Part shown: positions 1 to 64,000 of the stretch, in pieces
How positions within the stretch are numbered: the stretch's first letter is position 1
Layout of the letters: every line of letters starts with the position of its first letter
Assembly (NCBI GenBank): GCA_977020255.1
Contig: CDROCS010000358.1
Span: forward strand, 186,001-250,000
Source of the DNA: Obrimoposthia wandeli
Lineage: Eukaryota
Direction of reading: 5' to 3'
Length of the DNA: 64,000 nucleotides
The notes under the pieces: generated by a model
Told to the model about the DNA's origin: nothing
Database searches by the model: none
What the model saw: only the letters and a program-made list of their open reading frames with translations
Translations under genes and position numbers: made by a program

Positions 1-589
1 AGCTGATTATGTCATATCAAACTACATCATATCAAAAATTTGTTTTAATGCATCAATTTAAATGTCTGAAAATTCTAACATATGTTTATTATGGTCACAA
101 GTATTTTTGATTTTGTTGCATCATAACAAGATATATTTACTAAAATGTGCACATCACTTCATCTTATCTCTTCATAACTTCATCTTCTCCCCTCATTTCA
201 ACATACTATGTTTACTAAAGAAACTATGAAATCTCAGATGTTAAACTGAATTTAAGAAAAGATCAATATTCTACATGTTATGGACAACAGTTATTAAATC
301 TTAATTAAGGCATTGATATTCTAATGTAGAATTGAAACTTAAAATATATATATATATATCATAAGACTACTAAGGTTATTCATAATAATTTATCAATATA
401 GCTTGTATTCATCGATTTTATTATGGTTACAAAGTGTTATGTATTACTATCATTAGAAAATTATAGCTAAAGTAGATACTAAAATATCAACGTGGTATTA
501 ATAGCAACGTATAGCAAATATAGTAAACATACCTAGAAGGATGGAGTGTAGTAATCCACTGGAATGTCTTCTGATTGCTGGAAGATTGG

Positions 590-890
590 TTGAGCAGAGA
601 ATAGATTATAGTAATATTGTGTGTGTGAATGTGTGTATGTACATGCATGAATACTTATAAAAATTTATAAGTTGATTGAGCAAGGAAATAGACTATAGTA
701 ATATTGTATGTGTGTGTGTGTGAATACTTACAAAAAATATATATCAAATATACTATAGTAATATTGTATGTGTATGTATGTGTGAATACTTACAAAATTT
801 TACAAGCTGACAGAACAAGGAAAATAGAACATAGAGACTATTGTGTGTATGTGTGCATGTGTGTCTGAATACTTACAAAAATATAATACG
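590..890. repeat. Degenerate tandem repeat (about 4 units of 60-90 bp) with GT/AT microsatellite cores
   Basis: Recurring unit ctatagtaatattgt(atgtgt)n...gaatacttacaaaa. Confidence 0.7.
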
Positions 891-1859
891 CATAAAATAT
901 GTATAAGGTATATACAAAAATCTAATTATAAAACATTACATCTCTATCTTTTTCAATTCCATATCGATATTGTTTATCATAATAATGTTTGGGTTTCTAT
1001 TTAAAATGCTTTGGATTCAGATAGATCATCGGATGGAGGCCCTCAACGTGATTTCTATAGCAGTAGGGCTTGATGTTGTTTGTGGCTTATTTAGATTTTG
1101 CTTACTGTCTCAATGTCTTATCCGAAGGTTTGTTTTCTCTTGGTGTTGTGGAGATGTGTGAAGAGCTGAGTATATAGGTACTGGAAAAATTCCCTTAATG
1201 TGGTGTAATGTATGGAGTAGCTGATACTTGTTTGATTCTAGGAGCTTTGTTCAAACAACGCTGACTAACTGTAGGAAACTTTATTCTCTAAAACACACTA
1301 AGTTACGTTTCTAAAAATTGATAACAATTAGTCCTAATTTATCTTCACAACTTCGCACAAATCTTACGTATCGATTTTAATCTGTCTTATTGATTTTCAA
1401 ATTAAGCTTTAAATTCTTTTAACGATTTATCTTACAAAATTGTGGGCGATTTTAATTTAACGTTAACTTCTTTTAACTTTATCGTATAAAATATGGACGA
1501 CCTTAATTCAAATTTTTTAATTCTAAAATATGGACGACTTTATCAAATTATTTCAATTCTAAAATATGGTTTCTTACGTCGTCCCACCGATGATCCTGCT
1601 GATCCCGGTAGCTGGAGTCCTCGTTCGTTATTCGAGTAGACTGGAGTTCGATACAGTCCTCTCTAGTTCTGTTTGTCCCACTAGCTCGATATGCGGGTAC
1701 TCAAATTAACGGGGCTTCCTGCAAGATTCGGTCTTAATTTCAATTGACTTGGCTCGCGTTTCTTACCTTGAATATCCTCTGGTAGGTGTAGACGGTCGTG
1801 CGTCTAATCGTCTTCTGTGGCGCTCGGATTTTATCGACAAAACTTCTTTATCATTTGAA

Positions 1860-2200
1860 GGAAATTCGTGATATTTAGCAGATTCTAGAAGGGAAATGTA
1901 TGATATCCGGAAAATCAATGATATTTAACTGGTTATATAGGAGAAACTAAATATATCTTCAACAAATCTATGATATGTAAGTGGTTCTATAAGAGAAACC
2001 AATGATATGATCAAGAAATTCATGATATTTGGCACGTTCTAGAATTGAAATGTATAATATCTCCAAGAAATCTATGATATTTAAGTGGTTCTATAAGATA
2101 AATGTATGATATTTTCAGGAAATTTATGATATTTAGTTGATTCTAGAGAAATTATTGATATGTTCACCAATTTGATATTTGGAAGGTTCTTAGAGGATTC
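1860..2200. repeat. Degenerate minisatellite, unit about 50 bp
   Basis: Recurring gaaat(c/t)tatgatattt...ggttcta(t/g)a(a/g)ga. Confidence 0.65.
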
Positions 2201-2324
2201 CATTGGACTTTTAACTCATTATCCAAAGAAGTACCCCTGGATTGCTTAAGATGTAGATTATATTTCATACATAGAACAATGATTTTGAACGAGATTACTA
2301 TTAGTCATTTCAGATGATTAGAGG

Positions 2325-2455
2325 ATAATATCGTGGTAGTTAGGATAATATCGTGGTAGTTAGGTAAATCTCGTGGTAGTTAAGATAATTTCATGATAGT
2401 TAGAATTTAATCTCAAGGTAGTTAAGAGGAAAAAAACGTGGTAGTTAAGATAATT
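2325..2455. repeat. Tandem repeat of about 21 bp, 5-6 copies
   Basis: ggataatatcgtggtagtta and variants repeated head to tail. Confidence 0.7.
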
Positions 2456-4093
2456 TCATAGAGAGTTGGCGAACATATCTATATTTGCACATAATTATAT
2501 GTGAAGATGTGCATATTCTGATTGGTTGATGCAAGTATTTGCAAAATATTACAAGCTTCTAATTGGATTACAAGAACAAGGAGAGTTGGTGCATATGTAT
2601 ATGTCTATATTTGGACATAAATGTATGTAAAGAAAAGTGTGTGTGTTCTGATTGTGAAAGTATTTGAAAACATATGTATGTTAAGAACAGTCTATATCAT
2701 GAATCGATTTATCAGTATATGTGAGAATAACTTATAGTACTAATTATTCTCATGTAATTACATGGCTGGTAATCTCATATCCTAATACTTATGAAAATCA
2801 ATGAAAATACTTATCAGTGACAACTCATGGTACTGAATGAGAACTTGTAAATATATTGAAATCTATTCATTCTGTTGAATTCATGAATCATAAACCAAAT
2901 CAATTATACTTAATCCATGATAATTAATCAAATACATCAAATATCTGTATATTTCAAGTAAAATACATCAAATATCATATTAAGTTAATCAATAAATACA
3001 TGTAAATCTGTTAAATCCCTAGTAAAACACAACAAATATCCGATAAGTCAAATATAGTAAATATCTGCTATATCAAACATGATTAATTATCCGTGAATGA
3101 ATGTAGCTGTATAAAACCTTTTAAAATATATCAAAATATCTAATGTTAACCAAGTCCTCGTTAAATCTATAACAATTCAATCAATAAAAATATTATATAA
3201 ATTATTTCAAACACTCTAAATCTTTATCAAATCAACGTTAATTAATCAATAAATCCGAGTAAAAATATCATATAAAGTCATTAAATATTCACAAATATCT
3301 ATAATCAAACTTGACTTACATGATTGGAGAAGTGGCATGATTCTTTAGTAAGAATCCCATTATATGATAAGGATCTTGAAATTGTAGCAATTTGATGGGA
3401 GGAGATATCTAAACTGTTTGAATTAATCCACTGATGTATTTGTTAACATTGTGAAATAATGTCTGAATAGTTTATCTAACCTGATTGGTCGAGCATTGGT
3501 TGTATCCATGAATATATGTTATTGATTTTGTCTAGATCTCGAGTGTGTGTATAAGATATATATATTAGATTTCAATATAAGATATCGTTTATAATGAAAC
3601 TATCTTCTATCATATCCCCGAGAAATTTTCAAATACCCTAAATTCATACATATTGAAACATCTAAAAATTTCAAATATCATATCAAATCTTTGTAACAAT
3701 CAAGTAAAATTCTTACGCTACAGTTATTTTAAAATATCATACGTTGCAGTTATTTTAAAATATTCTACGTTGCAGTTGTTTAATCAATATGATTAACTTT
3801 AAACATTTTTGTTGTAAAGAGTTTCCTTATAATGTTTGATGAACAATTGTGTAGAGGAAAATTTGAAAAGTGAATGAATCAATAAACGCGAATCGATATA
3901 TCCATTTCTTTATCGTTAACCCGAAAGAAATTTTGAAATACCATAAATTCCTATATCATCATAGATACATATTGATTATTGAAACAGCGAAAATATCAAT
4001 ATTATTAACAACATCCAGTTTCAGTATCATCAACCAGCATAAAGTCCTTGATAATTGGAATAATGACATTTCAAATATGGTATTAAAATTTAT

Positions 4094-4660
4094 AGTATAA
4101 AGTGGAGTAATGTAGAAAACTTAGATGTTTTGAAAGTTAAATTGATTATTGTACAAACCCACATACAATTCATTATGACAGCTCCTATATACCCTCACAA
4201 GGTATCTTATACCATAATTAGTAATAATACACATATTTCATCTATATCATAACACATTTCGAAAATTCCAAAAAAACCTTAACAATAATGTATTTAATCC
4301 ATCATAAGTATTTTATCTGTTTGCAGCTATTGATTATTGATTCATCATTAGGAGTTAAGTATGATCTTTCTAAATAGTTTCTCTTCATTTTATTGAGGTA
4401 TATCTATTCATTTCTCCTGCATATTCTGTCCCCTCTACTACGCTTCCAGTTATGCCTCCTACATCAACAGTTGGTATGATCCCCGCACCGTTACCCGCAA
4501 GATAAGTGTTATGTCCTTTTCCGATAGCTCTGTTGCGAAGTTACCCAGGGTATATAGGAGCTGTTATAATGAATTGTATGTGGGCTTGTACAATAATCAA
4601 TTTAACTTTTAAAACATCTATGTCTTCTCCATAATTAGCTACATTACTTCACTTTATACT
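4094..4660. mobile_element. Foldback/MITE-like element with about 100 bp terminal inverted repeats
   Basis: 4094-4195 (agtataaagtggagtaatgtag...cctatataccct) is the reverse complement of 4547-4660 apart from a few substitutions and one indel; no ORF inside. Confidence 0.65.
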
Positions 4661-5099
4661 CTAAATCTCAGTGTGCATGCAAATGTAAAATTTGCTGTAA
4701 GTCAAAAAAATAAAAGGATTCATAATAATTGTTTTCGTTACTTAGTCAATCAGTAAAAATAAAAGTTTACAATATAAAATAGTGTTATTTTCCAGAAACA
4801 AATAATCTTTTAACTACGAGAATTATATCATTATTTGATATTACCAATATTACTATTTTTATAGTCGTCATTTTTTTTCTTTTGTTTTTTTAGTATAATT
4901 TGATTATTATTATTCAATTTACGGCCTTTTATTTACTAATTACTTCATGTGAGTACTTTTTTAAATTTTATATATGTAATCACATTTTTTAGTTGTTATT
5001 CAAGTTTATTAGTATCCTTCAATTATTTTTTACATTTATAAGGTTATTTTTATTAAATGCATTCTTTTTTTATTAGGTTTCACTCAGTTTTTTTTTGTT

Positions 5100-8000
5100 T
5101 TTTTTCTCTTTCATTAGATGAATTTATGACACTTGGTATTATGCATGTCATTATTGCAACCTGAGGGTTAGTAAAGTTTACGCAAATGGATTGATTTTTT
5201 TGTTATATTTTGTTTTAGCGTTTTAATTTTTATTGTTGATCATATGAAAATGATAGATATTTCAATCAAATTTGCTATCATTATGAGTTCAGCTTGATAT
5301 TTTTTTATGATATGTTTTCTAAATATTTTTGTTGGCTATAATATGTTATATTTTATAAATTGGTAAAAATTTTTAGATTTTTTTTTAAAATTAATTGGTA
5401 CTGTATGTTTTTTTAGTGGTGAGTGGTCAATTATTCTTAGGTATTTTTGTTGTGTATTATGACGTTTATATTTCGATTTTTGTTGTAGTTTCTAGTAAGT
5501 ATTCTTCTATTTTTGTTATTGAGCAAATTCCACACTAAATAGTAAGTTTAAATATTCTCGATTTATAATAATTCTTAGGTTTTCTAGAGTGATTATATTT
5601 TACAAGTATCCAGTATGTGTCCACACAATCTACAAACCATTAGTTTACTTGTAATTATACATTTTCCAAATTGTATTATTTTATTTCGTTGTTTTAAGAA
5701 TTTCCTTGTTAAATTATGAATTGTTTGTGATTTTTCTATGTATTTTTTTGTAATTTTTTTATACACCATTTTTTTATATACAATTTGGTTTCCTTTATAT
5801 TTCTCTTATGATTTTTTTGTCGAAATCGTCTTTATTAGTTAAATTTTCCTTTTTATCATTATTTGCGTTGTGTTTATATGTTTTGCTGTTTCTAAAATTG
5901 TATCTAGATATTTGTGAGTTTTTATATTTCTTTGGTAATGTGTATTATTTTGTAAATGCAATCTGATTTTTTTTGTATAATGTTTATCCACAGATATTTT
6001 CTGTTTCAGTATTTTATCTTTATGAGTTTAGTATAGTTAACATTTGTAATACAGTGTTTATTTTACATTTGATCTCAAAATGTATTTGTGGTTTTTTACA
6101 GTTGAGTTTTCTTCAAGTACTTGCTGATATAAATTTATGTGTACTCTTATTTCTTTTAGTTTTAGGTTATTTTCAAGTTTGGCTGTTATATTGGTTCCGT
6201 TATTACTAATTATTGTATATTGACAATTGTATAGCATATCTAATTTGTGAGATTAAATGAATGTAATTTGTGAGTTGTGATTCATTATTTTACTTCCAAA
6301 TTTTATTTCTGACGATCAAGTTGGTCTGTTGTAATATTATTTATAGTTTTTTTTAATATTTTTTATAAATAACTTAGCTTTTTTAAATGATAGTTTTAGT
6401 CTTTTTCTAACTTATTTTTATGTTTTGGTATTTCTATATACTGTGTTGTGGGTTGAATTAATGTGAGATTAATATACATGTAAGGATCTCTATGGAACAT
6501 AAGGTAGAATGGTGTTTCTCCAGTAGTAAAAGCATCTTTAAAATTTAAATATTTAACTATTAGTACTCTTTTCTATAGTTTAGGTTTTACTATTGAGTTG
6601 TGACTATGATGTTCACAATATGTTATGAATATCTCTATGTTAATAATAAGTGATACGGATTATTATTTCGATTGGGATTTATTGTAAATCAAAAATATCT
6701 AAAACATACGATGATTTGTCACAAATATGATTGTTGTTATTATGTCCAGCTTTTGTTGTATTTATAGTCCAGGTGAGAGTGGGCAGCAACCAGAGATAGA
6801 GAGATTGCAGAGAGGGAAACCGAACGGGAAGAACGGCAGAGCGAGAAGTGTTCCGCAACAGATGAAAGACTGGTCCGTAAGTGAAGGGCAGCCAGTCAGT
6901 TCTGCTGTCTGTGTTAGTAGTCGTCGCCGATGCAGGGGGCAAGGACGACCGATAAAAACTGGTAGGGGAATAATCCCGGATTTGATGATGTAGCTGTCTG
7001 TAAGAGCAACCTTGGGAAGGACCGAGACAGCCTGATCTGTAAGGCTATTTCACTGATCTGATTAAACTTGTTTCGATCGCAGAGCGAACTGAATCAAGTT
7101 AGTCCAGTCGACCTGCGATCGAATCTCAAACAGTGACATTTATCTATCACTTTTATCTCCGGGAACTGACAAAATAAATTTTAAAAAATGTGCACCGAAT
7201 TAATTAAACTTAACATCTATGCGTACTCTACAATCAAAATCTTCTGCATAAATAAAATCTGTTTCTTGGTTTACTTGATATAATTTTGTATTTTTAATTT
7301 TTACCATTTTTAGATCAGCCTCTGTGCATTGATGCAAATCTAATAAAGAATTTTTTTAATATTTTGGGCAGTCATATACTTCTAGAGTATTAATTGGATT
7401 TATCATGTTCATAAATATACATATTGTTAATATTATCTGTATAATTCTCCACAAACTCTGTATAATTTTGTTGAAATTATTTGTATTTTTACAAATTTTT
7501 GATTTTGACTTTTTGGTGTTTTTCGTTTTACTTGTATTTTGATTTCTTTTCTTGTATTTGAGCAGTTTGGTATGTTTTTTTTATTGTTTATTTATTTTTT
7601 TGTAATGTTAGACAACCATCTCTAAATATATCTTCAAATTCGAATTGTAAGTTTGTTTTATCTGTATGTGGTTAATTATTATGGTATTGATGATGTATTT
7701 CTCTGTAGCAAATATCCATTTCTTTAAGTTTTTATTTTTAATAACGCAAGCTCGTCTGTGTTTGGAGTTGTTTCTGCATTTTCAATAGTGTATATAGGGT
7801 TTCTGGGAGTATATTGTTGATCTTTAGTATTGAATTGTACTGCTTTTTGAATTTTTGGTTGCTGTTTTATTGCTGTGTTTCCAAATTGATTCATCATTGT
7901 GTTTGATTTCCACAGTCATCGGTGTTGTGATTTTTCATATTACATATCTTACAAAATTTTGTATTTGTATCTATTTTAATTATTGTAATTATTATTTGAT

Positions 8001-9110
8001 TTATTGTAATTATTATTCCTTGGTAGTGTATTATTACTTTGTCTATTCATTTTTTTCTACAAGTTTTGATTGTATGATTTTGGAGTCCACAATTCATGCA
8101 TTTTCGAAAAGATCTTTGTTTAAATTGTGAGTTTTTAAAATTTCTATTTGACTGATCTCTATAAAAATTATTAGTTGGTGGTCTAAATTGTTGAAGATTT
8201 TGAAAATTATATTGGGTTAAAATTCTGAGTTTGGTTGTAGTTTGGTGGTGTTTGTGGTCGTTATATTTTTTCAAAAGATAGTGCTGAAATCTCGGTTTGC
8301 TATAACATATTTAGTATTGCTTCTACTAGCTGAGCTTTTCCTATAGCTTGTTGAAAGTTTTCCACTTCTAGTAATCCCGGGTGATCTCTGATTTTATTAT
8401 TTAAACCATATAAGAACTGATTTAAAAATAATCATTCTCTTTGTGCTTCCTCAATTTTTGAAAATGATTATGAAGCTAATCGTCGCCATTCGTCTGCAAA
8501 AATGTTTGTGGGTTCTCCTATATGTTGTTCACGTTGTCTGAATTGATTTACATACATTTGTTCTGATTGTACTCCTAAATGTTCCCATGTGTCTTTTTGT
8601 TGCTCAGTTAATCCTCTATAAATAGTTAAGGCAGTACTCTTTAGATATGCCAGGAAAACTCTAAGTTTTTCTGGGTTTGTCCATTCAAATGCCTGAGCAA
8701 ATGAATCGTATATATTCAAGAATTCGGGCAAAGAAGATTTATTGCCATTAAAAGCGTCTAGTGGTACATTCAGTCTATGACCTGCCATCTGAAGTACTTC
8801 GTTTATTTGTTCGTTATTTATTTCTATGTTATGTGTTCTGGTAGTGCCACTGTTTCTGTTGTATCTGAAGAGTTGTCTGAGTCAGACGTTTGTGGTAATG
8901 ATAACTTTCTGTATCAAAAGTTAATGTTAGGTTTATGTCTGATTATTGTTTCAAATGTTTCGATTGTAAGAATGTTTGTTAAACTTGCTGAATCGCTATA
9001 AAATGTTTTATATTTGTTTTGAGAAAGTGATGGAGTTCAGGGAAAAAATCGTTTTGCTTATTTATTTTGTTAAATTAATATATGCAAATTTCTTGTTTCT
9101 TTGTGTTTTA
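5100..9110 (-). pseudogene. Degenerate, internally deleted copy of the Gag-glycoprotein-Pol Gypsy family
   Basis: Minus strand is collinear with 12240-20870. It shows gag (8468-8788, MAGHRLNVPLDAFNG), the signal peptide and LEVYDC glycoprotein start (about 7185-7480), the integrase C-terminus (about 6000-6520) and the post-integrase region; many stops and frameshifts. Confidence 0.85.
6717..7138. mobile_element. Candidate solo LTR of a different family, nested in the degenerate copy
   Basis: Termini TGTCAC...GTGACA, 422 bp, GC-richer than its flanks, minus-strand TATA-like ctataaatac; no matching TSD seen. Confidence 0.5.
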
Positions 9111-9252
9111 TCATATAATCTTCAAATTTAGTTTGATTTTATAATCGTCGAGGGTGTTTTTTTTTTTTTACATCTTAGTCCCTGTAGAACAATGTACCCA
9201 GATTCTTCCTGGCAATAAGCATATTTTCATATTAGAAAGGCTGAAACCTCAT

Positions 9253-9283
<31 letters not shown>

Positions 9284-10253
9284 CTATACCTACCAAACTC
9301 ACTCTGTAGGCCTCCATATGAGAAACCTAAAGATATTTTTAAGAAAATCCCACCAAAAATAAATTCTATGGAACGTAGCCTAGATCTCATAAATACTTGA
9401 TAAATTCCATAGAATATATTTTACTTGGCTCTATACACTGCAAGAAATATAGAACGTCTTAATTCATTTCGTACTAAAGAATGTAAACTCTATTATAAGA
9501 TAATGTATAGTGAAATATAGTTTACTCATATATTTTTCATCGAAATCGTTCTGCAATATAACAATAAATTCTTCAAATGGCAACAAATACGTGAAGATAT
9601 AAAAATAACTTAAAATATGAGGACGTCATATATCGAATTTGAACAACGTTTAATTGGCATAGTGCTAAATTCAATTTTTAAAAATTTTATATTCAAAAAA
9701 AACTTTTTTCAAAAATTTCTCTGTGCAAAATATCATCTGCAATATAACTTATTTTAATGCAATAAATTACAAATGAATGTATTCTTGATATAAAATTTAT
9801 AATATATAAACATTAAATTCAATAAATTATTTATATGCAATTGTTTTAATCTTCCTCTTATAAATAATATATTTAAAATCCTTTAAATATATTTAATACA
9901 ATTGTCCGATTTAGTCTAATAAATAGTCACGATTGATTTTAAATTATAAAATCAAATTTGTGCTACAAAATATATGATTTTAATTGTAAACTATCGACGA
10001 ATACTCTAACCGTGTTATATTCAAAAAAATTAAATTAATTTTTTTGATATTGACTAAATGTTTATTTTAAAAGTTTTTTTTAATATTTCTAAACCACATT
10101 AATAAAATAATTAGTATCGTCTTTATAGTCTTTAAAAGAGTTTTCAATTTTTAAAATAAATAAATTTGTTAATGGAATTTTGTGCCATACAAATATTAAG
10201 TTTTGTACCACTGCTTAATATATTCATATTTTGTGCTTATATATTGTAATCCA
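9253..10253. repeat. Dispersed non-autonomous element with (CTAA)7 at one end, copy 1
   Basis: Highly similar to 31630-32453; both copies end at gtaatccac. Confidence 0.8.
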
Positions 10254-10525
10254 CAATTATAGCGCCCTTAATGGGTCTTACTTTTACCGTGCGATAAAGT
10301 TGTGTGTATGTCGATTTTATTTTCATGGAAATCTACACTTTTGCACTCGGTGCATTTCTATTTTGCATTACTGTGTTCGTTGGGCAATTTTATTATTCGG
10401 TCTAAATGGGATTCTAAAATCAACGGTTGAATTAAAACGGTGTTGTGCCATCCATCACAAATTGCCCTAGACTTGCTAATCGATGTTTTGTATTGCGTGA
10501 TTTTGCATTGATGTTATTTTTACCT

Positions 10526-10927
10526 TGTGTGACGATTGCTATTTATAGCAATCGTCGATTTGCCAGACCTGTGTGTTTGATTGGTCCCGGTCTGGCAACT
10601 TTATCTTGTTATCTCTCCCTGACATTTGGGCGATTGCTATTTATAGCAATCGTCGTTCGGATTTATTCTAGTGGAATTTTTAGACTTACAAAAATTTATC
10701 TGTATTTCAATTTCCTAAAAGAAGAATATATTATTTGATTTATTTGAATTTCCCAATTTTCTAAAAGAAGAACATATTATTTGATTTATTTGAATTTCCC
10801 GATTTTTCTAAAAGAAGAATATATTATTTGATTTATTTGAATTTCTCAATTTTCTAAAAGAAAAAACTGATTTTATTTAAAACTGTTCAAACTTCAATTA
10901 CCGCTCAGAAACTATTCAAATATAACA
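10526..10927 (+). repeat. 5' LTR (402 bp) containing a 43-bp tandem repeat
   Basis: Starts tgtgt, ends gaaactattcaaatataaca; shares blocks with 24101-24777. Confidence 0.8.
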
Positions 10928-10928
10928 T

Positions 10929-10943
10929 TGGTGAGCTCGACTT
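10929..10943 (+). promoter_or_regulatory. Primer-binding-site-like sequence
   Basis: TGGTGAGCTCGACTT begins 1 nt after the LTR end; cognate tRNA not identified. Confidence 0.65.
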
Positions 10944-12574
10944 AGAGCACGATACGGAAATTAGACTACAGGTCATTTATTTATTTATTTTTGTATAATA
11001 ATATTTAGTTTATTGTATTAGTTTATTATTTAGTTTATAGTGTATTATTAAAAAGAAAATCGAATTGATTTTGTTTTTCTTACATTTGAGTTTTAGTTGT
11101 CCCTTTTTGACATTAAAGAATTATATTTATTTTACATTTATTTAACTTTGATAGGATTCATTTAGTTTCTCAAGTTTTAGCTGTAATTTATTTTTACATT
11201 TAATGTTCATATTTTTGTCTGTTGTAATAATTTAATTGAATTGTTAGTTATCCATTTGATTATTTTTATATACATAGCATTCTAATTTGCTTTAGTTTAT
11301 ATTTTATTACATAATTTGAATATACATAGATTCAAAATATTTCCTTTTGGGTTATTTAAACTCATTTAAAAAATTATCTTAGTTTTACAACTTTACAAAT
11401 ATTTATAATTTCAAAAACTTATAACATTTTATTTTTTGTGTAAATTTGTGATTCGTATAAAGTATCGGGAACTTTTATATTACCTTGATTGATATATTAG
11501 ATATAAAATACTAAAATAATATAGTTGAGGTGTTTGCAGCTGTGCGCACAAGCCTCGTAAGATTAAAAACATAATTTTGTTTCCGGAAACATAGTCGGGT
11601 CCTGTTATCTAATTTTCTTTTATAATTTGAGTCGTGTTGATTATTTTAATCATAAGTTATAGAAAATTTTGAAAAAATTTTAACATTTTCCTTTGAACCG
11701 GTTTACCAGTAGGAAATTCGTTTTTTGAGAACTATAAATTGGAGTGGATTTATCTATTAGAGGCGTAAAAGTAAAATAAATAACTAAAAAGATAATAAAA
11801 GTTAAAATAATCATATAAATATATTTTTGTATAAAAATAAAATTGATCAAAAAATTTAAAATTTTGTCGCAAATTGTCTTGTTTCCCAAGTTACGTCGAG
11901 TGCTATCATATAAAGACTATATACTGGTTGGCGGTGGTAGTGCTCAAAGTGATAAGGGACAGAGATTGTTGAGATAAATTTTTGAGTCTTGTTATTGTTC
12001 TAAAAAATTAAAAAACAAAATAAAATAAAACTTCGGAAAGATAAATTTTCTCCAGAGATTTTCAGAGAGCGTGTTTTTAATATTGATAAGAGAGTTTGAT
12101 TTTGAGATTGACTAAATAACTTTTACGAATTCCTCCGAAATATTTTTAGTTTCAGTACGCAGTACGCATTTTTCATTTGTGCAATATTTGATTTTGAAAC
12201 TTTAAATAAATTATTAATAACACAAACCCAAAAATCTATCACAAAAACAGACACACAAAATAAGTAAACAAAAACGTAGCGCTAGCCTTCACTGGAGAAG
12301 AATTCAAACAAGATTAGTTAGAACAGACTCCAGTGAAAAAACAATTCAAAGACCCAAATCACAAATCAGTTTTACAACAAATAACGATTTACTTACACAG
12401 ACTTCCCCACTCTCAGAACATCTGGACCTAGCTTTAACCTCAGATACAGAGAGTTTACCTTCACCACAAACATCTGACTCGGATAGTTCGTCAGAAATAA
12501 CGGAAGCAGTAGCCGTCCCAGAACCACCTATTGTACAGATAAACAACGAACAAATAATCGATCAACCTCAAATA

Positions 12575-14060
12575 ATGGCTGAACATAAATTAAATGTTCC
12601 TTTAGACGCTTTCAATGGCGATAAATCCTCATTACCCGAATTTTTAAATAGATTTGATTCATTTGCTCAAGCATTTGAATGGACTAATGAAGAGAAACTT
12701 AGGGTTTTTCCAGCGTATTTAAAAGGCACTGCCTTAACAATTTATAGAGGATTAAACAATGAACAAAAAGACACATGGGACCATTTAGTTCAGAATTTTC
12801 AAAATATGATTTTAGGAACCCAATCAGAGCAAAATTACTTAAATCAGTTTAGACAACGTGAGCAACATTTAGGAGAACCCACAAATATTTTTGCAATTGA
12901 ATTAAGACGTTTAGCCCTAAAATCATTCCCTGGAATTGAGGAAGTTTTAAGAGAGCGCTTACTGTTACATCAGTTTCTACATGGATTAAATAATAAAATC
13001 AAAAATCATCCAGCTCTACTAGAAGTAGAAAATTTTCAGCAAGCTGTAAATAAGGCTCAACTTGTAGAAACAAGATTAAACATGTTACAACAATCTGAGG
13101 TTTCAGCATTAACCTTTGAAAAAATACAAAGACCAACAACACCACCAAATTTCAATCAAACTCAAAACTATAACCCAAATACACAATCTAATTACCAAAG
13201 CCAACAACAATATACACCACCGACAAATAACTTTTATAGAAATCAAACAAACAGAAACTATACAGACTCACAAATTACACAAAGACCTTTCCAGAAATGT
13301 ACAAATTGTGGACTACAAAATCACACAATAGAGAATTGTTATAAAATAACCAACAACAAATTTTGTAGATTTTGTAAAAAAGACAATCATACTATTGAAA
13401 CTTGCCGAAAACTGTTATACAGACAAAGTAATAATATACAACCACAAAATAATAACTTTAACAATCCTAATAATAATTTCAAAAATACAAATAATAATTT
13501 TAGAAGCCCATATAATAATTTCAATAATCAAAATAATCAAGCTAAATATTTTAATACTAATACAAAATTTTGTAAAATTTGTAATATGAAAAATCACAAT
13601 ACTGATGAATGTAGCAAACTAAATACAATGATGAACCAATTTGGTAACACAACAATAAAACAACAACAACAACCACAACCACAGATTCAAAAAACAGTAC
13701 AGTTTAACAATCAAAATCAACAATATGCTTACAGAAACCCAATACATACTATTGAAAACACTGATATAAATCAGGAAACAGAAGAAGTTGCATTGATGAG
13801 ATTAAGACAACAAGAAATAGATAATCGCTATAAAGAAACACATCAGCAATACCAAAACAATGAGCAAAACACAAATAGTACCAACTCTCAATCTGAATTC
13901 GGAGAAATATTTAGAAACGGTTGTCTAACATTAGAAAAAAGAACACAAATAAGTACAAAAATAAATCAAACCACTCAAACACAAGATAAAAAATCGAAAA
14001 ATAAAAATAAACGAAAATCACCAAAAAATAGTAAAAATTCAAATCTTAAAAATACATATA
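12575..14060 (+). CDS. gag: Gag: capsid domain plus three CCHC zinc knuckles and Asn/Gln-rich linkers
   Basis: AFNGD..LPEFLNRF..AQAFEW..EKL, FRQREQ; knuckles CTNCGLQNHTIENC, CRFCKKDNHTIETC, CKICNMKNHNTDEC. Confidence 0.9.
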
Positions 14061-14068
14061 ATTTTAAC

Positions 14069-15950
14069 AAAATCATCCAGAATTTATGGAAAATAATTCA
14101 AATAATATTTATGATATGTATAATTACAAATATAATAAAACCTATAAATGCTCTTGAAGCATATGATTGTTCAAAATATAGTATTCAAAATAAATATTCA
14201 CTAATGGATTTACAACAATGCGCCGACGCAGATCCAAATGAAGTAAAAGTTAAAACCACCAAGTTATTTCATGTATACCAGGAAACAGATTACATAAATA
14301 CAGAAGTTTTCGAATGTAGAGTACATGTGGAAACATTCATAACATATTGCGGACAACACAGCCATAATTCAATTGTTAAGCCAGCATTAGGAAAAACACC
14401 AATAATTGTGGACGCGTTAAATTGTAAAGATGCTTTTGCAACAGGCGAACTGAGAATAGATAGAGAAATAAAAGTAAAAGCAATAAAAAACAAAATAATA
14501 CAACAAATGATTACGGTGGTAGGAACTATCAAATCTGACGGAGAATGCACAACAGGATCATACGTCGTAATGGGAGTTAAACAAAGTGGTTTAGTAGTTA
14601 TAAAAAACTTTGAGGTAGAACTAAGAACATTTAAAGCAACATTTGATCCATCTACAAATACCATGGTGACTATGCCTTTTTGTGCAGCAAATATCGGATA
14701 TTGTAACACAGGATCTTCAATTTTATACTATAAGGTAAAAACAGACCAATGTAAATTAATACTACTAAAATCAGAAAATTTCCAAATAATTCAAGGTCAA
14801 AGATTCAAAGATGATCCAGAGCTAGATCAACGAATTCCAAAAAATATACTTAAAAATATAGAACTAGAAAAATACAAAAAACATCAACTCCAACTATTTT
14901 AATGTCAACTGAACAAGGTTCAGGTATGCGATTTATTAAAAGAAAGAGGAATCCCGATGTGGACACTCTATTTATACAACTAATTATAAAGGAATATATC
15001 TAAGTAAAGAAAAAATTTATAATGCAAAAACTACACCAACAAAATTTGATATAAAAAATTACGATTATTTCAATAATAAATTAGATAATTTTTATCACAA
15101 AGGATTAATGACAATAGAAGCTATTTATAGAGAAACAATAATGAATGACTGTAAATTAAATCAAGAAATTTTGAAAACAAAACTAGCAATTATTGCTACA
15201 AATCCAGAATTAATAACACCATTATTACCGTTACCAGATGGTACTTTCGGAAGAGTAATGGGAGAGGTACTATATACGTATCAATGCCAAAAAGTAATAG
15301 TTAATATAAGAAATCACAATAAATGTACCAAAGAATTGCCAATTTCATACAAAAATCATTCATTATTTGTAGAACCAATCACCAGAATAATACTTTTTAA
15401 CACATTCAGCATAAAAGAAATAAACTGTTCAAACATAATGGCACCTCATTATAAAATTTCAAAAGATATCTGGATAACATTACCAAGAAGAGACATAGTT
15501 GCTCAACCACTAAAACTACAATTAACTAATCTAAAAAATGACATAGAAATAAATCCAGACAATGAACTAAATACAAAAGGCATTTACATACAAGAAGATA
15601 TAGATAAATTAAGAAAAGAAATTTTATTTCCTCAAATAAGATCACGAATTTTAACACAAATCATAGAAAGATCAGTACCAGACGGAATTAGCCGTCCTGA
15701 TTATGATTTATTACTTTCTCCAAACCATTACATAAAAGCTACAAAAAATACAATGTCAAAAATATGGGGAAAATTTTTAATATTTGGACAAGCATTTTCT
15801 GGACTTGTAGGAATATATGCACTACAAATATGCTTTAAAATACTATTGAGTCAAATTTTATCCACATACTATATTTATAAAGTTGGAGGATTAACATGGA
15901 AACTAATATTAGGATGTTTTCCATTTTTGGAAAAATTTCTTATATTTAAT
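14069..15950 (+). pseudogene. env: Chuvirus-like (class III) envelope glycoprotein in frame with Gag; two frameshifts near 14880 and 14940
   Basis: Internal signal peptide, then LEAYDC...QC, ECRVH...YCGQHSHNS, CGHSIYTTN, NDCKLNQEIL, GRVMGEVLYTYQC, and a C-terminal hydrophobic region WGKFLIFGQAFSGLVGIY; pattern recalled for chuviral G. Confidence 0.8.
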
Positions 15951-16139
15951 CATCTTCAAAATACTGTAAACGCATTATCAAACGAAATGCGAGAAACAAA
16001 TTTACAAAAAATAGTAGACAATAAAAATAAAGAGAATACAGAATCTGCACAATACCCCGATTTAGAAAGATATAAAGAAGAAATAATAGTTCAAAAATCA
16101 ACTGCACCAACAATATATACTATAAATCAAATGGATAAT

Positions 16140-16793
16140 GATAGACGACCTTATGTAAAAGTTGAAATAAATGAGTATAAATTAAAAGCTTTAATTGACA
16201 CAGGATCAAGCGTAACAGTTTTGGACGAGTCTTTCTTAAAACCACACCAAATATTACTACTTCTCACAGATAATAGTCAAATAACAGCAGCAAACGGTCA
16301 ACCCGTAAATATTATTGGTAAATTAGATTGTATTTTTAAAATAGGAGATAAATTTATAAAAATACCTACTAGAATAATGAAAAATTGTCCATGTCAGATG
16401 ATAATAGGAATAGATACATTGAGGAAATTAGGAAACAATTTTCACTTCGACTTTGAGAAAAATCAAATTAAAGACATTTACAGACCAAACGCTAAAAGCG
16501 AATACGAATTGGAAATAAAAGGAGATATCATCCTTCAACCTAGAACAGAAACAATATTACAATTAGAAACTAACATAGTTACAGAAAAAGACATCTTATT
16601 CGAACCTTATAAATATCAACAGGAAACATTAAATTACGTTCTACCAAATATAATTTGTAAAATAAGAAATAACACAATACCTATCAGAATACTAAATGGA
16701 GACATAAACGAGATTCATCTAAAAGTAGGAACACGCCTTGGAAAAATAAGTGTTATAGAGAATATAGAATTAATTAATAATGAAAAAATATAA
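16140..16793 (+). CDS. Aspartic protease and post-protease domain, in the same ORF (15108-16793) as the glycoprotein C-terminus
   Basis: RPYVKVEI...ALIDTGSSVTVL (DTG at 16197), IIGID; one in-frame TAA at 16791-16793 separates it from RT. Confidence 0.9.
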   Translation, partial: DRRPYVKVEINEYKLKALIDTGSSVTVLDESFLKPHQILLLLTDNSQITAANGQPVNIIGKLDCIFKIGDKFIKIPTRIMKNCPCQMIIGIDTLRKLGNNFHFDFEKNQIKDIYRPNAKSEYELEIKGDIILQPRTETILQLETNIVTEKDILFEPYKYQQETLNYVLPNIICKIRNNTIPIRILNGDINEIHLKVGTRLGKISVIENIELINNEKI

Positions 16794-18200
16794 GACAATT
16801 CCACCGTAAAATTTGAAAATATTAGATTAAATGATTATGAGAAATCAAAACTAAAATCATTGATGGAGAAATATGACGTGATTTTTTGCAAAAATGAATA
16901 TGACCTAGGACGAACAGATTTAATTAAACATAACCTTCCGTTAACTATTAATACAGCAATCAAACAACGACCTTACCGTATCCCATACGCTTACAGAGAA
17001 GAAGCTCAAAGACAGGTAAAAGGAATGTTAGAGAATAATATCATAAGAAGAAGTTTTTCAGCATGGACATCTCCGGTTGTTTTGATAAAAAGAAAGATGG
17101 TTCACTAAGATTTTGCGTAGATTACAGAAAATTAAACGAGATCACACATAAAGACACATATCCGCTTCCAAGAATCGATGAAATCTTAGATAAACTAAAA
17201 AATGCAAAAATATTTACAACCTTAGATTTACAAAGTGGATATTGGCAGATAGAAATAGATGAATCAGATAAAGAAAAACAGCATTCTCAACAGGAGAAGG
17301 ATTATACGAATTTAACGTTTTACCTTTTGGATTAACAGGTGCTCCAGCAACATTTCAGAGGTGCATGAGCCACATTTTAATGGACGCCGATCATGTCATG
17401 GTTTATATCGACAATATTCTAATTTTTTCAAAAAATTTTGAAGAACATTTAAAAGATTTAGAAAATGTATTTCTTAGATTAAAAATAGCAGGTTTAAAAT
17501 TAAAACCAAAAAAGTGTGAATGGATGAAAGACAAAGTGAATTATCTAGGTCACGCAGTATCAGCAAAAGGAATTCAACCAGATGAAAGTAATATAGAAAA
17601 AATAAAGAATTTTCCAATTCCAAAAACAGTAAAAAATATACAAGAATTTTTAGGACTTGCAGGATATTATCGTCGATTTATCAGAAACTTTGCACAAATA
17701 GCAACACCATTAAACAAACTTATTAAAAAGGATGAAAATTTTGAATGGGAAACGGAACAACAAGAGTCATACGAGTACTTAAAACAAAAATTGATAGAAA
17801 AACCTATATTGATATATCCTAATTTCAACAACTCGTTTCTAGTAATGACTGACGCAAGTGGATACGCGTTAGGAGCAGTACTAGGACAACAGGATAATAA
17901 TGAAAAAGATCATGTGATAGCGTACGCAAGCAGAGGTCTTAAAAACACGAAATAAATATTCAAACAAAAGAAAGGAATGCCCCCGCTATTTGTTTCGCAA
18001 TGGAACATTTTAAACATTACTTATTAGGTCGAAAAGTTCACGTTTATACTGATCAAAGACCATTACAGTGGCTACTAAATCATAAAGATACAACATCTAG
18101 ATTAATGAGATGGGCGTTAATTCTCCAAAAATATGATATTGAAATTAAATATAGAAAAGGTAAATCAAACGCCAATGCAGATTGCCTATCTAGAATAAGA
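16794..18200 (+). pseudogene. pol: Reverse transcriptase and RNase H, frameshifted
   Basis: [47 protein letters not shown] in place of YxDD (17404-17415), TDASGYALGAVL, ANADCLSR. Confidence 0.92.
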
Positions 18201-18479
18201 GAAGAAGTAAATGTAATAAATTCCAATGACACCGAATTAAATATTTTTACAATAATCAAGGCTCGATATGATGATAAAGTAATCACCGATCTTCAAAGCA
18301 AAGATACGGAATTACAACAAATAATTAAGTATATCACCATCAATCAAGTTCCAACAGATGAAAAATTAAGAAAACATTTAAAAAAAACTCATGAATCTCG
18401 CTATAAATTCAGTAACAATATTTTACATTATTTAAACGATAAAAATCTGTACTCACTAGTTATACCTAAAGAAATACAA

Positions 18480-19560
18480 TGACAATTACTCCTTCAATAT
18501 CATAACGGAGCTTTAGGAGGACATCTTTCAACAAAAAAGACACATTCAAGATTAAATTTAAAATATTATTGGATTGATATGAAAGAAGATGTAAAAAATT
18601 GGTGTAATACTTGTGAAATATGTCTTAAAAGAAAAAACACCTTACGTACCACAAAGATACCTTTAAAACCAATACCGTATCCATCGGCCCCCATGGAAAC
18701 TGTTGCCATGGATGTAATGGGGCCATTACCTGAAACACCCCGAGGAAATCGATATATAATAGTATTTTCAGATTATTTTACAAGATGGCCAGAGGCTTTT
18801 CCAACACATGATCATAAGGCTGAAACCATCGCGAAGGTTTTAGTCGAAAAAATTATTTTTACTTTCGGTGCACCCCGAAAGTTATTAACCGACAAAGGTC
18901 CTGAATTTATAAATAATGTATTAGCATCAATAGCTGAAATCTTTCACATAAAAAAGATCAATACAACACCATATCACCCTCAAACCGACGGATTAGTAGA
19001 AAGATTTAATAGAATTCTCGAAGATATGATGGCATCATATACAAACAACAACCAAACAGATTGGGATTTGCACATACCCCCATGCCTTTTTGCATATAGA
19101 ACATCAGTACATGCATCTACAGGAGAAACACCTTTTTACCTTATGTTCCTCAGAGATCCGCAAATGCCTATTGACCTAACATTACTACAACCTACTACAC
19201 AATACCTAGAAATACCTGAATACAAAATAGAAATTAGAGAAAGAATAAAACTAGCATTTGAAAAGGCTAAATTATTTGTAAAAAACATACAAGAAAATTA
19301 CAAAGAATATTATGATAGAAGAACTAAGCCATCAAATATAAAAAGCGGAAGTAAAGTGATGATTCACAATCCACAAATTAATGTAGGATTGTCACACAAA
19401 TTATCAAAACCATACAAAGGACCATATACAGTTATTAGTACCAATGGAACTAACATAACAGCTAAACTCGACAATGAACTAAAATCAAAAGAAATAAGAA
19501 CACACATAAATAGATGTCGACAAGTACCAGAAGAGAATACAACAGTAAAAAGCCATAAAT
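18480..19560 (+). pseudogene. Integrase (HHCC zinc finger, DDE core, GPY motif)
   Basis: H..ALGGH...WCNTCEIC; AMDVMGP, LTDKGPEF, GLVERFN; KPYKGPY; a stop lies immediately upstream. Confidence 0.92.
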
Positions 19561-19619
19561 ATAATTTGAGATCAAACACAAAAAATACAGTTTTACAAAT
19601 GTTACCAATACAAGATATA

Positions 19620-20930
19620 CAGAGAAAAAATATTAAAAACAAAAAATCTAAATGGAATAAGGCAATAGTTATATCAATAAAGGAATTTTCAAAAATTTTA
19701 ATAATATTCGCAATTTATCTCTTCATAAGTAAAAACGTGCAAGGAGCAAATGCTACCAAACTAAATGATAAAAAACTAACTATAAAAAATGTTATAAATA
19801 AACATGACTCGACAACACATCTTATAAAAAATTTTGGTTTAATTACGATAATACCAGAAATCACATCTATAAAGTTAAAAATCTCGCTCTTTATAAACAA
19901 AACTGAAATATACAAATTACACAAAAGACAGAAAACAAAACATAACAATAATAGGAATAAAATCACGAAAATATACAATACCATTCTTAAGAGATGAAAC
20001 ACAATATGAAATTAAAATAAAATCAAATACACAAAACATTACACTTTATCAAAGAACTATAGAAACTCACATATACCTAGCATCAATATTAGAAACAACA
20101 GCGAAATATATATCAAAACATAAAATAATGATAAAATGGGAATTTCAACTAAAAATAGACGACTTAGATAAAGCCCTCATTAGAATTAGATATAGAGGAC
20201 ATAATATTAATTTTTGGAAAAACTCAGAAAAACAATTAGAAAAAACACAAACTAAAACAAATTTAACCATAGAAAATATAAGATATCCAGAGAGAATAAT
20301 AATACAATATAGAGAATGTGTAATCACAAATAAACCAATGATGTATAGAAGTTGGGGACACATTTTGAATACTTACAAAAACATAACTACTTTAGAAACA
20401 ATAGGAAAAAAGATATCAAAAATGTTTCAACCAACTCTTTTTGCGGGAGTTGGCTAATAATAAAAATAAAAGAACCTATATTAAAATCAACAAAAGTAAT
20501 GAAAATATATTTAACACAATATACAACAAAAATATTTAAGAAAATATCATCAATCATTTCTAAAGAAAACATACAAAACCAGTCAACCTTTTTAAAAAAT
20601 ACAATAAATTCATCAAAATCGATGAACTTAAAACATATAATATTTTTTAGTCAACGAAATCATTCACAAAACATATATCATACAGAATTTAAGATAATAA
20701 TAGCAATAATAATTGAAATATTTAACATTTTAATAAAAGTAATAATAAAAATAAAAACTTTTAAAAGAATTAAAACTAAAAAATCATTTCACTTAAACAA
20801 ACTGTATGGACCACCAGGTCCACTCATAACATCCCTAATACCAAGTGGTACAAATTCATCCAATACATCAATAGATACGGTAATCAAGAACTATAAACAC
20901 AAAGAGAAAAACAACACTGATTTGTAAAAA
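19620..20930 (+). pseudogene. Post-integrase region beginning with a second signal-peptide-like segment; fragmented
   Basis: Basic stretch then KILIIFAIYLFISKNVQG in frame with integrase; homologous sequence in the minus-strand copy at 5100-5950. Confidence 0.45.
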
Positions 20931-20997
20931 TCAAAAGATTTAATTTTTTTTTCTCTTTCTCAAAATAAGACTTAAATTTTTTTTAACATTTTAGAAA

Positions 20998-21306
20998 ATG
21001 AGAAATTCAAAATTAGTACAAAATAATAGAAGAAGATATAAAAGACAGAAAAAATGGGAAAATAAATTGTTAATAGAGAATATAAATCTGAGATCGCATT
21101 TAAAAGACAAGGAAATGGAATGTGAACGAATGAATAATGCTTTTGACGTTGCAATTGAAAGATTAGAACATAGCCAAACAAATCAGGAATTATTAGTACG
21201 ACGACTCAGAGAAGCATTAAACTCTCTCGTATCATTGAGATCAGTAATTAATCGTTTGATGGGATTTCAACCGGGAGAAAGCGATGATTCCGGGTGTGAA
21301 AATTAG
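20998..21306 (+). CDS. 102-aa basic plus coiled-coil (bZIP-like) accessory protein
   Basis: NNRRRYKRQKKW followed by heptad-spaced Leu; ATG preceded by a tttag acceptor-like site. Confidence 0.55.
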   Translation: MRNSKLVQNNRRRYKRQKKWENKLLIENINLRSHLKDKEMECERMNNAFDVAIERLEHSQTNQELLVRRLREALNSLVSLRSVINRLMGFQPGESDDSGCEN

Positions 21307-21739
21307 TAAAATCCCCAGTGAGTAAAATAAAATATAAAATAAAAGAAAATTGAGAATGAGTTTGGGCTTTTGGCATGTTTTTGGAGAGGAAATGCGTTTA
21401 TGAATGGGTATTAATATTCATTAACTTTAGTTGAAATAGTAATAATAAAATTAAGAATAGGTAAAAAATGAATATACCAGTATAGATATGTATATATTGA
21501 TATTGATAACACCAGTAATAAGAATATATATATTAAAAAATGAAAAAATCATATTTTATTTATATACCTTGTTTGTTTAAACTTGTTATATAAAGACAAA
21601 AACGATTTACAGATTTTTGATTAACAAAAAGAGACAAAATAACTAACAGGAACATTTCATTTGATAGACAGTTGACAATTTTTATATTTGCATGTAAAAG
21701 ATCAACAATTTTTTTTTACTATATCTGTATACCCTACAG

Positions 21740-22876
21740 ATGGAACCCACAAGCACGAATCCTCATTTGAACTGGCAGGTGGTGCCGCGGGGAAAGAGAG
21801 AGAAGTCGGTCCAGTTAGCAGAACAACGTCCAGAAATGGCGAAAATGGCTAAGTTCCTTTATGGAAAAATAAGACAGTTTGGAACAAGGTATTTCCATAA
21901 CCATTACGGAATAAAGCTTTTTGACAATCAGACCCAGCTTCCAAATAGCATTAAGTTAAGAGACACCCCAAGACAAAGTATAATTCTCAACATAAATAGT
22001 AAAAAGCCAACGGAAAAAAGACTGTTTGAGTTGATGAATTTCTTACCAATATGCACGGACATTGAGATTCACGTAGCAAAAGGCCGTGGATTTTTAAAAC
22101 ACAGGAAAAGCAAACATTTTTCTATCCTTCTCCTGCAAAACCACTCTTACAGATTAATGAGACATCAAATAACTCCCGATTTGATGATTCGTTTTTCGGG
22201 TGGAAATAACATATTTTTCATGGAGCAAAATGTGCGACCTAATCCCGTTCAAGTCTGCCATTTGAATATCATACCCTACAATCCTCAAATATTTTTTGTC
22301 GATTGTGAAATGGTAGTAAAAATGAACAAACAACCCACCCTAGCTAGCATTACAATAATGAATAGAAGCGGACAGATCGTGTTGGATACGAAATGCAATA
22401 GCAGAGACAGAATCAGGAATTATGTGACAAGAATAACGGGCCTTAATGAACGGAAGTTAAGAAACCAACCTGATTCTGTCGAAGTGTTAGAACGTGTCCA
22501 ATCCTTGCTAAGAGACAATATTTTCGTAGGGACGGGAATATCCAACGATCTCAAAGTTTTAGGATTACAAAAAAACGATTTTTCGCACACGGTTGATCTA
22601 GGGGCAACACAAACTATTCAAATGGAAATGAACCGTAGAGAACAAGCCGGACTTGCTCGAATGGTTTCGTGGTATTTCAATAAAGAAATACAAAAGAATA
22701 CCCACTCTAGCCTCATAGACACGCAATGGACCCGAAAAATTTTCCTCCATAAAGAACAAGAACTGCTAAAAGAATGTGGTTTGACCGTCTCTTTTCCCCG
22801 CGTAACCAACGCTAATTTTCCTGTCTTAACCGAGGTTATAGACCTCACCTCCTCTGATTCTGAGGACAACATTTAA
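21740..22876 (+). CDS. DEDDh 3'-5' exonuclease (REX4/ISG20-like), 378 aa
   Basis: ExoI FVDCEMV, NYVTRITGL, ExoII FVGTGISNDLKVL, ExoIII HSSLIDT; uninterrupted ORF. Confidence 0.88.
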   Translation: MEPTSTNPHLNWQVVPRGKREKSVQLAEQRPEMAKMAKFLYGKIRQFGTRYFHNHYGIKLFDNQTQLPNSIKLRDTPRQSIILNINSKKPTEKRLFELMNFLPICTDIEIHVAKGRGFLKHRKSKHFSILLLQNHSYRLMRHQITPDLMIRFSGGNNIFFMEQNVRPNPVQVCHLNIIPYNPQIFFVDCEMVVKMNKQPTLASITIMNRSGQIVLDTKCNSRDRIRNYVTRITGLNERKLRNQPDSVEVLERVQSLLRDNIFVGTGISNDLKVLGLQKNDFSHTVDLGATQTIQMEMNRREQAGLARMVSWYFNKEIQKNTHSSLIDTQWTRKIFLHKEQELLKECGLTVSFPRVTNANFPVLTEVIDLTSSDSEDNI

Positions 22877-23254
22877 AGTGGTAGGAAAATTTATGATTTT
22901 AGAAAATGTTTCGAGAAAAATCAGAGTGAACAGAAAATAAAAAAAAGTAAACACTACTAGAGTAATCGTGTTTATGGCTGATTTTTATCGAAAACATAAA
23001 AATAATTTTATAGCATGAATGAATCCATATTTTAAATGATGACAATTTTTTTTAACTATGTTTAACAATGATTATTTTAACAATTAAACAAACATCTTTG
23101 TTAAATATAAAACGTCAGAGGTCTGACTTTGTATACTCCCATAGGATTGTTGGGTCTTTAATTAAAATTAATTAATTAAATTACAGTCAATTTAAATTGA
23201 CATTTTTTAAAATTATCTAAAGTGCCCACAATTAGGGAGGTTTATCAAATTTCA

Positions 23255-23306
23255 GCCTCCGACGGGTTGTTAGCCCGTTTCGCCCTGCCGGGCTCATCAG
23301 GAAGGC
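23255..23306 (-). ncRNA. Type I hammerhead ribozyme
   Basis: Minus strand: GCCUUC-CUGAUGA-GCCC(GGCA)GGGC-GAAA-CGGG(CUAACAA)CCCG-UC-GGAGGC. All core nucleotides and three helices present; GUC cleavage triplet. Confidence 0.9.
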
Positions 23307-23329
23307 GGCGAAAAAAGCGGTTGATAAAA

Positions 23330-24015
23330 GGGATTCTTATCATAAAAATATTACCGCCCAGTAGCAGCGACCTATTCCCTTCATCATCATCCGGAGAGGC
23401 AACAAACTTCAATCATCCCATCTCGGAAGCAGTTGCCTCCCTGACAACAAATTTCCCGCCTGCTCAACCGCCCCTGTGTATCCTTCACTACCCTATTTCT
23501 ACTACGTGGCGGAGATGTCCGGCATCTCACTGTTCAACAGCTACCTCATGGCCTACCCTATCTGCATGGCGGTCTTGGAGCTTAGCTTATTCAGTTGCCT
23601 TAACATGTTCGCCATCAACCTGGGCATCGTCATCTCTCTTTTCCTCCTCTTCCCGCACAACTCTTGGAGATGGCAGGCGAGACCCCGACAGCATGCCTAA
23701 CTTTGACAATAATGTATGCAACAGCAGTCTCTCCGGTCAACGGCTCAGACAGCGACACTGACCGGCTGCCATAATCCTGGTGGTCCAGCGGTGACTGCAT
23801 TGAACAACTGTACAATCCGGCCATGAATCTACACACAAAAACTTTGGTGCTGTCTTTAGTGTCGGTGTGTGGTGTGTATATCCTCTCTCCTCTCTCACAA
23901 TCTCTATATTATTTTTCGTACAATCACTGTTTTTCCCTCTCAAAATTATCCAGTGTGAATGTGTGTTGACTGAAATCTCTCCTGTACTGTCATTTCCCCC
24001 TTTTCTCCACAACAT
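23330..24015 (-). pseudogene. Decayed GC-rich antisense ORF with a Cys/His cluster
   Basis: One frame continues through isolated TGA/TAG stops: LCVDSWPDCTVVQCSHRW...GQCRCL..., EEEEREMTMPRLMANMLRQL. Confidence 0.4.
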
Positions 24016-24088
24016 AGTCCATCATACCATGCAATAAGACAGTGTTGAGATGACCAGCGATGTAGAGGATTGTAATATGTGGACTGTT

Positions 24089-24097
24089 AAGAGAAGG
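24089..24097 (+). promoter_or_regulatory. Polypurine tract
   Basis: aagagaagg 3 nt upstream of the 3' LTR start. Confidence 0.6.
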
Positions 24098-24100
24098 CTA

Positions 24101-24777
24101 TGTGTAAAGATCACGGATTATTAATGTTGCAGCTTCTTCCTTACACATGTGAATGTGATTGTGTGTTGATACTTCATACCTGGACCTGTGTGTCTGATTG
24201 GTCCCGGTCTGCCAACTTTATCAACTTTCTCTCCCTCAATGGACATCGTCGATTTAGATGCCCATTTGACATTTGGACGATTGCTATTTATAGCAATCGT
24301 CGATTGGATTTAGATCAGTCAATTCTCCTTATTACAAATTTGTTGTCTTTTCAGTTTTCATTATCACACAAATTATTTTATGAATATATTTCTAAAAGAA
24401 GAACAAATTATTTTATGATCTAAGAATACATTATTGGAAACTATTCAAATATAACATTCAGTTTTCATTATCACACAAATTAATTTATGAATATATTTCT
24501 AAAATAAGAACAAATTATTTTATGATCTAAGAATACATTATTGGAAACTATTCAAATATAACATTCAGTTTTCATTATCACACAAATTAATTTATGAATA
24601 TATTTCTAAAAGAAGAACAAATTATTTTATGATCTAAGAATACATTATTGGAAACTATTCAAATATAACATTCAGTTTTCATTATCACACAAATTATTTT
24701 ATGAATATATTTCTAAAAGAAGAACAAATTATTTTATGATCTAAGAATACATTATTGGAAACTAATCAAATATAACA
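24101..24777 (+). repeat. 3' LTR including a 4 x 107 bp tandem array (24350-24777)
   Basis: Starts tgtgt, shares gacctgtgtg..tgattggtcccggtct and the 26-bp palindrome with the 5' LTR, ends aaatataaca. Confidence 0.8.
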
Positions 24778-26129
24778 TATCTTCAGAAAAATGTCTAATA
24801 AAATTCACCAAAATTAAAAAGTCATTCTCAAAATATTTTTAATTTCAGACAGCCTTCTCTGATCGTCCTATTCCTAGTGCAATTTTCAATCAGCATTGAG
24901 AGAAATTTTTGGTTTCTGTAGCTGTCTCGTATGATTATTTACGATTGCTTGGATATTATTTTTTCTATGGTATTCTCTGCGTTAATTAATTGTTGTATTT
25001 ATCTTTATCCCAATTATTCTTTGGTAATGGTTTATCTTCTGTAACCATACCATGATAACTATTGATGACGATGTCTGGTCTTATGCTTTCTTTACTTTTT
25101 CTGATTTTCCTCTTAGGTTTTTCTCTAATGCATTTAAATTATATACTTATTGCAATGTTTCAAGGATACAAACAATTTACTCGAATTCAATTATTATTTT
25201 AATTTTCTCAAATTTTATTGTTTAAGGTTATTTATAGTAAGTACTTACTATATATGTTTTAACTTTTCTACATTATGAATTAATTAATTTCTGTATGAAC
25301 CGAAAAAATAAAAAATTATATAAAAATCGTAAATTGCTTTAATTAAATTTATAAATATAACACAACTTAAAATATACCAAAATTTAATGGATTTTGCTTT
25401 GGAATGCTATAATATATTGTCTTTTTCTATTTTCAATCAACGTATTTGTGCTAAAAAGAAGTTTTCTACTTTGACATACAGTAAAAGTAAAAGGTGAATT
25501 CGCCTGAAAGAATTATATAGACCAATGTGAATTTCGCTGAACACCTTGATTCTTAGCTATGATACTCTCATAAAGATTTGATAACAAAAAAGGAAATTGT
25601 TTGAAAAACCTTTAATTAGAATTTTTACATTCTGATTAAGTGATTAGTAGATATTCCGATTAGTGAATCCAATTGTTAACAAGAAAAGAAGACGTCGTCA
25701 ACGATATCTGGCCTCGCAACACAGTACAAAGTAAGCAGTATATAAACCATCGATTTAATTGATACCTTGTAGAATTTGATTCAGATTTAGAGACACAGAG
25801 ATAGACACCGCCTAGAATCGACAAGAAAATATACTAAACAGAAATTTCGAAAAGAGTTGAACTTATAAACATGTTGCATATAAACCTTGCCAAAAATATT
25901 GAGTACTGTACGCCTTCAAGAATAGGGGTATCAACAACTGTGAGTAATAATTTGATATCAATTGGTAAATTTAATATTTAATATACATTGACAATTGTAA
26001 ATTGAGATTCGATCACAGCTGCGTTACAAATAATACAGAAATTTTAATTTTTGGAAATAATGGAGATTGGATTATAGCTACTTCACAAAGGACACGGAAA
26101 TCAACAATTGTAAGTAATATTTTACAACA

Positions 26130-26270
26130 AGTAATTGAAAATAACCGAGTAATGGAAAGTAACTGAGTAATTGAAAGTAACAAAGTAGTTAAAAGTACAC
26201 AAGTAGTTAAAATTAAACAAATAAATTAACAGTGATTAAAAGTACACGAGTAATATTGAGTAACCAAGGA
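26130..26270. repeat. Degenerate tandem repeat of about 17 bp
   Basis: gagtaattgaaagtaac-like units. Confidence 0.55.
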
Positions 26271-27320
26271 ATTTCGCATTGATTAAAAATTGTAGAGTGT
26301 AACCATATCACCTAAATAGTTCTTTAGTTAATAAAATAGTTTATTTAAGAGTACGCTACAATTGTGATTAATAATAAATATCGTGAATTTAAACTTTAGT
26401 ACTGACCGTCCCTAACTATTCAGAGGGTTACAGTCGGAACTACTTGAGTACGGTTTAGTTTTTGCAAATTTCTGGTCATGGTTTGGCGCGTCTATTATTG
26501 AAACTAAAATCAAATTCGGTCTTATACAATCAGCAACACGACAATAGTTTTAAGGAATTTCGAGTTATCATTCATCAACTGGCTTCAATAATTTATTTGA
26601 ATATTTTTCTATTACTTTATATACGTGTATTTTATAAGTCATATTTGACGTATATTAGAGTAAAGCCGTGTAAAAAATTTCTAAATAAACTTTTAAGTTG
26701 ATTGAATCTTTTGATTAAAGTTTGGTAAATTCTTCAGCCTACTTGTCATTAAATCAAAAATTAAATTTAAAAAATTGTAAGGTTTTATTTCTCAAAGATT
26801 TTCATGCAAATGATCTTTAATTGTTCCATATTACTTTTATAAAAAATACAATTTACTACGAATTTATTAATAAATAAGAAGTATTATAAAAATATTTAAA
26901 TGAACTCTTATTAAATATATTTAAAATTTTAAAAATGTCTAATAAAATAATTTAACTATTTAAAATTATTATAAAATATAGAAATAAAACAACCAATAAT
27001 AATATTTTAAAGTTAAAATAATTAGTACTACATTTTATTTATCTAAGTTATAATATACTACTTTTATTTTTAGTGAGTGTAATTGTTATTGATATTATTT
27101 TTTGATTAATTATAATAATTGTTATATTTCAATTTTAAAGTTTACATTTCAAAGTTAGACTTTTTCTGAAAATCTAAAGTTAGTTATTTTGTCAATAGTT
27201 ATTTCGACATAGAATCGGAATATTAGGTTATTTTTAATTATCCAATTTATTCCCATTTGCTTTATTTATTTGTTATTCCTTCTAAATGTTTTGTTAATTT
27301 CGATATTCCAATTTCAGAAT

Positions 27321-28579
27321 ATGGACGATCTCTGGACTCACCTCTCCGATAATGGACTACACACAAACGTCGTAAATATCCCTAACAGTTGTTTGTGCAT
27401 GTTATGCAACTCGATCATGCGACATCCGGTCTCTACCAAATGTGGATGCGTCTTTTGTGAGCACTGCATACGTGACTATCTTCTCGATGACCGCAAGCCG
27501 TGTCCGGGATGCCTCAAAGAAAACGATATCGCACAAATTGAATACACCAACGACATCACAGAGTGCAAGACGTCCAGTAGGGAAATCTTGAGACTTATCA
27601 CGGTGTGTCCTCTCGATGGATGTGAGGAGTCATTTGAGTTGCGAGCGCTGCTAGAACATCTCATCTCGTGCTCCATGATGAAAAATGGCTGCATGTTCAA
27701 GTCAATCGGATGTAGCACCGGTAATATGAACAGTACACAGTTGGAGGTGCATTTGAGTGAAGAATCAATAGAGCACTATAAACTAATTGTTGAAGCGTTA
27801 TGTGAGTTGAAGAACGGTTATGAAGCAATGCAGGTGGAGCGGAAATCTGTGAATGCTGTGAGGATTGAGATGTCTCAGATGAAGGAGGACTTTGCCGTGC
27901 TGAGGGCTGAGATGATGACAGCGATTGGGATTATGGCGGGAGATTTGAATGCGATCAAGGCCGAGAATGTGGAACAAAGTCAGAATCTTATGGAGGCAAT
28001 GAGGAAGGATATAAATGAAATTAAAATGGAATCAGATTTAAAAGAAAGAGAATTTAAGAATTTGAGAACAGAATTAGATAGCCTTAAAGAACAAAATATC
28101 GAATTGAATCAGGTTCTTCTGAACCACGAATCTGTTTTAGAGAATGTGAAGGAAGAAAAGGAAAATTCTTCTGAGAGGACAAATGTATTGGAAACAAAGC
28201 TCCATGAAGTCGTCTTGATAAGTGAAGCGATGAAATGCGAATTAGAGATTCTAAGAAAGGAAATGGTCGATTTGAAAACTTCGTTGACAAAAAGTGAGGT
28301 AAAGGCCGTGGCAGATGAAGCCTTTCCAGAGTGGAACCAAAGAATGGTAAGCTGAGTTTTCTTATATCTAGAATCTTCGCGAGGCATTCAAATATTTAGA
28401 TATTCAATTAGTTTAAGCTAAATTACAAATGTGCTAAATCTTTTGTAGAATTCTTGGTATTCGAACTATTTAAAGCTAACTGTATTATACATTTTGTATT
28501 CCAGGAGAAGCAATTACAGCAAGGAGGTGACCAAGCGAATGATAAAACGATCCAAATTAGGCGCAGAGCTGAATCGATG
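27321..28579 (+). CDS. RING / TRAF-type zinc finger / coiled-coil protein, paralog 1 (exons 27321-28346, 28505-28579; 3' end unresolved)
   Basis: C-x2-C-x11-C-x-C-x2-C-x2-C-x11-C-x2-C RING, CP..GC...L.EHL..C...C.F...GC, long heptad region; GT-AG phase-0 junction. Confidence 0.8.
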
Positions 28580-30371
28580 GTTAGTTTCGTGTGTGGTCCT
28601 CGCAACTTCAACTTTATGATGACTTGGTGCGAAATACAATTTAGTGTAGTACACATTGGGAAACTCTAAAACTATTAAAATGTCATGGTAAATAAAAAAT
28701 AAATTTGGGGAAATGAAATTGTCATTGTATTTTTCATACTTTTACGTTCTATAGACTTAAACAGCTGGCCATAAAGTACACTCTGAAAATCAATAGGTTA
28801 CAATCGTAAAATATCGAAGGGTTTTCATGGGATAAGGTAGGGATAGCTCTTTGTTCAGTGTAGTTGAGGTCTAAATGATCAGGGGATTGGAAAATCAATA
28901 AGTGCAAAATGACACAAAGTTTTCAAAGATCCATGCCTATTTTGTACTGAGAACATAATCAAAAATTTATTTCTAAGATCGCCAAACCTAGGGAAAATTG
29001 AACAGGTGACTGAATCGATATGAGTGTTTATTGTCCATAGAAACTTTTCACATCTTTCAAAATGCAAGTAGACAATCATAGTAGAATATGTATCATCGTC
29101 GGAATCCTACAGGGCTTTCCCAATGTCACAATATGAAGAAGCACCAACAGAAATATTTTGTTTTTATTGTTATTATTGTACTTTTTAGGATAAGCATTGA
29201 TTTCAAAAAGGTTATTATAAATGCATACGAAAACGAAGAATATTGTTTAAAACTTGTGAATCAGTTGGGAGTGAAAAGCAGAGCACGTTGAAAAAAATAT
29301 CATTTACAGTATCATAAAATCGGATTTTTCATATTTATTTATGTTAATTTCAGTACAATGAAAACGCTTCAATCTCGACAGAACCAAGAAGAGGTTGTAA
29401 GAAGAAAATGATTTCAGGGGATGTTGATGGGAGTTATTGAAATGCATAGACACGCATTGTACAGCAACTATCAGTGACTTCCAGCAATTCCTTCGGCAAA
29501 CTCACCATATTTCTCCAACAACGAAAACTATTAAAACATTTTGAAAGGGACATTTATTATCAGAAAGAAGATTTGTCAATCAGTTTTTGGGAAGAATGGT
29601 GAGGCAGTAAGGACTTGAGAAGTGCTGGACGAACATTGAAGAGGAAGAGAGGTCATGTACATTGGCGAGACAGTCATAAATATTTGAATGACCAACAAAA
29701 TCGATCGTTCGTTAGGAGAAAACCGCATTTATTAAGTGGCTTTTTTTTCATGTATTCAATTAGGTTTGTAATGGCAATTACAAAGAAACTGCTATTCACT
29801 CGAATGTGATATTTGAATCTTTTACTGGCGTCTCTTATAATAATCATTTATAACGGAGCTATCAATCAAGCTCCCTGATACTCTGTATAATCGGATGCAT
29901 GATAATGCATGTATCCACAACGCCAACCAGTCACCATTTTCGTCCCCATAGTCCCTTTCTCAATCCCATTTAAACGGCCCTTTCTTAGGTCAAGATTAAG
30001 ATCTGTAAATCCCTTATGGATACTGAAGGAGTACTCACCTCCAGTACAGAGCAGGAAATCCATATAATAAGCCTAGTAATATCCAATACAGTCAATGCTT
30101 GTGAGCTTGCAGATGTCTCACAACACTTCATCATATGAAAGCTTTTATATCTGCTTGTTTTGATCGAGAAGATAATTTTTGATTTATAAATAAATATTTG
30201 TACACCTTTTATGAAATCGATTTTATTCATTTTCCTCGTACTGTGTTTCTTCTGTAGTTTTGTAATTTCTTGTTCACCGAACAGTGATTGACAGTTGGCA
30301 TTAGTCACTTATTTAAATTCTGCGTGTCGTCTATTTAATGCACACAGCGTATCGACTAGTTTATACGATAA

Positions 30372-30400
30372 TACAGGGTGTCTATAAAGTCCCTATACAG
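30372..30400 (+). mobile_element. Tc1/mariner-like TIR start (partner not found)
   Basis: TA-CAGGGTGTCTATAAAGTCC resembles mariner-type termini. Confidence 0.35.
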
Positions 30401-31629
30401 CTTGTTTTCGTTTTAATTTATCGCTTATTTAAAAACGCACTAAAATATCACTTTCATCGGATGTATTATAAGAGCAACTCTAAATGAAAAAGATCGAGAC
30501 AAATTTGACAAATATGACGCAGAAAATTTTAAACAGGCTTTGCGTTACCGAAAATAAAGTTTGAAAGATACTCTGATCAAATTTCTTCTAAAGTAGTTCA
30601 AATAATCAAATCAAACAAATAAACGTATGAATTATTACCATTCTATAATATCAGTATTTGTGACTTCTACGACAGTCAATCGAGAACAATTTTGAAAGTT
30701 TTCCCCAGAATTTGATTATCATTGAGTACTGGACCACTAGCTAGATGCTAACTTTTCTTATTTTTGCGAAAGTCAAACAAATGAAGAACATCTTGTCCTG
30801 TGGGTTTTCGATCTTTTAATTCAGTAGTCTGTAAATTGCTCCCACATTGTGTCATACTTTTTGCCAGCTTTCATCGCATTAGTACCTTTAATAATGTGTT
30901 AAAATACTTAATATTCTAATAACATAATATCATTTTTCATGAAACATCAAAGGTTTTGAAGCATATGCAATCACTTTTTTGTTTATAATTTCATCCAGTT
31001 GGCTCAATACTGCTCAATCGCACTAAAACTTACGACTATTTCAAATATTCAGTTTTCAGTTTAATCTGGAAAAATCTAATATAGGAGCTGTTCTTAATTT
31101 TTCTTGAGAAGTTCAAATCTTGTTTTACAATCCAGTGAACATTGTAATTTTACCCGCCTATTGTAGTGGAGCTACAATTTTGGCATAATCTTTAATCAAT
31201 CGATGATAATAGTTTGTCATTCATAGGATTGATCTTAGTTTCCCGCTTCAATCTGGTTCTTTGAAATTTATAATTTCGCTGACTTTCGGTTAATTGGTAT
31301 TCCGCTTTCTGTTATGGTATGACCTAGGAATTTTATCAGCTTCTGGCCGATGAAGCATTTATAAGGGTTTATTTTGAGGCCTGCATCTGCAATTCTTTTG
31401 AATACTTCCATTAAAAGTTTATGATGTTCTTTTTGTTGTTATTATAAACAAGGATAACATCCAGATACGCGATTGTTCCATTGAACAGCAAAACAACACC
31501 CCACTAGTTTCGGATATTCAAGCCAATATTGTACACAATTATGAACAAAGCATAAATCACCAAACACAAATGAAGAAGTCGATTCAGAAATTCTTCAGAT
31601 CAATGAAATCAGATAAGAAATTAAGACCA

Positions 31630-32453
31630 CTAACTACTATACCTACCAAACTCACTCTGTAGGCCTCCATATGAGAAACCTAAAGATATTTTTTAGAAAA
31701 TCCCACCAAATAAATTCTATGGAACGTGGCCTAGATCTCATAAATACTTGATAAATTCCATAAAATATATTTTACTTGGCTCTATACACTGCAAGAAATA
31801 TAGAACGGCTTAATTCATTTCGTGCTAAAGGATGTAAACTCTATTATAAGATAATGTATAGTGAAATAGTTCACTCATATATTATTCATCGAAATCGTTC
31901 TGCAATATAACAATAAATTCTTCAAATGACAACAAATACGTGAACATATTTTTTAAAAAATACAAATGAATATATTCTTGAGATAAAATTTATAATATAT
32001 AAATATTAAATCCCACAAATTATTTATATGCAATTGTTTTAATCTTCCTCCTATAAACTTTATATTTAAATACTTTTAAATATATTTCATACAATTGTCC
32101 GATTTAGTCTAATAAATAGCAATACGTCACAATTGATTTTAAATTATAAAATCCAATTTGTGCTACAAAAAATATGATTTTAATTGTAAACTATCGACGA
32201 TTTCTTTAACCGCGTTATATTCAAAATAATTAAATAACTTATTTATATATTTACTAAATGTTTCTTTAAAAAGGTTTTTTTAATATTTCCAAACAACAAT
32301 ATTAAAATAATTAGATCGTCGTTTTAGTCTCTAAAAGCGTTTTTAATTTTTTTAAAAATAAACTTTTTTAATGAAATTTTGTGCCTTACAAATATTAAGT
32401 TTTGTATCATTGCTTAATATATTCATATTTTGTGCTCATATATTGTAATCCAC
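31630..32453. repeat. Dispersed non-autonomous element, copy 2
   Basis: Matches 9277-10253 with an internal deletion of about 150 bp. Confidence 0.8.
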
Positions 32454-33154
32454 TTTGGTCAAAATAATCTATTGAACTTTCATGTCATAATTTAATTTCA
32501 AATCATAAAAAAAAATCCTATTATATAATTTTTGAGTATTAAACCGGTCTATAATATTTAATAATCATTTAGTAAATAAGAAAACAAATCATACAGTTCG
32601 ACTTTTAAATATTTCCTAAATTTAACAAATTTAATATCACACTTCATGAAAAACTTGCAAACAATATTCAATTAGATTTCATTATCAATGATAACTATGT
32701 CTGATTCTTTGATACAATTAAATTTCCAAAGTAAATAAATTCACTTGAGTGCATTTATAACATTTATATAACATCAGTTTTTCTTATTATTTGCAATGCA
32801 AACTTATTTCTTTTACTGAATCGATAATCTGATTTGGCTAAACATTATTAAAAAGTTTATTTTTATTTCTTATCATTCTTAACTTTCAGTAACTCGAAAT
32901 ATTTAATAAACCAATAAAATATCCCACTGCCCACACTACAAAAATCTTTTTTTTCAAAATAAATTTATATTTTGAATAAATTAATTCTGCTTTTAATGTA
33001 TCTTCAATTAGGGTATATGTTAATTACTGACTAATTATTTGAACTGGTTTTAAACTAATATTTAAATGTACAATTTAACCTATATTTGTTAATCTAATTT
33101 TTCGATTTATACAGAAAATTTTACTATATTTTTACAATATTTATTTCTTTTAAT

Positions 33155-34338
33155 ATGAATATAATATGGAAATATTTAAAAGACCACAATTTAGAAATTG
33201 ATGTGTCGCATGTATCTCCATATGTAAAGTGCTCAATGTGTTCCTTAATTCTGAGACAGCCCATGGTGGCTGTTTGTGGTTGCGTGTTCTGTGACGAGTG
33301 CATCCACAAATATCTCGGGGAAGACTTGAAGCCGTGCCCAGGTTGTATCATGGATAACATCGCAACTGAAATAAGATACGACCGCGATATAGTGCAATGT
33401 AGGAAGTCCACGAGGGAAATAAACAAGCTTGTTGTCACTTGCCCGCACGATGGATGCGAAGAGAAATGCGAGTTGCTGCAGCTTATGGAGCACATTGTAT
33501 CTTGTCCTGTGACAAAGTTGGGCTGCATTTTCAGCAGCGTTGGATGTATGAGTGCGCAGTTTAATTCGCTGGAGCTGAATAAGCATCTGGATGAAGGAAG
33601 AATGGCGCATTATCGGATTATTGTCGAGACTCTGTGTCTGCTCAAGAACGGTTTCGAGTCCCTGCAGGCGGAGCGAGGAGACGAGTCTGTCATCAGAAAT
33701 GAGACGGATAAGCTGAAAGAAGACCACACAGAGTTGAGAGTTGCGTGTGTAGCGAGAGATAACGAATCCAAGGCGGCGATTGATGCGATTGTGGCGGATG
33801 TGGCGGCTCTGAGAGCGCAGAATGTGGAGACGAAGAAGAAATTAGAGCTGAGAGAGGCAGAAATGAAGAAGGATAAAGAAGAATTCTTGGGAGAAATTGA
33901 ACAGTTGCAGAAGAAAGTTGAGAGATTGAGAGAGGATAATGGGAAAATGAGTCAAACAATCAAAGAGAACAAAGATAATATCGATGGTGTGCGGAGGGAA
34001 ATGAAGGAAGATATAAAGAGGGTTGCAGAATCAAATTCTGAGGATAATACGAAATGGCAGACGAAGATTGACGAGAAGAAATCGGACTCAGAGAAAATGA
34101 GAAAGGAAATTGGCGAATTAAGAGCGACTCTGGTGACAAAGGCCGATATGAAAACGGCGCTCGATGAATATTCGCTAGAAGTGGCTCAATTGAAGAAGGA
34201 AATAGACCGAGTTAAAGTAATTATTCCCCTCGCTCTATTTATGACGCATTGCAGGAGGAAGTGGCGCAGCAGAAGAAAGATTCAGAGAAGGAGAGAGCGA
34301 TGACGACGAGTGGGGTGGAGAAGACAGCTGGAGCAGAG
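33155..34338 (+). CDS. RING / TRAF-type zinc finger / coiled-coil protein, paralog 2 (exons 33155-34216, 34255-34338; 3' end unresolved)
   Basis: CSMC...CGCVFCDEC...CPGC with the same spacing as paralog 1; 38-nt GT-AG intron at 34217-34254. Confidence 0.8.
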
Positions 34339-35059
34339 GTAATTGATGTTCTGTTGCAAAATCGGTGACGAATGGAGCCACTTTCACGGGGAATTGGCGA
34401 TGCTGAGATGGGATCGATGAAGGGGCAACATTGGGAACTGAGATCGAGGGAGTTAATCAATATAAGTGTTGTAAATTGTCATTGTCAGGTGCGAGTGGGA
34501 TTATTACGCCAGCTACTCATTATTTTATCATCACATTGAGCCTCCCTCATTTTAGTGTGGAACAATTTTGTGTGTGGGGTTATTATATTTCCACAATATC
34601 TTCATTTATCCGAGAGTGATCCGCAGTGTCAAGTTTGGGCATTGGTTGGCATTATCTGAGTGTGGCCTGTTCGGTTAGAAATGTCGAATTTGGGTTTCTC
34701 TTTCTTGTCTATCCTGGATTTGAGATTCTTGTTGTTGTATGTGGTCTCTTTTTTTTCATTTCATTGTGGAGGTTTTGTTGCTTTGTTTAATCGTATTATT
34801 TGGTCCGTGGGTTCCTTCCTCGAAGTTGTGAATGTTGTGTGATTTTACAACGTCTTGTGAGTGTTTGAGTGTGGGTTTGAATGTTTGATGTTTCTTTTGG
34901 AGCTATTCCCTGTTTGTTTTATGTTCCCATATTCTTTTTGATTTTGCTAAAGAATGCGGCTCTGTTGAGTGTAGTGAGGACGTCGCATATGAGCTGAACT
35001 TCAGTGTGTGTTGTTGAATCAAGTTTGCAGAAGTCGCTCCTCGAGGTAGAATTCGTCTT

Positions 35060-36120
35060 TACTCGACGTTTCTCAGTTGTAGCCCAACATTTGATGGCGA
35101 TGGTGCTTGTTTGTTACTATGCGCTGTCTGGCTCCGTTTTCTGAGTTTGAGCTTCTGGTTGAGAAATTGTTCTTTTGTTTTCTGCCGATTGTTTCTGCAG
35201 TGTATTCTCATTGTGGTTGTTTCAGCTCCGACAAATGTCTGATTGTTGATTTTACGCCAGTTTGCTGGGTCCTGTGCAGTGTTGGTGCTGATGTATTGGT
35301 GTGGAGAATTGTTATAATTCCTGCTGTGTTTGATGTGTGTAATGTTTTCGAGAATTTCCATTTATGGGCTGTGGTTGTGCGGTAAATTGTCCGGGTAGTA
35401 AATATCGGCGCTGGCTCTGGGAAGAGGTAAATCGGTGTCGCGATTGAGATGTCGCCCGGACGATGGTGCTGTGTGGAATGCGGAATGAGCAGCTGTTTGT
35501 GCGTGCGCAGGGCGGAGCGGGAGCGACATCGCTTCATCGAGCACGAGCGACCGCGGACCGGCACATCTGGTCAGAGAGAGCAGCAGTGGTCAATGGAGCA
35601 GCACATTCCTCCTCCGAGGATACCACATGCAACTGTGGGTGGGGCTGGTTGGTGGCAACTCTATCTTGACAGATCTCTGCCTCGTGGGATCATCAGAAGA
35701 TGCCGCACTGCAGTGGCGAATGAGGCTGCCTCTGCGACTGCGGGTGACGGACCCCGTCTCCGGGATGGAGATTTGTTCTGAGTCGTGGACTGGCAATGAT
35801 CAGAGACCGCAGAAGAAGGACGACCGAGTCCGCATTTGTTCTTCTCATTTCAGTCTCACAGGACACGCAGGAGCCATGAAGAAGAACTCTGTCGTCATCA
35901 CTGTGGAGATTGTGTGAGCCTTTCCCCACTTCTGACTTCCCTTTCCTTTGGCTCAATGTGATCGACATTTATCATATTTACTTTCACTTCGCGTATTCCA
36001 TCTCGGTGAGTGTGGAGACTTTCATGAGCAGTTTGAACCTCTTTCTCAATCGCGCAATAAAACATTTCAGATATCTCCCATCTTTTTACTCCCCTCAGAT
36101 TTGTACATGCACAACTAATC
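35060..36120 (-). other. GC-rich, probably coding region of unknown identity (several overlapping short ORFs)
   Basis: Sharp GC rise and long open stretches; no motif recognised; strand is a best guess. Confidence 0.3.
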
Positions 36121-36210
36121 AAATTTCCGTCATGTAAATATTTAATTTAATTTCTATTGGTAATTTCATTTCATTTTTCCTTTATGGAGATTTTAATCGA
36201 TTATCTAAAT

Positions 36211-36396
36211 CAGCGCCCGGGAAAGTCCGGCCAGCGGTGTGGTTTAATCCGGCCCGCGTAAAGTTTTGGATAATGTAATGAAACCACCACTTTCGTTAGT
36301 TTTTCAGAGTTACGTAACAGCCTAACCCATTTCTGGCCCCGAGCGTTCAAAAAATCTACATTTTGGCCCGCCAAATGAAAAGTTTCCCGGGCACTG
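36211..36396. mobile_element. hAT (Charlie-like) MITE, 186 bp
   Basis: TIRs CAGCGCCCGGGAAA / TTTCCCGGGCACTG, perfect 8-bp TSD ATCTAAAT, internal ggcccgc motifs. Confidence 0.9.
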
Positions 36397-37560
36397 ATCT
36401 AAATTCATAATAAAATTATTTAATTGAAATTTAAAATGTGCTCGAGAAAATTATTAACTAAATCAATTCGAATTTATCTTTGATATTTGGAGCTGCAAAA
36501 TAAAATGCGATAGAAATATTTGTATGGATGAATGCTCAGATTATTGTACTCGCTGATCATAATTCATCTCCCATTCGATATCCGGGCCTCAGAGGAGCGT
36601 ACTGGAAATCTCTCCCAATAATTCACGGCCACAATCGAGAGCATGGACGAGTGCTGATGTCCCCATTGGTTCTGCAGCCTCAGCATGGCTGCTCATTAAT
36701 TACATCTCACGATCTATTGAATGCCACTTCGTCATTTCCAACATTTAGCGACATAATCCCACTGTGATCCCCCAATGTCCGTCAGTCCGCACGTCCCAGA
36801 CTTAGACCGGCACGACCACACAAATTCCTGTTACATTTCCAGAGGTGTCCACAGATTTTGTCGCGAGGGCTTTCAAAAATTCGATGTTCTCATTGAAGGA
36901 GTATATTAACTAGATTACAAATGTTGTTATGAAACAGCAGCTCGTACAACTAAAGAGCGTTTATGAGAAGCAAAGTACAAAAGAAGACTCTTTCGTGTCA
37001 AATTAAATTGTCCAAATATGGCATAGCATAAAATATTCCGCAAAATATATTTAAAATGGCTTTATTTGATTAATTTAAATTACCCCATTTAAATAGAGAA
37101 TATGACGGTCCATTTATTTTATTTACTTAATTAAAATTTATCTTAAACAAAGATTTATATTTGACTCATTTGTATCTTCCTCTTAAGTGAATTAAAATAA
37201 TTCATTCCCAGAATTCTTCTTTACACTTCTATTTTAGCAAATCAAAGATCAATTTTCAACTAAAACACAATTTTTAATTAACATGCGAAAGACACCTAAA
37301 AATGAATATTTTATTTCGAGTCATTTCAACATTTATTTGATCTTTTATTGATAAAAGATTGGGAGAAGAACGTCATGAAGTCATAAAATTGAAATTGTGT
37401 ATAAACCGATTTTATAAAATATGTTAAATGAGCAAAAATAAATTTGTGGTCAAAGTATAGAATCAATACTAATGGTTCTAAATAAAGCTCTCTCAAAGGT
37501 ACTTAATTGTCAATAAGTGTGGAAAATGTGGTGCCACGTGTGTTTTTAATTTTATTCGAT

Positions 37561-37710
37561 TTTGAACATTTTAACCAAAAGAGCATGTAACCTACATAAA
37601 TATACCTTATAAATATTTTTCTTTCTTAAGACATTAGATTCACTGTCCTTTACAACCGTGCATGTGTGAAGTGGAATTTCGTGCATGTGTGTATGAATTT
37701 CACATCTAAC
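37561..37710. repeat. Polinton-TIR-related fragment; first 90 bp duplicated at 38761-38826
   Basis: actgtcctttacaaccgtgcatgtgtg matches the left TIR interior near 40442-40470. Confidence 0.6.
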
Positions 37711-40681
37711 CTTAAAAGTGATTAAGGAAGACAACATGAATCCACATTGAGCTCATCGATTTATCTATGCGAAATTTTAGATAACTACATTTATGCTTGT
37801 TTGAAAGACATCTTATAACAGATTTTAGATGAATAAATTATTACATATTTTATGGCTGTTAGAAAGACAAAATATGTAGGTAAGATTTATATGTATTTTT
37901 AAGAGAAAAAACAACAAAATACATAACAAATATGAATTTATCAGAAAAATCAAACATAAAACAACATATTAGCTTCCCTCAAAATCCAAAGAGGCTGTAT
38001 TTTCCCATAATCAGCTGTTTTGTTTCCTCTTTGAAATCAGAAATAAAATAATATGAACATCACATTTATTTTCATTCATTAAAATAACATTATCATCATA
38101 ACTCACCGAAACAACTCCACACACAAACATTGTACTTTGATCTTTTTGTTTACTCTGAAATTGCGATAATGCATTGCAACTTGAAATTGATATTTGAACT
38201 TTGCCATTGTGAATTTAAAAATGCAATTGCATTATTTATACCATATTGGTATATTGTTTATTCTGAAACCGAAACTGCAGAAGTACGGTAATACATTTAA
38301 ACAAAATGTACCTCCGCAGTTTCTGCTTTATCTATTATTTTGAAATGCAATTTATATTTCAGCATCAGCCTAATATCCATTGAACCATATTGAAATATTC
38401 CATAGTTCTTCATCTAAAATTGGAACAATCAAATAGCTTAGGTAATCTCTTAAAGCCAGACTGACATCAGTTTCGAGCTGGAAAGAATTTACTTCGTATA
38501 TATAACTAGGTATGTAAAATTCCAAAATATCTTTCAATTTATCAATATCAGATGTTAAAATTTCGATTAAATATTTATTTTAGAATTTTGATATTTCCAC
38601 AGGATTCATAATTTGTACAATTTGATGCCTTTTTAATACAATAGTTCTGTACTACTGTTTGACTTCTTCAACTAAAGAATACATAGATTTAGTAAGTTTT
38701 TGTAATTTTTCCAATACATCTAGCATTAACATATCATTATTTTTTATTTCTTGGATTTTGAATATTTTAACCAAAAGAGCATGTAACCTACATAAATATT
38801 TTCCTTTCTTAAGACTTCAGATTCACTGTCCCAGGTTTGAGCCTGGGGCCACATATCACGCTCAGACCTTTTAGTCCTTGTTGCTACGCACCGGTGAAAG
38901 ACGAGATCTGTGTATCCCACACAAGTCATTGATGCCCTGGTCTGGAACTGGGTATTGTTGTCAACACTCACTCACCCAGTCTCCCCAAAGACACTTCCAC
39001 CTTGGATTGACAACCCAAACTGATCAAAACTCGAAACGGCCCATAAAGGTAAATAAAAGTAAACTAACTAAGAAATGTTTTATTACAAACGCATTTGGAT
39101 TTAAAAGATAGTTTTGGTAATTTTAATTTTCTATTTTTTCTACTTTTCTTTCAATCTAATTTCCACAAAAGTGTGTAGAAAGTCGATATACTCTGCCAGT
39201 TCCCCGGAGTTTGAGATTTATCATTCTGGAGGATGGAGGTGTATCTGAAATAGTCAATCTTCTTGTAAATAAATAACACCAGTTTATGTCACTAGAAATT
39301 TAGTCTGATGTTTACATCTGGCATAAATGTATTTAGATTGATGGGCCTATGTTACACCGAAATCCTAGCATTCAAATTCACTATCAAAGATTCCTATAAA
39401 ACATAACTGTGAATCTGTAGCGACACTGTGCTAAATCTGGCCAGGAAATAATTTAATTTCTGTTATATTTAGAGTCGATAAAGTGCAATAAGATAACTCC
39501 CATGATTGCTTTTTCTCCATTTCCAAAATGTTCAATATTGCTAACCCCTTTCTCACTTATTTCACATCCAATCATTACTCGTTCGTATTTTCCCCACGTT
39601 TTACTGAATTAGGTATCTCATAAACATATTTGCCTTTTTCTATATTGTCAGATCAGAATTTGCCAATCACTATTTGATTAATTGTTTCCATATTTAAGTA
39701 CCAATGAATTTTATTGCTTAAATACAATTAGTAGATCAACCTGATAGTATTCAATCTATTGTCAAATATAAATGAATTATAACTAGTAGTACGAAATTTA
39801 GGCATAATCTTTTTTCTGCATCTGATGTTACTTTGAGGCGGATGATCAGTGAAGGTGAAGAGTGTATTCTCCGAGAAATATGGGAAACCAATCAAATAAA
39901 GTCATCTATAAACGTTGCTATATTTAGTTTCACTAACCAAAGTAAGAAAAGAAAATTGTTTGTGAAACATTTTCCATTTCTTCGAAGTTCTAAGTTGCAT
40001 TTTTTGAAATACTAAAGTGATTCGATACATTTCGGAAATTGATATTTGTACCACTTCATTTCGCAAAAAACATATTTGCACACAAATTCTCCAGTTCAGC
40101 TTGACGTAGGACTAATTAAATGAAGGCTCACATAAGAGACCCACTAAGACGAGTATAACGAAGAGATTTATCGTAGACTTAGTCTTGATTAAGTTTCATT
40201 TCTCTCGTTGTGTGTCCGTGCAGCTGCTGAGAAAGACTAGAGGAGGGGGAATAAGCCCATAGCATTGTGTTCCCACATCCATTGTCCTTTTATATTTCTG
40301 ATAGAACTACTGGAATTAAAATTTACTAAAAAATATAAAAAAATGAAATATGACCTTTATTCTCGATCTCATTTGCAGTAGAATCTCGATTATTCGGGAG
40401 TAGGTGGATGTGTCCGGTCTAATCCACACCCCATCCCCCCTACTGTCCTTTAAAACCGTGCATGTGTGTGGAGTTAAATGTCGTGTAGGTGTGTAGAAAA
40501 AAGTTCTACCCCCCATCCCAAACACTCAAAAAAAAAAAAAAACTTAACTCCATTTAACACCCTGTAAATTTAAAAATCTCATAATGCTCCCAAAATTTTG
40601 ATTAAGGTCCTGAGAGGCCAAAAAATTGGCCAAAGCGTCCCCTACGGGCCCGCGGTGGATCAACGAGTAATAAATACAGGC

Positions 40682-40731
40682 TCGCGAAAATTTCTTTCGC
40701 GCCCTGAGAGCGCGAAAAATTATACGCGAAA
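40682..40731. promoter_or_regulatory. Cluster of four E2F-like sites
   Basis: TCGCGAAA, TTTCGCGC, GCGCGAAA and ACGCGAAA within 50 bp of otherwise CpG-poor DNA. Confidence 0.5.
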
Positions 40732-40911
40732 AAATTTTCCTTATAAAAATTTATATCCATACATATATACAAGGTCATAAAAAAAAAAATTCTTTATAAG
40801 AATTTATAAGAAAGATACATATATAGGGTCACAAAAAAATTTTAAATAATCAACTACATAAATTCGAAATAATTTGCATTTTTATTTGATGAGTCATCAA
40901 ATTAGTCATCA

Positions 40912-41038
40912 TGACCTTAAGTGATCTTGACCTCATGATGACCTAGACAACTTTGTACCCTTGACCTCATGATGACCTTAAATGACCTTGACCTCGTGAT
41001 GATGATGACCTCATAAGGTCATGACCTTAACTTGACCT
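40912..41038. repeat. Array of 11 TGACCT/AGGTCA motifs
   Basis: 10 TGACCT plus 1 AGGTCA counted, including the palindrome AGGTCATGACCT. Confidence 0.8.
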
Positions 41039-41228
41039 GAAATGAGCTCATGAATTTTTTATACCATCCAAACATGTACAGTCAAAAAAATATTACTATT
41101 TTAAATCCAAAGACATACATGTATTCAAATATTAACAAAATTTAAGAAAATAACATAAATTCTTTGAATAATACTTTTTCATTGGACGTTAAACTTATAC
41201 AACAAAATCTTAAGAAAATAGTTATATT

Positions 41229-41488
41229 TTTGAATAAAATATGTTTTATCCAATGACATTCCAGCATTCAAACATAGTTAAAAAATTGAGAAAAGCCTAC
41301 TGCTTTTCAAATAAATTATTTGAATAACCAGCCCTCATTGGACGACAAAAGTTTAGTGATATATTTTCGAATAAAATATGTTTTATCCAATGACATTCCA
41401 GCATTCCAGCATAGTTAAAAAAATTGAGAAAAGCCTACTGATTTTCAAAAAATTATTTGATTAACCCGCTCTCATTGGAGGACAAAAG
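41229..41488. repeat. Direct duplication of about 125-135 bp
   Basis: tttgaataaaatatgttttatccaatgacattccagcatt...ctcattgga.gacaaaag occurs twice. Confidence 0.75.
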
Positions 41489-41573
41489 AGGGTTAGTCTA
41501 TTATTTTTGTATATAAGGAAACCTCTTTTCATTATTTTTTCATAAATCAAATATCATTAATCAAGAAGCAAGA

Positions 41574-43671
41574 ATGCCAATCTACAACAACGTTGACCTA
41601 GACGAAGAGACGGAGGTTCAACTGTATTGAGATCTCTCTCCAGCACAGCAGCGAAAGCTACCACCGGCACAGTACATTGACTTACTTAGTCGGTGGTGAG
41701 TGAAGGAGACGAAGGAGAAGCAGCAGCAAGAGCCCAACTGTTGCTAGAAGAACCGCCATTGGCCAGCTCAACTCCAAGAGAAGAACCAATGAGCGTGGGA
41801 GGTGGGGTACAGAGATCCCAATATATCGATCTGACTAGTCAGGATTCGATAGAGAATTGGGAAGACTGTACTCCCAGGCTGAACACAGAAGCCAATCGTC
41901 CGGCAACTTCAGCAGTAGCAGCAAGGAGATCCAATCTCTTTGTCAATTTTGAGGCGGCAATCAAATGCCCCTGGAAATTGATCCCGCTGTCTCAACCGGA
42001 GATAATACTGGCACCAGACTCAGACGATGAGCTGTTTACTGATGACGTTCCGTCGGATGGGGAGGAGGAGTGGATACAGCCAAGTATCGGAGCCCCGGGA
42101 GCCAACGAGTCCATTGTTGCAGAAATGGATGAAGATGAGTGGGATCTGTTCACTGACGAATGGGATGGTCTCACTCCCTCTACAACTCCGACTCCGATAC
42201 CCAACAATACAGCGCCTGATCCATTCAGAAGGCCACAATCTCCGATACGTCCTGTTAGGAGAATAAAGGCGACGAATGAGGTTAGAAATCATTTATTTAA
42301 AATGTTTTTTAATTTTATTTTCAGAAACTGCAACTGGATTTGGCACCGTCAGTGACCACGATTGAGAGGCTAATTGAACCGCAATACTTGGCGAGTCAAT
42401 GTAGCCAGGATCATCCCAGGAGTGATCAGAGATACCTACCGACTCCGGCTAAAATTGAGGTATATTATTATAAATTAGTAAATTTATTTAATTATTCACT
42501 TAGGAAGCTGAGTTGGTGGAGGAAATTTGGGAGGAGGCATCTCGGAGACTACTTGTCGATAGGAAGCAAGCGGCAGTTAGGAAACCTCGACGTCATCGAA
42601 TCAAAACCAATACGGTCCATCGGAAGAAGGCCAAGTTGGTGAAACAGGTTAATCTGCCAGTCATCGAGGTAAATTATTTATATGTTTAAATTTTATTAAT
42701 GTTTTTTTGTTGCAGGAACCAATAACATTAACTGAGGAGACATGGGCCAAAATTTATCCTTTCCCGCATAAGCGAACGAGGCAGTGTGCTGTACGGAAGA
42801 CACGGCGTCTTAGAAAGGCAAAATCCTGTCTGCTCAATTCGAGTGAAGTAACGATTGAGCGGCAGGAAAAACTTCCGTATAAGATTATTGAGGTAATTTT
42901 TTGTTATTTTAAATATTTTTTTATTTAAATAAATTTTTTTTGAAATTTTATTTTTGTTTTCATTTGCAGGAACCTGTCCGGATAATTGAGGAGACTTGGG
43001 GAGAAGTTACTCCTTTCCCTAAGAAAAGGACAAAGCGGGCAGAGGTGAAGAAGACGAGGCGCGCGAGAAAAATTCGAACCTCAATTGGCCATTATTCTGA
43101 GGCGGTGATTGGCCAGCAGGAGATTTTCCCTCCTCCAATGGACAACGGGCCTATCTTATATGAGAGGATCCCAGTCTCGCCGATCGAGATAAGTCCGCAC
43201 TCGAGTTAACAACGCCTGCAGGAGACTGCTTCTCCTCGTCCAACAACCAGCCAAAACTTAAAGAGGGCCTGGGATGACGCTGGTTGGGACGAATTCCTGG
43301 CGGAACTGGATACACCGGTAATGCTTCCAGATTCGCGTGGGCAACAGGATGCCGTCTCACGCCAGCTTCAGCGTGAGAAGGAGGAGAAACAGAAGAAAGC
43401 TCCGCGGAAGAGGAAGGCTACTGCTTCTATGTCGGGGCCATCAACATCGGCTGCACCTCCTCCCAAAATGTTGCGGCAACTATTGCCAAAACCTGAGGGA
43501 AGGACAATTGCTGTACAGCAACCGGTGAAGCCGAAAAAGAAACCGGGCCGGCCAAAGAAGAAGGAACCAGTACCGCTTTCTCCTATCAAAATAAGTCGGA
43601 GGGAATATGACCCGGATGATCCCAATGAAGACTTCGTAAGGATTTTCAAAAATATAATTTATAAACATTAG
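41574..43671 (+). pseudogene. Multi-exon disordered Polinton accessory protein (acidic, repeat exons, AT-hook-like)
   Basis: Phase-0 GT-AG introns 42281-42324, 42460-42503, 42669-42715 and 42893-42969 keep the frame; premature TAA at 43207 with the same frame resuming; TATA-like gtatataagg near 41510; 5' end unresolved. Confidence 0.7.
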
Positions 43672-43714
43672 TTTCTTGTGTTGTCTTTTTATTATTATTT
43701 ATTTTAGAATTTAG

Positions 43715-43880
43715 TAATATTAAAATATACTACTTAAGTTTATTAAAATAACAAGGTTAAAAATAAATTTTATAATTTAATATTAAAATATACTACTTAA
43801 GTTTATTAAATAACAAGGTTAAAAATAAATTTTAGATTTTAGTAATATTAAAATATCCTCCTTAAGTTTATTAAAATAAA
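43715..43880. repeat. AT-rich tandem repeat, about 2.5 units of about 70 bp
   Basis: taatattaaaatatactacttaagtttattaaa repeated. Confidence 0.7.
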
Positions 43881-44129
43881 GTTAACTTATTCGAATGTGA
43901 TTGGATTGTTAAGGAATAATTAAATTTTTTAAGGATTAAATATAAATGCAATGATTAGTTATATATTTATTAAACTTTCATTTGATAAATATATTTTAAT
44001 TGCTTGTGATTGGATTAAAAATATCTTTAATTTATATATAGGTTCAAATTTATTAACATCTTCATAATTAAAAAAATGGAATTTATTAAATTGCAAAGTT
44101 TGGTGACGAAGATCGAGACAAACATAAGA

Positions 44130-44395
44130 ATAAATGAGAAGAAAGGAGACTTACAAAGAGGATCCTCAACCAGAATTTATATACTGCTGTCGCGACCGAG
44201 TGGAATAGTCGGGTGGAGATTCAGGACAGGCGGCTAGCAGAACGACGTCGGGTTGTGGAGTGGAACAAGAAAATCGAAATGGAAAAAAAGAAGGTGGAGG
44301 AAAAAATAAGAGAAGAGACGGAGGATGTTCGGCGAGCAGCAAGAAAGCGAATCCTCCAGATTAAACCGGAAGAGGGTCCTTCTACAAAAATATAA
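44130..44395 (+). pseudogene. Small charged coiled-coil ORF with a disrupted 5' end
   Basis: RRLTKRILNQNLYTAVATEWNSRVEIQDRRLAERRRVVEWNKK... Confidence 0.4.
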
Positions 44396-44527
44396 ATTTT
44401 TGATTATTATTTTGTCTTTATTGATTATGTTATAAAATTGTCTAAATACTACCTCGTCATTTTAATAAATTTTTGATTAATATTTTTTCGTTATAAACAA
44501 CGGAATTTTCTACAAATTTGGGTAATT

Positions 44528-45016
44528 ATGCAGGAATATATCATAGATTTTGAGGCTTTCATTAACAAAAATGGGGATTATATTATAAAAGAATTATGTA
44601 TTATGGATGTATGCGACGTTTTTCATCCTTTGCATTTCATATTTCATATAGATATCCCATTTAAAAGTTTAGATTATAAGAAAAAATTTACTAATTTATA
44701 TCTAACTAAATATTTCCATTTATTAAAATGGAAAGAAGGACATAAGGCTTTTTGTGAAATATGTATTTTCGATACTATTAAATCTAATTTTGAAATTGAA
44801 AATGGAATTTTTTATGTTTTAGATGACATGGATGGCAAAAAATATAAGACTTTAAAAAAATATTTTCCTAAATTGAGGTTGAATACTTTAAATATTTCAC
44901 GTGATCATCTATTAAATATTCCACAAAATATTTGCTGTCCATATCGTAATCATGGTGACCATTGCGCATATAAAAAATGTTTAAGTCTTTCTTATTATTA
45001 CTTGACATGTAGATAA
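44528..45016 (+). CDS. DEDD/DnaQ-like exonuclease-fold accessory protein, 162 aa
   Basis: N-terminal YIIDFEAF...IIKEL, H..W..G, C-terminal CP..H..HCA; intact ORF. Confidence 0.55.
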   Translation: MQEYIIDFEAFINKNGDYIIKELCIMDVCDVFHPLHFIFHIDIPFKSLDYKKKFTNLYLTKYFHLLKWKEGHKAFCEICIFDTIKSNFEIENGIFYVLDDMDGKKYKTLKKYFPKLRLNTLNISRDHLLNIPQNICCPYRNHGDHCAYKKCLSLSYYYLTCR

Positions 45017-45089
45017 ACAATTCTTCTAATTGGAGGAATTCATTATTAAAATTTTAGAGTTATTTACAAATCAGCCTTTTGATTGGAGG

Positions 45090-45260
45090 AATAAATTTTT
45101 TTTCAACCTATAATATATGAATAATCCTTCTCTTTAATTGAAGGAATAAAATTATTTTTTCAACCTATAATATATGAATAATCCTTCTCTTTAATTGAAG
45201 GAATAAAATTATTTTTTTCAACCAATAACAGATAAACAATCCTTCTCAGTTGAGGAATAA
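45090..45260. repeat. Tandem repeat of about 52 bp upstream of the polymerase gene
   Basis: aatccttctctttaattgaaggaataaaattatttttttcaacc repeated about 3 times; TATA-like tatataagca at 45311. Confidence 0.7.
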
Positions 45261-45486
45261 ATTCAATTTTTTAATCCAATAGGAAAAGAGCATGTGTGCA
45301 TAAATTTTAGTATATAAGCAAACACTTTCTTCATTTAAATCCCCGACAATTTGAAATAATGCCTATGGTAAGAATTTATTTTTATTATTTCCTTATTAAT
45401 ATTTATTATTTCTAATTACATCTAACCTATTCTCTGCGTATTGCGCTGCTTCGGCTCCGCATGGAGGAGAGTCCTGCATAGAGACA

Positions 45487-48400
45487 ATGTCTGCATACTA
45501 TCGGACAAAGTCTCAAGGTGTTCTGTTCTTCGTCTGCCCCTTCTGCAGAACAATGGAGGAGAAGGAGTTTCGAGAATTCTTCTGTGAACATCGAGCTCAC
45601 CTATCGTGTTTCACGGCGAACAACAAGAAGAGGGATATCGTCCAATTGGTGCGCGATTCGCAGGCCGCTCCAGCTCCACCTCCAATTACAGTGGCAGTCA
45701 GTCTACCAGTTTATGGTCCTGCCATTGGTCCTTCTCTCCGGGCTCCTGATTCTGCTGCTGCCCCATCCACTCAAATGTCTAACAATGAGTGGATGAACGA
45801 CATCTCCGAGGAAGATTTTGAGGAGTTGGCACCAGCAACCCAATTCTCAAACAATGACTGGATGCGAAATATCACCCAGTCAGATTTCGAGATGGAGCAG
45901 CCTCAGTGGAGCGATAACTCATGGTTGGAGACCATCGAGGAATCCGATTTCGTCGGGTCAACGGACGACAGCTTGGTGGATTCCATCAATGAAGAGGACT
46001 TCATTCCAGCTCAACTTGGATTGTCATCATTAGGTTTTTTTTTTTTTTTTATAAATTGTAATTATATATTTTATTTTTTAATATATATATTTTATTTATA
46101 TTAATTATTCAGGAAATACCGTTCTACAATCGTCATCTGCTACAACAGATATGCCTCCACCATCGCGAGTGCCTACATCGATGTTAGGACGCCTTAGAGG
46201 TAATAATTTTTAAAAATATATTTATTTTTTAATATATTTATTTCAGCAGCACTAACTTCTACAACAGCCGTTTCTTCATCGGAAAGGTCAGCGGTCCCTT
46301 CAACATCATCTACAGTTGCCTCAACATCGGCAGCATCAACAATAGCAGCAGCTTCCACATCAGCTGCAATTGTCTTAACATTGGCAGCATCACCAATAGC
46401 AGCACCTTCAACCTCAACTGCGATTGTCTCAACTATTAATATAAATAGTTGTCTTCCCGTTCAATTAGGGGGAGGTTTGTCAGCGACAAACGGAAGAAAG
46501 AGGCGAGGCCAATTTCTTAATAAGGTCCCACCCAAAAAACGTAGAGAAAACGGTGTTACTATAGAGTATCACCTAAATAATAAATATGTTATAGTTAAGG
46601 TGCCATTAGGAAATGAAATTTTATTAAACGTAGGTGTAGATTCAAATATTGAAAATCTTTTAAAATCAGAAGTGACTAAATTAGGACAGGCTAAGGTTCA
46701 ATTTTGCGCAACAGTGCAGTTTAAAAATGTCAATGAGGAAACTAAAACTTGGGTAATTTCACATAAAGCAACTGTTTTTTATGATAATTTTGTAACTGAA
46801 ATTGGAAGAAACCTGGATGAAAAAATTGCGAATATTAGCGAGTTAAGTAGTGGATGGACTCTAGTTAGAATTCACGATGGTAGCTTTGTTCTAACAAAGT
46901 TCACTGACATGATATATCTTTCGGGGAGTTCATACATTCCTTCACCTAGATCTCTTCAACTTTCACGTTCCATTTTTAACGTACAAAACAGTGATAACCT
47001 TTGCTTTCTGTATAGCGTGTTGGCCATCCTCAAAAGGGATGTAATTACTGAGCATAGAGAGCGTGTCAGTAAATATACCCCTTTTTTAAATGAATTGCAG
47101 TATCATGGAATAGATTTTCCTGTTAAATTAACTGCGATATCAAGATTTGAACATCTTAATAACTTGAGTATTAATGTATTCAAATATAATACTGATATCC
47201 CAGTTAATGTAACATATGAAGAAATTTTTAAAAATCCTTTTGTAGATGTAATTTATAGGAGCAAAAATGAGGGGACTCAGGTCAACTTAATTTTGCTCGA
47301 ACAGAATAATAAATTCCATTATGCTGCAATTCCCAGTTTAGATCGTCTTCTAAATTTAAATAATGGAGCCTTACCGAGCCATACTGAATTCTGCAGTTTA
47401 AGATTCATAGATTCTCTGCAGTTTTTGAGCGGGTCTTTAAAAAATTTAACGGCATCTTTAAATGCATGGCCAATTACACAGTCAGTGTTCCCAGCTTCGG
47501 TTAACGATAAGGGGATTTTTCCGTATAAATTTGCAAAAACTTTCGCAGATTTAGAAAATACAACTGAAATCCCACCCATAACTGAATTTGAGGGTGTAAG
47601 TCTTCAAGACTATAATGAGGCCCGTACATTTTGGGTGAATAATTGTCAAAATCTTCTCGAATATATGCTTTATTATATGAAGTTAGACATTTATCTTTTA
47701 GCTGATGTTTTTGAGTCCTTTCGTGTAAAGTCTTTAGCAGAAGATGGGCTAGATCCCATGCATTTCTTTAGTTTACCTGGTCTTTCATGGGCAACAGCAA
47801 TAAAAACTCTTAAAATTAATATCGAGTTACTGCAAGATCCTGCGATGTATCAAATGTATGATTATGGTATACGCGGTGGAATGACTTTTGTCAACAAACA
47901 TCATGTTGTCAAAAATCAATCCACGGAGATTCTGTACATTGATATTAATAATTTGTATGGGTGGGCGCTTACTCAACCTCTACCTCATGCCAACTTTAAG
48001 TGGGTTTATGATGTGGATCAGTTGAATAAGTTGATGACAGATTTGGCTACTGTTGATACAGTTTTATCCGACGTCGGTTATTTGGTTGAGGTGGACATAA
48101 AAATCCCTCCCAATGTGCATGATAAATTAGATGATCTTCCCGTAGCGCCTGTTCATCAATGCCCACCTAATTCAAAGGTTAAGAAATTATTGTTAACCCA
48201 TGAAGACAAGTTGAATTATGTTGTGCATTGGCGGCTTCTTCAATTCTACTTAAAGTTGGGAGCAAAAGTTACTCGAATTCATCGTGCTATAAGCTTCAGT
48301 CAAAACATTGTGTTTAAAGACTATTTTGAGAAGAATTCAAGAAAACGTAATTTGGCCACTAGCAAATTCGATCGAGATTTTTACAAGTTAAAAAGTAATA

Positions 48401-49162
48401 GTCTCTTTGGAAAAACTGTAGAGGACTTGCGGAAACGTATTTGTCTACGGTTTTGCAATGATGAGCGTAAACTAATAACATATACTAGCAAGTACAACTT
48501 CAAGCGTAGTTTTACAATTGCAGATGACTTGGTAGCAGTGGTATTAGGAAAACAGAGTATTTGTCTTAATCGACCGAGTTATATAGGTCAAACGGTTTTA
48601 GACATTTCTAAACTCAGAATGTATGAGCTTCAATACATAGAATTGGAGAAATACCGACAAGAATTTAATTGTGAGATTAAAATCGCAGCTGGGGACACTG
48701 ACTCTTTCTTTTTAGAATGTAGGAATGTTAGTTTAAATAATCAATTATTATCAGCAATGTTTAGAAACAACTTACTAGATACCCATAAATATCCCGCTAA
48801 CCATCCTCTACACTCTATGAGTTTAATAGGACATTATCGGGAAATTTAAGGATGAAAGCGAGGGACAGGTTTCGTATGATGATTGTATTTTCCTACGCCC
48901 TAAATGCTACAGTTTACATGCATCTAATAATACATGTTCAATGAGAGCAAAGGGTGTGGGAAGAAACAATCTTACACATGAGGCCTACCGGAAAGTTTAT
49001 GATACTGGGTATATTGAAAGCGTTGAGCAAACTAGATTTATTTCAAGAGCCCATCAACTGTATTCCCATAAATCAACCAAAATCGCGTTGAGTAGTAATG
49101 ACGACAAGCGCTTTTGGGTAGAAAAGAACGCTAGTCTGGCTTATGGACACTTCAGAATTTAA
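45487..49162 (+). pseudogene. polB: Protein-primed family B DNA polymerase, spliced to an N-terminal Cys/His domain (exons 45487-46033, 46113-46199, 46247-49162)
   Basis: YIDINNLYG, KLKSNSLFGK, GDTDS, DDKR, AYGH; frameshift near 48835 (GKFKDE...LRPKCY); apparent internal deletion before RFIDSLQFL. Confidence 0.9.
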
Positions 49163-49422
49163 ACGGTTTTCATTTTTTGATTTTTTTAGTTTAGTTTTTT
49201 AAAATTTTAGATCCTTATGGCACCTAGACTCTAACTCATTTGTTATTTCAATACTTTTTTAGGATGGACCTTATCTTTGCTGACATATCTCATTGTGATG
49301 TTGTGATTAATAAATGTATTAAAAAAATTGTCTTATGTCTTTTATTATTTTACCCTTATATTTTTAGAGATTTAAAAAATAATTCAAAATAAAACATTTA
49401 AATTTTTTATTTTTATAACACA

Positions 49423-49802
49423 CTAATCGTTTTGCAACGATAACCATAAAATACATAAATGTCCACAGTTTCTCGTCGCAGGATCCTGATATTGTATCTT
49501 GTTGTAAAATACTCTTCTTCGTCCTTTTTGAATAGTTGAAACAAGTTTGTGTGGATAATACATTGCAAGTGGATCAAATACATGTATTGTCCACTCTCTA
49601 ACATAAATAGCTATCTAATGTTCTCCTGGTAAATTTGAAGTATGAGTATTGCTAATGTATCCTCCAGATTGAAAAATGGAATCATATCAATAGGATAAAC
49701 TCCATTGAATTTATCACCCAGGACCTTCTCTGCTGATTCTTTTACTTGTTTTGAACTAAATAAAAATTAATAAATATAAATTTAAAATATGTCTTACTCC
49801 AT
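49423..49802 (-). pseudogene. Adenain-like cysteine maturation protease with a 5-nt first exon and 42-nt intron
   Basis: MDSKQV...GVYPID, NTHTSNLPGEH*IAI, HVFDP, QYQDPATRNCGHLCILWL; one frameshift and one TAG. Confidence 0.8.
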
Positions 49803-49803
49803 T

Positions 49804-51033
49804 CTATAATATGACAGTTCTGTTTTTATTGATTTGTATTTCCGAATCAAATACTCCGTAAATAAGCACCGTAGTAGGATTTGTTAAAGCTGCATTGAAC
49901 TTAATTTCTAGTCGTAAATTTCCATCCTTTGGTAGTTGGCATTGGTTTATATCAAAATCTGGTGCCAAAACAAATGTGAAGAACGGGCAGCTGTTTTTAA
50001 AGTCAGTGAAAGAAATACCATTGTTTATATTTTTATCTAGTTGACACAAATTTCGAATAATAGATTGGGTATAAACCAAAGCATAAGCGTCACCTTCGAA
50101 ATCTGTTTTATATGTTTCACGATAATCAGTATTTCTTGAAAGTGTCATTGAACCAACATTAAGATTGTCAAATTGAGTTGCATCTGTCGTATAATTTCCT
50201 AGAAACTTTGCAGTTTTTTGAAAAGAAATTAAAATGAATTTCGGTAATCTTACATCACCAAAAATTAGATCCTTATTAAAAGCTTGTGTACTCGTACCTA
50301 AAGAATAAGATATAAGTTTAGTTTCTCTAATAGAATAACAAGCATTGTTTTTTTCCATTCCTATATTATGTGCCATTAAAACTGATTGCTCGGTTTTAAC
50401 TCTTCGAACATACAATTTTGCATCCAAAATATCAAGTCTAGGTTTTAGAATGTCCGTGCTTATCAAAGAAAAATTCCATTTATTACGTTTCAAACGAAGA
50501 TGTACATTAACACCGGGAATTAAATATTTCGGTTGTTCAAAGAAATTCAATCTCAAAGACCCACACATTTCGTAAGCTTTAGAACCTGCAATCCATTCTT
50601 TGCGAGTTGCATCAGTTTTATCATAACCAATGGTTGCCAAATTAGTATTTTGAGTATCAGTACTATAATTCAAAAAACTTTCAATCAAAGCTTTATGAGC
50701 ATAGGAAGAATTTCCACCTTCAATTTTGACATTATTAAGAGTAACAATGGCATCATTAAATAAAGAATTAAAAAGATAATTTACAGGTGTTACTTCGGCA
50801 TTTTCATCTAAATTAGTACCATCCCGATTTAATACTTTTATTTGAACATAAAGCAAAGTATCATTCAAATCTAAATACTCGCTATTGGAACCAGTAATAT
50901 TAAATTCTAAATCGGTTAAAGTGGTTCCTGAAACTGAGTTAACAAGGAATATTTCTTCAAAGGAAGCATTATCTACAACTACTTGTGGAAGCGGTTAATC
51001 AAAAATACATAATTCAGTTTTGGCGGAACTCAT
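49804..51033 (-). pseudogene. Major capsid protein (double jelly-roll type), one premature stop at codon 13
   Basis: KTELCIFD*PLPQ, LEFNITG..EYLDLNDTLLYV, NYLFNSLF, KYLIPGVNVHLRLKRN, GNLRLEIKFNAAL..PTTVLIYG. Confidence 0.88.
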
Positions 51034-51407
51034 TTTGCAAATATTGTTCCTTCAACTTTCTTACGTTTGTTTATATTAATTTTTAGCATCTTTTTACTTT
51101 TAAATCCACTACCTCCTTGGCTTTTATTTGATTTACGTTTTCTAATCAAATTAGCAACTTCAGGTAAAACATTATCAAGTTCATCAAGCGCATGCTTCTT
51201 AAAAGTTGGTATTAGTTTATTGTCATTATATGAAAGGTAATCCTTTCCTAATTTTGATATAAATCGCCCGAGATTCTTTAAAAGAGGAAAGGCAAATCTA
51301 CCTAATGTTCTGAGCCAGCCAGATCCGTATTGTTTACCAACAAAATATGGTAATTCTCCACCTTGTTGACTTTGACTATAAGCTTCAATTATTGCTGGAT
51401 TCGCCAT
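51030..51407 (-). CDS. Conserved Polinton small core-like protein with QxGxG motifs
   Basis: YSQSQQGGELPYFVGKQYGSGWLRTLGRFAFPLLK, QGGSG, basic C-terminus; stop overlaps the capsid ATG (ATGA). Confidence 0.75.
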   Translation of the reverse strand: MANPAIIEAYSQSQQGGELPYFVGKQYGSGWLRTLGRFAFPLLKNLGRFISKLGKDYLSYNDNKLIPTFKKHALDELDNVLPEVANLIRKRKSNKSQGGSGFKSKKMLKININKRKKVEGTIFAK

Positions 51408-52270
51408 TTAATTTTTTCTTAAATGTATTGTTAAACTTGTCTTGGCCCCGTACGTGAAATCTAATAGTTGTCCGGAATCATCTCTAATATTTACTTCAAT
51501 ATTGTTTATAGAAAAGAGAGAAACTGGAAGATACATTGGTTGATCTATACACATACCGACAGTGTCCCCATCTCTAGTTTCATTTTTAGATATCCATATT
51601 GTTCTCAAAAGTGGAACTCGCTGTCCTCCTACAAGCGTTGGTTCTATTAAATTAGTATAAATATATAAATGATTAATAACATTTAAAAGTTTTGCCTTAT
51701 TTTTAGCTTTTATGGTTTTTATTGTATGGGTTTCAAAGGTATTTCTGTTTAAACCAAGGTTTTTAGCGAGTTTATCATCAAATGAAACTCATTTTATATT
51801 GCTCTTTACTGTAAACGTTAATTTACCATTTAATGTTTCACATTTATCCAAATATTCACTACATTCCTTCTGTATTAATTTACAGAAATTCACTTCACTA
51901 TCTATTTTATAATCTTTTGAAAACGTTTTCAGTTCCACTACAGTCTTTGTTTTCGTTTCAAGTAACAACACTTTTGCTACTCTACCAGGAACATTTCTAA
52001 CCGAATTAGATGAGATAATACCCCGTTTATTACGAGCTACTGTTTGTTCACTATCAAAACTGAATTGAAGAGCTTATTTTTTAGATTCAAAATTAATTTT
52101 AATAACTTGAAGAAATTTTAATCGATTTTTAAATCTGACTTTGTTATTTTCAAATATTACTTTCACTTCTTTATTTATACAATTGTAATAGAATTGTCCT
52201 TTACTATCAAACCCGATCACAACTTCAGTTGATTTTTCATGATCTTTTGTAAACGAAATATGTGAGTTTT
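51408..52270 (-). pseudogene. Minor capsid (penton) protein, 5' truncated, with internal stops
   Basis: LYIYTNLIEPTLVGGQRVPLLR, QPMYLPV, IEVNIRDDSGQLLDF. Confidence 0.8.
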
Positions 52271-52941
52271 TTTTTTTTTTTTCGTTTTTCTTATATTTAG
52301 CTTTTTTAATTTTTTCTTTTTTATTCCTGTTCATCCAAATGTCCATAGAGTTTTTATTAGTAACATCAACAGGTCTCATTCCCTTGAGACCTCTATATTC
52401 AGAGTGATTATATGCATGTATTATTTTAGGTAAAACTTGGATCCATTTTTTATTTCCTTCTTTTGTGAAATACCTTTTTATTCGATCTCTTAGAGTACGA
52501 TTAAATCTTTCTACTACTGCTGCTTTGTATTGTGAAAACACAGAGTAATGATTTATATTATTTTGTTTAAATAATGATTGAACTTGCTTATTATAAAATT
52601 ATTTTCCTTAATCAGTTTGCACATTTTGTGGAATGTCCTCTTTTAATATTTCTTTAATGGCTTCAAGCATAGCTATTGAAGACTTTGCTTTAACTGGAAT
52701 TGCACGAGCAAACCTGCTAAATACATCAATACATGTTAAAATATATCGATATCCCTTATTAATGGAAGGTTTTGTAAGCTCTAGTTGGAAACCTTCTTCT
52801 CATCGGCTTGTTCAGACTGTAGGCTAACTGGTCGCTCAGCCATTTCTGCGTTTTCTTGTAATTTTGTTTTGTTCTTTTTGCTAATTGTGAAACTCCTGTG
52901 TAGCCAATTGGATCTTTTGGATTGAACCATATCTTCTCCAT
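52270..52941 (-). pseudogene. Polinton retroviral-like integrase
   Basis: MEKIWFNPKDP, GYRYILTCIDVFSRFA, VQTD*GK*FYN, KAAVVERFNRTLR, YNHS; deletion and frameshift remove the first catalytic Asp region. Confidence 0.88.
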
Positions 52942-53063
52942 TACAACAATTTGAATAGAAAGAAAATTTAAGTTTAGGTAAAAAAGGGCTAGCACCCATA
53001 TCTTTAGCTGATTTTAGAAATAATTGTTTATGAACGTGTCGCAGCTATAGTACTACTGATAAT

Positions 53064-53357
53064 TTAAGCAACAACTGGAATAACAGCCCCTATGAAACCA
53101 CCATTCTGTTTAAGAATAATATTTCGTTTCCTTTTTTTACTTTTTACATTAGCAATATCTAGAAGAGTTTTTCTATATTTCTTTAATATATTTTTCCGAT
53201 TTCCAACTTTTACGCGACCCAAAACTATATTATACAAAACTTTCAATAAATCATCTACAACAAAGGATGGAAATACTTTAAGAATAATCATTCTCTTATT
53301 AGAAGAGGCTTTGACTAAAGCTTTAAAATAGGGTATGCTTCTTTGTATTTTCTTCAT
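53064..53357 (-). CDS. Conserved Polinton small protein ending in QxGGF-hydrophobic
   Basis: LLKVLYNIVLGRV...KRNIILKQNGGFIGAVIPVVA. Confidence 0.7.
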   Translation of the reverse strand: MKKIQRSIPYFKALVKASSNKRMIILKVFPSFVVDDLLKVLYNIVLGRVKVGNRKNILKKYRKTLLDIANVKSKKRKRNIILKQNGGFIGAVIPVVA

Positions 53358-53372
53358 TTTAATAAAAAAGGT

Positions 53373-53528
53373 TCAATTTAAATATTGTTTATATTCGAAG
53401 CCATTTAAGTTTTTTTTATTTTTAACTACAGATTTGATTAATTTTTTCACTTCTTTTTTCTTAATGATTCTTTTTTTTGATTTCTTAGATTTTACTTTAC
53501 GTTTTACTATCAACTTTGTAAAAGGCAT
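53373..53528 (-). CDS. 51-aa lysine-rich protein (not in the ORF track)
   Basis: MPFTKLIVKRKVKSKKSKKRIIKKKEVKKLIKSVVKNKKNLNGFEYKQYLN, packed between the ATPase and the next gene. Confidence 0.55.
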   Translation of the reverse strand: MPFTKLIVKRKVKSKKSKKRIIKKKEVKKLIKSVVKNKKNLNGFEYKQYLN

Positions 53529-53535
53529 TGCGAAT

Positions 53536-54183
53536 TTATTTTTTATAATTGTTCTCTATTTGTTTATAAACAGTTACTCCCTTAGAATTAAATATGTCTG
53601 TTAAAACACGTAAATCATCTGGGCAAGCTTGTGTAAAGTTAATAAATATATACCCATGTGCTTGTTTAGCAGCATCGTGGAATGAATCAACTAGAAAGTT
53701 CTTATTTTGAGGAAATGCCTGTCTGGCCACAAAATCAACAACTGTTTGATCTCTAGGATTTTTAAATAAAACTAAGTAATGTACATTAAGGTTTCTAGTT
53801 CTATGGTGACCTCCTTGGTGAAACAGATTTTGAGTGATAAATATAACTGTAACTTCACGATGTCTTGCAATCTTTGTAAATAAATTATTAAAGTCCGATT
53901 CCTTGTTAGCCTCCTCATACAAATCATCAATTATTATTACATCTTCTTTTTTCAATCTTTCACACCAATTTGCATCAAATCCTTCAATAAATTTTATACC
54001 CTTCAACTTGCAAACTTCTGTTTTGGTTAACCCGCTTTCCCCTTCTCCACCATGATGCCAATAAATATTTTTGAAACTAGATTTGAAAAGAGATTCATTT
54101 TGCAACAATTTACAGACGAAATGTGTCTTTCCACTTCCACTTGGGCCAACTATTTGAAATACAGCATTATTATTTAGCTCCAT
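53536..54183 (-). CDS. Packaging ATPase (FtsK/HerA, A32-like)
   Basis: Walker A GPSGSGKT, Walker B IIIDD, FTKIARH, ITQNLF, VLFKNPRD. Confidence 0.92.
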   Translation of the reverse strand: MELNNNAVFQIVGPSGSGKTHFVCKLLQNESLFKSSFKNIYWHHGGEGESGLTKTEVCKLKGIKFIEGFDANWCERLKKEDVIIIDDLYEEANKESDFNNLFTKIARHREVTVIFITQNLFHQGGHHRTRNLNVHYLVLFKNPRDQTVVDFVARQAFPQNKNFLVDSFHDAAKQAHGYIFINFTQACPDDLRVLTDIFNSKGVTVYKQIENNYKK

Positions 54184-54220
54184 TGCATATACTCTTTCAT
54201 TTTTAATATTGTTTATATTA

Positions 54221-54502
54221 TCATAGAAGTTTCCTTATTGAAATGTACAATGTTAGAGCTATTGTAGATGAAATACAAAAATTAATTAATGAATATTTGG
54301 CTATAATTTTATTTATTTGTGTACGATTTCTAAATTCTCGAATAACGTGTGATCTAACCAATATTTCAATGTTATCTCTTGTTATATCATTATTTTTTAA
54401 TTCTGATAAAATTTCTTTACCCCTAATTTTTCCAGAAAATATTTCATTGGCAAGCCGATCCACTTCATTGTATCTATTTATAGTATTATTCATTTGAAAC
54501 AA
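54221..54502 (-). CDS. Small protein with a C-terminal hydrophobic segment, unknown function
   Basis: Intact ORF between the TBP-like gene and the ATPase; tail YSLINFCISSTIALTLYISI. Confidence 0.45.
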   Translation of the reverse strand: MFQMNNTINRYNEVDRLANEIFSGKIRGKEILSELKNNDITRDNIEILVRSHVIREFRNRTQINKIIAKYSLINFCISSTIALTLYISIRKLL

Positions 54503-55024
54503 TAAGTTTAAACGGGGTTTGTTTATAGAAAAAAGATAACAAGATGTAATAAGATATATTTTCTAAAATCAAATCAACTATGTCTGGATAGTCAAAATTT
54601 TTCAATCCCAATATCATAACTTTACCACTGGAAAATATATTTACACATAGCGGTTTAAACTTCAAATAACTGAGAGCAGGAAAAATTTCTGGTTCAAACA
54701 TGCATTCTTCTTTCATTTTCTCAGCAGTTTTAAAAAGATTTATCTGTTTCCCGAGATTAGCCGAAATCGTGATTGATTGTATTGCAGTGATTTGAATTCC
54801 AAATGGTAAATTGAACCCAAGCATTGGTATTTTGCATCCCATAACACGACAATTTCCTAAAGAATTCAATATGAAAATAAAATAAAAAACTAACCTGTAG
54901 GAAAAATAACATCTGTGAAATTGTCAAACTTTTCTACATATTGTCTCGGCTTCCATTCATTGAATGGTAAGTACGAAACATCATCTTCTGTTCTACCTTT
55001 ATAATTTATATTTACGAGTTTCAT
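54486..55024 (-). CDS. TATA-binding-protein-like protein (exons 55024-54895 and 54856-54486; 38-nt intron)
   Basis: Spliced product has two TBP-like repeats: MKLVNI...VIFPTGNCRVMGCK and IQSITISANLG..INL...FEPEIFPALSY...NIFSSGKVMILGLK. Confidence 0.8.
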
Positions 55025-58000
55025 TAGACTGAAATTGTATTCTGTAAAATCTTCTTTATATGTCTGAACCTGCTTTTTTATTGCACGTTTCTTGTAATTA
55101 TCTTGCAAACCTATTATAATTGGATGATATATTTCTTCCAATCAATTTTGATTTTTAATATAGATTTAGTCCAATCAAATTCAATGCTTTAGTTATATTA
55201 ACCAATGAGATTCATGTCTTTGTTAGAAATTAGTATAAAAGAATGCGCCATTGGAGGACAAATCACAGTAAATGCATTCATATCAAAGACAATTATCAAC
55301 AATGGATGATAGCCAACGGGTATTAAGCAATATTTGAAAACTCGTCTGCGAAAATCCGTCGGGGTCAATATGGATTCTCGTGGTCTTCTCTAACCACTTT
55401 TGAGATTCATGGTAAAAGTTTAACAAATATGGTGGGGGGGTACCCCTTCCTCCCCCCCCTTTGGGTGGAATGGAGACACACATACACGAAATTTCACTCC
55501 ACACACTTACACGAAATTTCACTCCACACACCTACACGGTTTAAAAGGACAATGGGGGGAGGGGGGGTGTGGATTAGACCGGACACATCCACCTTTTTTC
55601 GGGTCAAGGGAGGAGGGATTTAGTCCCACAATTGAATATAATAGGGGCATAAAAGTAAAACAAAGATTTACACAAATAATAAATGTATTAACTGAACATG
55701 TTTGTATTCTCGTATCACAGTGCAATTCTAGAGGATGTTGAAATAATATTTACCTACTGATATTTGGGTGTTACGAGCATTGGGAAGTGGGCATTTGACA
55801 GTAACCTTCAATTTTGTATTCTGACAACGCAGTTTTATGTAATTTTATCTTTTGCGTGTTTATCAATATTTTATAATGTTCATATATTGATTCTGATTGT
55901 GTATTGATATCTGACATTTTACTGCACTTCCCGTTGTTTTTATTGAGAAATGGCAATTTCGACTGGATTTTGAGATAATCCCTACTTTAAGCTTCTAATG
56001 ACTTCATTGGTCTTCAACGTATTTCATGCGAAAATAATCTCAACAACTCATTTATCCCATATACACACACAAATGAGAGATACGCACAGATGTATAAAAT
56101 GTTCCATATTTGCATAGCCTCTTTCAAACTAACATATTGGCCTATTGGTATTTATTGCCATTGGACTGTCAACAAAGGCACGCCATTCGAATGGATGATG
56201 GTCAAAATCGATGGCTTGGAAATGACCTTTTATTTTTCATCAACTCTAAAGTAATGTGAAAACAACAAATGTTTCTTTCGGTAGCTGCATATTTTAAAGC
56301 TTGAGTAAATTCCACGCATTCTTACCTAATGTGATAAGTTCTGCCTTTGACTGTCGTCGTCTAGGTCTTCAGGAGAGGTCTCATTTTCTTGCCCTGAGAT
56401 GGGACAGCTATTGACAATTCACCACAATTTGGCGGCACTGGTACACTGTAGGATGTACTACTTGGATATGTTACATTGTTCCGATTTTAAACACTTTCAT
56501 ATTTGGCAAATTATCCTTATTGTCTCTATACATTGACACATTCAAAGCAACCGTACATGATTAATAAATAGGAAAATACATATTTCACAGAAATTGAAAG
56601 TCGTAAAACTAGAGTGACTCTTTTAGGAAATATGAAACTAATCTTCGAATGATAAGTTTGTTTCAACTGGTAGCAAATTAAATTCTTAGGAATTAACGAG
56701 ACCTATAAACTTTATTTCTTGGTTTCTCAAATTTCACTTCTGGCCATTCTTTCCACGTCTCATTTTGTAGATATTTCTAACTTCATTAAAATTGAAATAA
56801 ATACTCAGATCTATCCTTGTTTTATACATATACATTTTAAGCTATTTATATTTTCTTTTTTGCGCAGCTATTTTTGATTTCAATTCCTTGGCTTATCTCA
56901 GATTAGTTTGAAGCAGAATGCGTTTAGTAGCTGATTAAAGCTCCTAAAAGAACTGAAATTCAATGATGAAAGGGGGAATGCGGAAAAGAAAGGTATAATC
57001 AAAATATAATCTGAAATCATTTTTTCTGATATAAGAAAGATTCAATAAAATGAATACTTAGGAAAACATTTGTCAAATTACGTTTAGTCTTTTATACAGT
57101 TTGGATACAGTGACGTCTGATGGTGCCCACAGAACATCCTAAACGCGAATTGTTCTCGCAATATACGATGCGTACTTCTTCTTCCATTATCGGTCTTTTG
57201 AACATTTTGATTTTATATGGCTGAGATTCCGTGTTTTGAAAGATTATTCACTATGACAAACTGCCATTTGATCGCTAATCTAAAGTTGCATCCTTCTCTT
57301 TTAGTTGATTCCTTATATTTCGTCAACATTAAAACATTTATGCGACTTAAACGCGCCACTACTATCTCTGAAATTGATATTCCTCGCCTCCGCATTCCTT
57401 TCTTCATCTACAAGATTATTTATGCTGTTCTGAAGATTCTGTATCCGTATTTGATTAAATTAATTGTGATAAACATCCAGGCTTCAAACACTTGAGACCA
57501 TATGTCATATTTTGTTTGATTATGCCTCCTTGACCAAGACTTCGTTATCAGGTTGAATTTCTGCAAAATAATACGTTTTTCCTATCTGGAATTGGTGGGA
57601 TTTGATGGTTTAAGGAAAAATCTTTTATTTTCCTGAAACTTGAAACATTAGCAATCAGACGATTCGACTCTATTTCTTCCATGGTCCTCATCGTTACTTT
57701 GTCCGGTAACTACTTGATTTCATATTAAGATATATCCATTTGTGTGAGGTTAATTTTAGAGGTGCAGCAGTTAGAGAAATTCAATTTACAAAGCCAAAAT
57801 AAAATATTAACCTTCAAACGTAGAAATCAAAATCAAAATTTATTTCAAATTTATGAATTATTAAAACCAAATAATAAATCTCATTTTTGTCGAAAAATAT
57901 TTTTATAATGAAATTTTAATGATCTTTGTTCTCACGACCCGAAGAATTTTGCTTGCCGACTCATTTACTTTCGAACCATTTTGATTTCTAATATCCACAT

Positions 58001-60714
58001 TTCCAATTTATTTCACTGTTATCCCAATTAAACTGCTTCGCCTTGACATTTTCTTTCGTATCTCATATTAAATTGGTTGCACTATGTTTGAAATTGAAAG
58101 TCGATTTGATGAGAATATTGATTCTGTGATGTGCCCTTAGACGTAGTTTTGTCAGTGTATACATCTGGGTGCTTCATCGATCGTGCATCACCAAAACACT
58201 TGTCCAGACAGCTGGATGTAGTTGATCCGATGATTGCAGAGGCTGATGATGTCAGTGCTGTGCTGCAGAATGATCCTACACTTGTTATCCGCATACATGT
58301 GACCGGACGCAGGTCTTTGCACTGTCTAATTCACATTCATTCGCATCTGGCTAGACCTGTAGAAATACGATTGCGACAATTTCCCTCACGATTTGCTGCT
58401 GTCGTCTGGCCCAGTCAATCATGAACCAAACCCAACAAATGCCGACTGGATACACCGGTACGTATTGTGCTCGTGTATGGCACGTTTACGGAGTAAGGAC
58501 GTGCACAATTCCGTATTTTTTACTTAGCTAAATATTTGTACATTTTCCTAAGAACCAGCAAAAGTTAATTAAACAAATTGAAGTTTAATTCGGTGAGCAT
58601 AAAATTCCCCTAAATCTTTAAACTACCAAAGCTCGTACAATAGAAATCCGGGAAAATGGTCGTTAATGGATGGAAATGTCCAATAGATTATTTATTGACA
58701 TCGAAATTCAGCCTACAGCTCGCTTCTTCATTGGCCTATCGAGGATGGATCTCTAATATCGAGTCACAATTTTGTCCCATAAATAAACTTTTATAAAGAT
58801 ACCTCCCTAATCTTGAAACAGAAGTAGAAACTTTGGATTTAAAATTTTAATTAAAAAAAACTTTTGTTTATTGATGCAGTATTTACCTTTTCAAATTGTG
58901 CGAATAACAGGTAGAATAATGATGAAATAGAGTGATAAATATTGCGGAGAATAAAAATAACCAAATAAAACCAACTTATTTTACAACATTTTGTTCTTTA
59001 TTGTTTAATATTCCAGCTTATTAATTAAATGGCTTGCAAAAAAAATTAAACAAATCCTTCACTCAAATTAAATAAGTTCTGGTACATGTCAATATTTATT
59101 GAAGCTTTATTGGCTGCCGAGTTCCTACTTATTATCAAAACTTGTTTTCTCTCAAAAAGAACTTCACGACAAAGTACACGTCTTTTGGAGTGATATTTCA
59201 AATCTTTGCATTTACCGATGAATTTTAGTGCACTTGAGTGATCAAATCGATTATTAGAGATTGACGCTCGATTGTTCTAGAAATGAAACATAGGCATGTG
59301 TTAATGATTTATTCATTTGTTCGACAGTGTCTATCAAACATTGAAGCACTATCAGAAATTAACTTAATTTGAGTAGGAACTTTGTAACTGGGAATTTTGA
59401 TGGTTCTGAACTTAGCTTTCCAACAAAACTAAACCCGCTATAATGTGTTTGTTAACTTGACGAACACCAGTTCAATTGCAAGTATGTCTGCGGCTGAAAC
59501 ATGTAGAAATACAGTAAATAGTAGCTTTATTCGAACGGATGGTTATCTTATGATGGGAACTTCTAGCTACGGGAGCATACTTCTGAAGAATTCCACCAAA
59601 TGATATATTTATGTAAGCATTTTGTGAGTCAAGAGTCACCGTCGCTGATTCAAAAATAATCAATTTCTTGTTGTGCCATGTACAAGCTCGTGGATGATAG
59701 AGAGTTGACACTTGGGGTACAAGTCATTCGCAAAGGCAGTGACAATCTCGTAAGTCATTATAACGGGTAATAGTAGTGATCAAGATAAAAATTCAATAAG
59801 GTCCCATAAAATAATATAGAAGCCATAACTACGAATACAAATGGCCATAATGACCGTGTGTAATTTATTTAACAAACATTTTCAAAGTTGCAATTTATAA
59901 TAACCTAATGGGCGAATAACAAGTTAACTGATAATTAACATAAATTATTTGTTTTATCTATCTATATTTAGTTCGTTTTGCAATGAAGAGGCAAATCCTA
60001 CAACAAAATTTGTTGTTGATTTTTCTCGAGGGGTAGGACCGTCGTCAGGACAACAGCATTTTTCTACCCTTGCTCAAGGGACTTTGTAAATATGCAGTAA
60101 CAAAATCTTACTATTTATACTAAGTAAATTGGTATCAATTAAAAATTCCACCGTCCGTTATTAAATAATAACAAATGACGATTTTTTTATATTTCTTTAA
60201 ATACACGTTGTTGTAATTTATTAATTCCCTTTGTATTGTTTAATTTAATTGTATTAACATTAATTAATTATTTTGTATAAATTTTACTTTGTATTTTTAA
60301 AATTCAGCTAATCAAAAATTTCAAATATTACATATTTTAGTATTGCAAATTATGGTGAAATATTATTAATTGGATCATAGACACCCATAATCCATCACCT
60401 GTATTTTTTGAATGGTTAGCAAATTGACTCACGAGCTGCAGGATCGCACCCCTTTGCTAAGCCGTTCAGAAAAGTGACTCTACAAACAAATACAGCAATT
60501 TCATTGCTTTGCAGCTTTATTGTTACCGTATTTCTTTGCATGTAGGATCTTCCCTTCAATATGCAAATTGCTTTGAGCATATCAATAAGCTTTCTTAAAT
60601 CGGATATCTGTTTGCCCCATCACTGCTCAGATAACTTATTAATATATACCAAATACTTTGTCCATAATATCAGTTAAACGTATTGATAAACCTCTGATCA
60701 CAGGATCGTATCAA

Positions 60715-60980
60715 AAGAGTATGAAACATAAAATAAGCTGGTTTGATTTCCATAGCGTCGTTTAGTTTAGCACCTCCTTCCCTTTTAACTTTCAATTTAA
60801 CAAGAAGTAGAGTATCATTTCAATCAAGTTATAGAGAATTTGATCCATTTATATTGAATTCCAAATCAGGAGATGAAGTTTCACAATCTGTATTTCTTGG
60901 AAATATTTCCTCAAAAGTAGCACTATCAACTACCACCTCAGGAAGTGGTTTATTAAATATGCACAATTCAATTTTAGTGT
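60715..60980 (-). pseudogene. N-terminal fragment of a second Polinton major capsid gene
   Basis: KIELCIFNKPLPEVVVDSATFEEIF...DLEFNINGSN...NDTLLLV aligns with the capsid at 50800-51033. Confidence 0.8.
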
Positions 60981-61144
60981 TATGTAATATTAAGTGAAAT
61001 CGTTTCAAACGAATCAGATTTACTGATAAACTAAAGCTAAATATTTGATTGTTTTTAATTTTGTATTCATATCCAAAATATCGTATACAGTAATATTGTA
61101 TTAACGAATTATACGGTTCTTGATTCTACAATCATAAAAAACTG

Positions 61145-62338
61145 GTGACTTTGTTGCCGCTGTGCAGACCTGAGGAAGACCGTAGCAAGTGCGTGCCGTA
61201 TGAGGTGGTCTCCACACAGAGCAGGGCCTTGCTGTTGCAGCACTCTCCCAGCTCCAGCAGTCTCGATTGCTGCAGCCTCATGGAGCAGCATGGGCCAGGC
61301 TCTTTGGCGGCTGGGGCCTCAATCGCTCTACCCGGCTACGACTCGCTGCCGGTAGGATTTGATCTCACTTGGACTCACTATAACTTGTTTATCCTTACAT
61401 AAATACTTCAAACACCCTGCAACTTGTAAGAGGTCTCATCTGTGATTTTAAAACTTCAAAATGACTACATTGAATAGATTAATTTTTATTTAATTCCTGA
61501 GAAAATTAATGTCTAAACAACATAAAAAGGAAAAATAAAAAATCTAATAATATTTGGGAGTTATAATAAAAAGTATAATTATTTATGTATTTTTATATTG
61601 ATATTAATTTGGACAGTATTCACTGAAGATGAACAAGATTTGTGATGTGCTCTTCGATAACTCGCCTTCTAAGTCATATAAAACATCAAAGTTTGTCAAC
61701 ATTCTTCGATCTAAATAAATAGTATTTATATTAAATATTTTGATTGTCTATTATCAACAATGAGACTATTCAAATTTATAACTCATCAGAGTCTTATTCT
61801 CAATTATTCCAGGAAGCACTTATTTACTACATAAATTAGCGAACGTTTTTTAGTCTACTGCATTATTTGTTTACTTTCTTTACCTGTCGTGTCGTCTTTA
61901 TGTGGGCATATTTCACATAATAGATTGATCTCTTCCACCTAATCTCTACCTGTAAATCTGTCAATTTGATCTGATATTCTACTAATGACATATGTATGCA
62001 TTCACAGCTGATTTTACAGATTATTGGAATTACGGATCCGTTACCGCCACCGTTACAGAACTCTGGGCCAATCTCAACTGCGGAGTTGCTGCATAACGCT
62101 GCCCTCGCAGTTGCGGCTGGCTCCGGCTGCGGTGACGAGGACGACAACAGAGCAATGCCCAGTGCAATCTCAGATATCCACGATCCCGACCTTGGGAACC
62201 CCCACATAGACCCGCTCGTGCTGCTGGAGCACCGCGACCCTGTACTCGATATCTACGCATCCATCTCTCGCATCCATCAACACCATCAGTACCAGCACCA
62301 GAAGACGTCTTCTCCTCACTTCTTCAGCCAGGATGACG
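61145..62338 (+). CDS. Two probable exons of an unidentified host gene (about 61145-61351 and 62020-62338)
   Basis: GC-rich open frames, donor ccg|gtagga, acceptor ttttacag, donor acg|gtatgt; joinable in phase 0. Confidence 0.5.
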
Positions 62339-64000
62339 GTATGTCCTATTTCAGACAACATGTCTATTGATTTACCATACTTAGTCGAAGTGTCATTGGG
62401 AAAAATGTCCCTAAAAGAACATAAAATGTTTATTAGCCGAAATGTATGTTCTATGGCGATACAGGTTTCACTAACGTTTGATAAATAGGTTCGAGTGACA
62501 ATTAAATATTCAGAACCTTTTGAGGAACAAATTGAGGCTTTTACTAGTTCTATCGTTTATAATAAAATAATCCACATCCCTATATTTCTATTGATTTATA
62601 AAATGGATTTAAATACCAGAATTACAACTGTTAGAATATGTTATTGCAATAGATGTAGCCCACAAGAGACAATGGGGAAATTTAAAACCGTGAATGGATT
62701 AAAATAGCATCCTTTTTCATGCTCCACCAGATTTAAAGTTCTGAAAATATTTCCAATAGGAAAAGTTGCGGAAGATCGTCACTAAGAGAAGGCGGAGGTG
62801 ACGCTGTTATGGAAACACTCAATTATAAAATGATAACTCGCAAGGAATCGCGAAGTGTTGTGAAGTCTTCCGAGTTACCAATATACCAAAATCAAGTGTA
62901 AATGACATTATTCGACATTCATTGGAGTTCTATCCATACTAATTAAGACTCTCAAAAGCCATTACTGATGATGATAAATGAAAAAAACGCTTCAAAAACG
63001 ATGGAAAAATCAAATTATTCTTCCTCGTTTTCCGTCACAAAATAAGACTGATACGCCCCAAACCACTTGACCTTAATCCCTTCATATTGGAAAGGTTTGT
63101 ATCTGGAGCACTTCAATGCACATGGCAAATGAGAACCATATTTCTTTGATGGCACTGATCATTACTATCAAATGTTGAAATGCTGTTTGATTCCTCAACC
63201 AATACAACACATTTTATGATTTATTTTCATCAAGACAGAGTTACTTCCCATTATTCGATTACAGAGGAACTTTTTTTTTTGGACAATTTTGACAGATAAC
63301 CAATTGACGTAACAAAACCAAGAAATGTTGTATGCTCTGCTAAATCACATTTAGGTCGTGACTGCTTGTCTTCTGCACTGTTCTAGGTGGTTCATGAGAA
63401 ATAAACGCTGCGTTTCCACATTCAGTGTTACAGTTATTGTACTCCATTTCAGTGTTTCTTAATTAGACACTAATTTGATGCAATTCAAACCTGATTAACA
63501 TTGAAGATCATTTGCAGAGAAGACAGCAACTGCTCAGTCACCTGGTTGCACTGATAAGTGCATCTGGTGTGGCTGGCAGTATACACTGATGTGTGGTGAT
63601 CGTCTTCTGGCTGCTATGAATACAACGCATGCTGAACTCGATGTGTATATGTACTTACCTGTGTGCCTGGACTCAAGATCACCACTCTGTTTACACCAAA
63701 CTGCGAGCTAAGTTGCCACTTTATGGCACCTTTTTGTCGAGTCACGATAGGTTCTGCAAGCAGTGGACACAGCAAATTATAAATCTCAACTGGATGCGGG
63801 AACAATATCGCCTCGATTATCACAAACTGCTAACAGATGTTGACTACAAACAAATACGAATGCTCACTACTTGATATCATATAAAGCAATGCCTGTGAAT
63901 GGTCAGTGTGCCTGTAGAGAAAACCCACAATCGAGAATGAGTTAAGATGCGGATGTGTTTCTATTTGCAGCAGGGATATTTCACTTCGTAGATAGGATTT

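Follow-up and report, generated by a model that had tools for sequence, protein, structure and literature searches.

Within the 64,000-nucleotide stretch of Obrimoposthia wandeli DNA that we analysed (the window; contig CDROCS010000358.1, positions 186,001 to 250,000), we found an LTR retroelement that, with all its parts taken together, is very probably a degenerate copy from a Ty3/Gypsy (Metaviridae-type) family that multiplied recently and belongs to the GAG-ENV-POL kind already in the literature. This reading includes a one-ORF domain order, a membrane topology deduced from its sequence and an old capture of its glycoprotein, G. The domain order, the single frame in sister copies, the Gypsy ancestry, the LTRs and the 4-bp target duplications were established directly, as was the fold class on a predicted model. 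The ORF of sister copies encodes, in this order, Gag, a signal-anchor, a class III fusogen, a membrane anchor, protease, RT, RNase H, integrase, a second signal peptide, a second ectodomain and an anchor, which amounts to a polyprotein of roughly 2,800 aa. The element reaches from the 5' LTR remnant near 10253 to the end of the 3' LTR at 24777, or about 14-15 kb (Table 1). The original prediction had placed it at 12575..19997; the ATG at 12575 does lie in a stop-free frame, but the end was set too short, as the sister-copy coding frame extends beyond 19997 to a stop equivalent to window position 20927. The nearest relatives of the element are metagenome contigs.

Table 1. Features of the element, in window positions
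Feature	Position	Strand	Remarks
5' LTR remnant	10253..10927	+	ends ...TATAACA; truncated upstream; LTR type differs from own 3' LTR
Primer-binding site	10929..10941	+	complementary to tRNA-Trp(CCA) 3' end
Gag ORF	12221..14902	+	stop-free frame, ATG at 12575; holds Gag, hydrophobic stretch and LEAYDC
Gag	12575..14071	+	capsid-like region, three Cys/His knuckle-like motifs, Asn/Gln-rich linker, basic stretch
Internal signal-anchor/signal peptide	14072..14152	+	hydrophobic stretch 14072-14128, Kyte-Doolittle 1.87
G ectodomain, predicted class III (chuvirus G/herpes gB-type) fusogen	14153..15773	+	PF24664; reading frame interrupted at two places, near 14854-14881 and 14940-14946 (frameshifts)
G membrane anchor region	15774..15950	+	one clear hydrophobic segment and one or two marginal ones
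Retropepsin protease	16140..16440	+	DTG at 16197; PF09668 E 1.5e-9, PF13975 E 7.6e-9; in frame with G
RT, RNase H, integrase (H2C2, core, GPY), Ty3/Gypsy type	17039..19500	+	Pfam RVT_1, RT_RNaseH, Integrase_H2C2, rve; in broken pieces
Second type I membrane protein, predicted	19665..20927	+	in frame after integrase
Its signal peptide	19665..19745	+
Its ectodomain			about 315 aa, with N-glycosylation sequons
Its anchor	about 20697..20753	+	followed by basic tail
Accessory ORF, DEDDh/RNase T-type exonuclease	21740..22876	+	PF00929 E 4.6e-10; between pol and 3' LTR
3' LTR	23148..24777	+	TGT...ACA; 107-bp tandem array near end

Gag, the signal region and the start of the LEAYDC ectodomain share one stop-free frame, as originally proposed. 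In Pfam searches, Retrotrans_gag was matched on sister copy L007 (E 2.7e-4, below the curated cut-off) and the window's Gag frame itself gave no Gag family match. The net charge is +6 before the hydrophobic signal stretch and 0 after it; of the 16 relatives that carry the AYDC motif, 14 have a hydrophobic segment above the threshold ahead of it, and a signal-peptidase site is predicted directly before LEAYDC (14153). The G family PF24664 (Monjiviricetes_fusion) was matched in two pieces, with profile positions 4-225 in the Gag frame (E 4.4e-29) and positions 266-636 in the frame 14940-16793 (E 1e-58), in which the aspartyl protease follows. Both nearby frameshifts expected in G could be placed (Table 1), and its C-terminal part and membrane region are in frame with the protease, again as expected. 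The G anchor has a Kyte-Doolittle hydropathy of 1.62 in the window and of 2.01, 1.51 and 1.69 in L007.

The predicted model of a sister-copy G ectodomain had a pLDDT of 93.6 and was matched to chuvirus G (Foldseek E 7e-37, TM up to 0.85) and to herpes gB (E 6e-13). In a wide structural search with the same predicted model as the query, the top 11 rows held herpes gB (Z 11.0, rmsd 7.6, 399 aligned), rhabdovirus G, thogotovirus Gp and GP64. According to this model, the sister-copy ectodomain folds as a class III fusogen with chuvirus G as the closest match and herpes gB as the next, which bears out the claim of a chuvirus-like glycoprotein. Searching the PDB with the C-terminal half of G as a single sequence gave nothing significant; a 109-sequence profile of this half retrieved herpes gB rows only (best E 0.002).

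Pol has the order PR-RT-RH-IN, as in Ty3/Gypsy, by its Pfam matches. It is damaged in the window by stops at 16791 and 18480 and by frameshifts near 17090, 17275 and 17943, and its RT catalytic motif is altered. The RT nests with those of G-carrying Pol relatives in an 18-row clade (90/85), with an inner 12-row clade supported at 99/96. As an outgroup we used three near-identical copies of one BEL family, in a tree without Copia or retrovirus rows; the branch leading to the BEL RTs had a length of about 6 changes per site. Rooting with BEL put this long branch inside the G clade, probably a long-branch effect, and the clade was therefore judged on the tree without BEL.

The family is young and present in high copy number, with a median mismatch of 1.4% over 188 pairs and all 71 scored matches at 98-100%. 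Four sequencing runs of a single study contain this DNA, and no RNA run was among those listed. We fetched 20 copies as the best matches to a piece comprising the C-terminal half of G and the protease, and continuity from G to protease in 20/20 is partly the result of this selection. A Gag knuckle and the signal were within one ORF in 15/20 copies and the two halves of G in 12/20; breaks between the halves occurred in 7 of the 19 copies that have the region. The frame was stop-free from the last Gag zinc knuckle through G into the protease in 7/20 copies, and continuous from the Gag start in four of these 20, which confirms that Gag, G and protease can form one ORF. The breaks in the window are therefore private to this copy or assembly errors. 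The same interval was interrupted or partly missing in the other 13 of the 20 copies, so that either a large share of the family is dead or indel errors are present in the assembly. G is present in relatives too: it stands ahead of PR-RT-RH-IN in one protein in all 10 PF24664-tagged Pol relatives among the 120 listed, although the length filter used favours fused forms. A continuous gag-env-pro-pol ORF reportedly exists also in the nematode elements of Sacco and colleagues.

Two other origins of the element have next to no probability. The element might have been a BEL/Pao (Anakin-like) retrotransposon, a group in which chuvirus G is known from mosquitoes (PMC7642597) and of which many copies are present in the same genome; however, no BEL/Pao family was among the Pfam matches of the window or of a sister copy, the RT shows 40-69% identity to those of Gypsy elements and is distant from BEL, and the best solved-structure relative of Pol is Ty3 Gag-Pol (E 1e-98). 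The RT tree groups the element with Gypsy, not with BEL/Pao, in line with the original prediction, and rules this origin out. Equally improbable is that a chuvirus glycoprotein gene, as an endogenous viral element, entered an ordinary Gypsy copy locally and recently, or that the assembly is chimeric here. The mosaic state of the window copy, with a 5' LTR remnant unlike its own 3' LTR, would fit such an event, but the in-frame junctions are found in many copies, in an older, 69-77% identical relative at 5113-8932 and in distant relatives, and G shares only about 20% identity with its viral counterparts. These multi-copy and cross-species comparisons exclude it. In a G tree whose rows were chosen by similarity to the query, 18 polyprotein G rows lay on one side of a branch and 25 stand-alone G rows on the other (SH-aLRT 100), and sister pairs within the polyprotein group matched the RT tree. 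This concordance points to an old capture, after which G descended with pol. Hence, 'inserted', as the glycoprotein was first described, does not hold if read as a recent capture: polyprotein-embedded G sequences form a deep group of their own that tracks the RT tree, and the sequences point to an ancient capture.

The window copy is a mosaic at its ends. Another copy has two LTRs that both resemble the 5' LTR remnant, at 97% over a stretch of 145 nt and at 89% over one of 74 nt, whereas the window's own 3' LTR shares with the remnant only two stretches, of 131 nt (69%) and of 30 nt (100%); the first 170 nt of the 3' LTR match the 5' LTR starts of two other copies at 92-93%. TGT...ACA ends with 4-bp target duplications were present in both copies examined (the truncated 5' LTR of the window leaves no duplication readable), and the LTR pair of one copy was 98.6% identical over 951 bp. 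A reading in which the element has no 5' LTR, from bases ahead of the primer site that differ among copies, was ruled out by two copies with matching 5' and 3' LTRs. Identity with Troyka was also rejected, as that element is described with CG...CG ends and 3-bp duplications. The primer-site motif directly follows TATAACA in other copies as well. The tRNA end complementary to it occurs 51 times in the genome, versus 0 for a reversed control; ARAGORN called tRNA-Trp(cca) in a sampled tandem array and none in three other loci. Directly ahead of the 3' LTR, where a polypurine tract would be expected, three copies share a conserved stretch of 30 nt that is not purine-rich. The accessory exonuclease ORF, missed in the original prediction like the second membrane protein, had 105 scored matches at 92-100%. 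Five of these share contigs with element copies at a spacing of 6.6-6.8 kb, as in the window, and exonuclease-homologous DNA was present in both 3' flanks fetched.

The predicted second membrane protein is frameshifted in the window near 19924-19943 and 20406-20448, and its hydrophobic segments have Kyte-Doolittle values of 1.92 and 2.49. In sister copies, one ORF joins integrase to the second signal (13/20), the signal to the ectodomain (11/20) and the ectodomain to the anchor (10 of the 17 copies that reach it). The anchor frame is 53% identical in an older inverted relative (E 1.7e-11), and hydrophobic segments follow the integrase in 14/18 clade relatives versus 4/98 other Gypsy Pol proteins. 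Matches of the ectodomain to FN3 were weak, with atlas values of 0.90-0.91 and 149-156 shared features versus 170 typical of true family members; Pfam fn3 reached E 0.097 on a window piece and was absent on L007. A single-sequence model gave no confident fold (pLDDT 36.5), no homologue was found among longer proteins, and BLASTP against the tails of relatives gave no match. We found no description of such a second membrane protein after the integrase in the texts searched.

HSV gB requires gD, gH and gL, and the entry mechanism of gB-carrying errantiviruses is given as unknown (PMC13524379). The second membrane protein could help cell entry as a putative attachment partner of the gB-type fusogen; in frame, common in the clade and rare in the other Gypsy Pol proteins sampled, it is a concrete candidate for such a gB partner. 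A wider model, which we hold to be rather unlikely as a whole, is that the clade encodes two envelope proteins per polyprotein: a conserved gB-type fusogen mid-chain and, behind the integrase, where env classically stands, a type I membrane protein that is exchanged rapidly. This second protein would be FN3-like in our element, Ig-like in P0064 and P0085 and of unrelated type in other members. Its role would be to bind the receptor or to trigger the fusogen, which would make it the retrotransposon counterpart of herpesvirus gD/gH-gL, and Pol would enter particles as a loop held at the membrane by both of its ends.

Hydropathy and charge agree with the topology suggested in the original prediction. 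Gag would remain cytosolic while the internal signal directs G into the ER lumen; signal peptidase would cleave before LEAYDC, leaving Gag tethered via the signal stub, and the G anchor would bring the chain back to the cytosol. Both ends of Pol would then be fixed to the membrane, with the chain looping through the cytosol until the element's protease releases it. Pol would be packaged by membrane co-localisation with Env instead of by Gag-Pol fusion, in a 1:1:1 stoichiometry, and G, along with the second glycoprotein, would be exposed on the particles that bud. The passes themselves are predicted from hydropathy, and with up to three segments in the G anchor, an even number of them would place Pol in the lumen. 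It is also conceivable, if somewhat unlikely, that an element of the same ancestry and gene order now moves only within cells and makes no infectious particle, with G and the second membrane protein as tethers or relics. The high copy number and the breaks between the G halves fit this, and the authors of PMC13524379 state that env-mediated transmission is unproven for most such elements; the recent spread of the family could have been purely intracellular. Against it, among relatives that share only 29-46% identity, the G ectodomain still has the cysteines of the family and is confidently predicted to adopt a complete class III fold, where a relic would be expected to shrink, although the single ORF obliges G to stay in frame for Pol synthesis.

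The gag-env-pol order, which the original prediction did not know from a Gypsy element, has been published, and on its own our finding adds one young, high-copy family to a known arrangement. In Nematoda, Bryozoa and Platyhelminthes, Chary and Hayashi (PMC13524379) catalogued errantiviruses of GAG-ENV-POL order whose env is of the chuvirus/gB type; these share with ours the Ty3/Gypsy Pol, the Chuviridae-like gB-fold env, the gene order, LTRs and multiple copies at about 98% identity. This family, compared by description only, may or may not be one of their entries. A second membrane protein after the integrase is not described in the text consulted, the words 'fibronectin', 'immunoglobulin', 'single ORF' and 'accessory' are absent from the main text, and the tRNA-Trp primer end is not among the ends listed. 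Env ahead of pol in a metavirus was described for nematode endogenous retroviruses (Sacco et al. 2022, as cited in PMC13524379), which are presented as nematode elements. In the planarian giant Gypsy element Burro/GYPSM1, a single polyprotein likewise has env in frame, after gag and ahead of the protease (Arkhipova and Yushenova 2019, PMC6431247), but Burro exceeds 30 kb and encodes about 4,900-5,100 aa; no Pfam match to its MATH, BIR, Bcl-2 or ankyrin cargo was found on the window or a sister copy. Burro env matches arthropod and fish mononegavirus glycoproteins and was likened to gypsy/baculovirus F in that paper, whereas the env here is of class III. Close relatives P0001 and P0124 (G 41-46% identical) resemble Burro in their order, with a Bcl-2-like domain (a match below the curated cut-off) ahead of env and then the protease, and P0001 carries ankyrin repeats; these G and Pol relatives suggest that Burro env may be class III instead of F-type. 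Anakin of mosquitoes has the same glycoprotein family in an LTR retrotransposon with a BEL/Pao, not a Gypsy, backbone (Dezordi et al. 2020, PMC7642597). Finally, the rotifer elements Vesta and Juno also have an accessory DEDD exonuclease ORF 3' of pol (Rodriguez et al. 2017, PMC5408684); theirs is a DEDDy ORF3 that replaces env, whereas the exonuclease here is additional to env.

Two neighbouring stop-free frames of the window sequence each matched part of the Pfam family Monjiviricetes_fusion (PF24664), and Pfam placed RT, RNase H, and integrase on later pieces. This upholds the original prediction that Gag runs into a chuvirus-like glycoprotein (G) and, after two nearby frameshifts, into protease. 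Gag has weaker support than G: Retrotrans_gag reached E 2.7e-4, below the cut-off, on a sister copy, and Cys/His knuckle-like motifs were seen in the sequence. Because G, pol, and tail carry breaks and RT has an altered catalytic motif, the window copy is, judged by its sequence, dead.

Features of the window
Feature	Position	Detail
First stop-free frame	12221-14902	ATG at 12575; PF24664 profile 4-225, E 4.4e-29
Second frame	14940-16793	PF24664 profile 266-636, E 1e-58; aspartyl protease immediately 3', same frame
Frameshifts in G	near 14854-14881 and 14940-14946	
Signal-like segment past integrase	19665-19721	KD 1.92
End of post-integrase frame	20927	
3' LTR	23148-24777	
Older inverted relative	5113-8932 (-)	69-77% identical
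AT-rich dispersed repeat	9276-10254; 31629-32453	79-99% between both
RING/TRAF ORFs	27213-28355; 33098-34303	AT-rich repeats ahead of each
Polinton/Maverick-like cluster	44477-54234	A32-type ATPase PF04665, E 1.3e-6; integrase-like ORF, weak rve_3
DNA polymerase B-like ORF	46207-48849	
Major capsid protein-like ORF	49804-50994	

We searched the 1.35-Gb genome with the piece holding the C-terminal half of G and the protease; all 71 matches scored, out of 26,962 candidates, were 98-100% identical. Among the top 20 other copies by match to this piece, the Gag knuckle and signal stretch shared one ORF in 15, both G halves in 12, and G anchor and protease in all 20, the last partly owing to how the copies were selected. 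In 7 of the 20, no stop interrupted the stretch that links the last Gag knuckle, G, and protease, and 4 of these were open from the Gag start. Break positions mostly differed from copy to copy. Pairs of copies (188 compared) had a median mismatch of 1.4% and showed 1.6 gap openings per kb, so part of the breaks may be assembly errors.

The 951-bp LTRs of one copy were 98.6% identical; those of a second matched at the start (169 nt, 90%) and end (493 nt, 99.6%) and differed in the middle. Both copies had TGT...ACA ends and 4-bp target duplications. The primer site matched tRNA-Trp(CCA) by complementarity; a tandem array of ∼37 such tRNA genes with ∼207-bp spacing lies at G000:C5734:143176-151119 (L036). 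What remains of the window 5' LTR differs in type from the 3' LTR, so this copy is probably recombinant; the AT-rich dispersed repeat adjoins the truncated 5' LTR. Across copies the coding core is ∼98% identical, the 5' leaders are of at least three unrelated types (first 1.9 kb, L001-L020; L029-L032), and LTR interiors and ends vary even where the leader is common, with short tandem repeats often present. These sequences suggest frequent LTR/leader exchange between subfamilies. The older inverted copy is a relative of the same element, internally deleted and pointing away from the main copy; it retains gag, the G start, the integrase end, and the post-integrase tail.

Using the natural 489-residue ectodomain piece of the sister copy L007 as a query, we retrieved 1,118 representatives with E of 0.001 or lower. 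Polyproteins ranked highest (29-46% identity); below them came stand-alone proteins of ∼650 aa (22-31%), whose named members come from insects. An AlphaFold2 model of this ectodomain (109-row alignment) had a pLDDT of 93.6. In Foldseek, chuvirus glycoproteins headed the viral models, with Tacheng tick virus 4 at E 6.8e-37 and Wenling crustacean virus 14 at TM 0.85 (rmsd 3.1), and herpes gB headed the solved structures (E 6.2e-13). A wide structural search put gB (Z 11.0, rmsd 7.6, 399 aligned) ahead of rhabdovirus G, thogotovirus Gp, and GP64. The predicted chuvirus likeness thus held, and the modelled ectodomain has a class III fusogen fold. Its sole lower-confidence loop (residues 221-240) contains a polybasic stretch, a possible convertase site.

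The best solved relative of Pol was Ty3 Gag-Pol (E 1e-98), and BEL/Pao RTs of this genome lay very far from the element in the RT tree, confirming its Gypsy identity. PF24664 occurred in 10 of the 120 Pol relatives listed, always ahead of PR-RT-RH-IN in one protein. An RT tree of 37 rows, which left out eight rows of the BEL-including tree (three BEL, five other Gypsy) and three more, held an 18-row clade (90/85) with the query, 11 G-before-Pol proteins, and six rows whose ORF does not include G. Three of the six pair with G-bearing proteins on equal-sized contigs (P0030/P0001, P0042/P0002, P0028/P0124), which suggests that each pair is the same element. In the G tree, which is unrooted and names no donor, a branch with SH-aLRT 100 divided 18 polyprotein rows from 25 stand-alone ones, and the RT tree shows several of the same sister pairs; by these phylogenies, G has therefore long been inherited together with this Pol lineage. 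One relative, P0040 (HBK71150.1), is a full gag-env-pol Gypsy polyprotein that was deposited under a Flavobacteriaceae MAG as a hypothetical protein; the bin is probably contaminated with eukaryotic sequence. The relatives P0002, P0029, P0043, P0060, and P0030 carry several aspartyl protease domains in tandem, in some cases 3' of integrase, and P0030 has an extra signal peptide and anchor pair ahead of its protease.

By hydropathy, a signal-like segment flanked N-terminally by basic residues precedes AYDC, and one strong and one or two marginal hydrophobic segments precede the protease. In the simplest reading, Gag would be cytosolic, G luminal with its N-terminus freed by signal peptidase, and Pol cytosolic, suspended from the anchor of G. 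Since signal peptidase would split Gag from Env-Pol, Pol would enter particles via co-localisation at the membrane. Insertions that are recent and carry target duplications show that Pol has functioned, which favours an odd number of membrane passes.

The frame continues past the integrase GPY motif into a signal-like segment, an ectodomain with 8 N-glycosylation sequons in 340 residues of L007, and an anchor (KD 2.49) followed by a basic tail. It was continuous across successive junctions in 13/20, 11/20, and 10/20 copies, and into the anchor in 10/17. A chance AT-rich frame could produce such an extension; the 53% identity of the anchor frame to that of the older inverted relative speaks against this. 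At least one post-integrase hydrophobic segment was present in 14 of the 18 clade proteins and at least two in 10, compared with 4 and 0 of 98 other Gypsy Pol proteins (those of 103 with integrase found, mostly gene models of one arachnid and not independent). The tails are non-homologous between subclades; two are Ig-like, and an FN3 assignment of the ectodomain is only a lead. That the element encodes two glycoproteins we consider rather unlikely, and it is the part worth pursuing.

Elsewhere in the window, two ORFs of the Polinton/Maverick-like cluster resemble protein-primed DNA polymerase B and major capsid protein by reading, without a matching Pfam family. The RING/TRAF ORFs are paralogous and intronless, with a RING finger, TRAF-type zinc finger, and coiled coil.

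In the literature searched and the available portion of the PMC13524379 text, its figures and Sacco et al. 2022 apart, we found no mention of a membrane protein past integrase. The accessory DEDD exonuclease of the element has a precedent in rotifer elements (PMC5408684). The gag-env-pol order, unfamiliar for Gypsy in the original prediction, is real and well supported but already published: Chary and Hayashi, following Sacco et al. 2022, describe GAG-ENV-POL Ty3/gypsy elements with an HSV/gB-type, Chuviridae-like env in Nematoda, Bryozoa, and Platyhelminthes, and their table has 9 flatworm and 10 bryozoan entries (PMC13524379).

Follow-up and report, generated by a model that had tools for sequence, protein, structure and literature searches.

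The window, a 64,000-nucleotide (nt) stretch of an Obrimoposthia wandeli contig, contains the 3′ module of a Burro-related Ty3/Gypsy element that is abundant and has moved recently. In this module, two sense-strand accessory genes are followed by a long terminal repeat (LTR) that carries a hammerhead ribozyme antisense to the element and, behind the ribozyme, a hypervariable U3. The upstream part of the element (12221..19997, plus strand) encodes Gag, a Monjiviricetes-type G, PR, RT, RH and IN in frames that are broken by stops and frameshifts in the window copy. The PR-RT-RH-IN order, the Gypsy-type RH and the H2C2 integrase, all recognized with Pfam, place the element in the Metaviridae, as do its TG...CA LTRs, primer-binding site (PBS) and target site duplications (TSDs) of 4 bp, which are exact in 9 of 11 cases. 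The chuvirus-like G proposed from the sequence alone proved to be a Monjiviricetes fusion glycoprotein upstream of the cassette (PF24664; E values of 4e-29 and 1e-58, Pfam).

The 3′ LTR (23148..24778, plus strand, TG...CA, 1.63 kb), whose start was taken from the paired LTRs of other copies, follows a short purine-rich tract (23138..23147, plus strand) at the position of the polypurine tract (PPT). This tract is constant upstream of 3′ LTRs, and unrelated flank occupies its place at 5′ LTRs; a PPT at 24090-24104 was ruled out by the LTR pairs. Because the LTR starts at the equivalent of 23148, the interval from integrase to PPT is about 3.1 kb, instead of the roughly 4 kb estimated in the sequence-only reading, and the "antisense unit" of that reading falls wholly within the 3′ LTR. 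The right end of the LTR consists of four tandem repeats of 107 bp (24350..24778, plus strand), replaced in other copies by different tandem units. At the other end of the window copy, a 5′ LTR remnant with a different U3 variant (10490..10939, plus strand; LTR end at 10927, PBS from 10929) is devoid of the ribozyme part. Among the pairs listed, LTR-to-LTR spacing is ~13-14 kb, and in 9 of the 15 pairs examined, the two LTRs are 98.3 to 100% identical across 1.08 to 1.42 kb. Identity with Troyka, as characterized in excerpts of its description (PMC12440569), was ruled out, the ends here being TG...CA with a 4-bp TSD.

In Burro/GYPSM1, a giant Gypsy element of planarians, a mononegavirus-type G lies between Gag and protease within a Gypsy domain order, according to part of its published description (PMC6431247). 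The G of our element occupies the same position (its frame is interrupted in the window copy), and P0154, a polyprotein that matches Gag, Bcl-2 (weakly), G, PR and ankyrin, has 46% identity to the window G-PR frame. Whereas Burro exceeds 30 kb and carries BIR, MATH, BCL2 and ankyrin domains, the element in O. wandeli is about 14-15 kb and without extra domains, none of these four having been found by Pfam in the element frames scanned. The available portion of the Burro account contains no description of 3′ accessory ORFs, an LTR ribozyme or a captured U3 (PMC6431247). The same glycoprotein class also occurs within Anakin, but that element is a mosquito BEL/Pao, for which a comparable 3′ cassette is not described in the excerpted text (PMC7642597). 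Among Gypsy elements, partial texts provide precedents for both the Gag-G-Pol order (PMC6431247) and a DEDD exonuclease ORF (PMC5408684).

Substitution patterns indicate that both sense ORFs of the module are real genes under purifying selection. The first, ORF-A (20998..21306, plus strand, 102 amino acids [aa]), has a basic N terminus, a coiled-coil-like middle and a C-terminal DSG motif; it is complete in 16 of 20 loci, with dN/dS of 0.06 to 0.30 in 12 comparisons against a second subfamily. In other types, frames of 121 and 131 aa take the place of ORF-A, and a D[SD]G motif ends all four ORF-A variants compared. The window ORF-A shows weak homology to counterparts of 121, 131 and 74 aa (105, 16 and 227 of 2000 shuffles, respectively), whereas these three are clearly related among themselves (0, 0 and 2 of 2000 shuffles). 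ORF-A had been called bZIP-like. The hallmark of bZIP proteins is an N-x7-R/K-x9-L basic region with leucine heptads, and ORF-A has neither a Pfam bZIP match at E values up to 1 nor, in a pattern check, the N-x7-R/K-x9-L-x6-L spacing; an Atlas search was uninformative, yielding nothing beyond clusters without names and a single HALZ set at 11%.

The second ORF (21740..22876, plus strand, 378 aa) had been read as a nuclease, and this assignment held: it matches RNase_T (Pfam, E of 4.6e-10), its relatives in the PDB are ISG20, SDN1 and ISG20L2, and it retains D188 and E190 (Exo I, D-x-E), D270 (Exo II), and H322 and D327 (Exo III, H-x4-D), the residues of a REX4/ISG20-like DEDDh 3′-5′ exonuclease. 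Its N-terminal half is family specific. In five full-length comparisons, dN/dS is 0.09 to 0.11 at a dS of about 2. A word-index protein search with the exonuclease gave no matches, none of 73 pattern matches in a metagenome scan was confirmed, and the fold predicted from the single sequence had a pLDDT of 31. As the sequence-only reading observed, both ORFs are preceded by an acceptor-like pyrimidine tract and AG, 0 to 3 nt upstream of the ATG, and the start context cagATG is common to three exonuclease types; the ORF-A product probably comes from spliced RNA. The four sequencing runs, contigs from one sample with DNA-like coverage of the window stretch, have no bearing on expression, and none of the 15 joints listed, of 87, has GT-AG ends.

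The order ORF-A, exonuclease, ribozyme is shared by four distinct exonuclease types. Because exonucleases of 37 to 68% identity are found on pol sequences of 83 to 96% identity in different copies, the 3′ genes appear to be swapped between copies as exchangeable modules. Bdelloid rotifer LTR elements of the Juno/Vesta group likewise have an extra 3′ DEDD exonuclease ORF, coiled-coil ORF3s and modules common to several elements, but their exonuclease is RNase D-like DEDDy (DEED), according to sections of the paper (PMC5408684), rather than DEDDh; the word "hammerhead" is absent from its text. By this recurrence and selection, the accessory cassette is a heritable part of the element rather than a set of insertions that came together by chance. 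The part containing the proposed antisense ORF does differ between copies, because it belongs to the hypervariable U3, some of which derives from captured host mRNA, so that the refutation posed with the sequence-only reading applies halfway.

The hammerhead predicted on the minus strand was recovered as a type I motif within U3 (23306-23255, that is, 23255..23306, minus strand), whose cut is predicted to fall between 23261 and 23260, at 113 nt from the outer LTR end. It has the core CUGAUGA/GAAA/UC and three helices with stems of 6, 4 and 5 bp, helix I being open. The hammerhead is the minimum-energy structure of the 52-nt piece (-20.7 kcal/mol); the 91-nt stretch with flanks adopts an alternative fold instead (z of -0.49). 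No hammerhead match reached the Rfam gathering cut-off, the subthreshold match being to HH9 (18.7 bits versus a cut-off of 52). In a set of 135 LTRs, each anchored at its start point, the ribozyme is intact and antisense in 122, and the sense strand has no match in any; genome-wide, there are 6,028 motif matches, against 0 in the reversed control. Compensatory two-sided changes occur in all three stems (I.3, I.5, I.6, II.4 and III.2), each position being paired in 72 to 75 of 75 distinct instances, which include related copies and are not independent events, and in which three stem-II pairs and some of stem I were set by the search pattern itself. In the first 100 matches listed, the free stem-II pair is C-G in 48, U-A in 51 and U-G in 1, with no mismatch. 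Base pairs, rather than letters, are thus conserved.

Plant LTR retrozymes offer a possible model for this ribozyme: they carry one hammerhead in each LTR, have 4-bp TSDs and Gypsy-type ends, and form circles, as described in part of PMC4918200. By analogy, the two ribozymes of one insertion might release a unit-length minus-strand RNA that is circularized for replication or spread. We consider this very unlikely, since plant retrozymes are noncoding, with type III ribozymes on the transcribed strand and units of <1 kb (same excerpts), whereas the unit here would be ~13 kb, coding and antisense, with a type I ribozyme, and its PBS is on the plus strand.

The ribozyme marks the boundary between the constant and variable parts of the LTR. 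In a sample enriched in window-like LTRs, 132 to 135 of the 135 are alignable before the ribozyme, then 56 to 60, and then 15 to 22, and 51 U3 regions fall into 14 clusters. Behind the ribozyme, the U3 of the window copy is a patchwork (23307..24270, plus strand) that includes, in sense orientation, 152 nt from a coding exon of the host's gene for an MFS-type transporter (23497..23648, plus strand). This piece is 99.3% identical to a locus (G000:C613, L206) in which neither the ribozyme nor the LTR has a match and whose exon is homologous to L208 (50%) and L209 (38%; Pfam MFS_1, E of 5e-18). In other copies, the LTR contains, joined together, three exons of a CBS-domain gene that lie 2.4 and 2.1 kb apart in the donor (G000:C5974; 97 to 99% identity, GT-AG borders), and the U3 of others contains three spliced exons of a C-type lectin gene (G000:C1836; 94 to 99% identity). 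The direction of three donors is known, and in each case it is sense. The U3 keeps acquiring pieces of spliced host mRNA, which pass to both LTRs in each round of reverse transcription; template switching of the reverse transcriptase onto copackaged mRNA is a known route by which such pieces enter an element. The three donors have no evident common function.

Most U3 sequence had no donor match in searches of genome DNA. For positions 23716-24185 of the window, no donor was found, only diverged LTRs (~70%) and one 84-nt match (88%), and Pfam matches exceeded the cut-off in 2 of 34 U3 frames. A word-index protein search with the CBS piece gave no matches, and a genome-wide Pfam search for CBS returned mostly long intronless frames without singling out the donor, which was found by DNA search. 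A third accessory gene in the form of the plus-strand U3 frames of 186 and 111 aa was rejected, since these frames fuse captured pieces and end differently from variant to variant.

An undirected account of these features, which we judge quite unlikely, is that the ribozyme does no more than end stray antisense transcripts, or is a relic acquired from a Penelope-like element, and that the U3 patchwork is a neutral by-product of template switching at the one site that tolerates insertions. Penelope-like elements and animal retrozymes typically carry hammerheads of type I (PMC7761336, in part), LTR-mediated mRNA capture is general in animals (PMC5131818, in part), and no donor bias emerged. Against a pure relic, compensatory pairs are kept across types whose exonucleases are merely 37% identical. 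Penelope-like elements, Terminons and animal retrozymes share the type I hammerhead in terminal repeats, and Terminons also the DEDD and coiled-coil ORFs, but they are not Gypsy elements, and their motifs are minimal with a weak helix III, in contrast to the 5-bp helix III here (excerpts of PMC7761336, PMC6765202 and 10.64898/2026.07.22.740005). Against a neutral by-product, captures of partial, multigene mRNAs by template switching, for which a camouflage hypothesis exists, replace internal sequence (in the cited flies, internal ORFs) of mostly defective elements in the available parts of PMC5131818 and PMC13317346, whereas those in O. wandeli lie behind the ribozyme in the U3 of both LTRs of coding elements.

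The minus-strand TATA noted earlier is present as a TATAAA-reading hexamer at about 24283-24294, within an inverted repeat with a TATA-like center (24278..24299, no strand assigned) whose direction flips between copies. Across 119 LTR stretches, TATAWA is on the minus strand only in 58, on the plus strand only in 18, on both in 11 and on neither in 4, with no palindrome in 28. A purposeful antisense noncoding RNA of ~1 kb might then start at this TATA and have its 3′ end made by the ribozyme; this RNA, or small RNAs derived from it, would reduce host gene activity or sequester silencing factors. A minus-strand TATAWA in 69 of 119 LTRs accords with this, no minus-strand AATAAA lies between TATA and ribozyme, and host mRNA would be complementary to an antisense RNA, since the captured pieces are sense oriented. 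We nonetheless find this alternative unlikely: the TATA is flipped or missing in 50 of 119 although the ribozyme is kept, it lies where an ordinary sense promoter is expected, and donors seem random, with rapid turnover.

A 92-aa ATG frame between the minus-strand TATA and the ribozyme (23737..24015, minus strand) had been proposed as an antisense gene, and would, with a bZIP transactivator, suggest an HBZ-like protein gene ended by the ribozyme. Deltaretroviruses and other complex retroviruses express small 3′ accessory ORFs by splicing, and HBZ stems from antisense transcription from the 3′ LTR. The frame is rejected as a gene: among 122 distinct 900-nt antisense leaders, a homologue of the 92-aa frame occurs in 15 and one of the 64-aa frame in 13, the median longest frame being 51 aa; its start varies among near-identical copies; it has no Pfam match; and an ATG frame of at least 92 aa arises by chance in 57 of 1000 dinucleotide shuffles. 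With no conserved antisense protein ORF from the 3′ LTR in these leaders and no bZIP signature, the HBZ-like reading is largely refuted, and we hold it extremely improbable. What stands of the proposed resemblance to a complex retrovirus is, in a loose sense, the heritable, selected accessory cassette, with small, probably spliced 3′ ORFs and possible antisense transcription from the 3′ LTR, in an element outside the Retroviridae; for HTLV-like spliced accessory proteins, the relevant feature is the acceptor-like contexts upstream of the sense ORFs.

The reading that we favor, tentatively and as slightly short of probable, is that the ribozyme guards against antisense RNA, that the U3 is host-like and that the ORFs counter host RNA defense. 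Leftward transcripts through the LTR could start at the invertible TATA; they could also come from host genes or piRNA loci that hold a reversed insertion. Because the ribozyme would cut such a transcript 113 nt short of the outer LTR end, the U-rich antisense of exonuclease, pol and gag would be parted from the cap and then lost. The transcript being cut before entering the element, only host-like U3 would be exposed as antisense RNA: the remainder upstream of the cut, U5-R-U3, would consist of tandem repeats plus sequence that is host-like and lineage specific, and would make a silencing guide that is poor or costly. Both ORFs would most likely be translated from spliced RNAs, and the RNA 3′ exonuclease and the small coiled-coil protein, with its possible phosphodegron, would oppose host RNA defense. 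Such a layout may prevent the host from making silencing RNA against the element. In flies, insertion in antisense direction into host transcripts is enough to set off piRNA immunity (PMC13226689, in part), which bears on this guarding function by analogy, and in plants, gene capture is discussed as camouflage in part of PMC13317346. Cleavage by itself leaves the polymerase running. The downstream cut piece might still enter small-RNA pathways, and mRNA capture may be neutral.

The ribozymes of retroelements treated in excerpted reviews process the element's own sense RNA, and thus a strictly opposite-strand ribozyme in thousands of LTRs from a coding Gypsy element points to a different job. 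In the literature searched, we found no description of such a ribozyme and U3 layout. A broader proposal, which we regard as rather unlikely, is that an envelope-bearing Gypsy lineage has evolved a counterdefense to the antisense/piRNA trap, combining antisense LTR ribozymes that sever read-through ahead of the coding region, camouflage by a constantly reshuffled, self-like U3 of host mRNA pieces as the sole exposed part, and interchangeable exonuclease/degron suppressors. Independently of this proposal, the LTRs are a dated archive of captured host mRNA. The element differs in base composition along its length, with 44% A in the internal region and 24% A in the variable U3.

A Ty3/Gypsy-type element on the forward strand carries Gag, a Monjiviricetes fusion glycoprotein (G), protease, RT, RNase H, and integrase between positions 12221 and 19997, a coding region that is split into several frames in the window copy. 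The glycoprotein frames match Pfam PF24664 (E values of 4e-29 and 1e-58), a Burro-like polyprotein shares 46% identity with the G-protease frame, and Burro likewise has G between Gag and protease (PMC6431247). Copies of the element are very numerous: 20900-24200 as a DNA query yielded 4,704 candidates, 40 of which were scored, and the exonuclease yielded 5,866. The 109 exonuclease matches scored, being the best-scoring and hence biased toward intact copies, are 93 to 100% identical, and 95 of them have no internal stop. Past the integrase core, reading frames rich in K, I, and N run on for about 1.4 kb (19500-20927); none matches Pfam, and they are kept in other types, which are copies of the family with differing exonucleases (47% in locus L230).

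The two sense ORFs that follow are real genes under selection. Of 20 loci, 16 have ORF-A (102 amino acids, 20998-21306) at full length, and 12 have a REX4/ISG20-like DEDDh exonuclease (21740-22876) of 375 to 378 amino acids. Comparison with a second subfamily gives the exonuclease 68% identity and a dN/dS of 0.09 to 0.11 in five nonindependent full-length comparisons whose dS of ~2 is near saturation; ORF-A gives 0.06 to 0.30 in 12 comparisons, also nonindependent. The nuclease retains the DEDDh residues, matches ISG20, SDN1, and ISG20L2 in PDB, and has cestode REX4-type proteins as its named near matches, which, with the Burro-like match of the G-protease frame, suggest a flatworm host. Its N-terminal half is common to unnamed Logan proteins that share only ~35% identity with the best genome matches for protein P0002, so relatives also occur beyond the types sampled. 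Rotifer Juno and Vesta also have a DEDD ORF3, but it is DEDDy (PMC5408684). An acceptor-like context immediately 5' of the ATG of both ORFs is kept across types.

Judged by Pfam and by bZIP spacing, ORF-A is not a bZIP protein. The homology of the window ORF-A to the other variants is weak, and all four variants compared end in D[SD]G (DSGCEN, DSGNES, DDGYDS, and DSGYDL), which resembles beta-TrCP degrons. In other copies, the pol domains are 83 to 96% identical to those of the window, yet the exonucleases are only 37% identical, and a different coiled-coil-like ORF of 121 or 131 amino acids occupies the place of ORF-A. These differences, together with very unequal divergence rates of ORF-A and exonuclease between the two subfamilies, show that the 3' genes are swapped between copies as modules. 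Exonuclease-LTR segments of different subfamilies directly adjoin, in tandem or nested, at L003 (5201-6160) and L023/L024.

In 9 of 15 pairs examined, the 5' and 3' LTRs of a copy are 98.3 to 100% identical over 1.08 to 1.42 kb, 5 other pairs being absent, rearranged, or of different type. Paired LTRs start at the point corresponding to 23148, and exact 4-bp target duplications flank 9 of 11. Given this start, the ribozyme lies inside U3, as does the proposed antisense ORF, and both are present at the two ends of an insertion, a layout that would surprise a specialist and is directly testable. The tandem unit just 5' of the terminal CA (e.g., 24350-24778) is specific to each LTR variant. At the 5' end of the window copy, only a truncated LTR is left (10490-10927), of another U3 variant than the 3' LTR; the pair L017/L077 likewise combines different variants, and such mismatches reflect either recombination between copies or an assembly mosaic.

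The type I hammerhead motif (minus strand, 23306-23255; predicted cut at 23261/23260) is genuine and always antisense to the element, its core and stems being intact in 122 of 135 distinct LTRs located by the LTR start only. Genome matches to a 24-letter pattern number 6,028, and a reversed control pattern has none; among the first 100 matches listed, the one free pair of stem II is C-G in 48, U-A in 51, U-G in 1, and mismatched in 0. The pairs are under selection: each is kept in 72 to 75 of 75 distinct instances (34 sequences), retrieved with a pattern in which part of stem I and three pairs of stem II were already specified, and both-side changes in all three stems point to covariation. The Rfam score is below the cut-off; the isolated 52-nt piece folds into a hammerhead, and longer flanks lead to another preferred fold. 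Penelope-like elements have type I hammerheads (PMC7761336, PMC6765202, and 10.64898/2026.07.22.740005). Plant retrozymes also carry hammerheads in LTRs, but these elements are noncoding and the ribozymes type III and sense (PMC4918200); in the present family, a sense-strand motif occurs in 0 of 135 distinct LTRs over the first kilobase, and retrozyme-like circles are a very improbable explanation.

The proposed antisense ORF (92 amino acids, minus strand, 23737-24015) is attributable to chance. Among 122 antisense leaders (900-nt antisense LTR stretches), homologues of it occur in 15 and of a 64-amino-acid frame in 13, and 57 of 1,000 shuffles give a frame as long; an antisense protein seems extremely unlikely. 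The TATA lies inside an inverted repeat, and of 119 LTRs, 58 have it pointing to the left alone, 18 to the right alone, and 11 both ways. A deliberate 1-kb antisense RNA is a rather unlikely reading. From the cassette of the sequence-only reading, the two sense ORFs, one of them the nuclease, and the hammerhead stand, and the antisense ORF and bZIP fall; its complex-retrovirus-like interpretation, with a comparison to HBZ offered as analogy, is partly supported.

Spliced host mRNA has been captured into both LTRs. Similarity between copies often stops at the ribozyme, and 51 U3 regions form 14 clusters with blocks shared and swapped. Of 34 U3 frames scanned, 2 score above the Pfam cut-off, one for CBS (E = 2e-7) and the other for C-type lectin (E = 1e-12). 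The CBS piece comprises three exons of contig G000:C5974 (97 to 99% identical), 2.4 and 2.1 kb apart with GT-AG borders there and contiguous in the LTR; the lectin piece comprises three exons of G000:C1836 (94 to 99%). The captured middle CBS exon (L169 5971-6059; G000:C5974:34970-35058) introduces an in-frame stop, so the RNA looks like a nonproductive splice form. At 23497-23648, the window shares 99.3% identity with a coding exon at G000:C613 that has an MFS_1 protein as a homologue, and another LTR contains a 292-nt version at 100%; a fourth piece is 97% identical over 271 nt to G000:C1014, where neither the ribozyme nor an LTR start is present. In all three cases in which the direction of the donor is known, the orientation is sense, the expectation of template switching onto mRNA (PMC5131818). 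The search found no donor for most U3 sequence, window 23716-24185 included.

We tentatively favor, at somewhat less than even confidence, a reading in which the antisense ribozyme severs leftward transcripts before they enter the element body. It would be able to cut minus-strand RNA only and, lying 113 nt from the outer LTR end, would do so just before the body (44% U in an antisense copy); the capped side would then keep only the tandem repeat and host-like U3 as antisense sequence. In flies, antisense read-through of this kind suffices to start piRNA immunity (PMC13226689), and capture and camouflage have been discussed before (PMC5131818 and PMC13317346). A ribozyme that is only a terminator or a relic, combined with neutral capture of the host pieces, is an unlikely alternative. 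In the literature search, neither an antisense hammerhead in the LTR of a coding Gypsy element nor host exons in the U3 of one came to light, although Repbase reports or subscription journals may note either.

CBS-domain matches in the assembly are mostly long intronless frames, typical of bacteria, across many contigs, which suggests candidate bacterial contigs. A BIR-domain frame (Pfam E = 1e-14) lies near an LTR copy at L207 3375-4001, BIR being also a Burro cargo. Anakin has a chuvirus G but in BEL/Pao (PMC7642597). Two unnamed ENA polyproteins from metagenome assemblies, P0154 and P0155, have a Burro-like architecture with Gag, Monjiviricetes G, and at least one protease, P0154 adding ankyrin and a weak Bcl-2. 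Elsewhere in the window, older rearranged family fragments (5113-8932, minus strand) are 69 to 75% identical to gag, G, integrase, and post-integrase parts; two copies of another dispersed repeat (9276-10254 and 31629-32453) are 88 to 96% identical; long forward-strand open frames of 380, 401, and 880 amino acids lie at 27213-28355, 33098-34303, and 46207-48849; and a broken series of long minus-strand frames spans 49804-54234.

What the first reader, a model, noticed from the sequence alone, without database searches (positions are those of the whole stretch)
21740..22876. Intact DEDDh (REX4/ISG20-like) exonuclease carried between pol and the 3' LTR
Seen: an uninterrupted 378-aa ORF with D-x-E, D and H-x4-D motifs, although pol is broken. 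The ATG directly follows a polypyrimidine tract and CAG (ccctacagATG), like a spliced subgenomic mRNA acceptor. The N-terminal 200 aa were not recognised. Known: bdelloid rotifer LTR elements carry DEDDy exonuclease ORFs, arenavirus and coronavirus exonucleases degrade dsRNA or proofread, and ISG20 is antiviral. Inference: a captured nuclease that counters RNA silencing or sensing, or processes element RNA.
Basis: partly seen in the sequence, partly recalled or inferred. Interest (0 to 1): 0.8.

Follow-up and report, generated by a model that had tools for sequence, protein, structure and literature searches.

The report
Retroelement-borne RNA exonuclease accessory gene
The open reading frame is a real, intact REX4/ISG20-type 3'-5' exonuclease. 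It is the standard last gene of a little-known lineage of very large, envelope-carrying gypsy-like retroelements, so here a mobile element carries its own RNA-trimming enzyme, whose role is still unknown.

Summary
The ORF at 21740-22876 (378 aa) is real. Its C-terminal half is a DEDDh exonuclease with all five catalytic residues, and the model matches ISG20 and ISG20L2 (TM 0.85-0.87). The unrecognised N-terminal half folds as a helix plus a cupin-like beta-barrel.

It follows a decayed gag / class III fusion glycoprotein / PR / RT / RH / IN element. Homologues follow the same kind of polyprotein, or precede gag, on five independent public contigs. Two of those show LTR pairs enclosing the gene.

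The two-domain protein forms a separate clade of 28 cluster representatives (support 99), apart from cellular REX4-like proteins. Its catalytic residues are conserved, and its divergence pattern matches pol.

Seven of nine start codons sit just after a pyrimidine tract plus YAG (background 8.6%), which suggests a spliced mRNA.

No 3' LTR could be identified in the window. The ORF being intact while pol is broken is not informative (P about 0.34 by chance).

The function is inferred only. I favour an accessory RNA exonuclease acting against RNA-based silencing, with RNA or cDNA end processing as the main rival. I found no description of this gene in the searchable literature. I rate it a new variant of a known kind.

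The parts
12575..14902 (+). gag (Retrotrans_gag, CCHC knuckles) running in frame into a signal-like hydrophobic segment and the N-terminal part of a class III fusion glycoprotein (Pfam Monjiviricetes_fusion)
15108..16793 (+). C-terminal part of the fusion glycoprotein with its membrane anchor, continuing in frame into the aspartic protease. Separated from the previous piece by a break at 14902-15108.
16860..18482 (+). Reverse transcriptase and RNase H in four pieces in three frames. The RT catalytic box is not canonical in this copy.
18579..19997 (+). Integrase (H2C2, rve) running into a hydrophobic segment that starts a post-integrase tail
20128..20927 (+). Remainder of the post-integrase tail, broken into two frames, with a second hydrophobic segment. 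It corresponds to the intact tails of the relatives' polyproteins.
20998..21306 (+). orf102: a small ORF with a basic stretch and a coiled-coil-like part. It has its own pyrimidine tract plus TAG before the ATG. No counterpart in relatives and no Pfam match.
21318..21739 (+). Candidate intron. A GTGAGT donor lies 12 nt after the orf102 stop, and a T-rich tract plus CAG acceptor abuts the exonuclease ATG. Motif level only.
21740..22876 (+). Exonuclease ORF, 378 aa, intact
21845..22255 (+). N-terminal domain (residues 36-172): a long helix plus a cupin-like beta-barrel. Found only in the retroelement clade.
22271..22783 (+). DEDDh exonuclease domain (residues 178-348). Catalytic codons: D188 at 22301-22303, E190 at 22307-22309, D270 at 22547-22549, H322 at 22703-22705, D327 at 22718-22720.
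4676..8932 (-). Second, heavily deleted copy of a related element (70-75% nucleotide identity). It keeps gag, bits of env, integrase and tail. Colinear similarity fades about 45 nt before the point where the exonuclease would start, and no exonuclease is detectable.
9276..10254 (.). ~0.98-kb repeat, 88-96% identical to 31629-32453. The pair brackets the element, but each copy lies next to a minus-strand retroelement remnant. LTR status unresolved.
24183..24884 (.). Repeat shared with 10518-10929: about 100 bp at 90% identity, then unlike tandem repeats (107-bp units here, 46-bp units upstream). Not a convincing LTR.

Best explanation
The ORF is the 3'-terminal accessory gene of a deep lineage of very large, envelope-carrying Ty3/gypsy-type retroelements. 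Their layout is gag, class III fusion glycoprotein, PR, RT, RH, IN, a membrane tail, and then the exonuclease.

Shown: The protein has two domains, a helix plus cupin-like barrel that occurs only in this lineage, and a DEDDh exonuclease of the REX4/ISG20/ISG20L2/SDN/PAN2 type. The active site is conserved across the lineage.

Inferred:
- The exonuclease domain was taken once from a cellular REX4-like gene and has since diverged together with pol.
- It is translated from its own ATG on a spliced (or trans-spliced) subgenomic mRNA, using the acceptor that abuts the start codon.
- It trims RNA 3' ends in the producer cell.
- Its most likely job is to blunt RNA-guided silencing or RNA sensing of the element, by degrading small guide RNAs or their precursors.

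The copy in this window sits in a dead element, so its intact ORF is probably a survivor by chance.

My confidence by step: element-borne gene 0.9; active 3'-5' exonuclease at family level 0.75; spliced expression 0.6; counter-silencing role 0.3-0.35.
For: Linkage to the element:
- L002 has the integrase C-terminus and tail, then 33 nt, then the homologue P0002.
- L004 has a 4057-aa polyprotein (fusion glycoprotein, Ank, PR, RT, RH, IN), then 100 nt, then P0009.
- L005 has a 2640-aa polyprotein followed by P0010.
- L006 has P0008, then 2.1 kb, then gag.
- L010 has an LTR pair at 2-396 and 15964-16355 enclosing the polyprotein and the exonuclease.
- L009 has an LTR pair at 4280-4927 and 24432-25080 (97.8% identical) enclosing gag, the polyprotein and the exonuclease.
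- The window's gag, env and pol are homologous to those of L009 along their whole length.

A separate family:
- A clade of 28 cluster representatives is split from 121 other DEDDh proteins with SH-aLRT 99.
- An HMM of the N-terminal domain hits only clade members.

Likely active:
- Catalytic residues are kept as D 26/28, E 26/28, D or E 27/28, H 27/28 and D 27/28.
- The model has pLDDT 82 and pTM 0.78, with TM 0.85-0.87 to ISG20 and ISG20L2.

Co-divergence with pol:
- Exonuclease and pol-core identities group the contigs the same way: 38%/70% and 38%/75% within pairs, about 30%/53% between pairs.

Splicing:
- A YAG lies within 15 nt of the ATG in 8 of 9 members.
- A pyrimidine-rich tract precedes it in 7 of 9, against 8.6% of background ATGs (binomial about 1e-6).

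Accessory, host-facing role:
- The gene is a separate ORF outside the polyprotein. In retroviruses, replication enzymes sit in pol, while spliced 3' ORFs are regulators or counter-defence factors (established knowledge; Cer1 CERV in PMC10309623).
- The exonuclease evolves about twice as fast as pol.
- The nearest solved relatives all act on RNA 3' ends, and SDN1 degrades small RNAs.
Against: - There are no expression, splice-junction or biochemical data.
- The substrate is unknown. ISG20-type enzymes also cut single-stranded DNA.
- The second copy in the window shows no exonuclease, though it is badly deleted.
- No LTR pair was found in the window, so the element's 3' boundary here is undefined.
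- The window's exonuclease is about 11 GC points richer than its polyprotein, unlike in relatives. This leaves open a recombinant 3' part or host selection.
- Faster evolution of the exonuclease could be relaxed constraint rather than an arms race.
- The acceptor test used thresholds chosen after looking at the data.
Confidence: 0.55

Rival explanations
1. The exonuclease serves replication. It might process the tRNA primer or genomic RNA 3' ends, trim cDNA ends, or act in trans as a proofreader for reverse transcriptase. Proofreading would help these unusually long elements (15 to over 20 kb) keep their coding capacity, much as the DEDDh ExoN does for nidoviruses.
For: - The elements are very large: a 4057-aa polyprotein in L004, about 16.4 kb from LTR to LTR in L010, and at least 20.8 kb in L009.
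- The gene is present in every relative for which context was found, and it diverges together with pol.
- DEDDh enzymes include proofreaders, and the fold search also hits Pol III epsilon and TREX2.
Against: - The gene is a separate ORF and not part of the polyprotein, so it has no obvious route into the particle.
- Its closest relatives by sequence and fold are RNA exonucleases, not DNA proofreaders.
- It evolves much faster than pol, which is unusual for a core replication enzyme.
- No comparison with lineage members lacking the gene could be made.
Confidence: 0.25
2. In this locus the exonuclease has been taken over by the host. The element is dead, but the ORF is kept by selection and expressed as a host gene.
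For: - The ORF is intact with all catalytic residues, while the rest of the element is in at least 9 pieces.
- Its GC content is 0.39 against 0.28 for the polyprotein, a gap not seen in relatives.
- Donor-like and acceptor-like signals and an octamer-like motif lie just upstream.
Against: - The ORF would be intact by chance about 34% of the time, given at least 8 breaks in 8353 nt.
- The GC-richer stretch continues past the ORF into non-coding DNA up to about 24100, so it is not specific to the coding sequence.
- No orthologous locus or second allele was available to measure selection.
Confidence: 0.1
3. The domain is a catalytically silent RNA-binding module, as in Maelstrom or EXD1, or a passenger with no function.
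For: - Some clade members have substitutions. In nine rows the ExoII residue is E rather than D, and P0048 is degenerate.
- Activity has not been measured.
Against: - All five catalytic positions are kept in nearly all members at about 20-40% overall identity.
- The gene keeps its position across sublineages whose pol cores differ by about 47%.
Confidence: 0.07
4. The ORF is an ordinary host REX4/ISG20-like gene or exon that merely lies next to a retroelement.
For: - No LTR encloses it in the window.
- The best named cellular relatives are cestode 'RNA exonuclease 4' proteins.
Against: - The same position relative to the element recurs on five independent contigs, two with enclosing LTRs.
- It falls in a separate clade with a lineage-specific N-terminal domain.
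- It has no exact or close match in the protein collections.
Confidence: 0.03

Closest known systems
DEDDy exonuclease ORF3 of bdelloid rotifer Juno and Vesta LTR retrotransposons and Athena/Terminon elements (Rodriguez, Kenefick and Arkhipova 2017, PMC5408684)
   Same: An extra ORF after pol in an LTR retroelement encodes a DnaQ-superfamily 3'-5' exonuclease with intact catalytic residues. Its role is unknown, and RNA 3'-end processing or interference with silencing has been suggested.
   Different: - The rotifer ORFs are the RNase D/WRN/Rrp6-like DEDDy branch. This one is the DEDDh REX4/ISG20 branch (H-x4-D).
- The host element lineage is different (gag-env-pol with a class III fusogen).
- This protein has an added cupin-like N-terminal domain.
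- It is therefore an independent acquisition.
GAG-ENV-POL 'errantivirus-like' Ty3/gypsy elements of Nematoda, Bryozoa and Platyhelminthes (eLife 2026, PMC13524379; Sacco et al. 2022, J Gen Virol 103:1739, not readable here)
   Same: They are Ty3/gypsy elements with a class III (gB-like or G-like) fusion glycoprotein placed between gag and pol. That is the layout of the window element and of L004, L005, L009 and L010.
   Different: - The eLife paper does not mention any nuclease (0 occurrences of 'exonuclease' or 'nuclease').
- It stopped its element models at POL.
- Here a further conserved gene follows POL.
Cellular REX4 / ISG20 / ISG20L2 / REXO / SDN / PAN2 exonucleases (Pfam PF00929)
   Same: Same fold and the same five catalytic residues. 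The best sequence and structure matches fall in this group.
   Different: - It forms a separate, well-supported clade.
- It carries a cupin-like N-terminal domain that the 121 other hits lack.
- It is encoded by a retroelement.
CERV of the C. elegans Cer1 retrotransposon (PMC10309623)
   Same: [quoted passage not shown] It is expressed from a spliced mRNA using host-type splice sites retained in the genomic RNA.
   Different: - CERV is a non-enzymatic nuclear protein needed for genomic RNA export. No sequence comparison with CERV was run here.
- CERV borrows gag exons, whereas the exonuclease has its own ATG right after the acceptor.
Viral DEDDh exonucleases: nidovirus nsp14 ExoN and arenavirus NP exonuclease (from established knowledge)
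   Same: A DEDDh 3'-5' exonuclease encoded by an RNA-templated replicator. It serves proofreading of very long genomes (nsp14) or destruction of immunostimulatory RNA (NP).
   Different: - They are domains of larger replicase or nucleoprotein chains of RNA viruses.
- They did not appear among the top 50 matches in the viral fold library, which were giant-virus and phage exonucleases.

Membership tests
DEDDh (DnaQ-like) exonucleases, RNase_T / REX4-ISG20 group (PF00929) | ExoI motif D-x-E | tested here: met
   D188 and E190 lie in the DCEMV stretch. They are invariant in the 22-sequence alignment.
DEDDh (DnaQ-like) exonucleases, RNase_T / REX4-ISG20 group (PF00929) | ExoII acidic residue | tested here: met
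   D270 aligns with the ISG20 ExoII Asp. The clade has D or E at this position in 27 of 28 rows.
DEDDh (DnaQ-like) exonucleases, RNase_T / REX4-ISG20 group (PF00929) | ExoIII motif H-x4-D (the 'h' type rather than Y-x3-D) | tested here: met
   H322 and D327 are present, and each is kept in 27 of 28 clade rows.
DEDDh (DnaQ-like) exonucleases, RNase_T / REX4-ISG20 group (PF00929) | Profile match above the curated threshold, and the RNase H-like exonuclease fold | tested here: met
   PF00929 scores 40.8 bits against a cut-off of 24. Foldseek gives TM (target-normalised) 0.85 to ISG20 and 0.86-0.87 to ISG20L2.
DEDDh (DnaQ-like) exonucleases, RNase_T / REX4-ISG20 group (PF00929) | Metal-dependent 3'-5' exonuclease activity | not testable with these tools
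   This needs the purified protein and a catalytic mutant.
Orthologue of cellular REX4 or ISG20 | Groups inside the cellular REX4/ISG20 clade and shares its domain layout | tested here: not met
   It is split from the 121 other hits with SH-aLRT 99. It has an N-terminal domain found only in the retroelement clade. Only a few of the 121 carry names (cestode REX4 and fungal proteins).
Env-carrying Ty3/gypsy (Metaviridae) element of the GAG-ENV-POL type | gag with CCHC knuckles, PR-RT-RH-IN order, gypsy-type RNase H | tested here: met
   Retrotrans_gag, RVP and gag-asp_proteas, RVT_1, RT_RNaseH and RT_RNaseH_2, Integrase_H2C2 and rve all match, in that order.
Env-carrying Ty3/gypsy (Metaviridae) element of the GAG-ENV-POL type | Class III fusion glycoprotein between gag and protease | tested here: met
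   PF24664 Monjiviricetes_fusion matches at E=3e-29 and 1e-55 in the two pieces. The relatives have the same layout.
Env-carrying Ty3/gypsy (Metaviridae) element of the GAG-ENV-POL type | Long terminal repeats enclosing the coding region, including the exonuclease | tested here: inconclusive
   No convincing pair was found in the window. The feature is met in relatives L009 (97.8% identical, starting TGTGAG) and L010 (89.8% identical).
Env-carrying Ty3/gypsy (Metaviridae) element of the GAG-ENV-POL type | Primer binding site and polypurine tract next to the LTRs | not tested
   The LTR ends are undefined in the window. The 3' LTR of L009 and the 5' LTR of L010 are cut by the contig ends. I noted only PBS-like strings by eye.
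Rotifer-type DEDDy ORF3 | Y-x3-D ExoIII motif and RNase D/WRN-like domain | tested here: not met
   The motif is H-x4-D. Pfam assigns the window ORF to RNase_T, not to the RNase D-type 3'-5' exonuclease family. One relative, P0002, has a weak sub-threshold DNA_pol_A_exo1 hit.
Spliced 3' accessory gene of a retroelement (as Cer1 CERV or retroviral accessory genes) | [quoted passage not shown] | tested here: met
Spliced 3' accessory gene of a retroelement (as Cer1 CERV or retroviral accessory genes) | Expressed from a spliced subgenomic mRNA | not testable with these tools
   Only motif-level support exists. Acceptor-like signals are enriched before the ATG, and GTRAGT donors occur in the leaders of L009 and L010 but not above chance.

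The most novel reading that the evidence does not exclude
The exonuclease is either of two things. It could be the first transposon-encoded suppressor of animal small-RNA (piRNA/siRNA) silencing, acting as a small-RNA-degrading nuclease. Or it could be a trans-acting proofreader that lets these retroelements reach 15 to over 20 kb, a retroelement parallel to nidovirus ExoN. In either case a whole lineage of envelope-bearing retroelements, possibly still infectious, depends on a captured host RNA exonuclease joined to a new cupin-like targeting domain.
Probability: 0.2. Interest if true: 0.9.

Novelty: new variant of a known kind. Interest (0 to 1): 0.62.

Why it matters
Extra enzymatic ORFs in LTR retroelements are rare, and none has a proven role. 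This study shows four things:
- A REX4/ISG20-type RNA exonuclease with a lineage-specific N-terminal domain is a fixed gene of a deep, poorly described lineage of giant gag-env-pol elements in animals.
- The gene diverges together with pol.
- It keeps its active site.
- It probably has its own spliced mRNA.

This makes two open questions directly testable with a soluble 40-kDa enzyme. One is whether transposons encode active countermeasures against RNA-guided silencing. The other is how retroelements several times the usual length cope with error-prone replication. It also means that published models of these elements, which stop at pol, miss a gene.

Tried and rejected
- **LTR search in the window.** I used the repeat finder and blastn at word sizes 11, 9 and 7. 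This gave only the 9276-10254 / 31629-32453 pair and the 10518-10929 / 24183-24884 pair. The first pair has no TG..CA ends and no target duplication. Each copy also adjoins a minus-strand remnant. The second pair shares about 100 bp and then unlike tandem repeats. The lenient searches gave only ~60% AT-rich noise. I reject both pairs as demonstrated LTRs of this element.
- **Word-indexed protein searches.** The single protein found nothing. The profiles found only P0004 and three proteins. The exhaustive HMMER search was what found the family.
- **Exact look-up and viral contigs.** The exact look-up of the window protein found no record. The viral-contig scan found nothing.
- **Run accessions.** A literature search for the run accessions of L001, L002 and P0004 found nothing, so the hosts of those contigs are unknown.
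- **Sacco et al. 2022** could not be read.
- **P0072.** This is the window protein's nearest tree neighbour, but it sits on a very long branch, lacks the N-terminal domain and lies among tightly packed small ORFs. I treat its placement as an artefact and do not count it as a family member.
- **Second exonuclease copy.** A six-frame HMM search of the whole window found none.
- **3' regions.** The regions downstream of the exonuclease share nothing between the window and the relatives.
- **dN/dS.** This was not possible. There is no close copy, and the relatives are saturated at about 30% amino-acid identity.
- **Donor sites.** GTRAGT strings in the leaders are no commoner than chance.
Full report
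**1. The observation**

An uninterrupted ORF of 378 codons runs from 21740 to 22876 on the + strand. The frame opens only 14 codons upstream, and the ATG at 21740 is its first.

Pfam RNase_T (PF00929) matches residues 186-335 at E=4e-10, which is 40.8 bits against a cut-off of 24. A sequence search of solved structures returns ISG20 (E=3e-5), Arabidopsis SDN1, ISG20L2 and PAN2.

The catalytic residues are D188 and E190 (ExoI), D270 (ExoII), and H322 and D327 (ExoIII, the H-x4-D that defines the DEDDh type). I checked their codons in the DNA. The ATG abuts a T-rich tract ending in CAG.

**2. The surroundings**

Upstream lies a gypsy-type retroelement on the same strand.
- gag, with CCHC knuckles, starts at 12575.
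- It runs in frame into a hydrophobic signal-like segment and a class III fusion glycoprotein (Pfam Monjiviricetes_fusion, E=3e-29 and 1e-55 in two pieces).
- The membrane anchor of the glycoprotein runs in frame into the protease.
- RT, gypsy-type RNase H and integrase follow.
- After integrase comes a tail with two hydrophobic segments, ending at 20927.

This coding region is in at least nine pieces in three frames. The RT catalytic box is canonical in four relatives but not in this copy. So 'pol is broken' is correct.

With at least 8 breaks in 8353 nt, a 1137-nt stretch stays unbroken with probability exp(-1.09), about 0.34. The element also still holds unbroken ORFs of 775, 561 and 472 codons. 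The intactness of the exonuclease ORF is therefore not evidence of selection.

Between the tail and the exonuclease lie 812 nt. They hold a 102-codon ORF (20998-21306) with its own pyrimidine tract plus TAG before the ATG. A GTGAGT lies 12 nt after its stop.

**3. The LTR question**

Two repeat pairs bracket the element.

The first pair is 10518-10929 and 24183-24884. It shares about 100 bp at 90% identity, followed by unlike tandem repeats.

The second pair is 9276-10254 and 31629-32453, at 88-96% identity and 22.3 kb apart. It lacks TG..CA ends and a target duplication. Each copy lies directly beside a minus-strand retroelement remnant. One is the second copy, whose gag starts at 8788. The other is an RT/RH fragment at 31429-30915. 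More lenient searches gave only AT-rich noise.

The 3' boundary of the element in this window is therefore undefined.

**4. Does the nuclease belong to the element?**

The window alone cannot say. A second, related copy lies on the minus strand at 8932-5113, with 70-75% nucleotide identity and a weak colinear match down to 4676. It has lost most of env, all of PR, RT and RH, and part of IN. It shows no exonuclease by tblastn or by a six-frame profile search. It is too degraded to be decisive.

The answer came from outside the window. An exhaustive HMMER search of 1.84 billion representatives found 1236 DEDDh proteins. Only two aligned over nearly the full length: P0001 and P0002, at 31-33% identity. 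P0004 shares the N-terminal region as well. A metagenome contig added a fifth member, L003.

A tree of 149 exonuclease domains puts the window protein in a clade of 28 representatives, split from the other 121 with SH-aLRT 99. A profile of the N-terminal region (residues 36-172) hits clade members only. One clade row, P0072, is a long-branch artefact with an unrelated context, and I discount it.

Genomic contexts could be fetched for eight members of the clade (not counting P0072).
- **L002:** integrase C-terminus and membrane tail (33% identical to window 19326-19709), then 33 nt, then the exonuclease.
- **L004:** one 4057-codon ORF with fusion glycoprotein, ankyrin repeats, PR, RT, RH and IN, then 100 nt, then the exonuclease.
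- **L005:** a 2640-codon polyprotein, then the exonuclease.
- **L006:** the exonuclease, then 2.1 kb, then gag.
- **L007/L010:** a direct repeat at 2-396 and 15964-16355 (89.8% identical) encloses the polyprotein and the exonuclease. A Polinton-type polymerase gene follows.
- **L008/L009:** a direct repeat starting TGTGAG at 4280-4927 and 24432-25080 (97.8% identical) encloses gag, the polyprotein and the exonuclease. A further 6.5 kb lies before the 3' repeat.
- **L001, L003 and the P0004 contig:** too short or without DNA, so uninformative.

The window's gag, env, PR, RT, RH and IN align with the L009 proteins along their whole length, at up to 66% identity in RT.

Identities of the exonuclease and of the pol core sort the contigs the same way.

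| Comparison | Exonuclease | pol core |
|---|---|---|
| L004 vs L009 | 38% | 70% |
| L005 vs L010 | 38% | 75% |
| Between the two pairs | about 30% | about 53% |
| Window vs the four relatives | 26-30% | about 41-63% (by piece) |

The gene is therefore a fixed component of this element lineage, inherited along with pol, and evolving roughly twice as fast.

**5. The protein**

With a 22-sequence alignment, AlphaFold2 gives mean pLDDT 82 and pTM 0.78.
- Residues 181-348 superpose on ISG20 and ISG20L2, with target-normalised TM 0.85-0.87 and rmsd 2.2-3.2 Å. Matches to PAN2 and SDN1 follow (the same ranking came from the first, weaker model).
- Residues 31-166 form a long helix followed by a beta-barrel. 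It matches cupin-fold proteins: cupin-2 protein 3d82 at TM 0.63-0.64, and the sigma-1 receptor barrel.
- The barrel shows no canonical cupin metal-binding motifs, so it is more likely a binding module. The positions nearly invariant across the clade are Y41, P68, H111 and G115.
- The viral structure library returned giant-virus and phage exonucleases and cupins. No arenavirus or coronavirus ExoN appeared in the top 50.

Across the 28-row clade, at 20-40% identity, the catalytic positions are kept as follows: D 26/28, E 26/28, D or E 27/28, H 27/28 and D 27/28. The exceptions are truncated or degenerate rows. This argues for an active enzyme at family level.

**6. Expression**

In eight of nine members a YAG lies within 15 nt upstream of the ATG. 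In seven of nine it is preceded by at least 9 pyrimidines in 15. The same test is passed by 8.6% of all ATGs in the same sequences, giving a binomial P of about 1e-6. I chose the thresholds after looking at the data.

At about 30% protein identity, the flanking non-coding DNA is not conserved by descent. So the recurrence points to a functional 3' splice site, used in cis or in trans.

GTRAGT donors occur in the leaders of L009 and L010, and just after orf102 in the window, but no more often than chance.

There is a precedent. [quoted passage not shown]

**7. Mechanism**

Shown:
- The gene is element-borne.
- It has a DEDDh fold and motifs.
- Its active site is conserved.
- It has a lineage-specific second domain.
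- It has an acceptor-like signal before the ATG.

Inferred:
- It is a 3'-5' exonuclease acting on RNA, because all its nearest relatives are RNA exonucleases.
- It acts in the producer cell rather than in the particle. It is a separate ORF, and retroviral replication enzymes are normally part of pol, while 3' spliced ORFs are regulators or counter-defence factors.

Given this, and its fast evolution, I favour a role against RNA-guided silencing or RNA sensing. That could mean small-RNA degradation in the manner of SDN1, or removal of double-stranded or aberrant element RNA. I put this at about 0.3-0.35.

The main rival, at about 0.25, is a replication role: primer or genome 3'-end processing, or trans proofreading. 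The size of these elements makes this attractive: a polyprotein of up to 4057 codons and 16 to over 20 kb from LTR to LTR.

Minor rivals are host take-over of this particular copy, a catalytically silent binding module, and a chance neighbour. The last is effectively excluded.

**8. Comparison with what is known**

Rotifer Juno and Vesta elements carry DEDDy exonuclease ORF3s (PMC5408684). That is a different branch of the superfamily in a different element lineage.

GAG-ENV-POL elements with class III fusogens have been described in nematodes, bryozoans and flatworms (PMC13524379; Sacco 2022). The readable paper does not mention a nuclease, and it ends its element models at POL. Searches for DEDDh or exonuclease together with LTR-retrotransposon or errantivirus terms found nothing relevant. 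Sacco 2022 could not be read, so prior mention there cannot be excluded.

I file the finding as a new variant of a known kind: an accessory nuclease ORF in an LTR retroelement.

**9. Unexplained**

The window's exonuclease ORF has GC 0.39 against 0.28 for its polyprotein. In the relatives the two differ by 0-3 points. The GC-richer stretch continues to about 24100. orf102 has no counterpart elsewhere. The host of the window was not identified.

**10. Verdict**

Its main structural interpretation is right and can be generalised to a whole lineage. Two details, the 3' LTR and the meaning of the ORF's intactness, do not hold. The function remains open.

Noticed in passing
window 12575-20927; L004, L005, L009, L010: gag, the fusion glycoprotein, PR, RT, RH, IN and a tail lie in one frame with no stop between env and protease. 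Relatives have single ORFs of 2640 to 4057 codons, and L004 carries ankyrin repeats between env and PR. A membrane glycoprotein embedded in a Gag-Pol-type polyprotein raises questions of topology and processing.
   Followed up: partly
window 19650-20927; L002 350-1567; C-terminal ~500-600 residues of the L005, L009 and L010 polyproteins: After integrase, every relative has a tail with two hydrophobic segments (signal-like and anchor-like) and no Pfam match. It may be a second membrane protein. In the window it is broken into three frames.
   Followed up: partly
window 20998-21306: orf102 has an arginine/lysine-rich stretch followed by a coiled-coil-like part, a pyrimidine tract plus TAG before its ATG, and a GTGAGT 12 nt after its stop. 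It has no homologue in the relatives or elsewhere in the window. It could be a small regulatory accessory protein or a chance ORF.
   Followed up: partly
window 21740-24100 versus 12575-20927: There is a compositional step. The exonuclease ORF has GC 0.39 and A 0.36, while the polyprotein region has GC 0.28 and A 0.46. The step is not seen in the relatives and continues into the non-coding DNA downstream.
   Followed up: partly
window 4676-8932 (- strand): A second, heavily deleted copy of a related element lies head-to-head with the first. An inverted-repeat pair at 4110-4195 and 4547-4632 sits just beyond the point where similarity ends.
   Followed up: partly
window 30915-31429 (- strand): A short RT/RH fragment of a more distant retroelement (29-45% identity to the L009 polyprotein) lies directly beside the repeat at 31629-32453.
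   Followed up: no
window 24243-24884 and 10694-10862: Tandem arrays of 107-bp units (about six copies, up to 99% identical) and of 46-bp units. Both follow a shared ~100-bp sequence that contains a palindrome.
   Followed up: partly
window 27270-28355 and 33155-34303: Two paralogous single-exon ORFs encode RING plus TRAF-type zinc finger plus coiled-coil proteins. One lies on each side of the repeat at 31629-32453.
   Followed up: partly
window ~44500-55000: A virus-like or Polinton-like block. It has an 822-codon ORF with a DTDS polymerase-type motif and no Pfam hit (46381-48849). It also has a poxvirus A32-like packaging ATPase (53536-54183, -), an integrase-like stretch (52401-52769, -), a TBP-domain ORF (54486-54869, -) and a 354-codon ORF of unknown type (49804-50868, -). 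A relative's contig (L010) also has a Polinton-type polymerase next to the retroelement.
   Followed up: partly
L009 17883-24431: In this relative, 6.5 kb separate the exonuclease from the 3' LTR. The stretch holds ORFs with prolyl 4-hydroxylase N-terminal (P4Ha_N) matches. It could be extra cargo, a nested insertion, or host DNA caught between LTRs of two elements.
   Followed up: no
L011 and L012 (context of P0072): The window protein's nearest tree neighbour lacks the N-terminal domain, lies among tightly packed small ORFs and has a very long branch. It is probably not part of the retroelement family.
   Followed up: partly

Follow-up and report, generated by a model that had tools for sequence, protein, structure and literature searches.

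A type I hammerhead ribozyme antisense to the genes of an env-bearing Ty3/gypsy LTR retrotransposon in Obrimoposthia wandeli

The window analysed here, a 64,000-nucleotide stretch of Obrimoposthia wandeli DNA, contains an LTR retrotransposon whose genes and primer-binding site (PBS) all lie on the plus strand, opposite to the hammerhead ribozyme in its 3' LTR. The element begins with a truncated 5' LTR (10253..10927, plus strand) of a different U3 type and without the ribozyme-bearing end; it matches a related copy (L151) at 94.8% over 10253-10657. The ribozyme model run on the window returned one ribozyme only, so none is present in this truncated LTR. One base past the LTR end lies the PBS (10929..10941, plus strand), a conserved TGG-initiated motif. 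In a related copy (L243, 120-145) the PBS is longer, and over 20 nt of it could pair with the 3' end of a tRNA, T-arm/T-loop and CCA included; a search of the genome for the gene of the priming tRNA did not find it.

The polyprotein region (12221..20927, plus strand) was recovered in pieces with Pfam, as the window copy is broken by stops and frameshifts. Its order is an unannotated N-terminus, a Monjiviricetes/gB-type fusion glycoprotein, protease (PR), reverse transcriptase (RT), RNase H, integrase (IN) and an unannotated C-terminus. The fusion glycoprotein (PF24664) is followed by the protease in a single frame, which is a GAG-ENV-POL errantivirus-type layout in the operational sense given in the available text of PMC13524379. 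Pfam returned no match for the approximately 600 residues before env, where gag would be expected. Env+pol proteins with the same layout and 61-68% identity over RT-RNase H were found (P0076, P0088, P0094, P0095, P0109, P0110, P0115 and P0116). These relatives come from metagenome-type sources; one is filed under a bacterial MAG, and P0110 ends in an Ig domain.

Downstream of pol is a gene for a DEDDh (REXO4-like) exonuclease (21740..22876, plus strand; PF00929), with motifs that align to RNA exonuclease 4 (31%) and a stop codon 384 nt from the predicted ribozyme cut. A first look at the genome gave 5,884 candidates for this gene, and the databases a single, distant relative. Its ATG directly follows a splice-acceptor-like CTACAG (window 21725-21742), which suggests that the exonuclease may be expressed from a spliced subgenomic mRNA. 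A canonical polypurine tract is missing in front of the 3' LTR; 12/12 3' LTRs have just a short purine-rich stretch there, and plus-strand priming would therefore be unusual. Some 30 nt ahead of the 3' LTR (23113-23147) is a short palindrome that is found again in a diverged subfamily (L077). The element is an env-before-pol Ty3/gypsy (Metaviridae-type) LTR retrotransposon with an exonuclease, as indicated by TG...CA LTRs with short target site duplications (TSDs), the PR-RT-RNase H-IN order and a tRNA-type PBS. The sequence-only reading had taken the host for a protein-coding Gypsy element, with which the Pfam domain order agrees. Full-length copies span 12-15 kb from LTR to LTR.

Several other features share the window. 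An inverted, decayed related element on the minus strand (approximately 5100-8800) is 70-81% complementary to 12500-20900. Polinton/Maverick-like frames occupy 44477-48849 (plus strand) and 49804-54923 (minus strand), with Pfam matches to an A32-like ATPase (PF04665) and a TBP-like domain (PF00352); their 880-aa, 396-aa and 174-aa frames are putatively DNA polymerase B, capsid and integrase. Two RING/zf-TRAF coiled-coil (TRAF-like) genes lie at 27213-28355 and 33098-34303, and near them is a direct repeat of about 1 kb (9276-10254 and 31629-32453). This repeat was considered as an LTR pair, and it belongs to something other than the present element.

The 3' LTR (23148..24777, plus strand) is 1,630 bp long and bounded by TG...CA; the copies reach no further than 23146-23148, where unrelated flanks begin, and have TSDs of 4 bp. 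From left to right it consists of a conserved end module (23148..23309, plus strand), made up of the attachment end and the ribozyme and common to otherwise different U3 types, a hypervariable U3 zone, and a 107-bp tandem repeat of varying copy number at the right end (24350..24777, plus strand). The ribozyme (23255..23306, minus strand) corresponds to nt 108-159 of the LTR. The sequence-only reading had put it just downstream of an antisense ORF starting beside the 3' LTR; the 3' LTR in fact begins at 23148 and so encloses the ribozyme.

With the motif and its surroundings (181 nt) as query, the host genome yielded 2,485 candidates, of which the 40 scored are 99-100% identical to the query. 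All 30 loci fetched have the TG start at the equivalent of 23148, preceded by internal sequence of the element in 12 and by unrelated flanks in 18. Among 63 LTR starts other than those of 3' LTRs, 25 belong to ribozyme-bearing solo LTRs (885-1,540 bp) with matching 4-bp TSDs. Since these solo LTRs carry the ribozyme between their TSDs, it is a part of the LTR and not a separate insertion with a TSD of its own, an outcome that had been named in advance as a ground for rejection. The ribozyme is found in 5', 3' and solo LTRs, and full-length copies have it in both LTRs, which removes the idea that it is a feature of the 3' end only. The exact 22-mer just past the cut occurs 603 times in the genome; the family is very abundant, with at least 600 LTRs. 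Of 13 pairs of neighbouring LTRs, ten can be aligned along 850 nt or more at 98.5-99.7% identity, which indicates that the family is young.

The motif itself is a genuine type I hammerhead, as first drawn. Read along the minus strand (23306-23255), its order is stem I, CUGAUGA, stem II, GAAA, stem III, GUC and stem I. Stem I has 6 bp including one G-U pair, stem II has 4 bp and a GGCA loop, and stem III has 4 bp plus the A15.1-U16.1 pair and a 7-nt loop. The type I core (CUGANGA, GAAA and UH at a junction of three helices, of which helix I is open) is thus present in the window copy, and the predicted cut falls at 23261/23260, 113 nt inside the LTR end. Core, GUC triplet, stems, GGCA loop and predicted cut all agree with the earlier description of a complete hammerhead on the antisense strand. 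Loop II has A as its last base and U occupies position 1.7, a candidate tertiary contact.

The assignment is supported by the fold, by a descriptor scan and by the alignment of relatives. The three-way junction is the minimum-energy fold of the motif (-20.7 kcal/mol), at a stability that is ordinary when taken alone (z -1.41; 15/200 shuffles as good). The bare core pattern occurs at chance level in the window (4 matches vs 3.97 expected). The full descriptor has the ribozyme as its sole match in the 64-kb window, and block-shuffled windows matched it in 5/200 cases at loose criteria and in 0/200 at strict criteria. In the Rfam check that had been proposed, the best match to the window copy is Hammerhead_HH9 (18.7 bits, E 0.12), which is below the cut-off, and no model matched within the window at gathering score.

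We next turn to conservation within the family. Sixty copies were fetched from the first 100 listed of the 603 matches to the 22-mer. The descriptor is passed by 54/60 of these copies, which were selected with a 22-mer spanning half of stem I, namely its 3' strand; absence from other copies, likewise named beforehand as a reason to reject the motif, is thus not what is seen. The common variants are at N7 (38 copies) and a swap of C-G to U-A in stem II (20 copies), and N7 is the single position of the hammerhead core that is left free. In 53/60 copies similarity to the window ends at 23309-23322, 3-16 nt before stem I, and in 7 it continues; no copy (0/60) diverges between stem I and the LTR end.

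More distant relatives extend this pattern. A genome search with Rfam RF00163 gave 30 matches, of which 6, relatives of the window copy, are above the cut-off, and 16 of the 30 have a motif like the LTR end 100-260 nt downstream, against a background of 9.7%. A hand-picked alignment of 28 rows combines 24 of these matches with four family members, leaving out two duplicates, three sequences of another family and one degenerate one. Paired cells make up 91.6% of the stem positions in this alignment, compared with 81.1% in shuffled and 32-50% in slid controls. It contains 52 double changes over 9/15 pairs in all three stems, equalled by 0/500 shuffles, a significance that is overstated and partly circular in that the rows are related and the matches were found by a model that rewards pairing. 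Column identity is 0.98 in the core, 0.78 in the stems and 0.51 in the flanks, and the core is intact in 25/28 rows. The terminal A of loop II is present in 28/28 and U1.7 in 25/28, the contact itself being a candidate one; pairs of this type form an activity-raising trans-Hoogsteen contact according to the available text of PMC9217987. G-U cells occur in all three stems. Three of 16 diverged stretches have a match to the exonuclease (35-44% identity), and the ribozyme lies downstream of it on the opposite strand in 3/3. The excess of pairing, the double changes and a core identity far above that of the flanks indicate that purifying selection acts on the fold of the ribozyme and not on sequence alone. 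The check on conservation and covariation proposed in the sequence-only reading is in this way borne out by double changes in every stem, among rows that are related and model-found.

We further note some departures from this arrangement. A core change is common to both LTRs of one element (L167/L168), from which it follows that the ribozyme is dispensable in cis for one round. In L215, one ribozyme (3188-3263) and an env gene lying 2 kb further downstream share a strand, probably as the result of a nested LTR. A second hammerhead family, in which helix III is weak and which is not associated with the present LTR end, was seen in L073, L074 and L089 (approximately 1490-1555); L074 adjoins sequence that is 75% like window 46173-46828.

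Upstream of the ribozyme, in its own direction of reading, the U3 is a GC-rich, hypervariable mosaic of captured sense-strand fragments (23310..24230, plus strand), recognised from clusters, frames and host matches. At 300 nt of overlap, this zone falls into 20 clusters made of shuffled segments. The decayed antisense ORF that had been described here as converging on the exonuclease does not hold up: the longest antisense frame has 94 codons (p=0.17), and the zone consists of host mRNA in the sense orientation. Frames at p<=0.05 relative to shuffles occur in the antisense direction in 3/20 representative LTR types and in the sense direction in 7/20. Among 299 non-redundant U3 frames from 90 LTRs, Pfam gave four matches (a C-type lectin, CBS twice and WD40, all sense) and left 295 blank; it missed the pieces of aconitase and SLC46 among these frames. 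The window's own piece is a 152-bp host exon (23497..23648, plus strand) of an SLC46-like MFS transporter, 99.3% identical to an exon on host contig G000:C613; the closest relative of that exon is a planarian SLC46 transporter (49%). Another U3 type bears the end of a mitochondrial aconitase (E 1e-27); across 437 bp it matches the host gene's final exon and 3' UTR at 95.7% identity. This piece retains 5-6 bases of the preceding exon, which indicates that it derives from a spliced mRNA. All five identifiable kinds of captured sequence (SLC46, aconitase, CBS, C-type lectin and WD40) are sense to the element. A search for the host source of the CBS fragment did not find it; five of the places fetched are LTR copies and two are distant CBS matches. 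Searches of PDB and the ESM Atlas with the window's U3 frame gave weak leads only. Mosaic U3s are seen in the window (23310-24230) and in L015, L018, L025, L122, L137, L149, L156 and L240-L242. Being assembled from host mRNA in this way gives the ribozyme-bearing LTR a second unusual trait, which is a finding in itself. In the assembly at large, many intronless aconitase-family genes lie on G000 contigs such as C253, C372, C506 and C3444, which suggests the presence of bacterial contigs.

The hypervariable zone ends near a palindrome (24276..24301) in which the minus strand contains TATAAATA and the plus strand TATTTATA, and which may act as a bidirectional core promoter. The TATA palindrome is present in 50/60 copies, the nearest one lying 388-1015 nt from the cut. 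Several subfamilies have a hairpin before the ribozyme.

Two rearranged copies have breakpoints at the predicted cut. On contig C703, a tandem array contains five junctions, which represent one event, at which the 3' LTR stops at the equivalent of 23261/23260 and is joined to host flank with one or two extra bases. Each 2,969-bp unit (L101, L103) consists of the exonuclease gene, an LTR end bearing a single ribozyme, and host flank of 1,040 bp. The array was probably produced by amplification at the DNA level, though its geometry is retrozyme-like. On C908, a deletion with 4-nt microhomology runs from 50 nt past the first base of the TATA to exactly 23260. Among 30 loci chosen by the exonuclease alone, two of the five private breakpoints within 1,500 nt fall at the cut, with P = 4e-4 for a 9-nt window and P = 3e-3 when nine recurrent subfamily boundaries are counted, both being post hoc values for two events. 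Copies that end at the cut from the 5' side were looked for and none were found. These breakpoints may be fossil hints of cleavage; hairpins in DNA or in an RNA template can attract breaks without any cleavage.

The position and strand of the ribozyme, its conservation and covariation, and its presence in both LTRs and in solo LTRs are the observations that any account of its function has to accommodate. We lean, by a modest degree, towards the reading that the ribozyme is kept to destabilise antisense RNA and so to limit the triggers of silencing. Such an antisense self-destruct signal is suggested by the ribozyme being the last thing that an antisense transcript would meet before the internal region, by a U3 that is reshuffled up to the ribozyme and never into it, by the retention of strand and place in subfamilies whose exonucleases are 35-44% identical, and by the two independently rearranged copies (C703 and C908) that break at the cut. 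A hammerhead predicted to be catalytically competent would here be built permanently into the LTR at its U3 end. Antisense RNA would arise from the palindromic TATA of the LTR, or from transcription entering from a host gene or small-RNA locus, and would be cut 113 nt before it leaves the LTR. The upstream piece would consist of U3, ending in a cyclic phosphate and lacking poly(A), and the downstream piece would be uncapped with a 5'-OH; both would be destabilised. The downstream piece would be antisense to exonuclease, pol and env when produced from the 3' LTR, or to host flank when produced from the 5' LTR. The element would thereby limit both dsRNA and the antisense precursors of siRNA or piRNA directed at its coding regions, a benefit that would be long-term and not needed in each transposition. 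In Drosophila, an antisense insertion in a host transcript is enough to set off piRNA immunity, as stated in the available text of PMC13226689. Counting against this reading, cutting an RNA does not by itself stop the polymerase. The earlier proposal that the ribozyme ends or stops an LTR-driven antisense RNA survives in part: it fits the anatomy, but there is no antisense ORF and the ribozyme is not confined to the 3' end.

A wider proposal, that the LTR is a two-part counter-defence against small-RNA immunity, is rather doubtful when all its parts are taken jointly. When the element lands in antisense orientation within a host transcript or piRNA cluster, the precursor would be cut before it reaches exonuclease, pol and env. 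Guides made from the U3 would be subfamily-specific and, through the captured mRNA pieces, would target essential genes of the host itself. The cleaved RNA may in addition promote the reshuffling of the U3.

Other functions can be proposed for the same anatomy. The RNA upstream of the cut, 0.4-1 kb from TATA to cut and antisense to the U3 with its captured host pieces, might itself be the functional product, pairing either with the U3 of genomic RNA, where it would cause the template switches that give the mosaic, or with host mRNAs. The predicted RNA and the hypervariable zone do coincide, several subfamilies carry the hairpin before the ribozyme, and the C908 deletion removes almost exactly the span from TATA to cut; with 5/5 identifiable captured kinds in the sense orientation, the RNA would be antisense to host mRNAs. 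The limits of the zone are, however, explained equally well by two needed elements around tolerant DNA, and template switching onto co-packaged mRNA yields sense orientation anyway, according to the available part of PMC5131818. The captured genes also look unrelated, and no retrocopy was found with an end at the cut. We regard a functional upstream product as unlikely. That the region is kept for a plus-strand RNA or DNA structure, serving strand transfer, priming or the integration end and remaining uncleaved in vivo, would accord with the missing canonical polypurine tract and with the conservation of the whole 160-nt end module. The unpaired core bases and the loop-II A and U1.7 are nevertheless conserved far above stems and flanks, and the G-U pairs of the minus strand become A-C mismatches on the plus strand, which leaves a purely structural role improbable.

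It might also be supposed that antisense RNA is cut at both LTRs in the manner of retrozymes, giving a circle of about 13-14 kb with a role in replication or persistence. Both LTRs bear the ribozyme, as in plant retrozymes, and the repeat units of the C703 array start at the cut; this polarity, however, can neither bind the tRNA primer nor encode the proteins, and the circles described in the available portions of PMC7761336 and PMC4918200 are below 1 kb and have the PBS-bearing polarity. We consider such a circle highly improbable. There is scarcely any likelihood that the ribozyme is a mere passenger, whether a captured retrozyme or Penelope fragment or a separate insertion, even though the U3 demonstrably captures foreign RNA and a second, unrelated hammerhead family (L073, L074, L089) exists in the genome. 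The ribozyme has no TSD of its own, is antisense where the captured pieces are sense, and was never displaced in 60 copies; the compensatory changes across subfamilies with exonucleases 35-44% identical have largely refuted this origin. All further explanations jointly carry a very small probability.

If the preferred reading, destabilisation of antisense RNA, is true, it would extend self-cleaving RNAs to a retrovirus-like lineage and give them a new job, the destruction of antisense RNA. It would bear on how high-copy elements escape the piRNA trap, a question that this one genome makes testable, since it contains hundreds of nearly identical copies, some with an intact core and others with natural damage to it.

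The known systems are compared here as they appear in the available text of each cited source. Self-cleaving ribozymes are listed there in R2, L1Tc, RTE, schistosome SINEs, Penelope, Terminons and retrozymes (PMC6765202, PMC7761336, PMC7229834, PMC4209133, PMC8501958), and those of R2, L1Tc, RTE, Perere-3, Penelope and retrozymes process the sense RNA of their own element (PMC6765202, PMC8501958). A search of the main texts of the open literature did not find a hammerhead in an autonomous LTR retrotransposon. Scans with the ribozyme pattern beyond this genome gave 0 viral matches and one unrelated-looking metagenome match.

The plant LTR retrozymes (Cervera et al. 2016, PMC4918200; PMC7761336) resemble the present element in having a hammerhead in both LTRs, as well as 4-bp TSDs, a PBS and a link to Ty3/gypsy machinery (PMC4918200). 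They are non-coding, about 1 kb long, and carry a type III hammerhead on the PBS-bearing strand (PMC4918200, PMC7761336), whereas the ribozyme described here is of type I, antisense, and housed in a protein-coding element of 14-15 kb. The coding internal region and a ribozyme opposite to the PBS strand rule out that this is itself an LTR retrozyme. The metazoan non-LTR retrozymes are similar in that their type I hammerheads, found in animal genomes, are canonical and form a stable helix III, but they are tandem repeats of 150-400 bp without LTR, PBS or ORFs (PMC7229834). Penelope-like elements and Terminons likewise combine a type I hammerhead in terminal repeats with a coding retroelement, and Terminons bear DEDD exonucleases too (PMC4209133, PMC6431247, PMC7761336). 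Their hammerheads are minimal, without a stable helix III, and the elements are of non-LTR type (PMC4209133, PMC6431247, PMC7761336); here we find a full helix III, TG...CA LTRs, the gypsy pol order and an integrase. A Penelope-like identity (PLE RT, GIY-YIG, pseudo-LTRs) is ruled out by the gypsy-type RT, RNase H and DDE integrase.

The other traits of the element have counterparts of their own. GAG-ENV-POL Ty3/gypsy elements with a gB-type env in Platyhelminthes, Nematoda and Bryozoa have the glycoprotein before and in frame with protease-pol, as here, and the word ribozyme occurs 0 times in the available text of that paper (PMC13524379). The planarian Burro has env in the same position (PMC6431247). 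The present element is about half of Burro's size, with an exonuclease ORF after pol, and is not Burro (>30 kb, with a polyprotein of about 4,900 aa and MATH/BIR/ankyrin/BCL2 domains), since it spans 12-15 kb and Pfam detects no such domains. The bdelloid Vesta/Juno LTR retrotransposons also have an extra 3'-5' exonuclease between pol and the 3' LTR; theirs is a DEDDy ORF3, whereas here it is DEDDh/REXO4-like and accompanied by env, and the accessible text of the rotifer paper makes no mention of ribozymes (PMC5408684). LTR-mediated capture of mRNA (Tan et al. 2016, PMC5131818) gives partial, spliced, sense pieces with short-homology joins, as seen here, but those retrocopies replace internal ORFs, while the mosaic described above lies within U3 and is copied into both LTRs. 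The family is in addition one from which ribozyme-bearing LTRs, those of retrozymes for instance, may have been derived. Set beside these systems, the class of the ribozyme is known, whereas its host element, its strand and its likely job appear not to have been known before.

Follow-up and report, generated by a model that had tools for sequence, protein, structure and literature searches.

Vertebrate Mavericks/Polintons comprise eight intronless ORFs and, in the accessible text of the study that describes them, intact elements contain no introns and are scored by these ORFs (PMC8097293). Nematode Mavericks possess a GC-richer, poorly conserved, intron-containing region near one terminal inverted repeat (TIR); the accessible text reports introns in host-derived cargo and calls the core intronless (bioRxiv 10.1101/2022.07.12.499685). 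In dinoflagellates, spliceosomal introns lie inside integrated Maverick/Polinton-like viruses as mobile introner copies, mostly post-integration according to the portion available (PMC11957031). In a planarian, RNAi against smedwi-2 de-represses Polintons (PMC8532177). Adenoviruses are related nuclear viruses using host splicing, whose pTP, IVa2 and 33K are annotated as spliced in the accessible records (PMC8781740, PMC7851563). The statement of the initial annotation that Polinton core genes are usually described as intronless agrees with the papers, as far as they are accessible (PMC8097293; bioRxiv 10.1101/2022.07.12.499685; PMC10120064). Endogenous DNA virus surveys have relied on prokaryotic ORF callers with a stated no-intron assumption (PMC10120064), and bioRxiv 10.1101/2025.04.19.649669 likewise leaves introns out of account. 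The literature searched, which included few subscription papers, yielded no account of spliceosomal introns inherited in animal Polinton core genes; for some Polintons, Repbase entries may already include exon annotation.

The element analysed here shares with vertebrate Mavericks its TIRs, 6-bp target duplication, pPolB, rve integrase, packaging ATPase, adenain-like protease and predicted capsid genes, and differs from their available description in its split protease and polymerase leader and in its TBP-like gene. Its left-arm gene resembles the intron-containing region of nematode Mavericks; unlike in these, introns also occur in core genes, with a position kept across families. In contrast to the dinoflagellate introners, the segments are fixed, tiny and inherited, and share no sequence among the families compared. 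In adenoviruses, splicing brings together exons that lie far apart in long transcription units, whereas the element introns are 38-79 nt long and cell-like, in genes with apparent TATA-type motifs of their own, and their splicing is deduced from sequence. The accessible records give a single ORF for the adenovirus protease coding sequence, whereas that of the window family is split. We conclude that nine segments in four genes of this decayed, high-copy Polinton are very likely inherited U2-type introns, which the host would probably splice from what are probably RNA polymerase II transcripts.

A decayed Polinton and its relatives

The window is the 64,000-nucleotide stretch of Obrimoposthia wandeli contig CDROCS010000358.1 that was analysed; all coordinates refer to it. 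The element, a decayed member of a high-copy Polinton family, has the following features (GT and AG counts refer to sister copies).

40393..40398, no strand: left target-site duplication, 6 bp; same hexamer at 55598-55603
40399..40440, plus: left TIR, outer part; the element is 40399-55597
41574..43671, plus: left-arm gene, five exons; in the window copy, exon 1 has stops and a frameshift, exon 5 a stop
42281..42324, plus: intron I1, 44 nt, phase 0; GT 29/29, AG 29/29; present in 27/30 subfamily-2 copies
42460..42503, plus: intron I2, 44 nt, phase 0; GT 28/29, AG 29/29
42669..42715, plus: intron I3, 47 nt, phase 0; GT 28/29, AG 29/29
42893..42969, plus: intron I4, 77 nt, phase 0; GT and AG 29/29, length 71-79 nt
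45359..45367, plus: pPolB first coding exon, 9 nt, missed by the initial annotation
45368..45414, plus: intron I0, 47 nt, phase 0; GT 29/29, AG 27/29; acceptor broken in the window copy
45415..46033, plus: pPolB exon 2, Cys/His-rich block, then low-complexity linker
46034..46112, plus: intron I5, 79 nt, phase 1; GT 27/28, AG 28/28 of the sisters holding it (28/29), length 58-84 nt
46113..46199, plus: pPolB exon 3, 87 nt, same length in 27/29 sisters
46200..46246, plus: intron I6, 47 nt, phase 1; GT 28/28, AG 27/28; 43-49 nt in ten full copies
46247..49162, plus: pPolB exon 4, no introns seen; the first 220 residues include no Met
49423..49755, minus: protease exon 2, adenain-like; frameshift and stop in the window copy
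49756..49797, minus: intron I7, 42 nt, phase 2, after protease coding nucleotide 5; 25/29 sisters match
49798..49802, minus: protease first exon, 5 coding nt, 1 nt behind the capsid stop codon
49804..51033, minus: major capsid protein gene, intron-free; premature stop near the 5' end in the window copy
51030..52073, minus: two genes, PZ-like and minor capsid by synteny; no Pfam match, no intron seen
52074..53013, minus: rve integrase (PF00665), no intron seen
53536..54234, minus: A32-type packaging ATPase ORF, intron-free; PF04665, E 1.3e-6
54489..54856, minus: TBP-like exon 2; PF00352, E 5e-12
54857..54894, minus: intron I8, 38 nt, phase 1; splits the Gly codon of the first TBP-repeat motif
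54895..55024, minus: TBP-like exon 1, 130 coding nt, collinear with the N-termini of single-ORF homologs
55556..55597, minus: right TIR, outer part, terminal bases degenerate

Several defining Polinton/Maverick traits are present: TIRs with 39-nt arms, 92% complementary and 15.1 kb apart, with further matching blocks; an identical 6-bp hexamer on both sides; and both a packaging ATPase and an adenain-like protease, the latter matching Peptidase_C5-containing clusters at 0.96-0.97 and, weakly, PF00770. The integrase trait is taken as present from a PF00665 match to a 63-aa fragment (E 6e-4, under the curated cut-off). The window polymerase ORF, from which ~700 bp are deleted, has no Pfam or PDB match; it shows polymerase-type motifs, and the protein-primed family B polymerase trait is taken as present from its 54% homolog in metagenome contig L084, which matches PF03175 (E 7e-23). 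The major capsid gene matches a double jelly-roll cluster (score 0.97, with a recognition value below the threshold of the tool), and the PZ-like and minor capsid labels follow the gene order that we assume for such elements. Intronless core genes, a published Polinton trait outside the definition, are not what is seen here: the protease and the polymerase leader are split, and no introns were seen in the capsid genes, ATPase, integrase and polymerase body of the window element.

Stops, frameshifts or deletions break the frames of the window copy in its left-arm gene, polymerase (~700-bp deletion near 47378, frame break near 48840 in exon 4), protease, major capsid gene and integrase (fragmented by frameshifts and a ~470-bp deletion near 52277), and decay is visible in every family copy inspected. 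The element was compared with up to 29 close sister copies picked by similarity, with a second subfamily, with families A, B and D of the same genome and with metagenome contigs (L0xx and L100). Single-protein scans of the viral_contigs set found no relative, and an alignment-based scan of it found one distant locus.

Segments sharing positions between families

The eight segments claimed by the initial annotation were all found at the sizes it gave, and they are frame-preserving as it described: excision restores the frame, and seven of the eight lengths are not multiples of three. A ninth had been missed, namely I0 of pPolB. The claim of an intron-rich element with at least eight introns stands as to number but not as to extent, the segments being limited to four genes and, among core genes, to the protease and the N-terminal leader of the polymerase. 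The eight listed segments begin with GT, end with YAG and contain 5-16% GC versus 28-52% in their 60-nt flanks; across the set, removal restores the homologous frame, and the I0 acceptor is broken in the window copy only. Shuffled introns show GT..AG ends by chance with P 0.0002-0.003, a weak argument since the boundaries were chosen for GT/AG. Neither is AT-richness alone diagnostic, as nine of the 39 AT islands in 41574-55024 are introns; in the GC-richer coding blocks 41574-43640 and 45359-47400, all seven islands are. The motif TTAAT, often expected in AT-rich sequence, lies 16-20 nt from the 3' end in five of the six introns examined.

Conservation between copies, one of the checks that the initial annotation had proposed, was observed: GT/AG boundaries persist in nearly all sisters examined, which is weak evidence among similarity-picked, decaying copies that are 94-99% identical. 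A fixed position with changing length and sequence is observed across families for the protease and TBP-like introns, and only across two subfamilies for the left-arm and polymerase introns. Four seemingly intron-free copies were rejected as cases of precise intron loss, local deletions having taken the donor together with exon bases.

The protease junction is the most widely shared. The 5-nt first exon previously proposed is correct for the coding part (ATG plus 2 nt), to which a 5' UTR adds; the full first exon is predicted to begin within the capsid gene, and four families have a TATAAAC motif 144-149 nt upstream. The same layout, ATG plus 2 nt, GT..AG, then 1 nt, is common to the window family, families A, B and D, and L084. 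The intron measures 38 nt in families A and B (5/5 copies), 39-40 nt in family D (GT in 9 of 11 matched copies, 12 in total) and 39 nt in L084, where the junction is complete; in L090 only the donor is seen, at the contig end. Intron sequences differ between families, whose capsids are ~57% identical, and lengths differ modulo 3 with the flanking frame kept. The six intron-bearing elements form one clade in the capsid tree (92/94, narrowly below the starred threshold), and in the more distant contigs L086, L088, L094, L095 and L100 the protease is continuous from its ATG, with no intron there. The spliced model places 19 residues before the G-V-Y-P motif, and 17-20 residues precede it in 31 of the 57 motif-bearing homologs (151 homologs in total).

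These comparisons bear on the proposal that the segments are AT-rich post-integration insertions, introner-like or random, and dispensable for the active element. The dinoflagellate case offers a precedent and all copies inspected are decayed, yet the segments are fixed in the set of copies examined and hence older than amplification, and the protease intron keeps one position across these divergent lineages from independent samples. The cross-family position largely refutes such insertions, which we consider highly improbable.

In the TBP-like gene, sisters retain the GT of I8 in 19/19 and the AG in 18/19 copies, with a length of 35-40 nt. Six single-ORF homologs align to both exons with exactly one residue between them, and the motif split by I8 is continuous in 27 of 63 homologous loci, 35 having no such motif. 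At this codon, and in the same phase, L090 has a 40-nt GT-AG segment of different sequence. The TBP-like and ATPase trees do not resolve the position of the window family; on the former the family and L090 are not sisters, and the intron may have been gained twice or shuffled. Loss of I8 in copies with a long open frame upstream of exon 2 (at most 292 aa) was rejected, as 19/19 retain the segment. Two of the nine segments thus match distant relatives to the exact codon, which makes genuine introns very likely.

Could the products be made without splicing, through internal starts or frameshifting, the GT/AG ends being coincidental? Internal Met codons exist at residue 24 of protease exon 2 and residue 5 of TBP-like exon 2, and some database homologs are annotated as starting at an internal Met. 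Lengths of 38, 39, 40 and 42 nt at one site are, however, incompatible with one shared frameshift, internal starts would lose 23 (protease) or ~48 (TBP-like) conserved N-terminal residues, and polymerase exon 4 runs for 220 Met-less residues including a conserved block. Expression without splicing therefore strikes us as scarcely credible, and true introns remain our reading.

Probable family-specific introns of the left arm and polymerase leader

The left-arm gene has no Pfam match, "regulator" being a label of the initial annotation, and its internal exons measure 135, 165 and 177 nt. Subfamily 2, 77-88% identical, keeps the boundaries with lengths of 44, 38 and 41 nt and modal exons in multiples of three: I2 is 38 nt long with an altered sequence in 11 of 12 pattern-matched copies (30 in total), and I3 is 41 nt in 30/30 copies and joined straight to the last exon. 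Its exon 2 is not a multiple of three in 5 of the 12 matched copies, and the query copy had a deletion there. I2-I4 resemble one another in a tandem context, and exon 4 is 46% identical to the start of exon 5 (E 6e-18); I4 likely arose by tandem duplication of an exon-intron unit. Two further candidates were rejected as introns: 43636-43671 covers the last codons of the gene, and 41696 is a small deletion in the window copy.

It could be argued that only the protease and TBP-like introns, and probably those of the polymerase, are real, the four left-arm segments being AT-rich spacers between small ORFs or a decayed repeat. The gene indeed has no homolog outside the family (neither families A, B and D nor the metagenome loci compared contain it), and exons 1-4 are all open and multiples of three in only 11 of 30 rows. 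Against this, I1-I4 are all in phase 0 with GAG|GT and YAG ends, exons 2-4 lack Met, exon lengths are multiples of three in 28-29 of 29 sisters, and subfamily 2 retains the boundaries around altered intron sequences. We accordingly rate the spacer explanation as improbable and count I1-I4 among the likely introns, which show 0.006-0.024 substitutions per site, not above the 0.018-0.038 of exons.

In families A, B and D the polymerase leader is continuous, with exon-2 and exon-4 homologs in one ORF (E 1e-7 to 3e-9 and 2e-24 to 9e-43, respectively). For I0-I6, no position match was found beyond the two subfamilies among families A, B, D and the metagenome loci compared. In these three families, GT..AG stretches also separate the divergent starts of the polymerase and TBP-like genes; as no upstream exon is evident, they were not counted. 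The adenovirus pol and pTP genes have a three-codon first exon, and the first coding exon of the window pPolB is also three codons long.

Host introns, expression and consequences

The 38-nt host intron cited at 34217 is present at 34217-34254 (GT..CAG, open frames flanking), but its GC content is 42%, and it too is a prediction only. Introns of 44, 46, 46 and 50 nt are predicted in host myosin and chaperonin genes; 8 of the 31 junctions of the host set could not be resolved. The element introns are more AT-rich than those of the host, which span 16-51% GC. The suggested adaptation to the spliceosome of this host was not borne out, since the protease intron predates the family and introns of equal size occur in relatives from other samples. 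The proposal of spliceosomal introns with nuclear Pol II expression stands for the intron-like behaviour, with position kept as length and sequence vary; transcription by Pol II and splicing are inferred.

The introns would be passed on as the element replicates itself; host RNA polymerase II probably makes the transcripts, and the host spliceosome probably excises the introns from them. The motif TATAAACA occurs 34-42 nt before several start codons and suggests TATA-type promoters acting gene by gene. The protease intron would be the oldest, the polymerase-leader and left-arm introns family-specific gains, and I4 the product of the duplication. If unspliced, the protease message would end at codon 3, a retained intron giving a two-residue product in all six lineages seen, and the TBP-like frame would stop at the donor. 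This protease stop and the Met-less start of pPolB exon 4 imply that the lineage would need the spliceosome for its maturation protease and full-length polymerase. A bolder reading, which we regard as unlikely, combines an invertebrate polintovirus clade obligately dependent on splicing, an old protease intron kept because it gates or boosts the maturation protease, and a TBP-like protein reading the TATAAACA promoters. It would provide a stepwise, still-visible model of the reliance of the adenovirus lineage on splicing, and of introns as a possible shield for invading DNA against silencing by the host.

For annotation, the warning that ORF-based methods would miss these products proved apt: ORF callers would truncate them, the N-termini of homologs P0009, P0011 and P0012 look like intron read-through, and P0008, P0010 and P0013 begin at an internal Met. 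Such annotation would treat an intron-bearing clade as broken or truncated and mis-call its protease and polymerase N-termini. The conserved introns argue for nuclear transcription by host machinery and for a protease gene still under selection, both of which matter to the question of virion formation by animal Polintons. Intron-bearing and intron-free orthologs occur side by side in one genome, a compact system for dating intron gain. GT-AG segments of 43-46 nt also occur at one conserved position of another gene in the related contigs L070, L072, L076, L081 and L085.

The Polinton copy and its predicted intron segments

The element is a Polinton, as identified from its gene set and terminal inverted repeats.

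Features of the element
40399-55597: Polinton element, 15.2 kb, with terminal inverted repeats and a 6-bp target-site duplication
41574-43671 (+): left-arm gene, five exons
45368-45414: ninth GT-AG segment, directly after the polymerase's opening coding exon, which is 9 nt long
54489-55024: gene of the TBP-like protein (PF00352, E 7e-12)
44492 (+): TATAAACA site, by motif search
54527, 54217, 53568, 53393, 51510, 51075 (-): TATAAACA sites, by motif search
Within the element: A32-type ATPase (PF04665, E 1.3e-6)
Within the element: rve integrase fragment (PF00665, E 6e-4)
Within the element: double jelly-roll-like capsid protein
Within the element: adenain-like protease
Within the element: polymerase, whose 54% homolog in metagenome contig L084 matches PF03175

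The polymerase region is matched at 98-100% by the best 40 of 4561 candidates in the 1.35-Gb genome. The window copy is dead: relative to ten sisters, i.e. close copies of the same family, about 700 bp of the polymerase and 470 bp of the integrase are deleted, and stops or frameshifts affect the left-arm gene, polymerase, protease, capsid gene and integrase.

The eight GT-AG segments proposed in the initial annotation were all recovered at their sizes, starting with GT and ending with YAG, with 5-16% GC versus 28-52% in their flanks and lengths that are not multiples of three in seven cases. The ninth had been overlooked because its acceptor, intact in 27 of 29 sisters, is broken in the window copy. 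AT-richness alone proves little, since only nine of the 39 AT islands in the interval are introns; in two GC-richer coding blocks, all seven are. The conservation between copies suggested as a check was indeed observed, donors and acceptors each being retained in 27-29 of 29 close sisters. This is weak by itself, because copies were picked by similarity and substitution rates of the left-arm introns I1-I4 do not exceed those of exons among close sisters. The lengths of I4 and of the polymerase leader intron I5 vary freely among the 29 sisters, and exons 2-4 of the left-arm gene are constant at 135, 165 and 177 nt in 28-29 of them.

The predicted protease intron across Polinton families

The same genome holds at least three more Polinton families, A (loci L133-L138), B (L139-L144) and D (L147-L148, L153-L164), in which the polymerase and a TBP-like gene free of introns lie head to head and the capsid stop and protease start overlap as ATGA.

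Comparison across families provides the decisive evidence for the predicted introns. The window family protease consists of five coding nucleotides, a 42-nt segment and exon 2 (25 of 29 sisters). At the same position, families A and B carry a different 38-nt GT-AG segment (5/5 copies examined), family D a 39-40-nt segment (GT in 9 of 11 matched copies, of 12) and L084 a 39-nt segment; in the contig L090 the donor is present, at the contig end. The protease is continuous from its ATG in contigs L086, L088, L094, L095 and L100. Capsid identity between the compared lineages is ~57%, and the six intron-bearing lineages form one group in the capsid tree (support 92/94; 11 rows, midpoint root). The segment thus comes in four lengths that fall into three classes modulo 3, and the frame around it stays the same, as expected of an intron and not of a frameshift or a coding insertion. 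The spliced model places 19 residues before the G-V-Y-P motif, and 17-20 residues precede it in 31 of the 57 motif-bearing homologs (of 151). Such an intron shared across families, side by side with intron-free orthologs, is unusually clean evidence.

The five coding bases claimed as a 5-nt first exon do exist, directly behind the capsid stop; calling them an exon was an overstatement. Their location implies that the transcript either starts within the capsid gene or is polycistronic. Without splicing, the reading frame of the protease ends at codon 3, and that of the TBP-like gene ends at its donor. Four families have a TATAAAC motif 144-149 nt upstream of the protease, a candidate promoter that L084 and L090 lack.

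Predicted introns of the other genes

Exons 1 and 2 of the TBP-like gene, compared with six single-ORF homologs, leave one residue between them, the split Gly. The site is continuous in families A, B and D and in 27 of 63 metagenome or viral loci (motif absent in 35). In L090 this codon is interrupted, in identical phase, by a different 40-nt GT-AG segment. Since the tree does not resolve L090 and the window family as sisters, the segment may have been gained once with subsequent losses, gained twice because the AG|G site is favourable, or acquired through module exchange.

Members of this Polinton group regularly carry a compact TBP-like gene with two repeats (~150-165 aa), which in many metagenome contigs (L070-L114) adjoins genes for ATPase, integrase, capsid or protease. 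Upstream of it in L070, L072, L076, L081 and L085, an unnamed gene holds a phase-0 GT-AG segment of 43-46 nt, always at the same conserved site, with more such segments downstream in L072 and L076. In L084, the opposite-strand ORF upstream of the TBP-like gene presumably resembles a ubiquitin-conjugating enzyme; this Polinton contig also has two minor-capsid-like segments. Literature on Polintons and TATA-binding protein yielded, by title, nothing on such a gene; a figure legend of PMC8502044 bears a TBP label.

Exon 4 of the polymerase has no Met before residue 221, and in each of families A, B and D a single ORF spans the homologs of exons 2 and 4, which argues that the exons encode one protein. 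Its three leader introns are confined to the window family, two of them inside a low-complexity expansion.

For the left-arm gene, the 'regulator' of the initial annotation, homologs were not found elsewhere. Its exons 3, 4 and 5 (42504-43206) are tandem paralogs (46% and 32% identity), and subfamily 2, a 77-88% identical second group, has three introns (44, 38 and 41 nt) and one exon-intron unit fewer; exon duplication thus alters intron number. Against this gene model, the length of exon 2 in subfamily 2 is no multiple of three in 5 of the 12 matched copies.

Expression, host introns and precedents

Host Pol II would likely transcribe integrated or nuclear copies gene by gene from TATA-type motifs, and the host U2 spliceosome would likely excise the predicted introns. 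The element contains ten TATAAACA sites versus 2.2 expected (shuffle mean; maximum 6 in 200 shuffles). The motif lies 34-42 nt upstream of the start codons of six genes and also precedes orthologs in the three other families (A, B and D) and in contigs L084, L090 and L094; TATATAAG replaces it at the left-arm and polymerase genes. Such motifs may serve as promoters of individual genes, perhaps recognized by the TBP-like protein that the element encodes.

The 2006 work of Kapitonov and Jurka reportedly agrees with intron-free Mavericks. In the accessible text of the following sources, intact vertebrate Mavericks lack introns (PMC8097293), introns occur in cargo genes and none in core genes (bioRxiv 10.1101/2022.07.12.499685), and endogenous viruses are assumed to be without them (PMC10120064). 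Dinoflagellate elements carry introners mostly gained after integration (PMC11957031), protist PLVs carry group I introns, a kind different from those described here (PMC12220804), and adenovirus pTP, IVa2 and 33K are spliced (PMC8781740, PMC7851563). Term look-ups for spliceosomal introns in Polinton genes returned nothing from the accessible text of 10.1101/2023.08.22.554363, PMC8502044, 10.64898/2026.07.28.741278 and PMC4405056. Searches of the openly accessible articles gave no account of inherited introns in the core genes of animal Polintons. The element is a Polinton family member departing from a printed trait of the family. The original interpretation, Polinton genes with host-type spliceosomal introns, is very probably right in the main; it went too far on 'intron-rich', the 5-nt exon and host adaptation.

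Regarding the last, the host reference comprised 31 junctions in myosin and chaperonin genes, 23 of them resolved computationally (two identical). The shortest resolved introns measure 44, 46, 46, 50, 58 and 61 nt; candidates of 40-41 nt, four in number, are recognized by pattern only. In size, the predicted element introns match the small end of the host range, and their AT content exceeds the host's. Relatives from other samples share the same intron sizes, which therefore do not demonstrate a fit to this host's spliceosome.

The genome also contains many intron-free chaperonin-like matches of near-identical length within ~550-aa open frames, perhaps repeat-borne, along with intron-containing host genes. 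A tandem pair of RING/TRAF-zinc-finger coiled-coil genes occupies 27213-28355 and 33098-34303 of the window, the second with a predicted 38-nt intron at 34217. A Gypsy-type retrotransposon that may point to a triclad-like host lies at 12221-20927, with an inverted partial copy at ~5100-8800; it carries a Monjiviricetes-type fusion glycoprotein between an upstream ORF and protease/RT/integrase, the gene layout of planarian Burro elements in the accessible text of PMC6431247.
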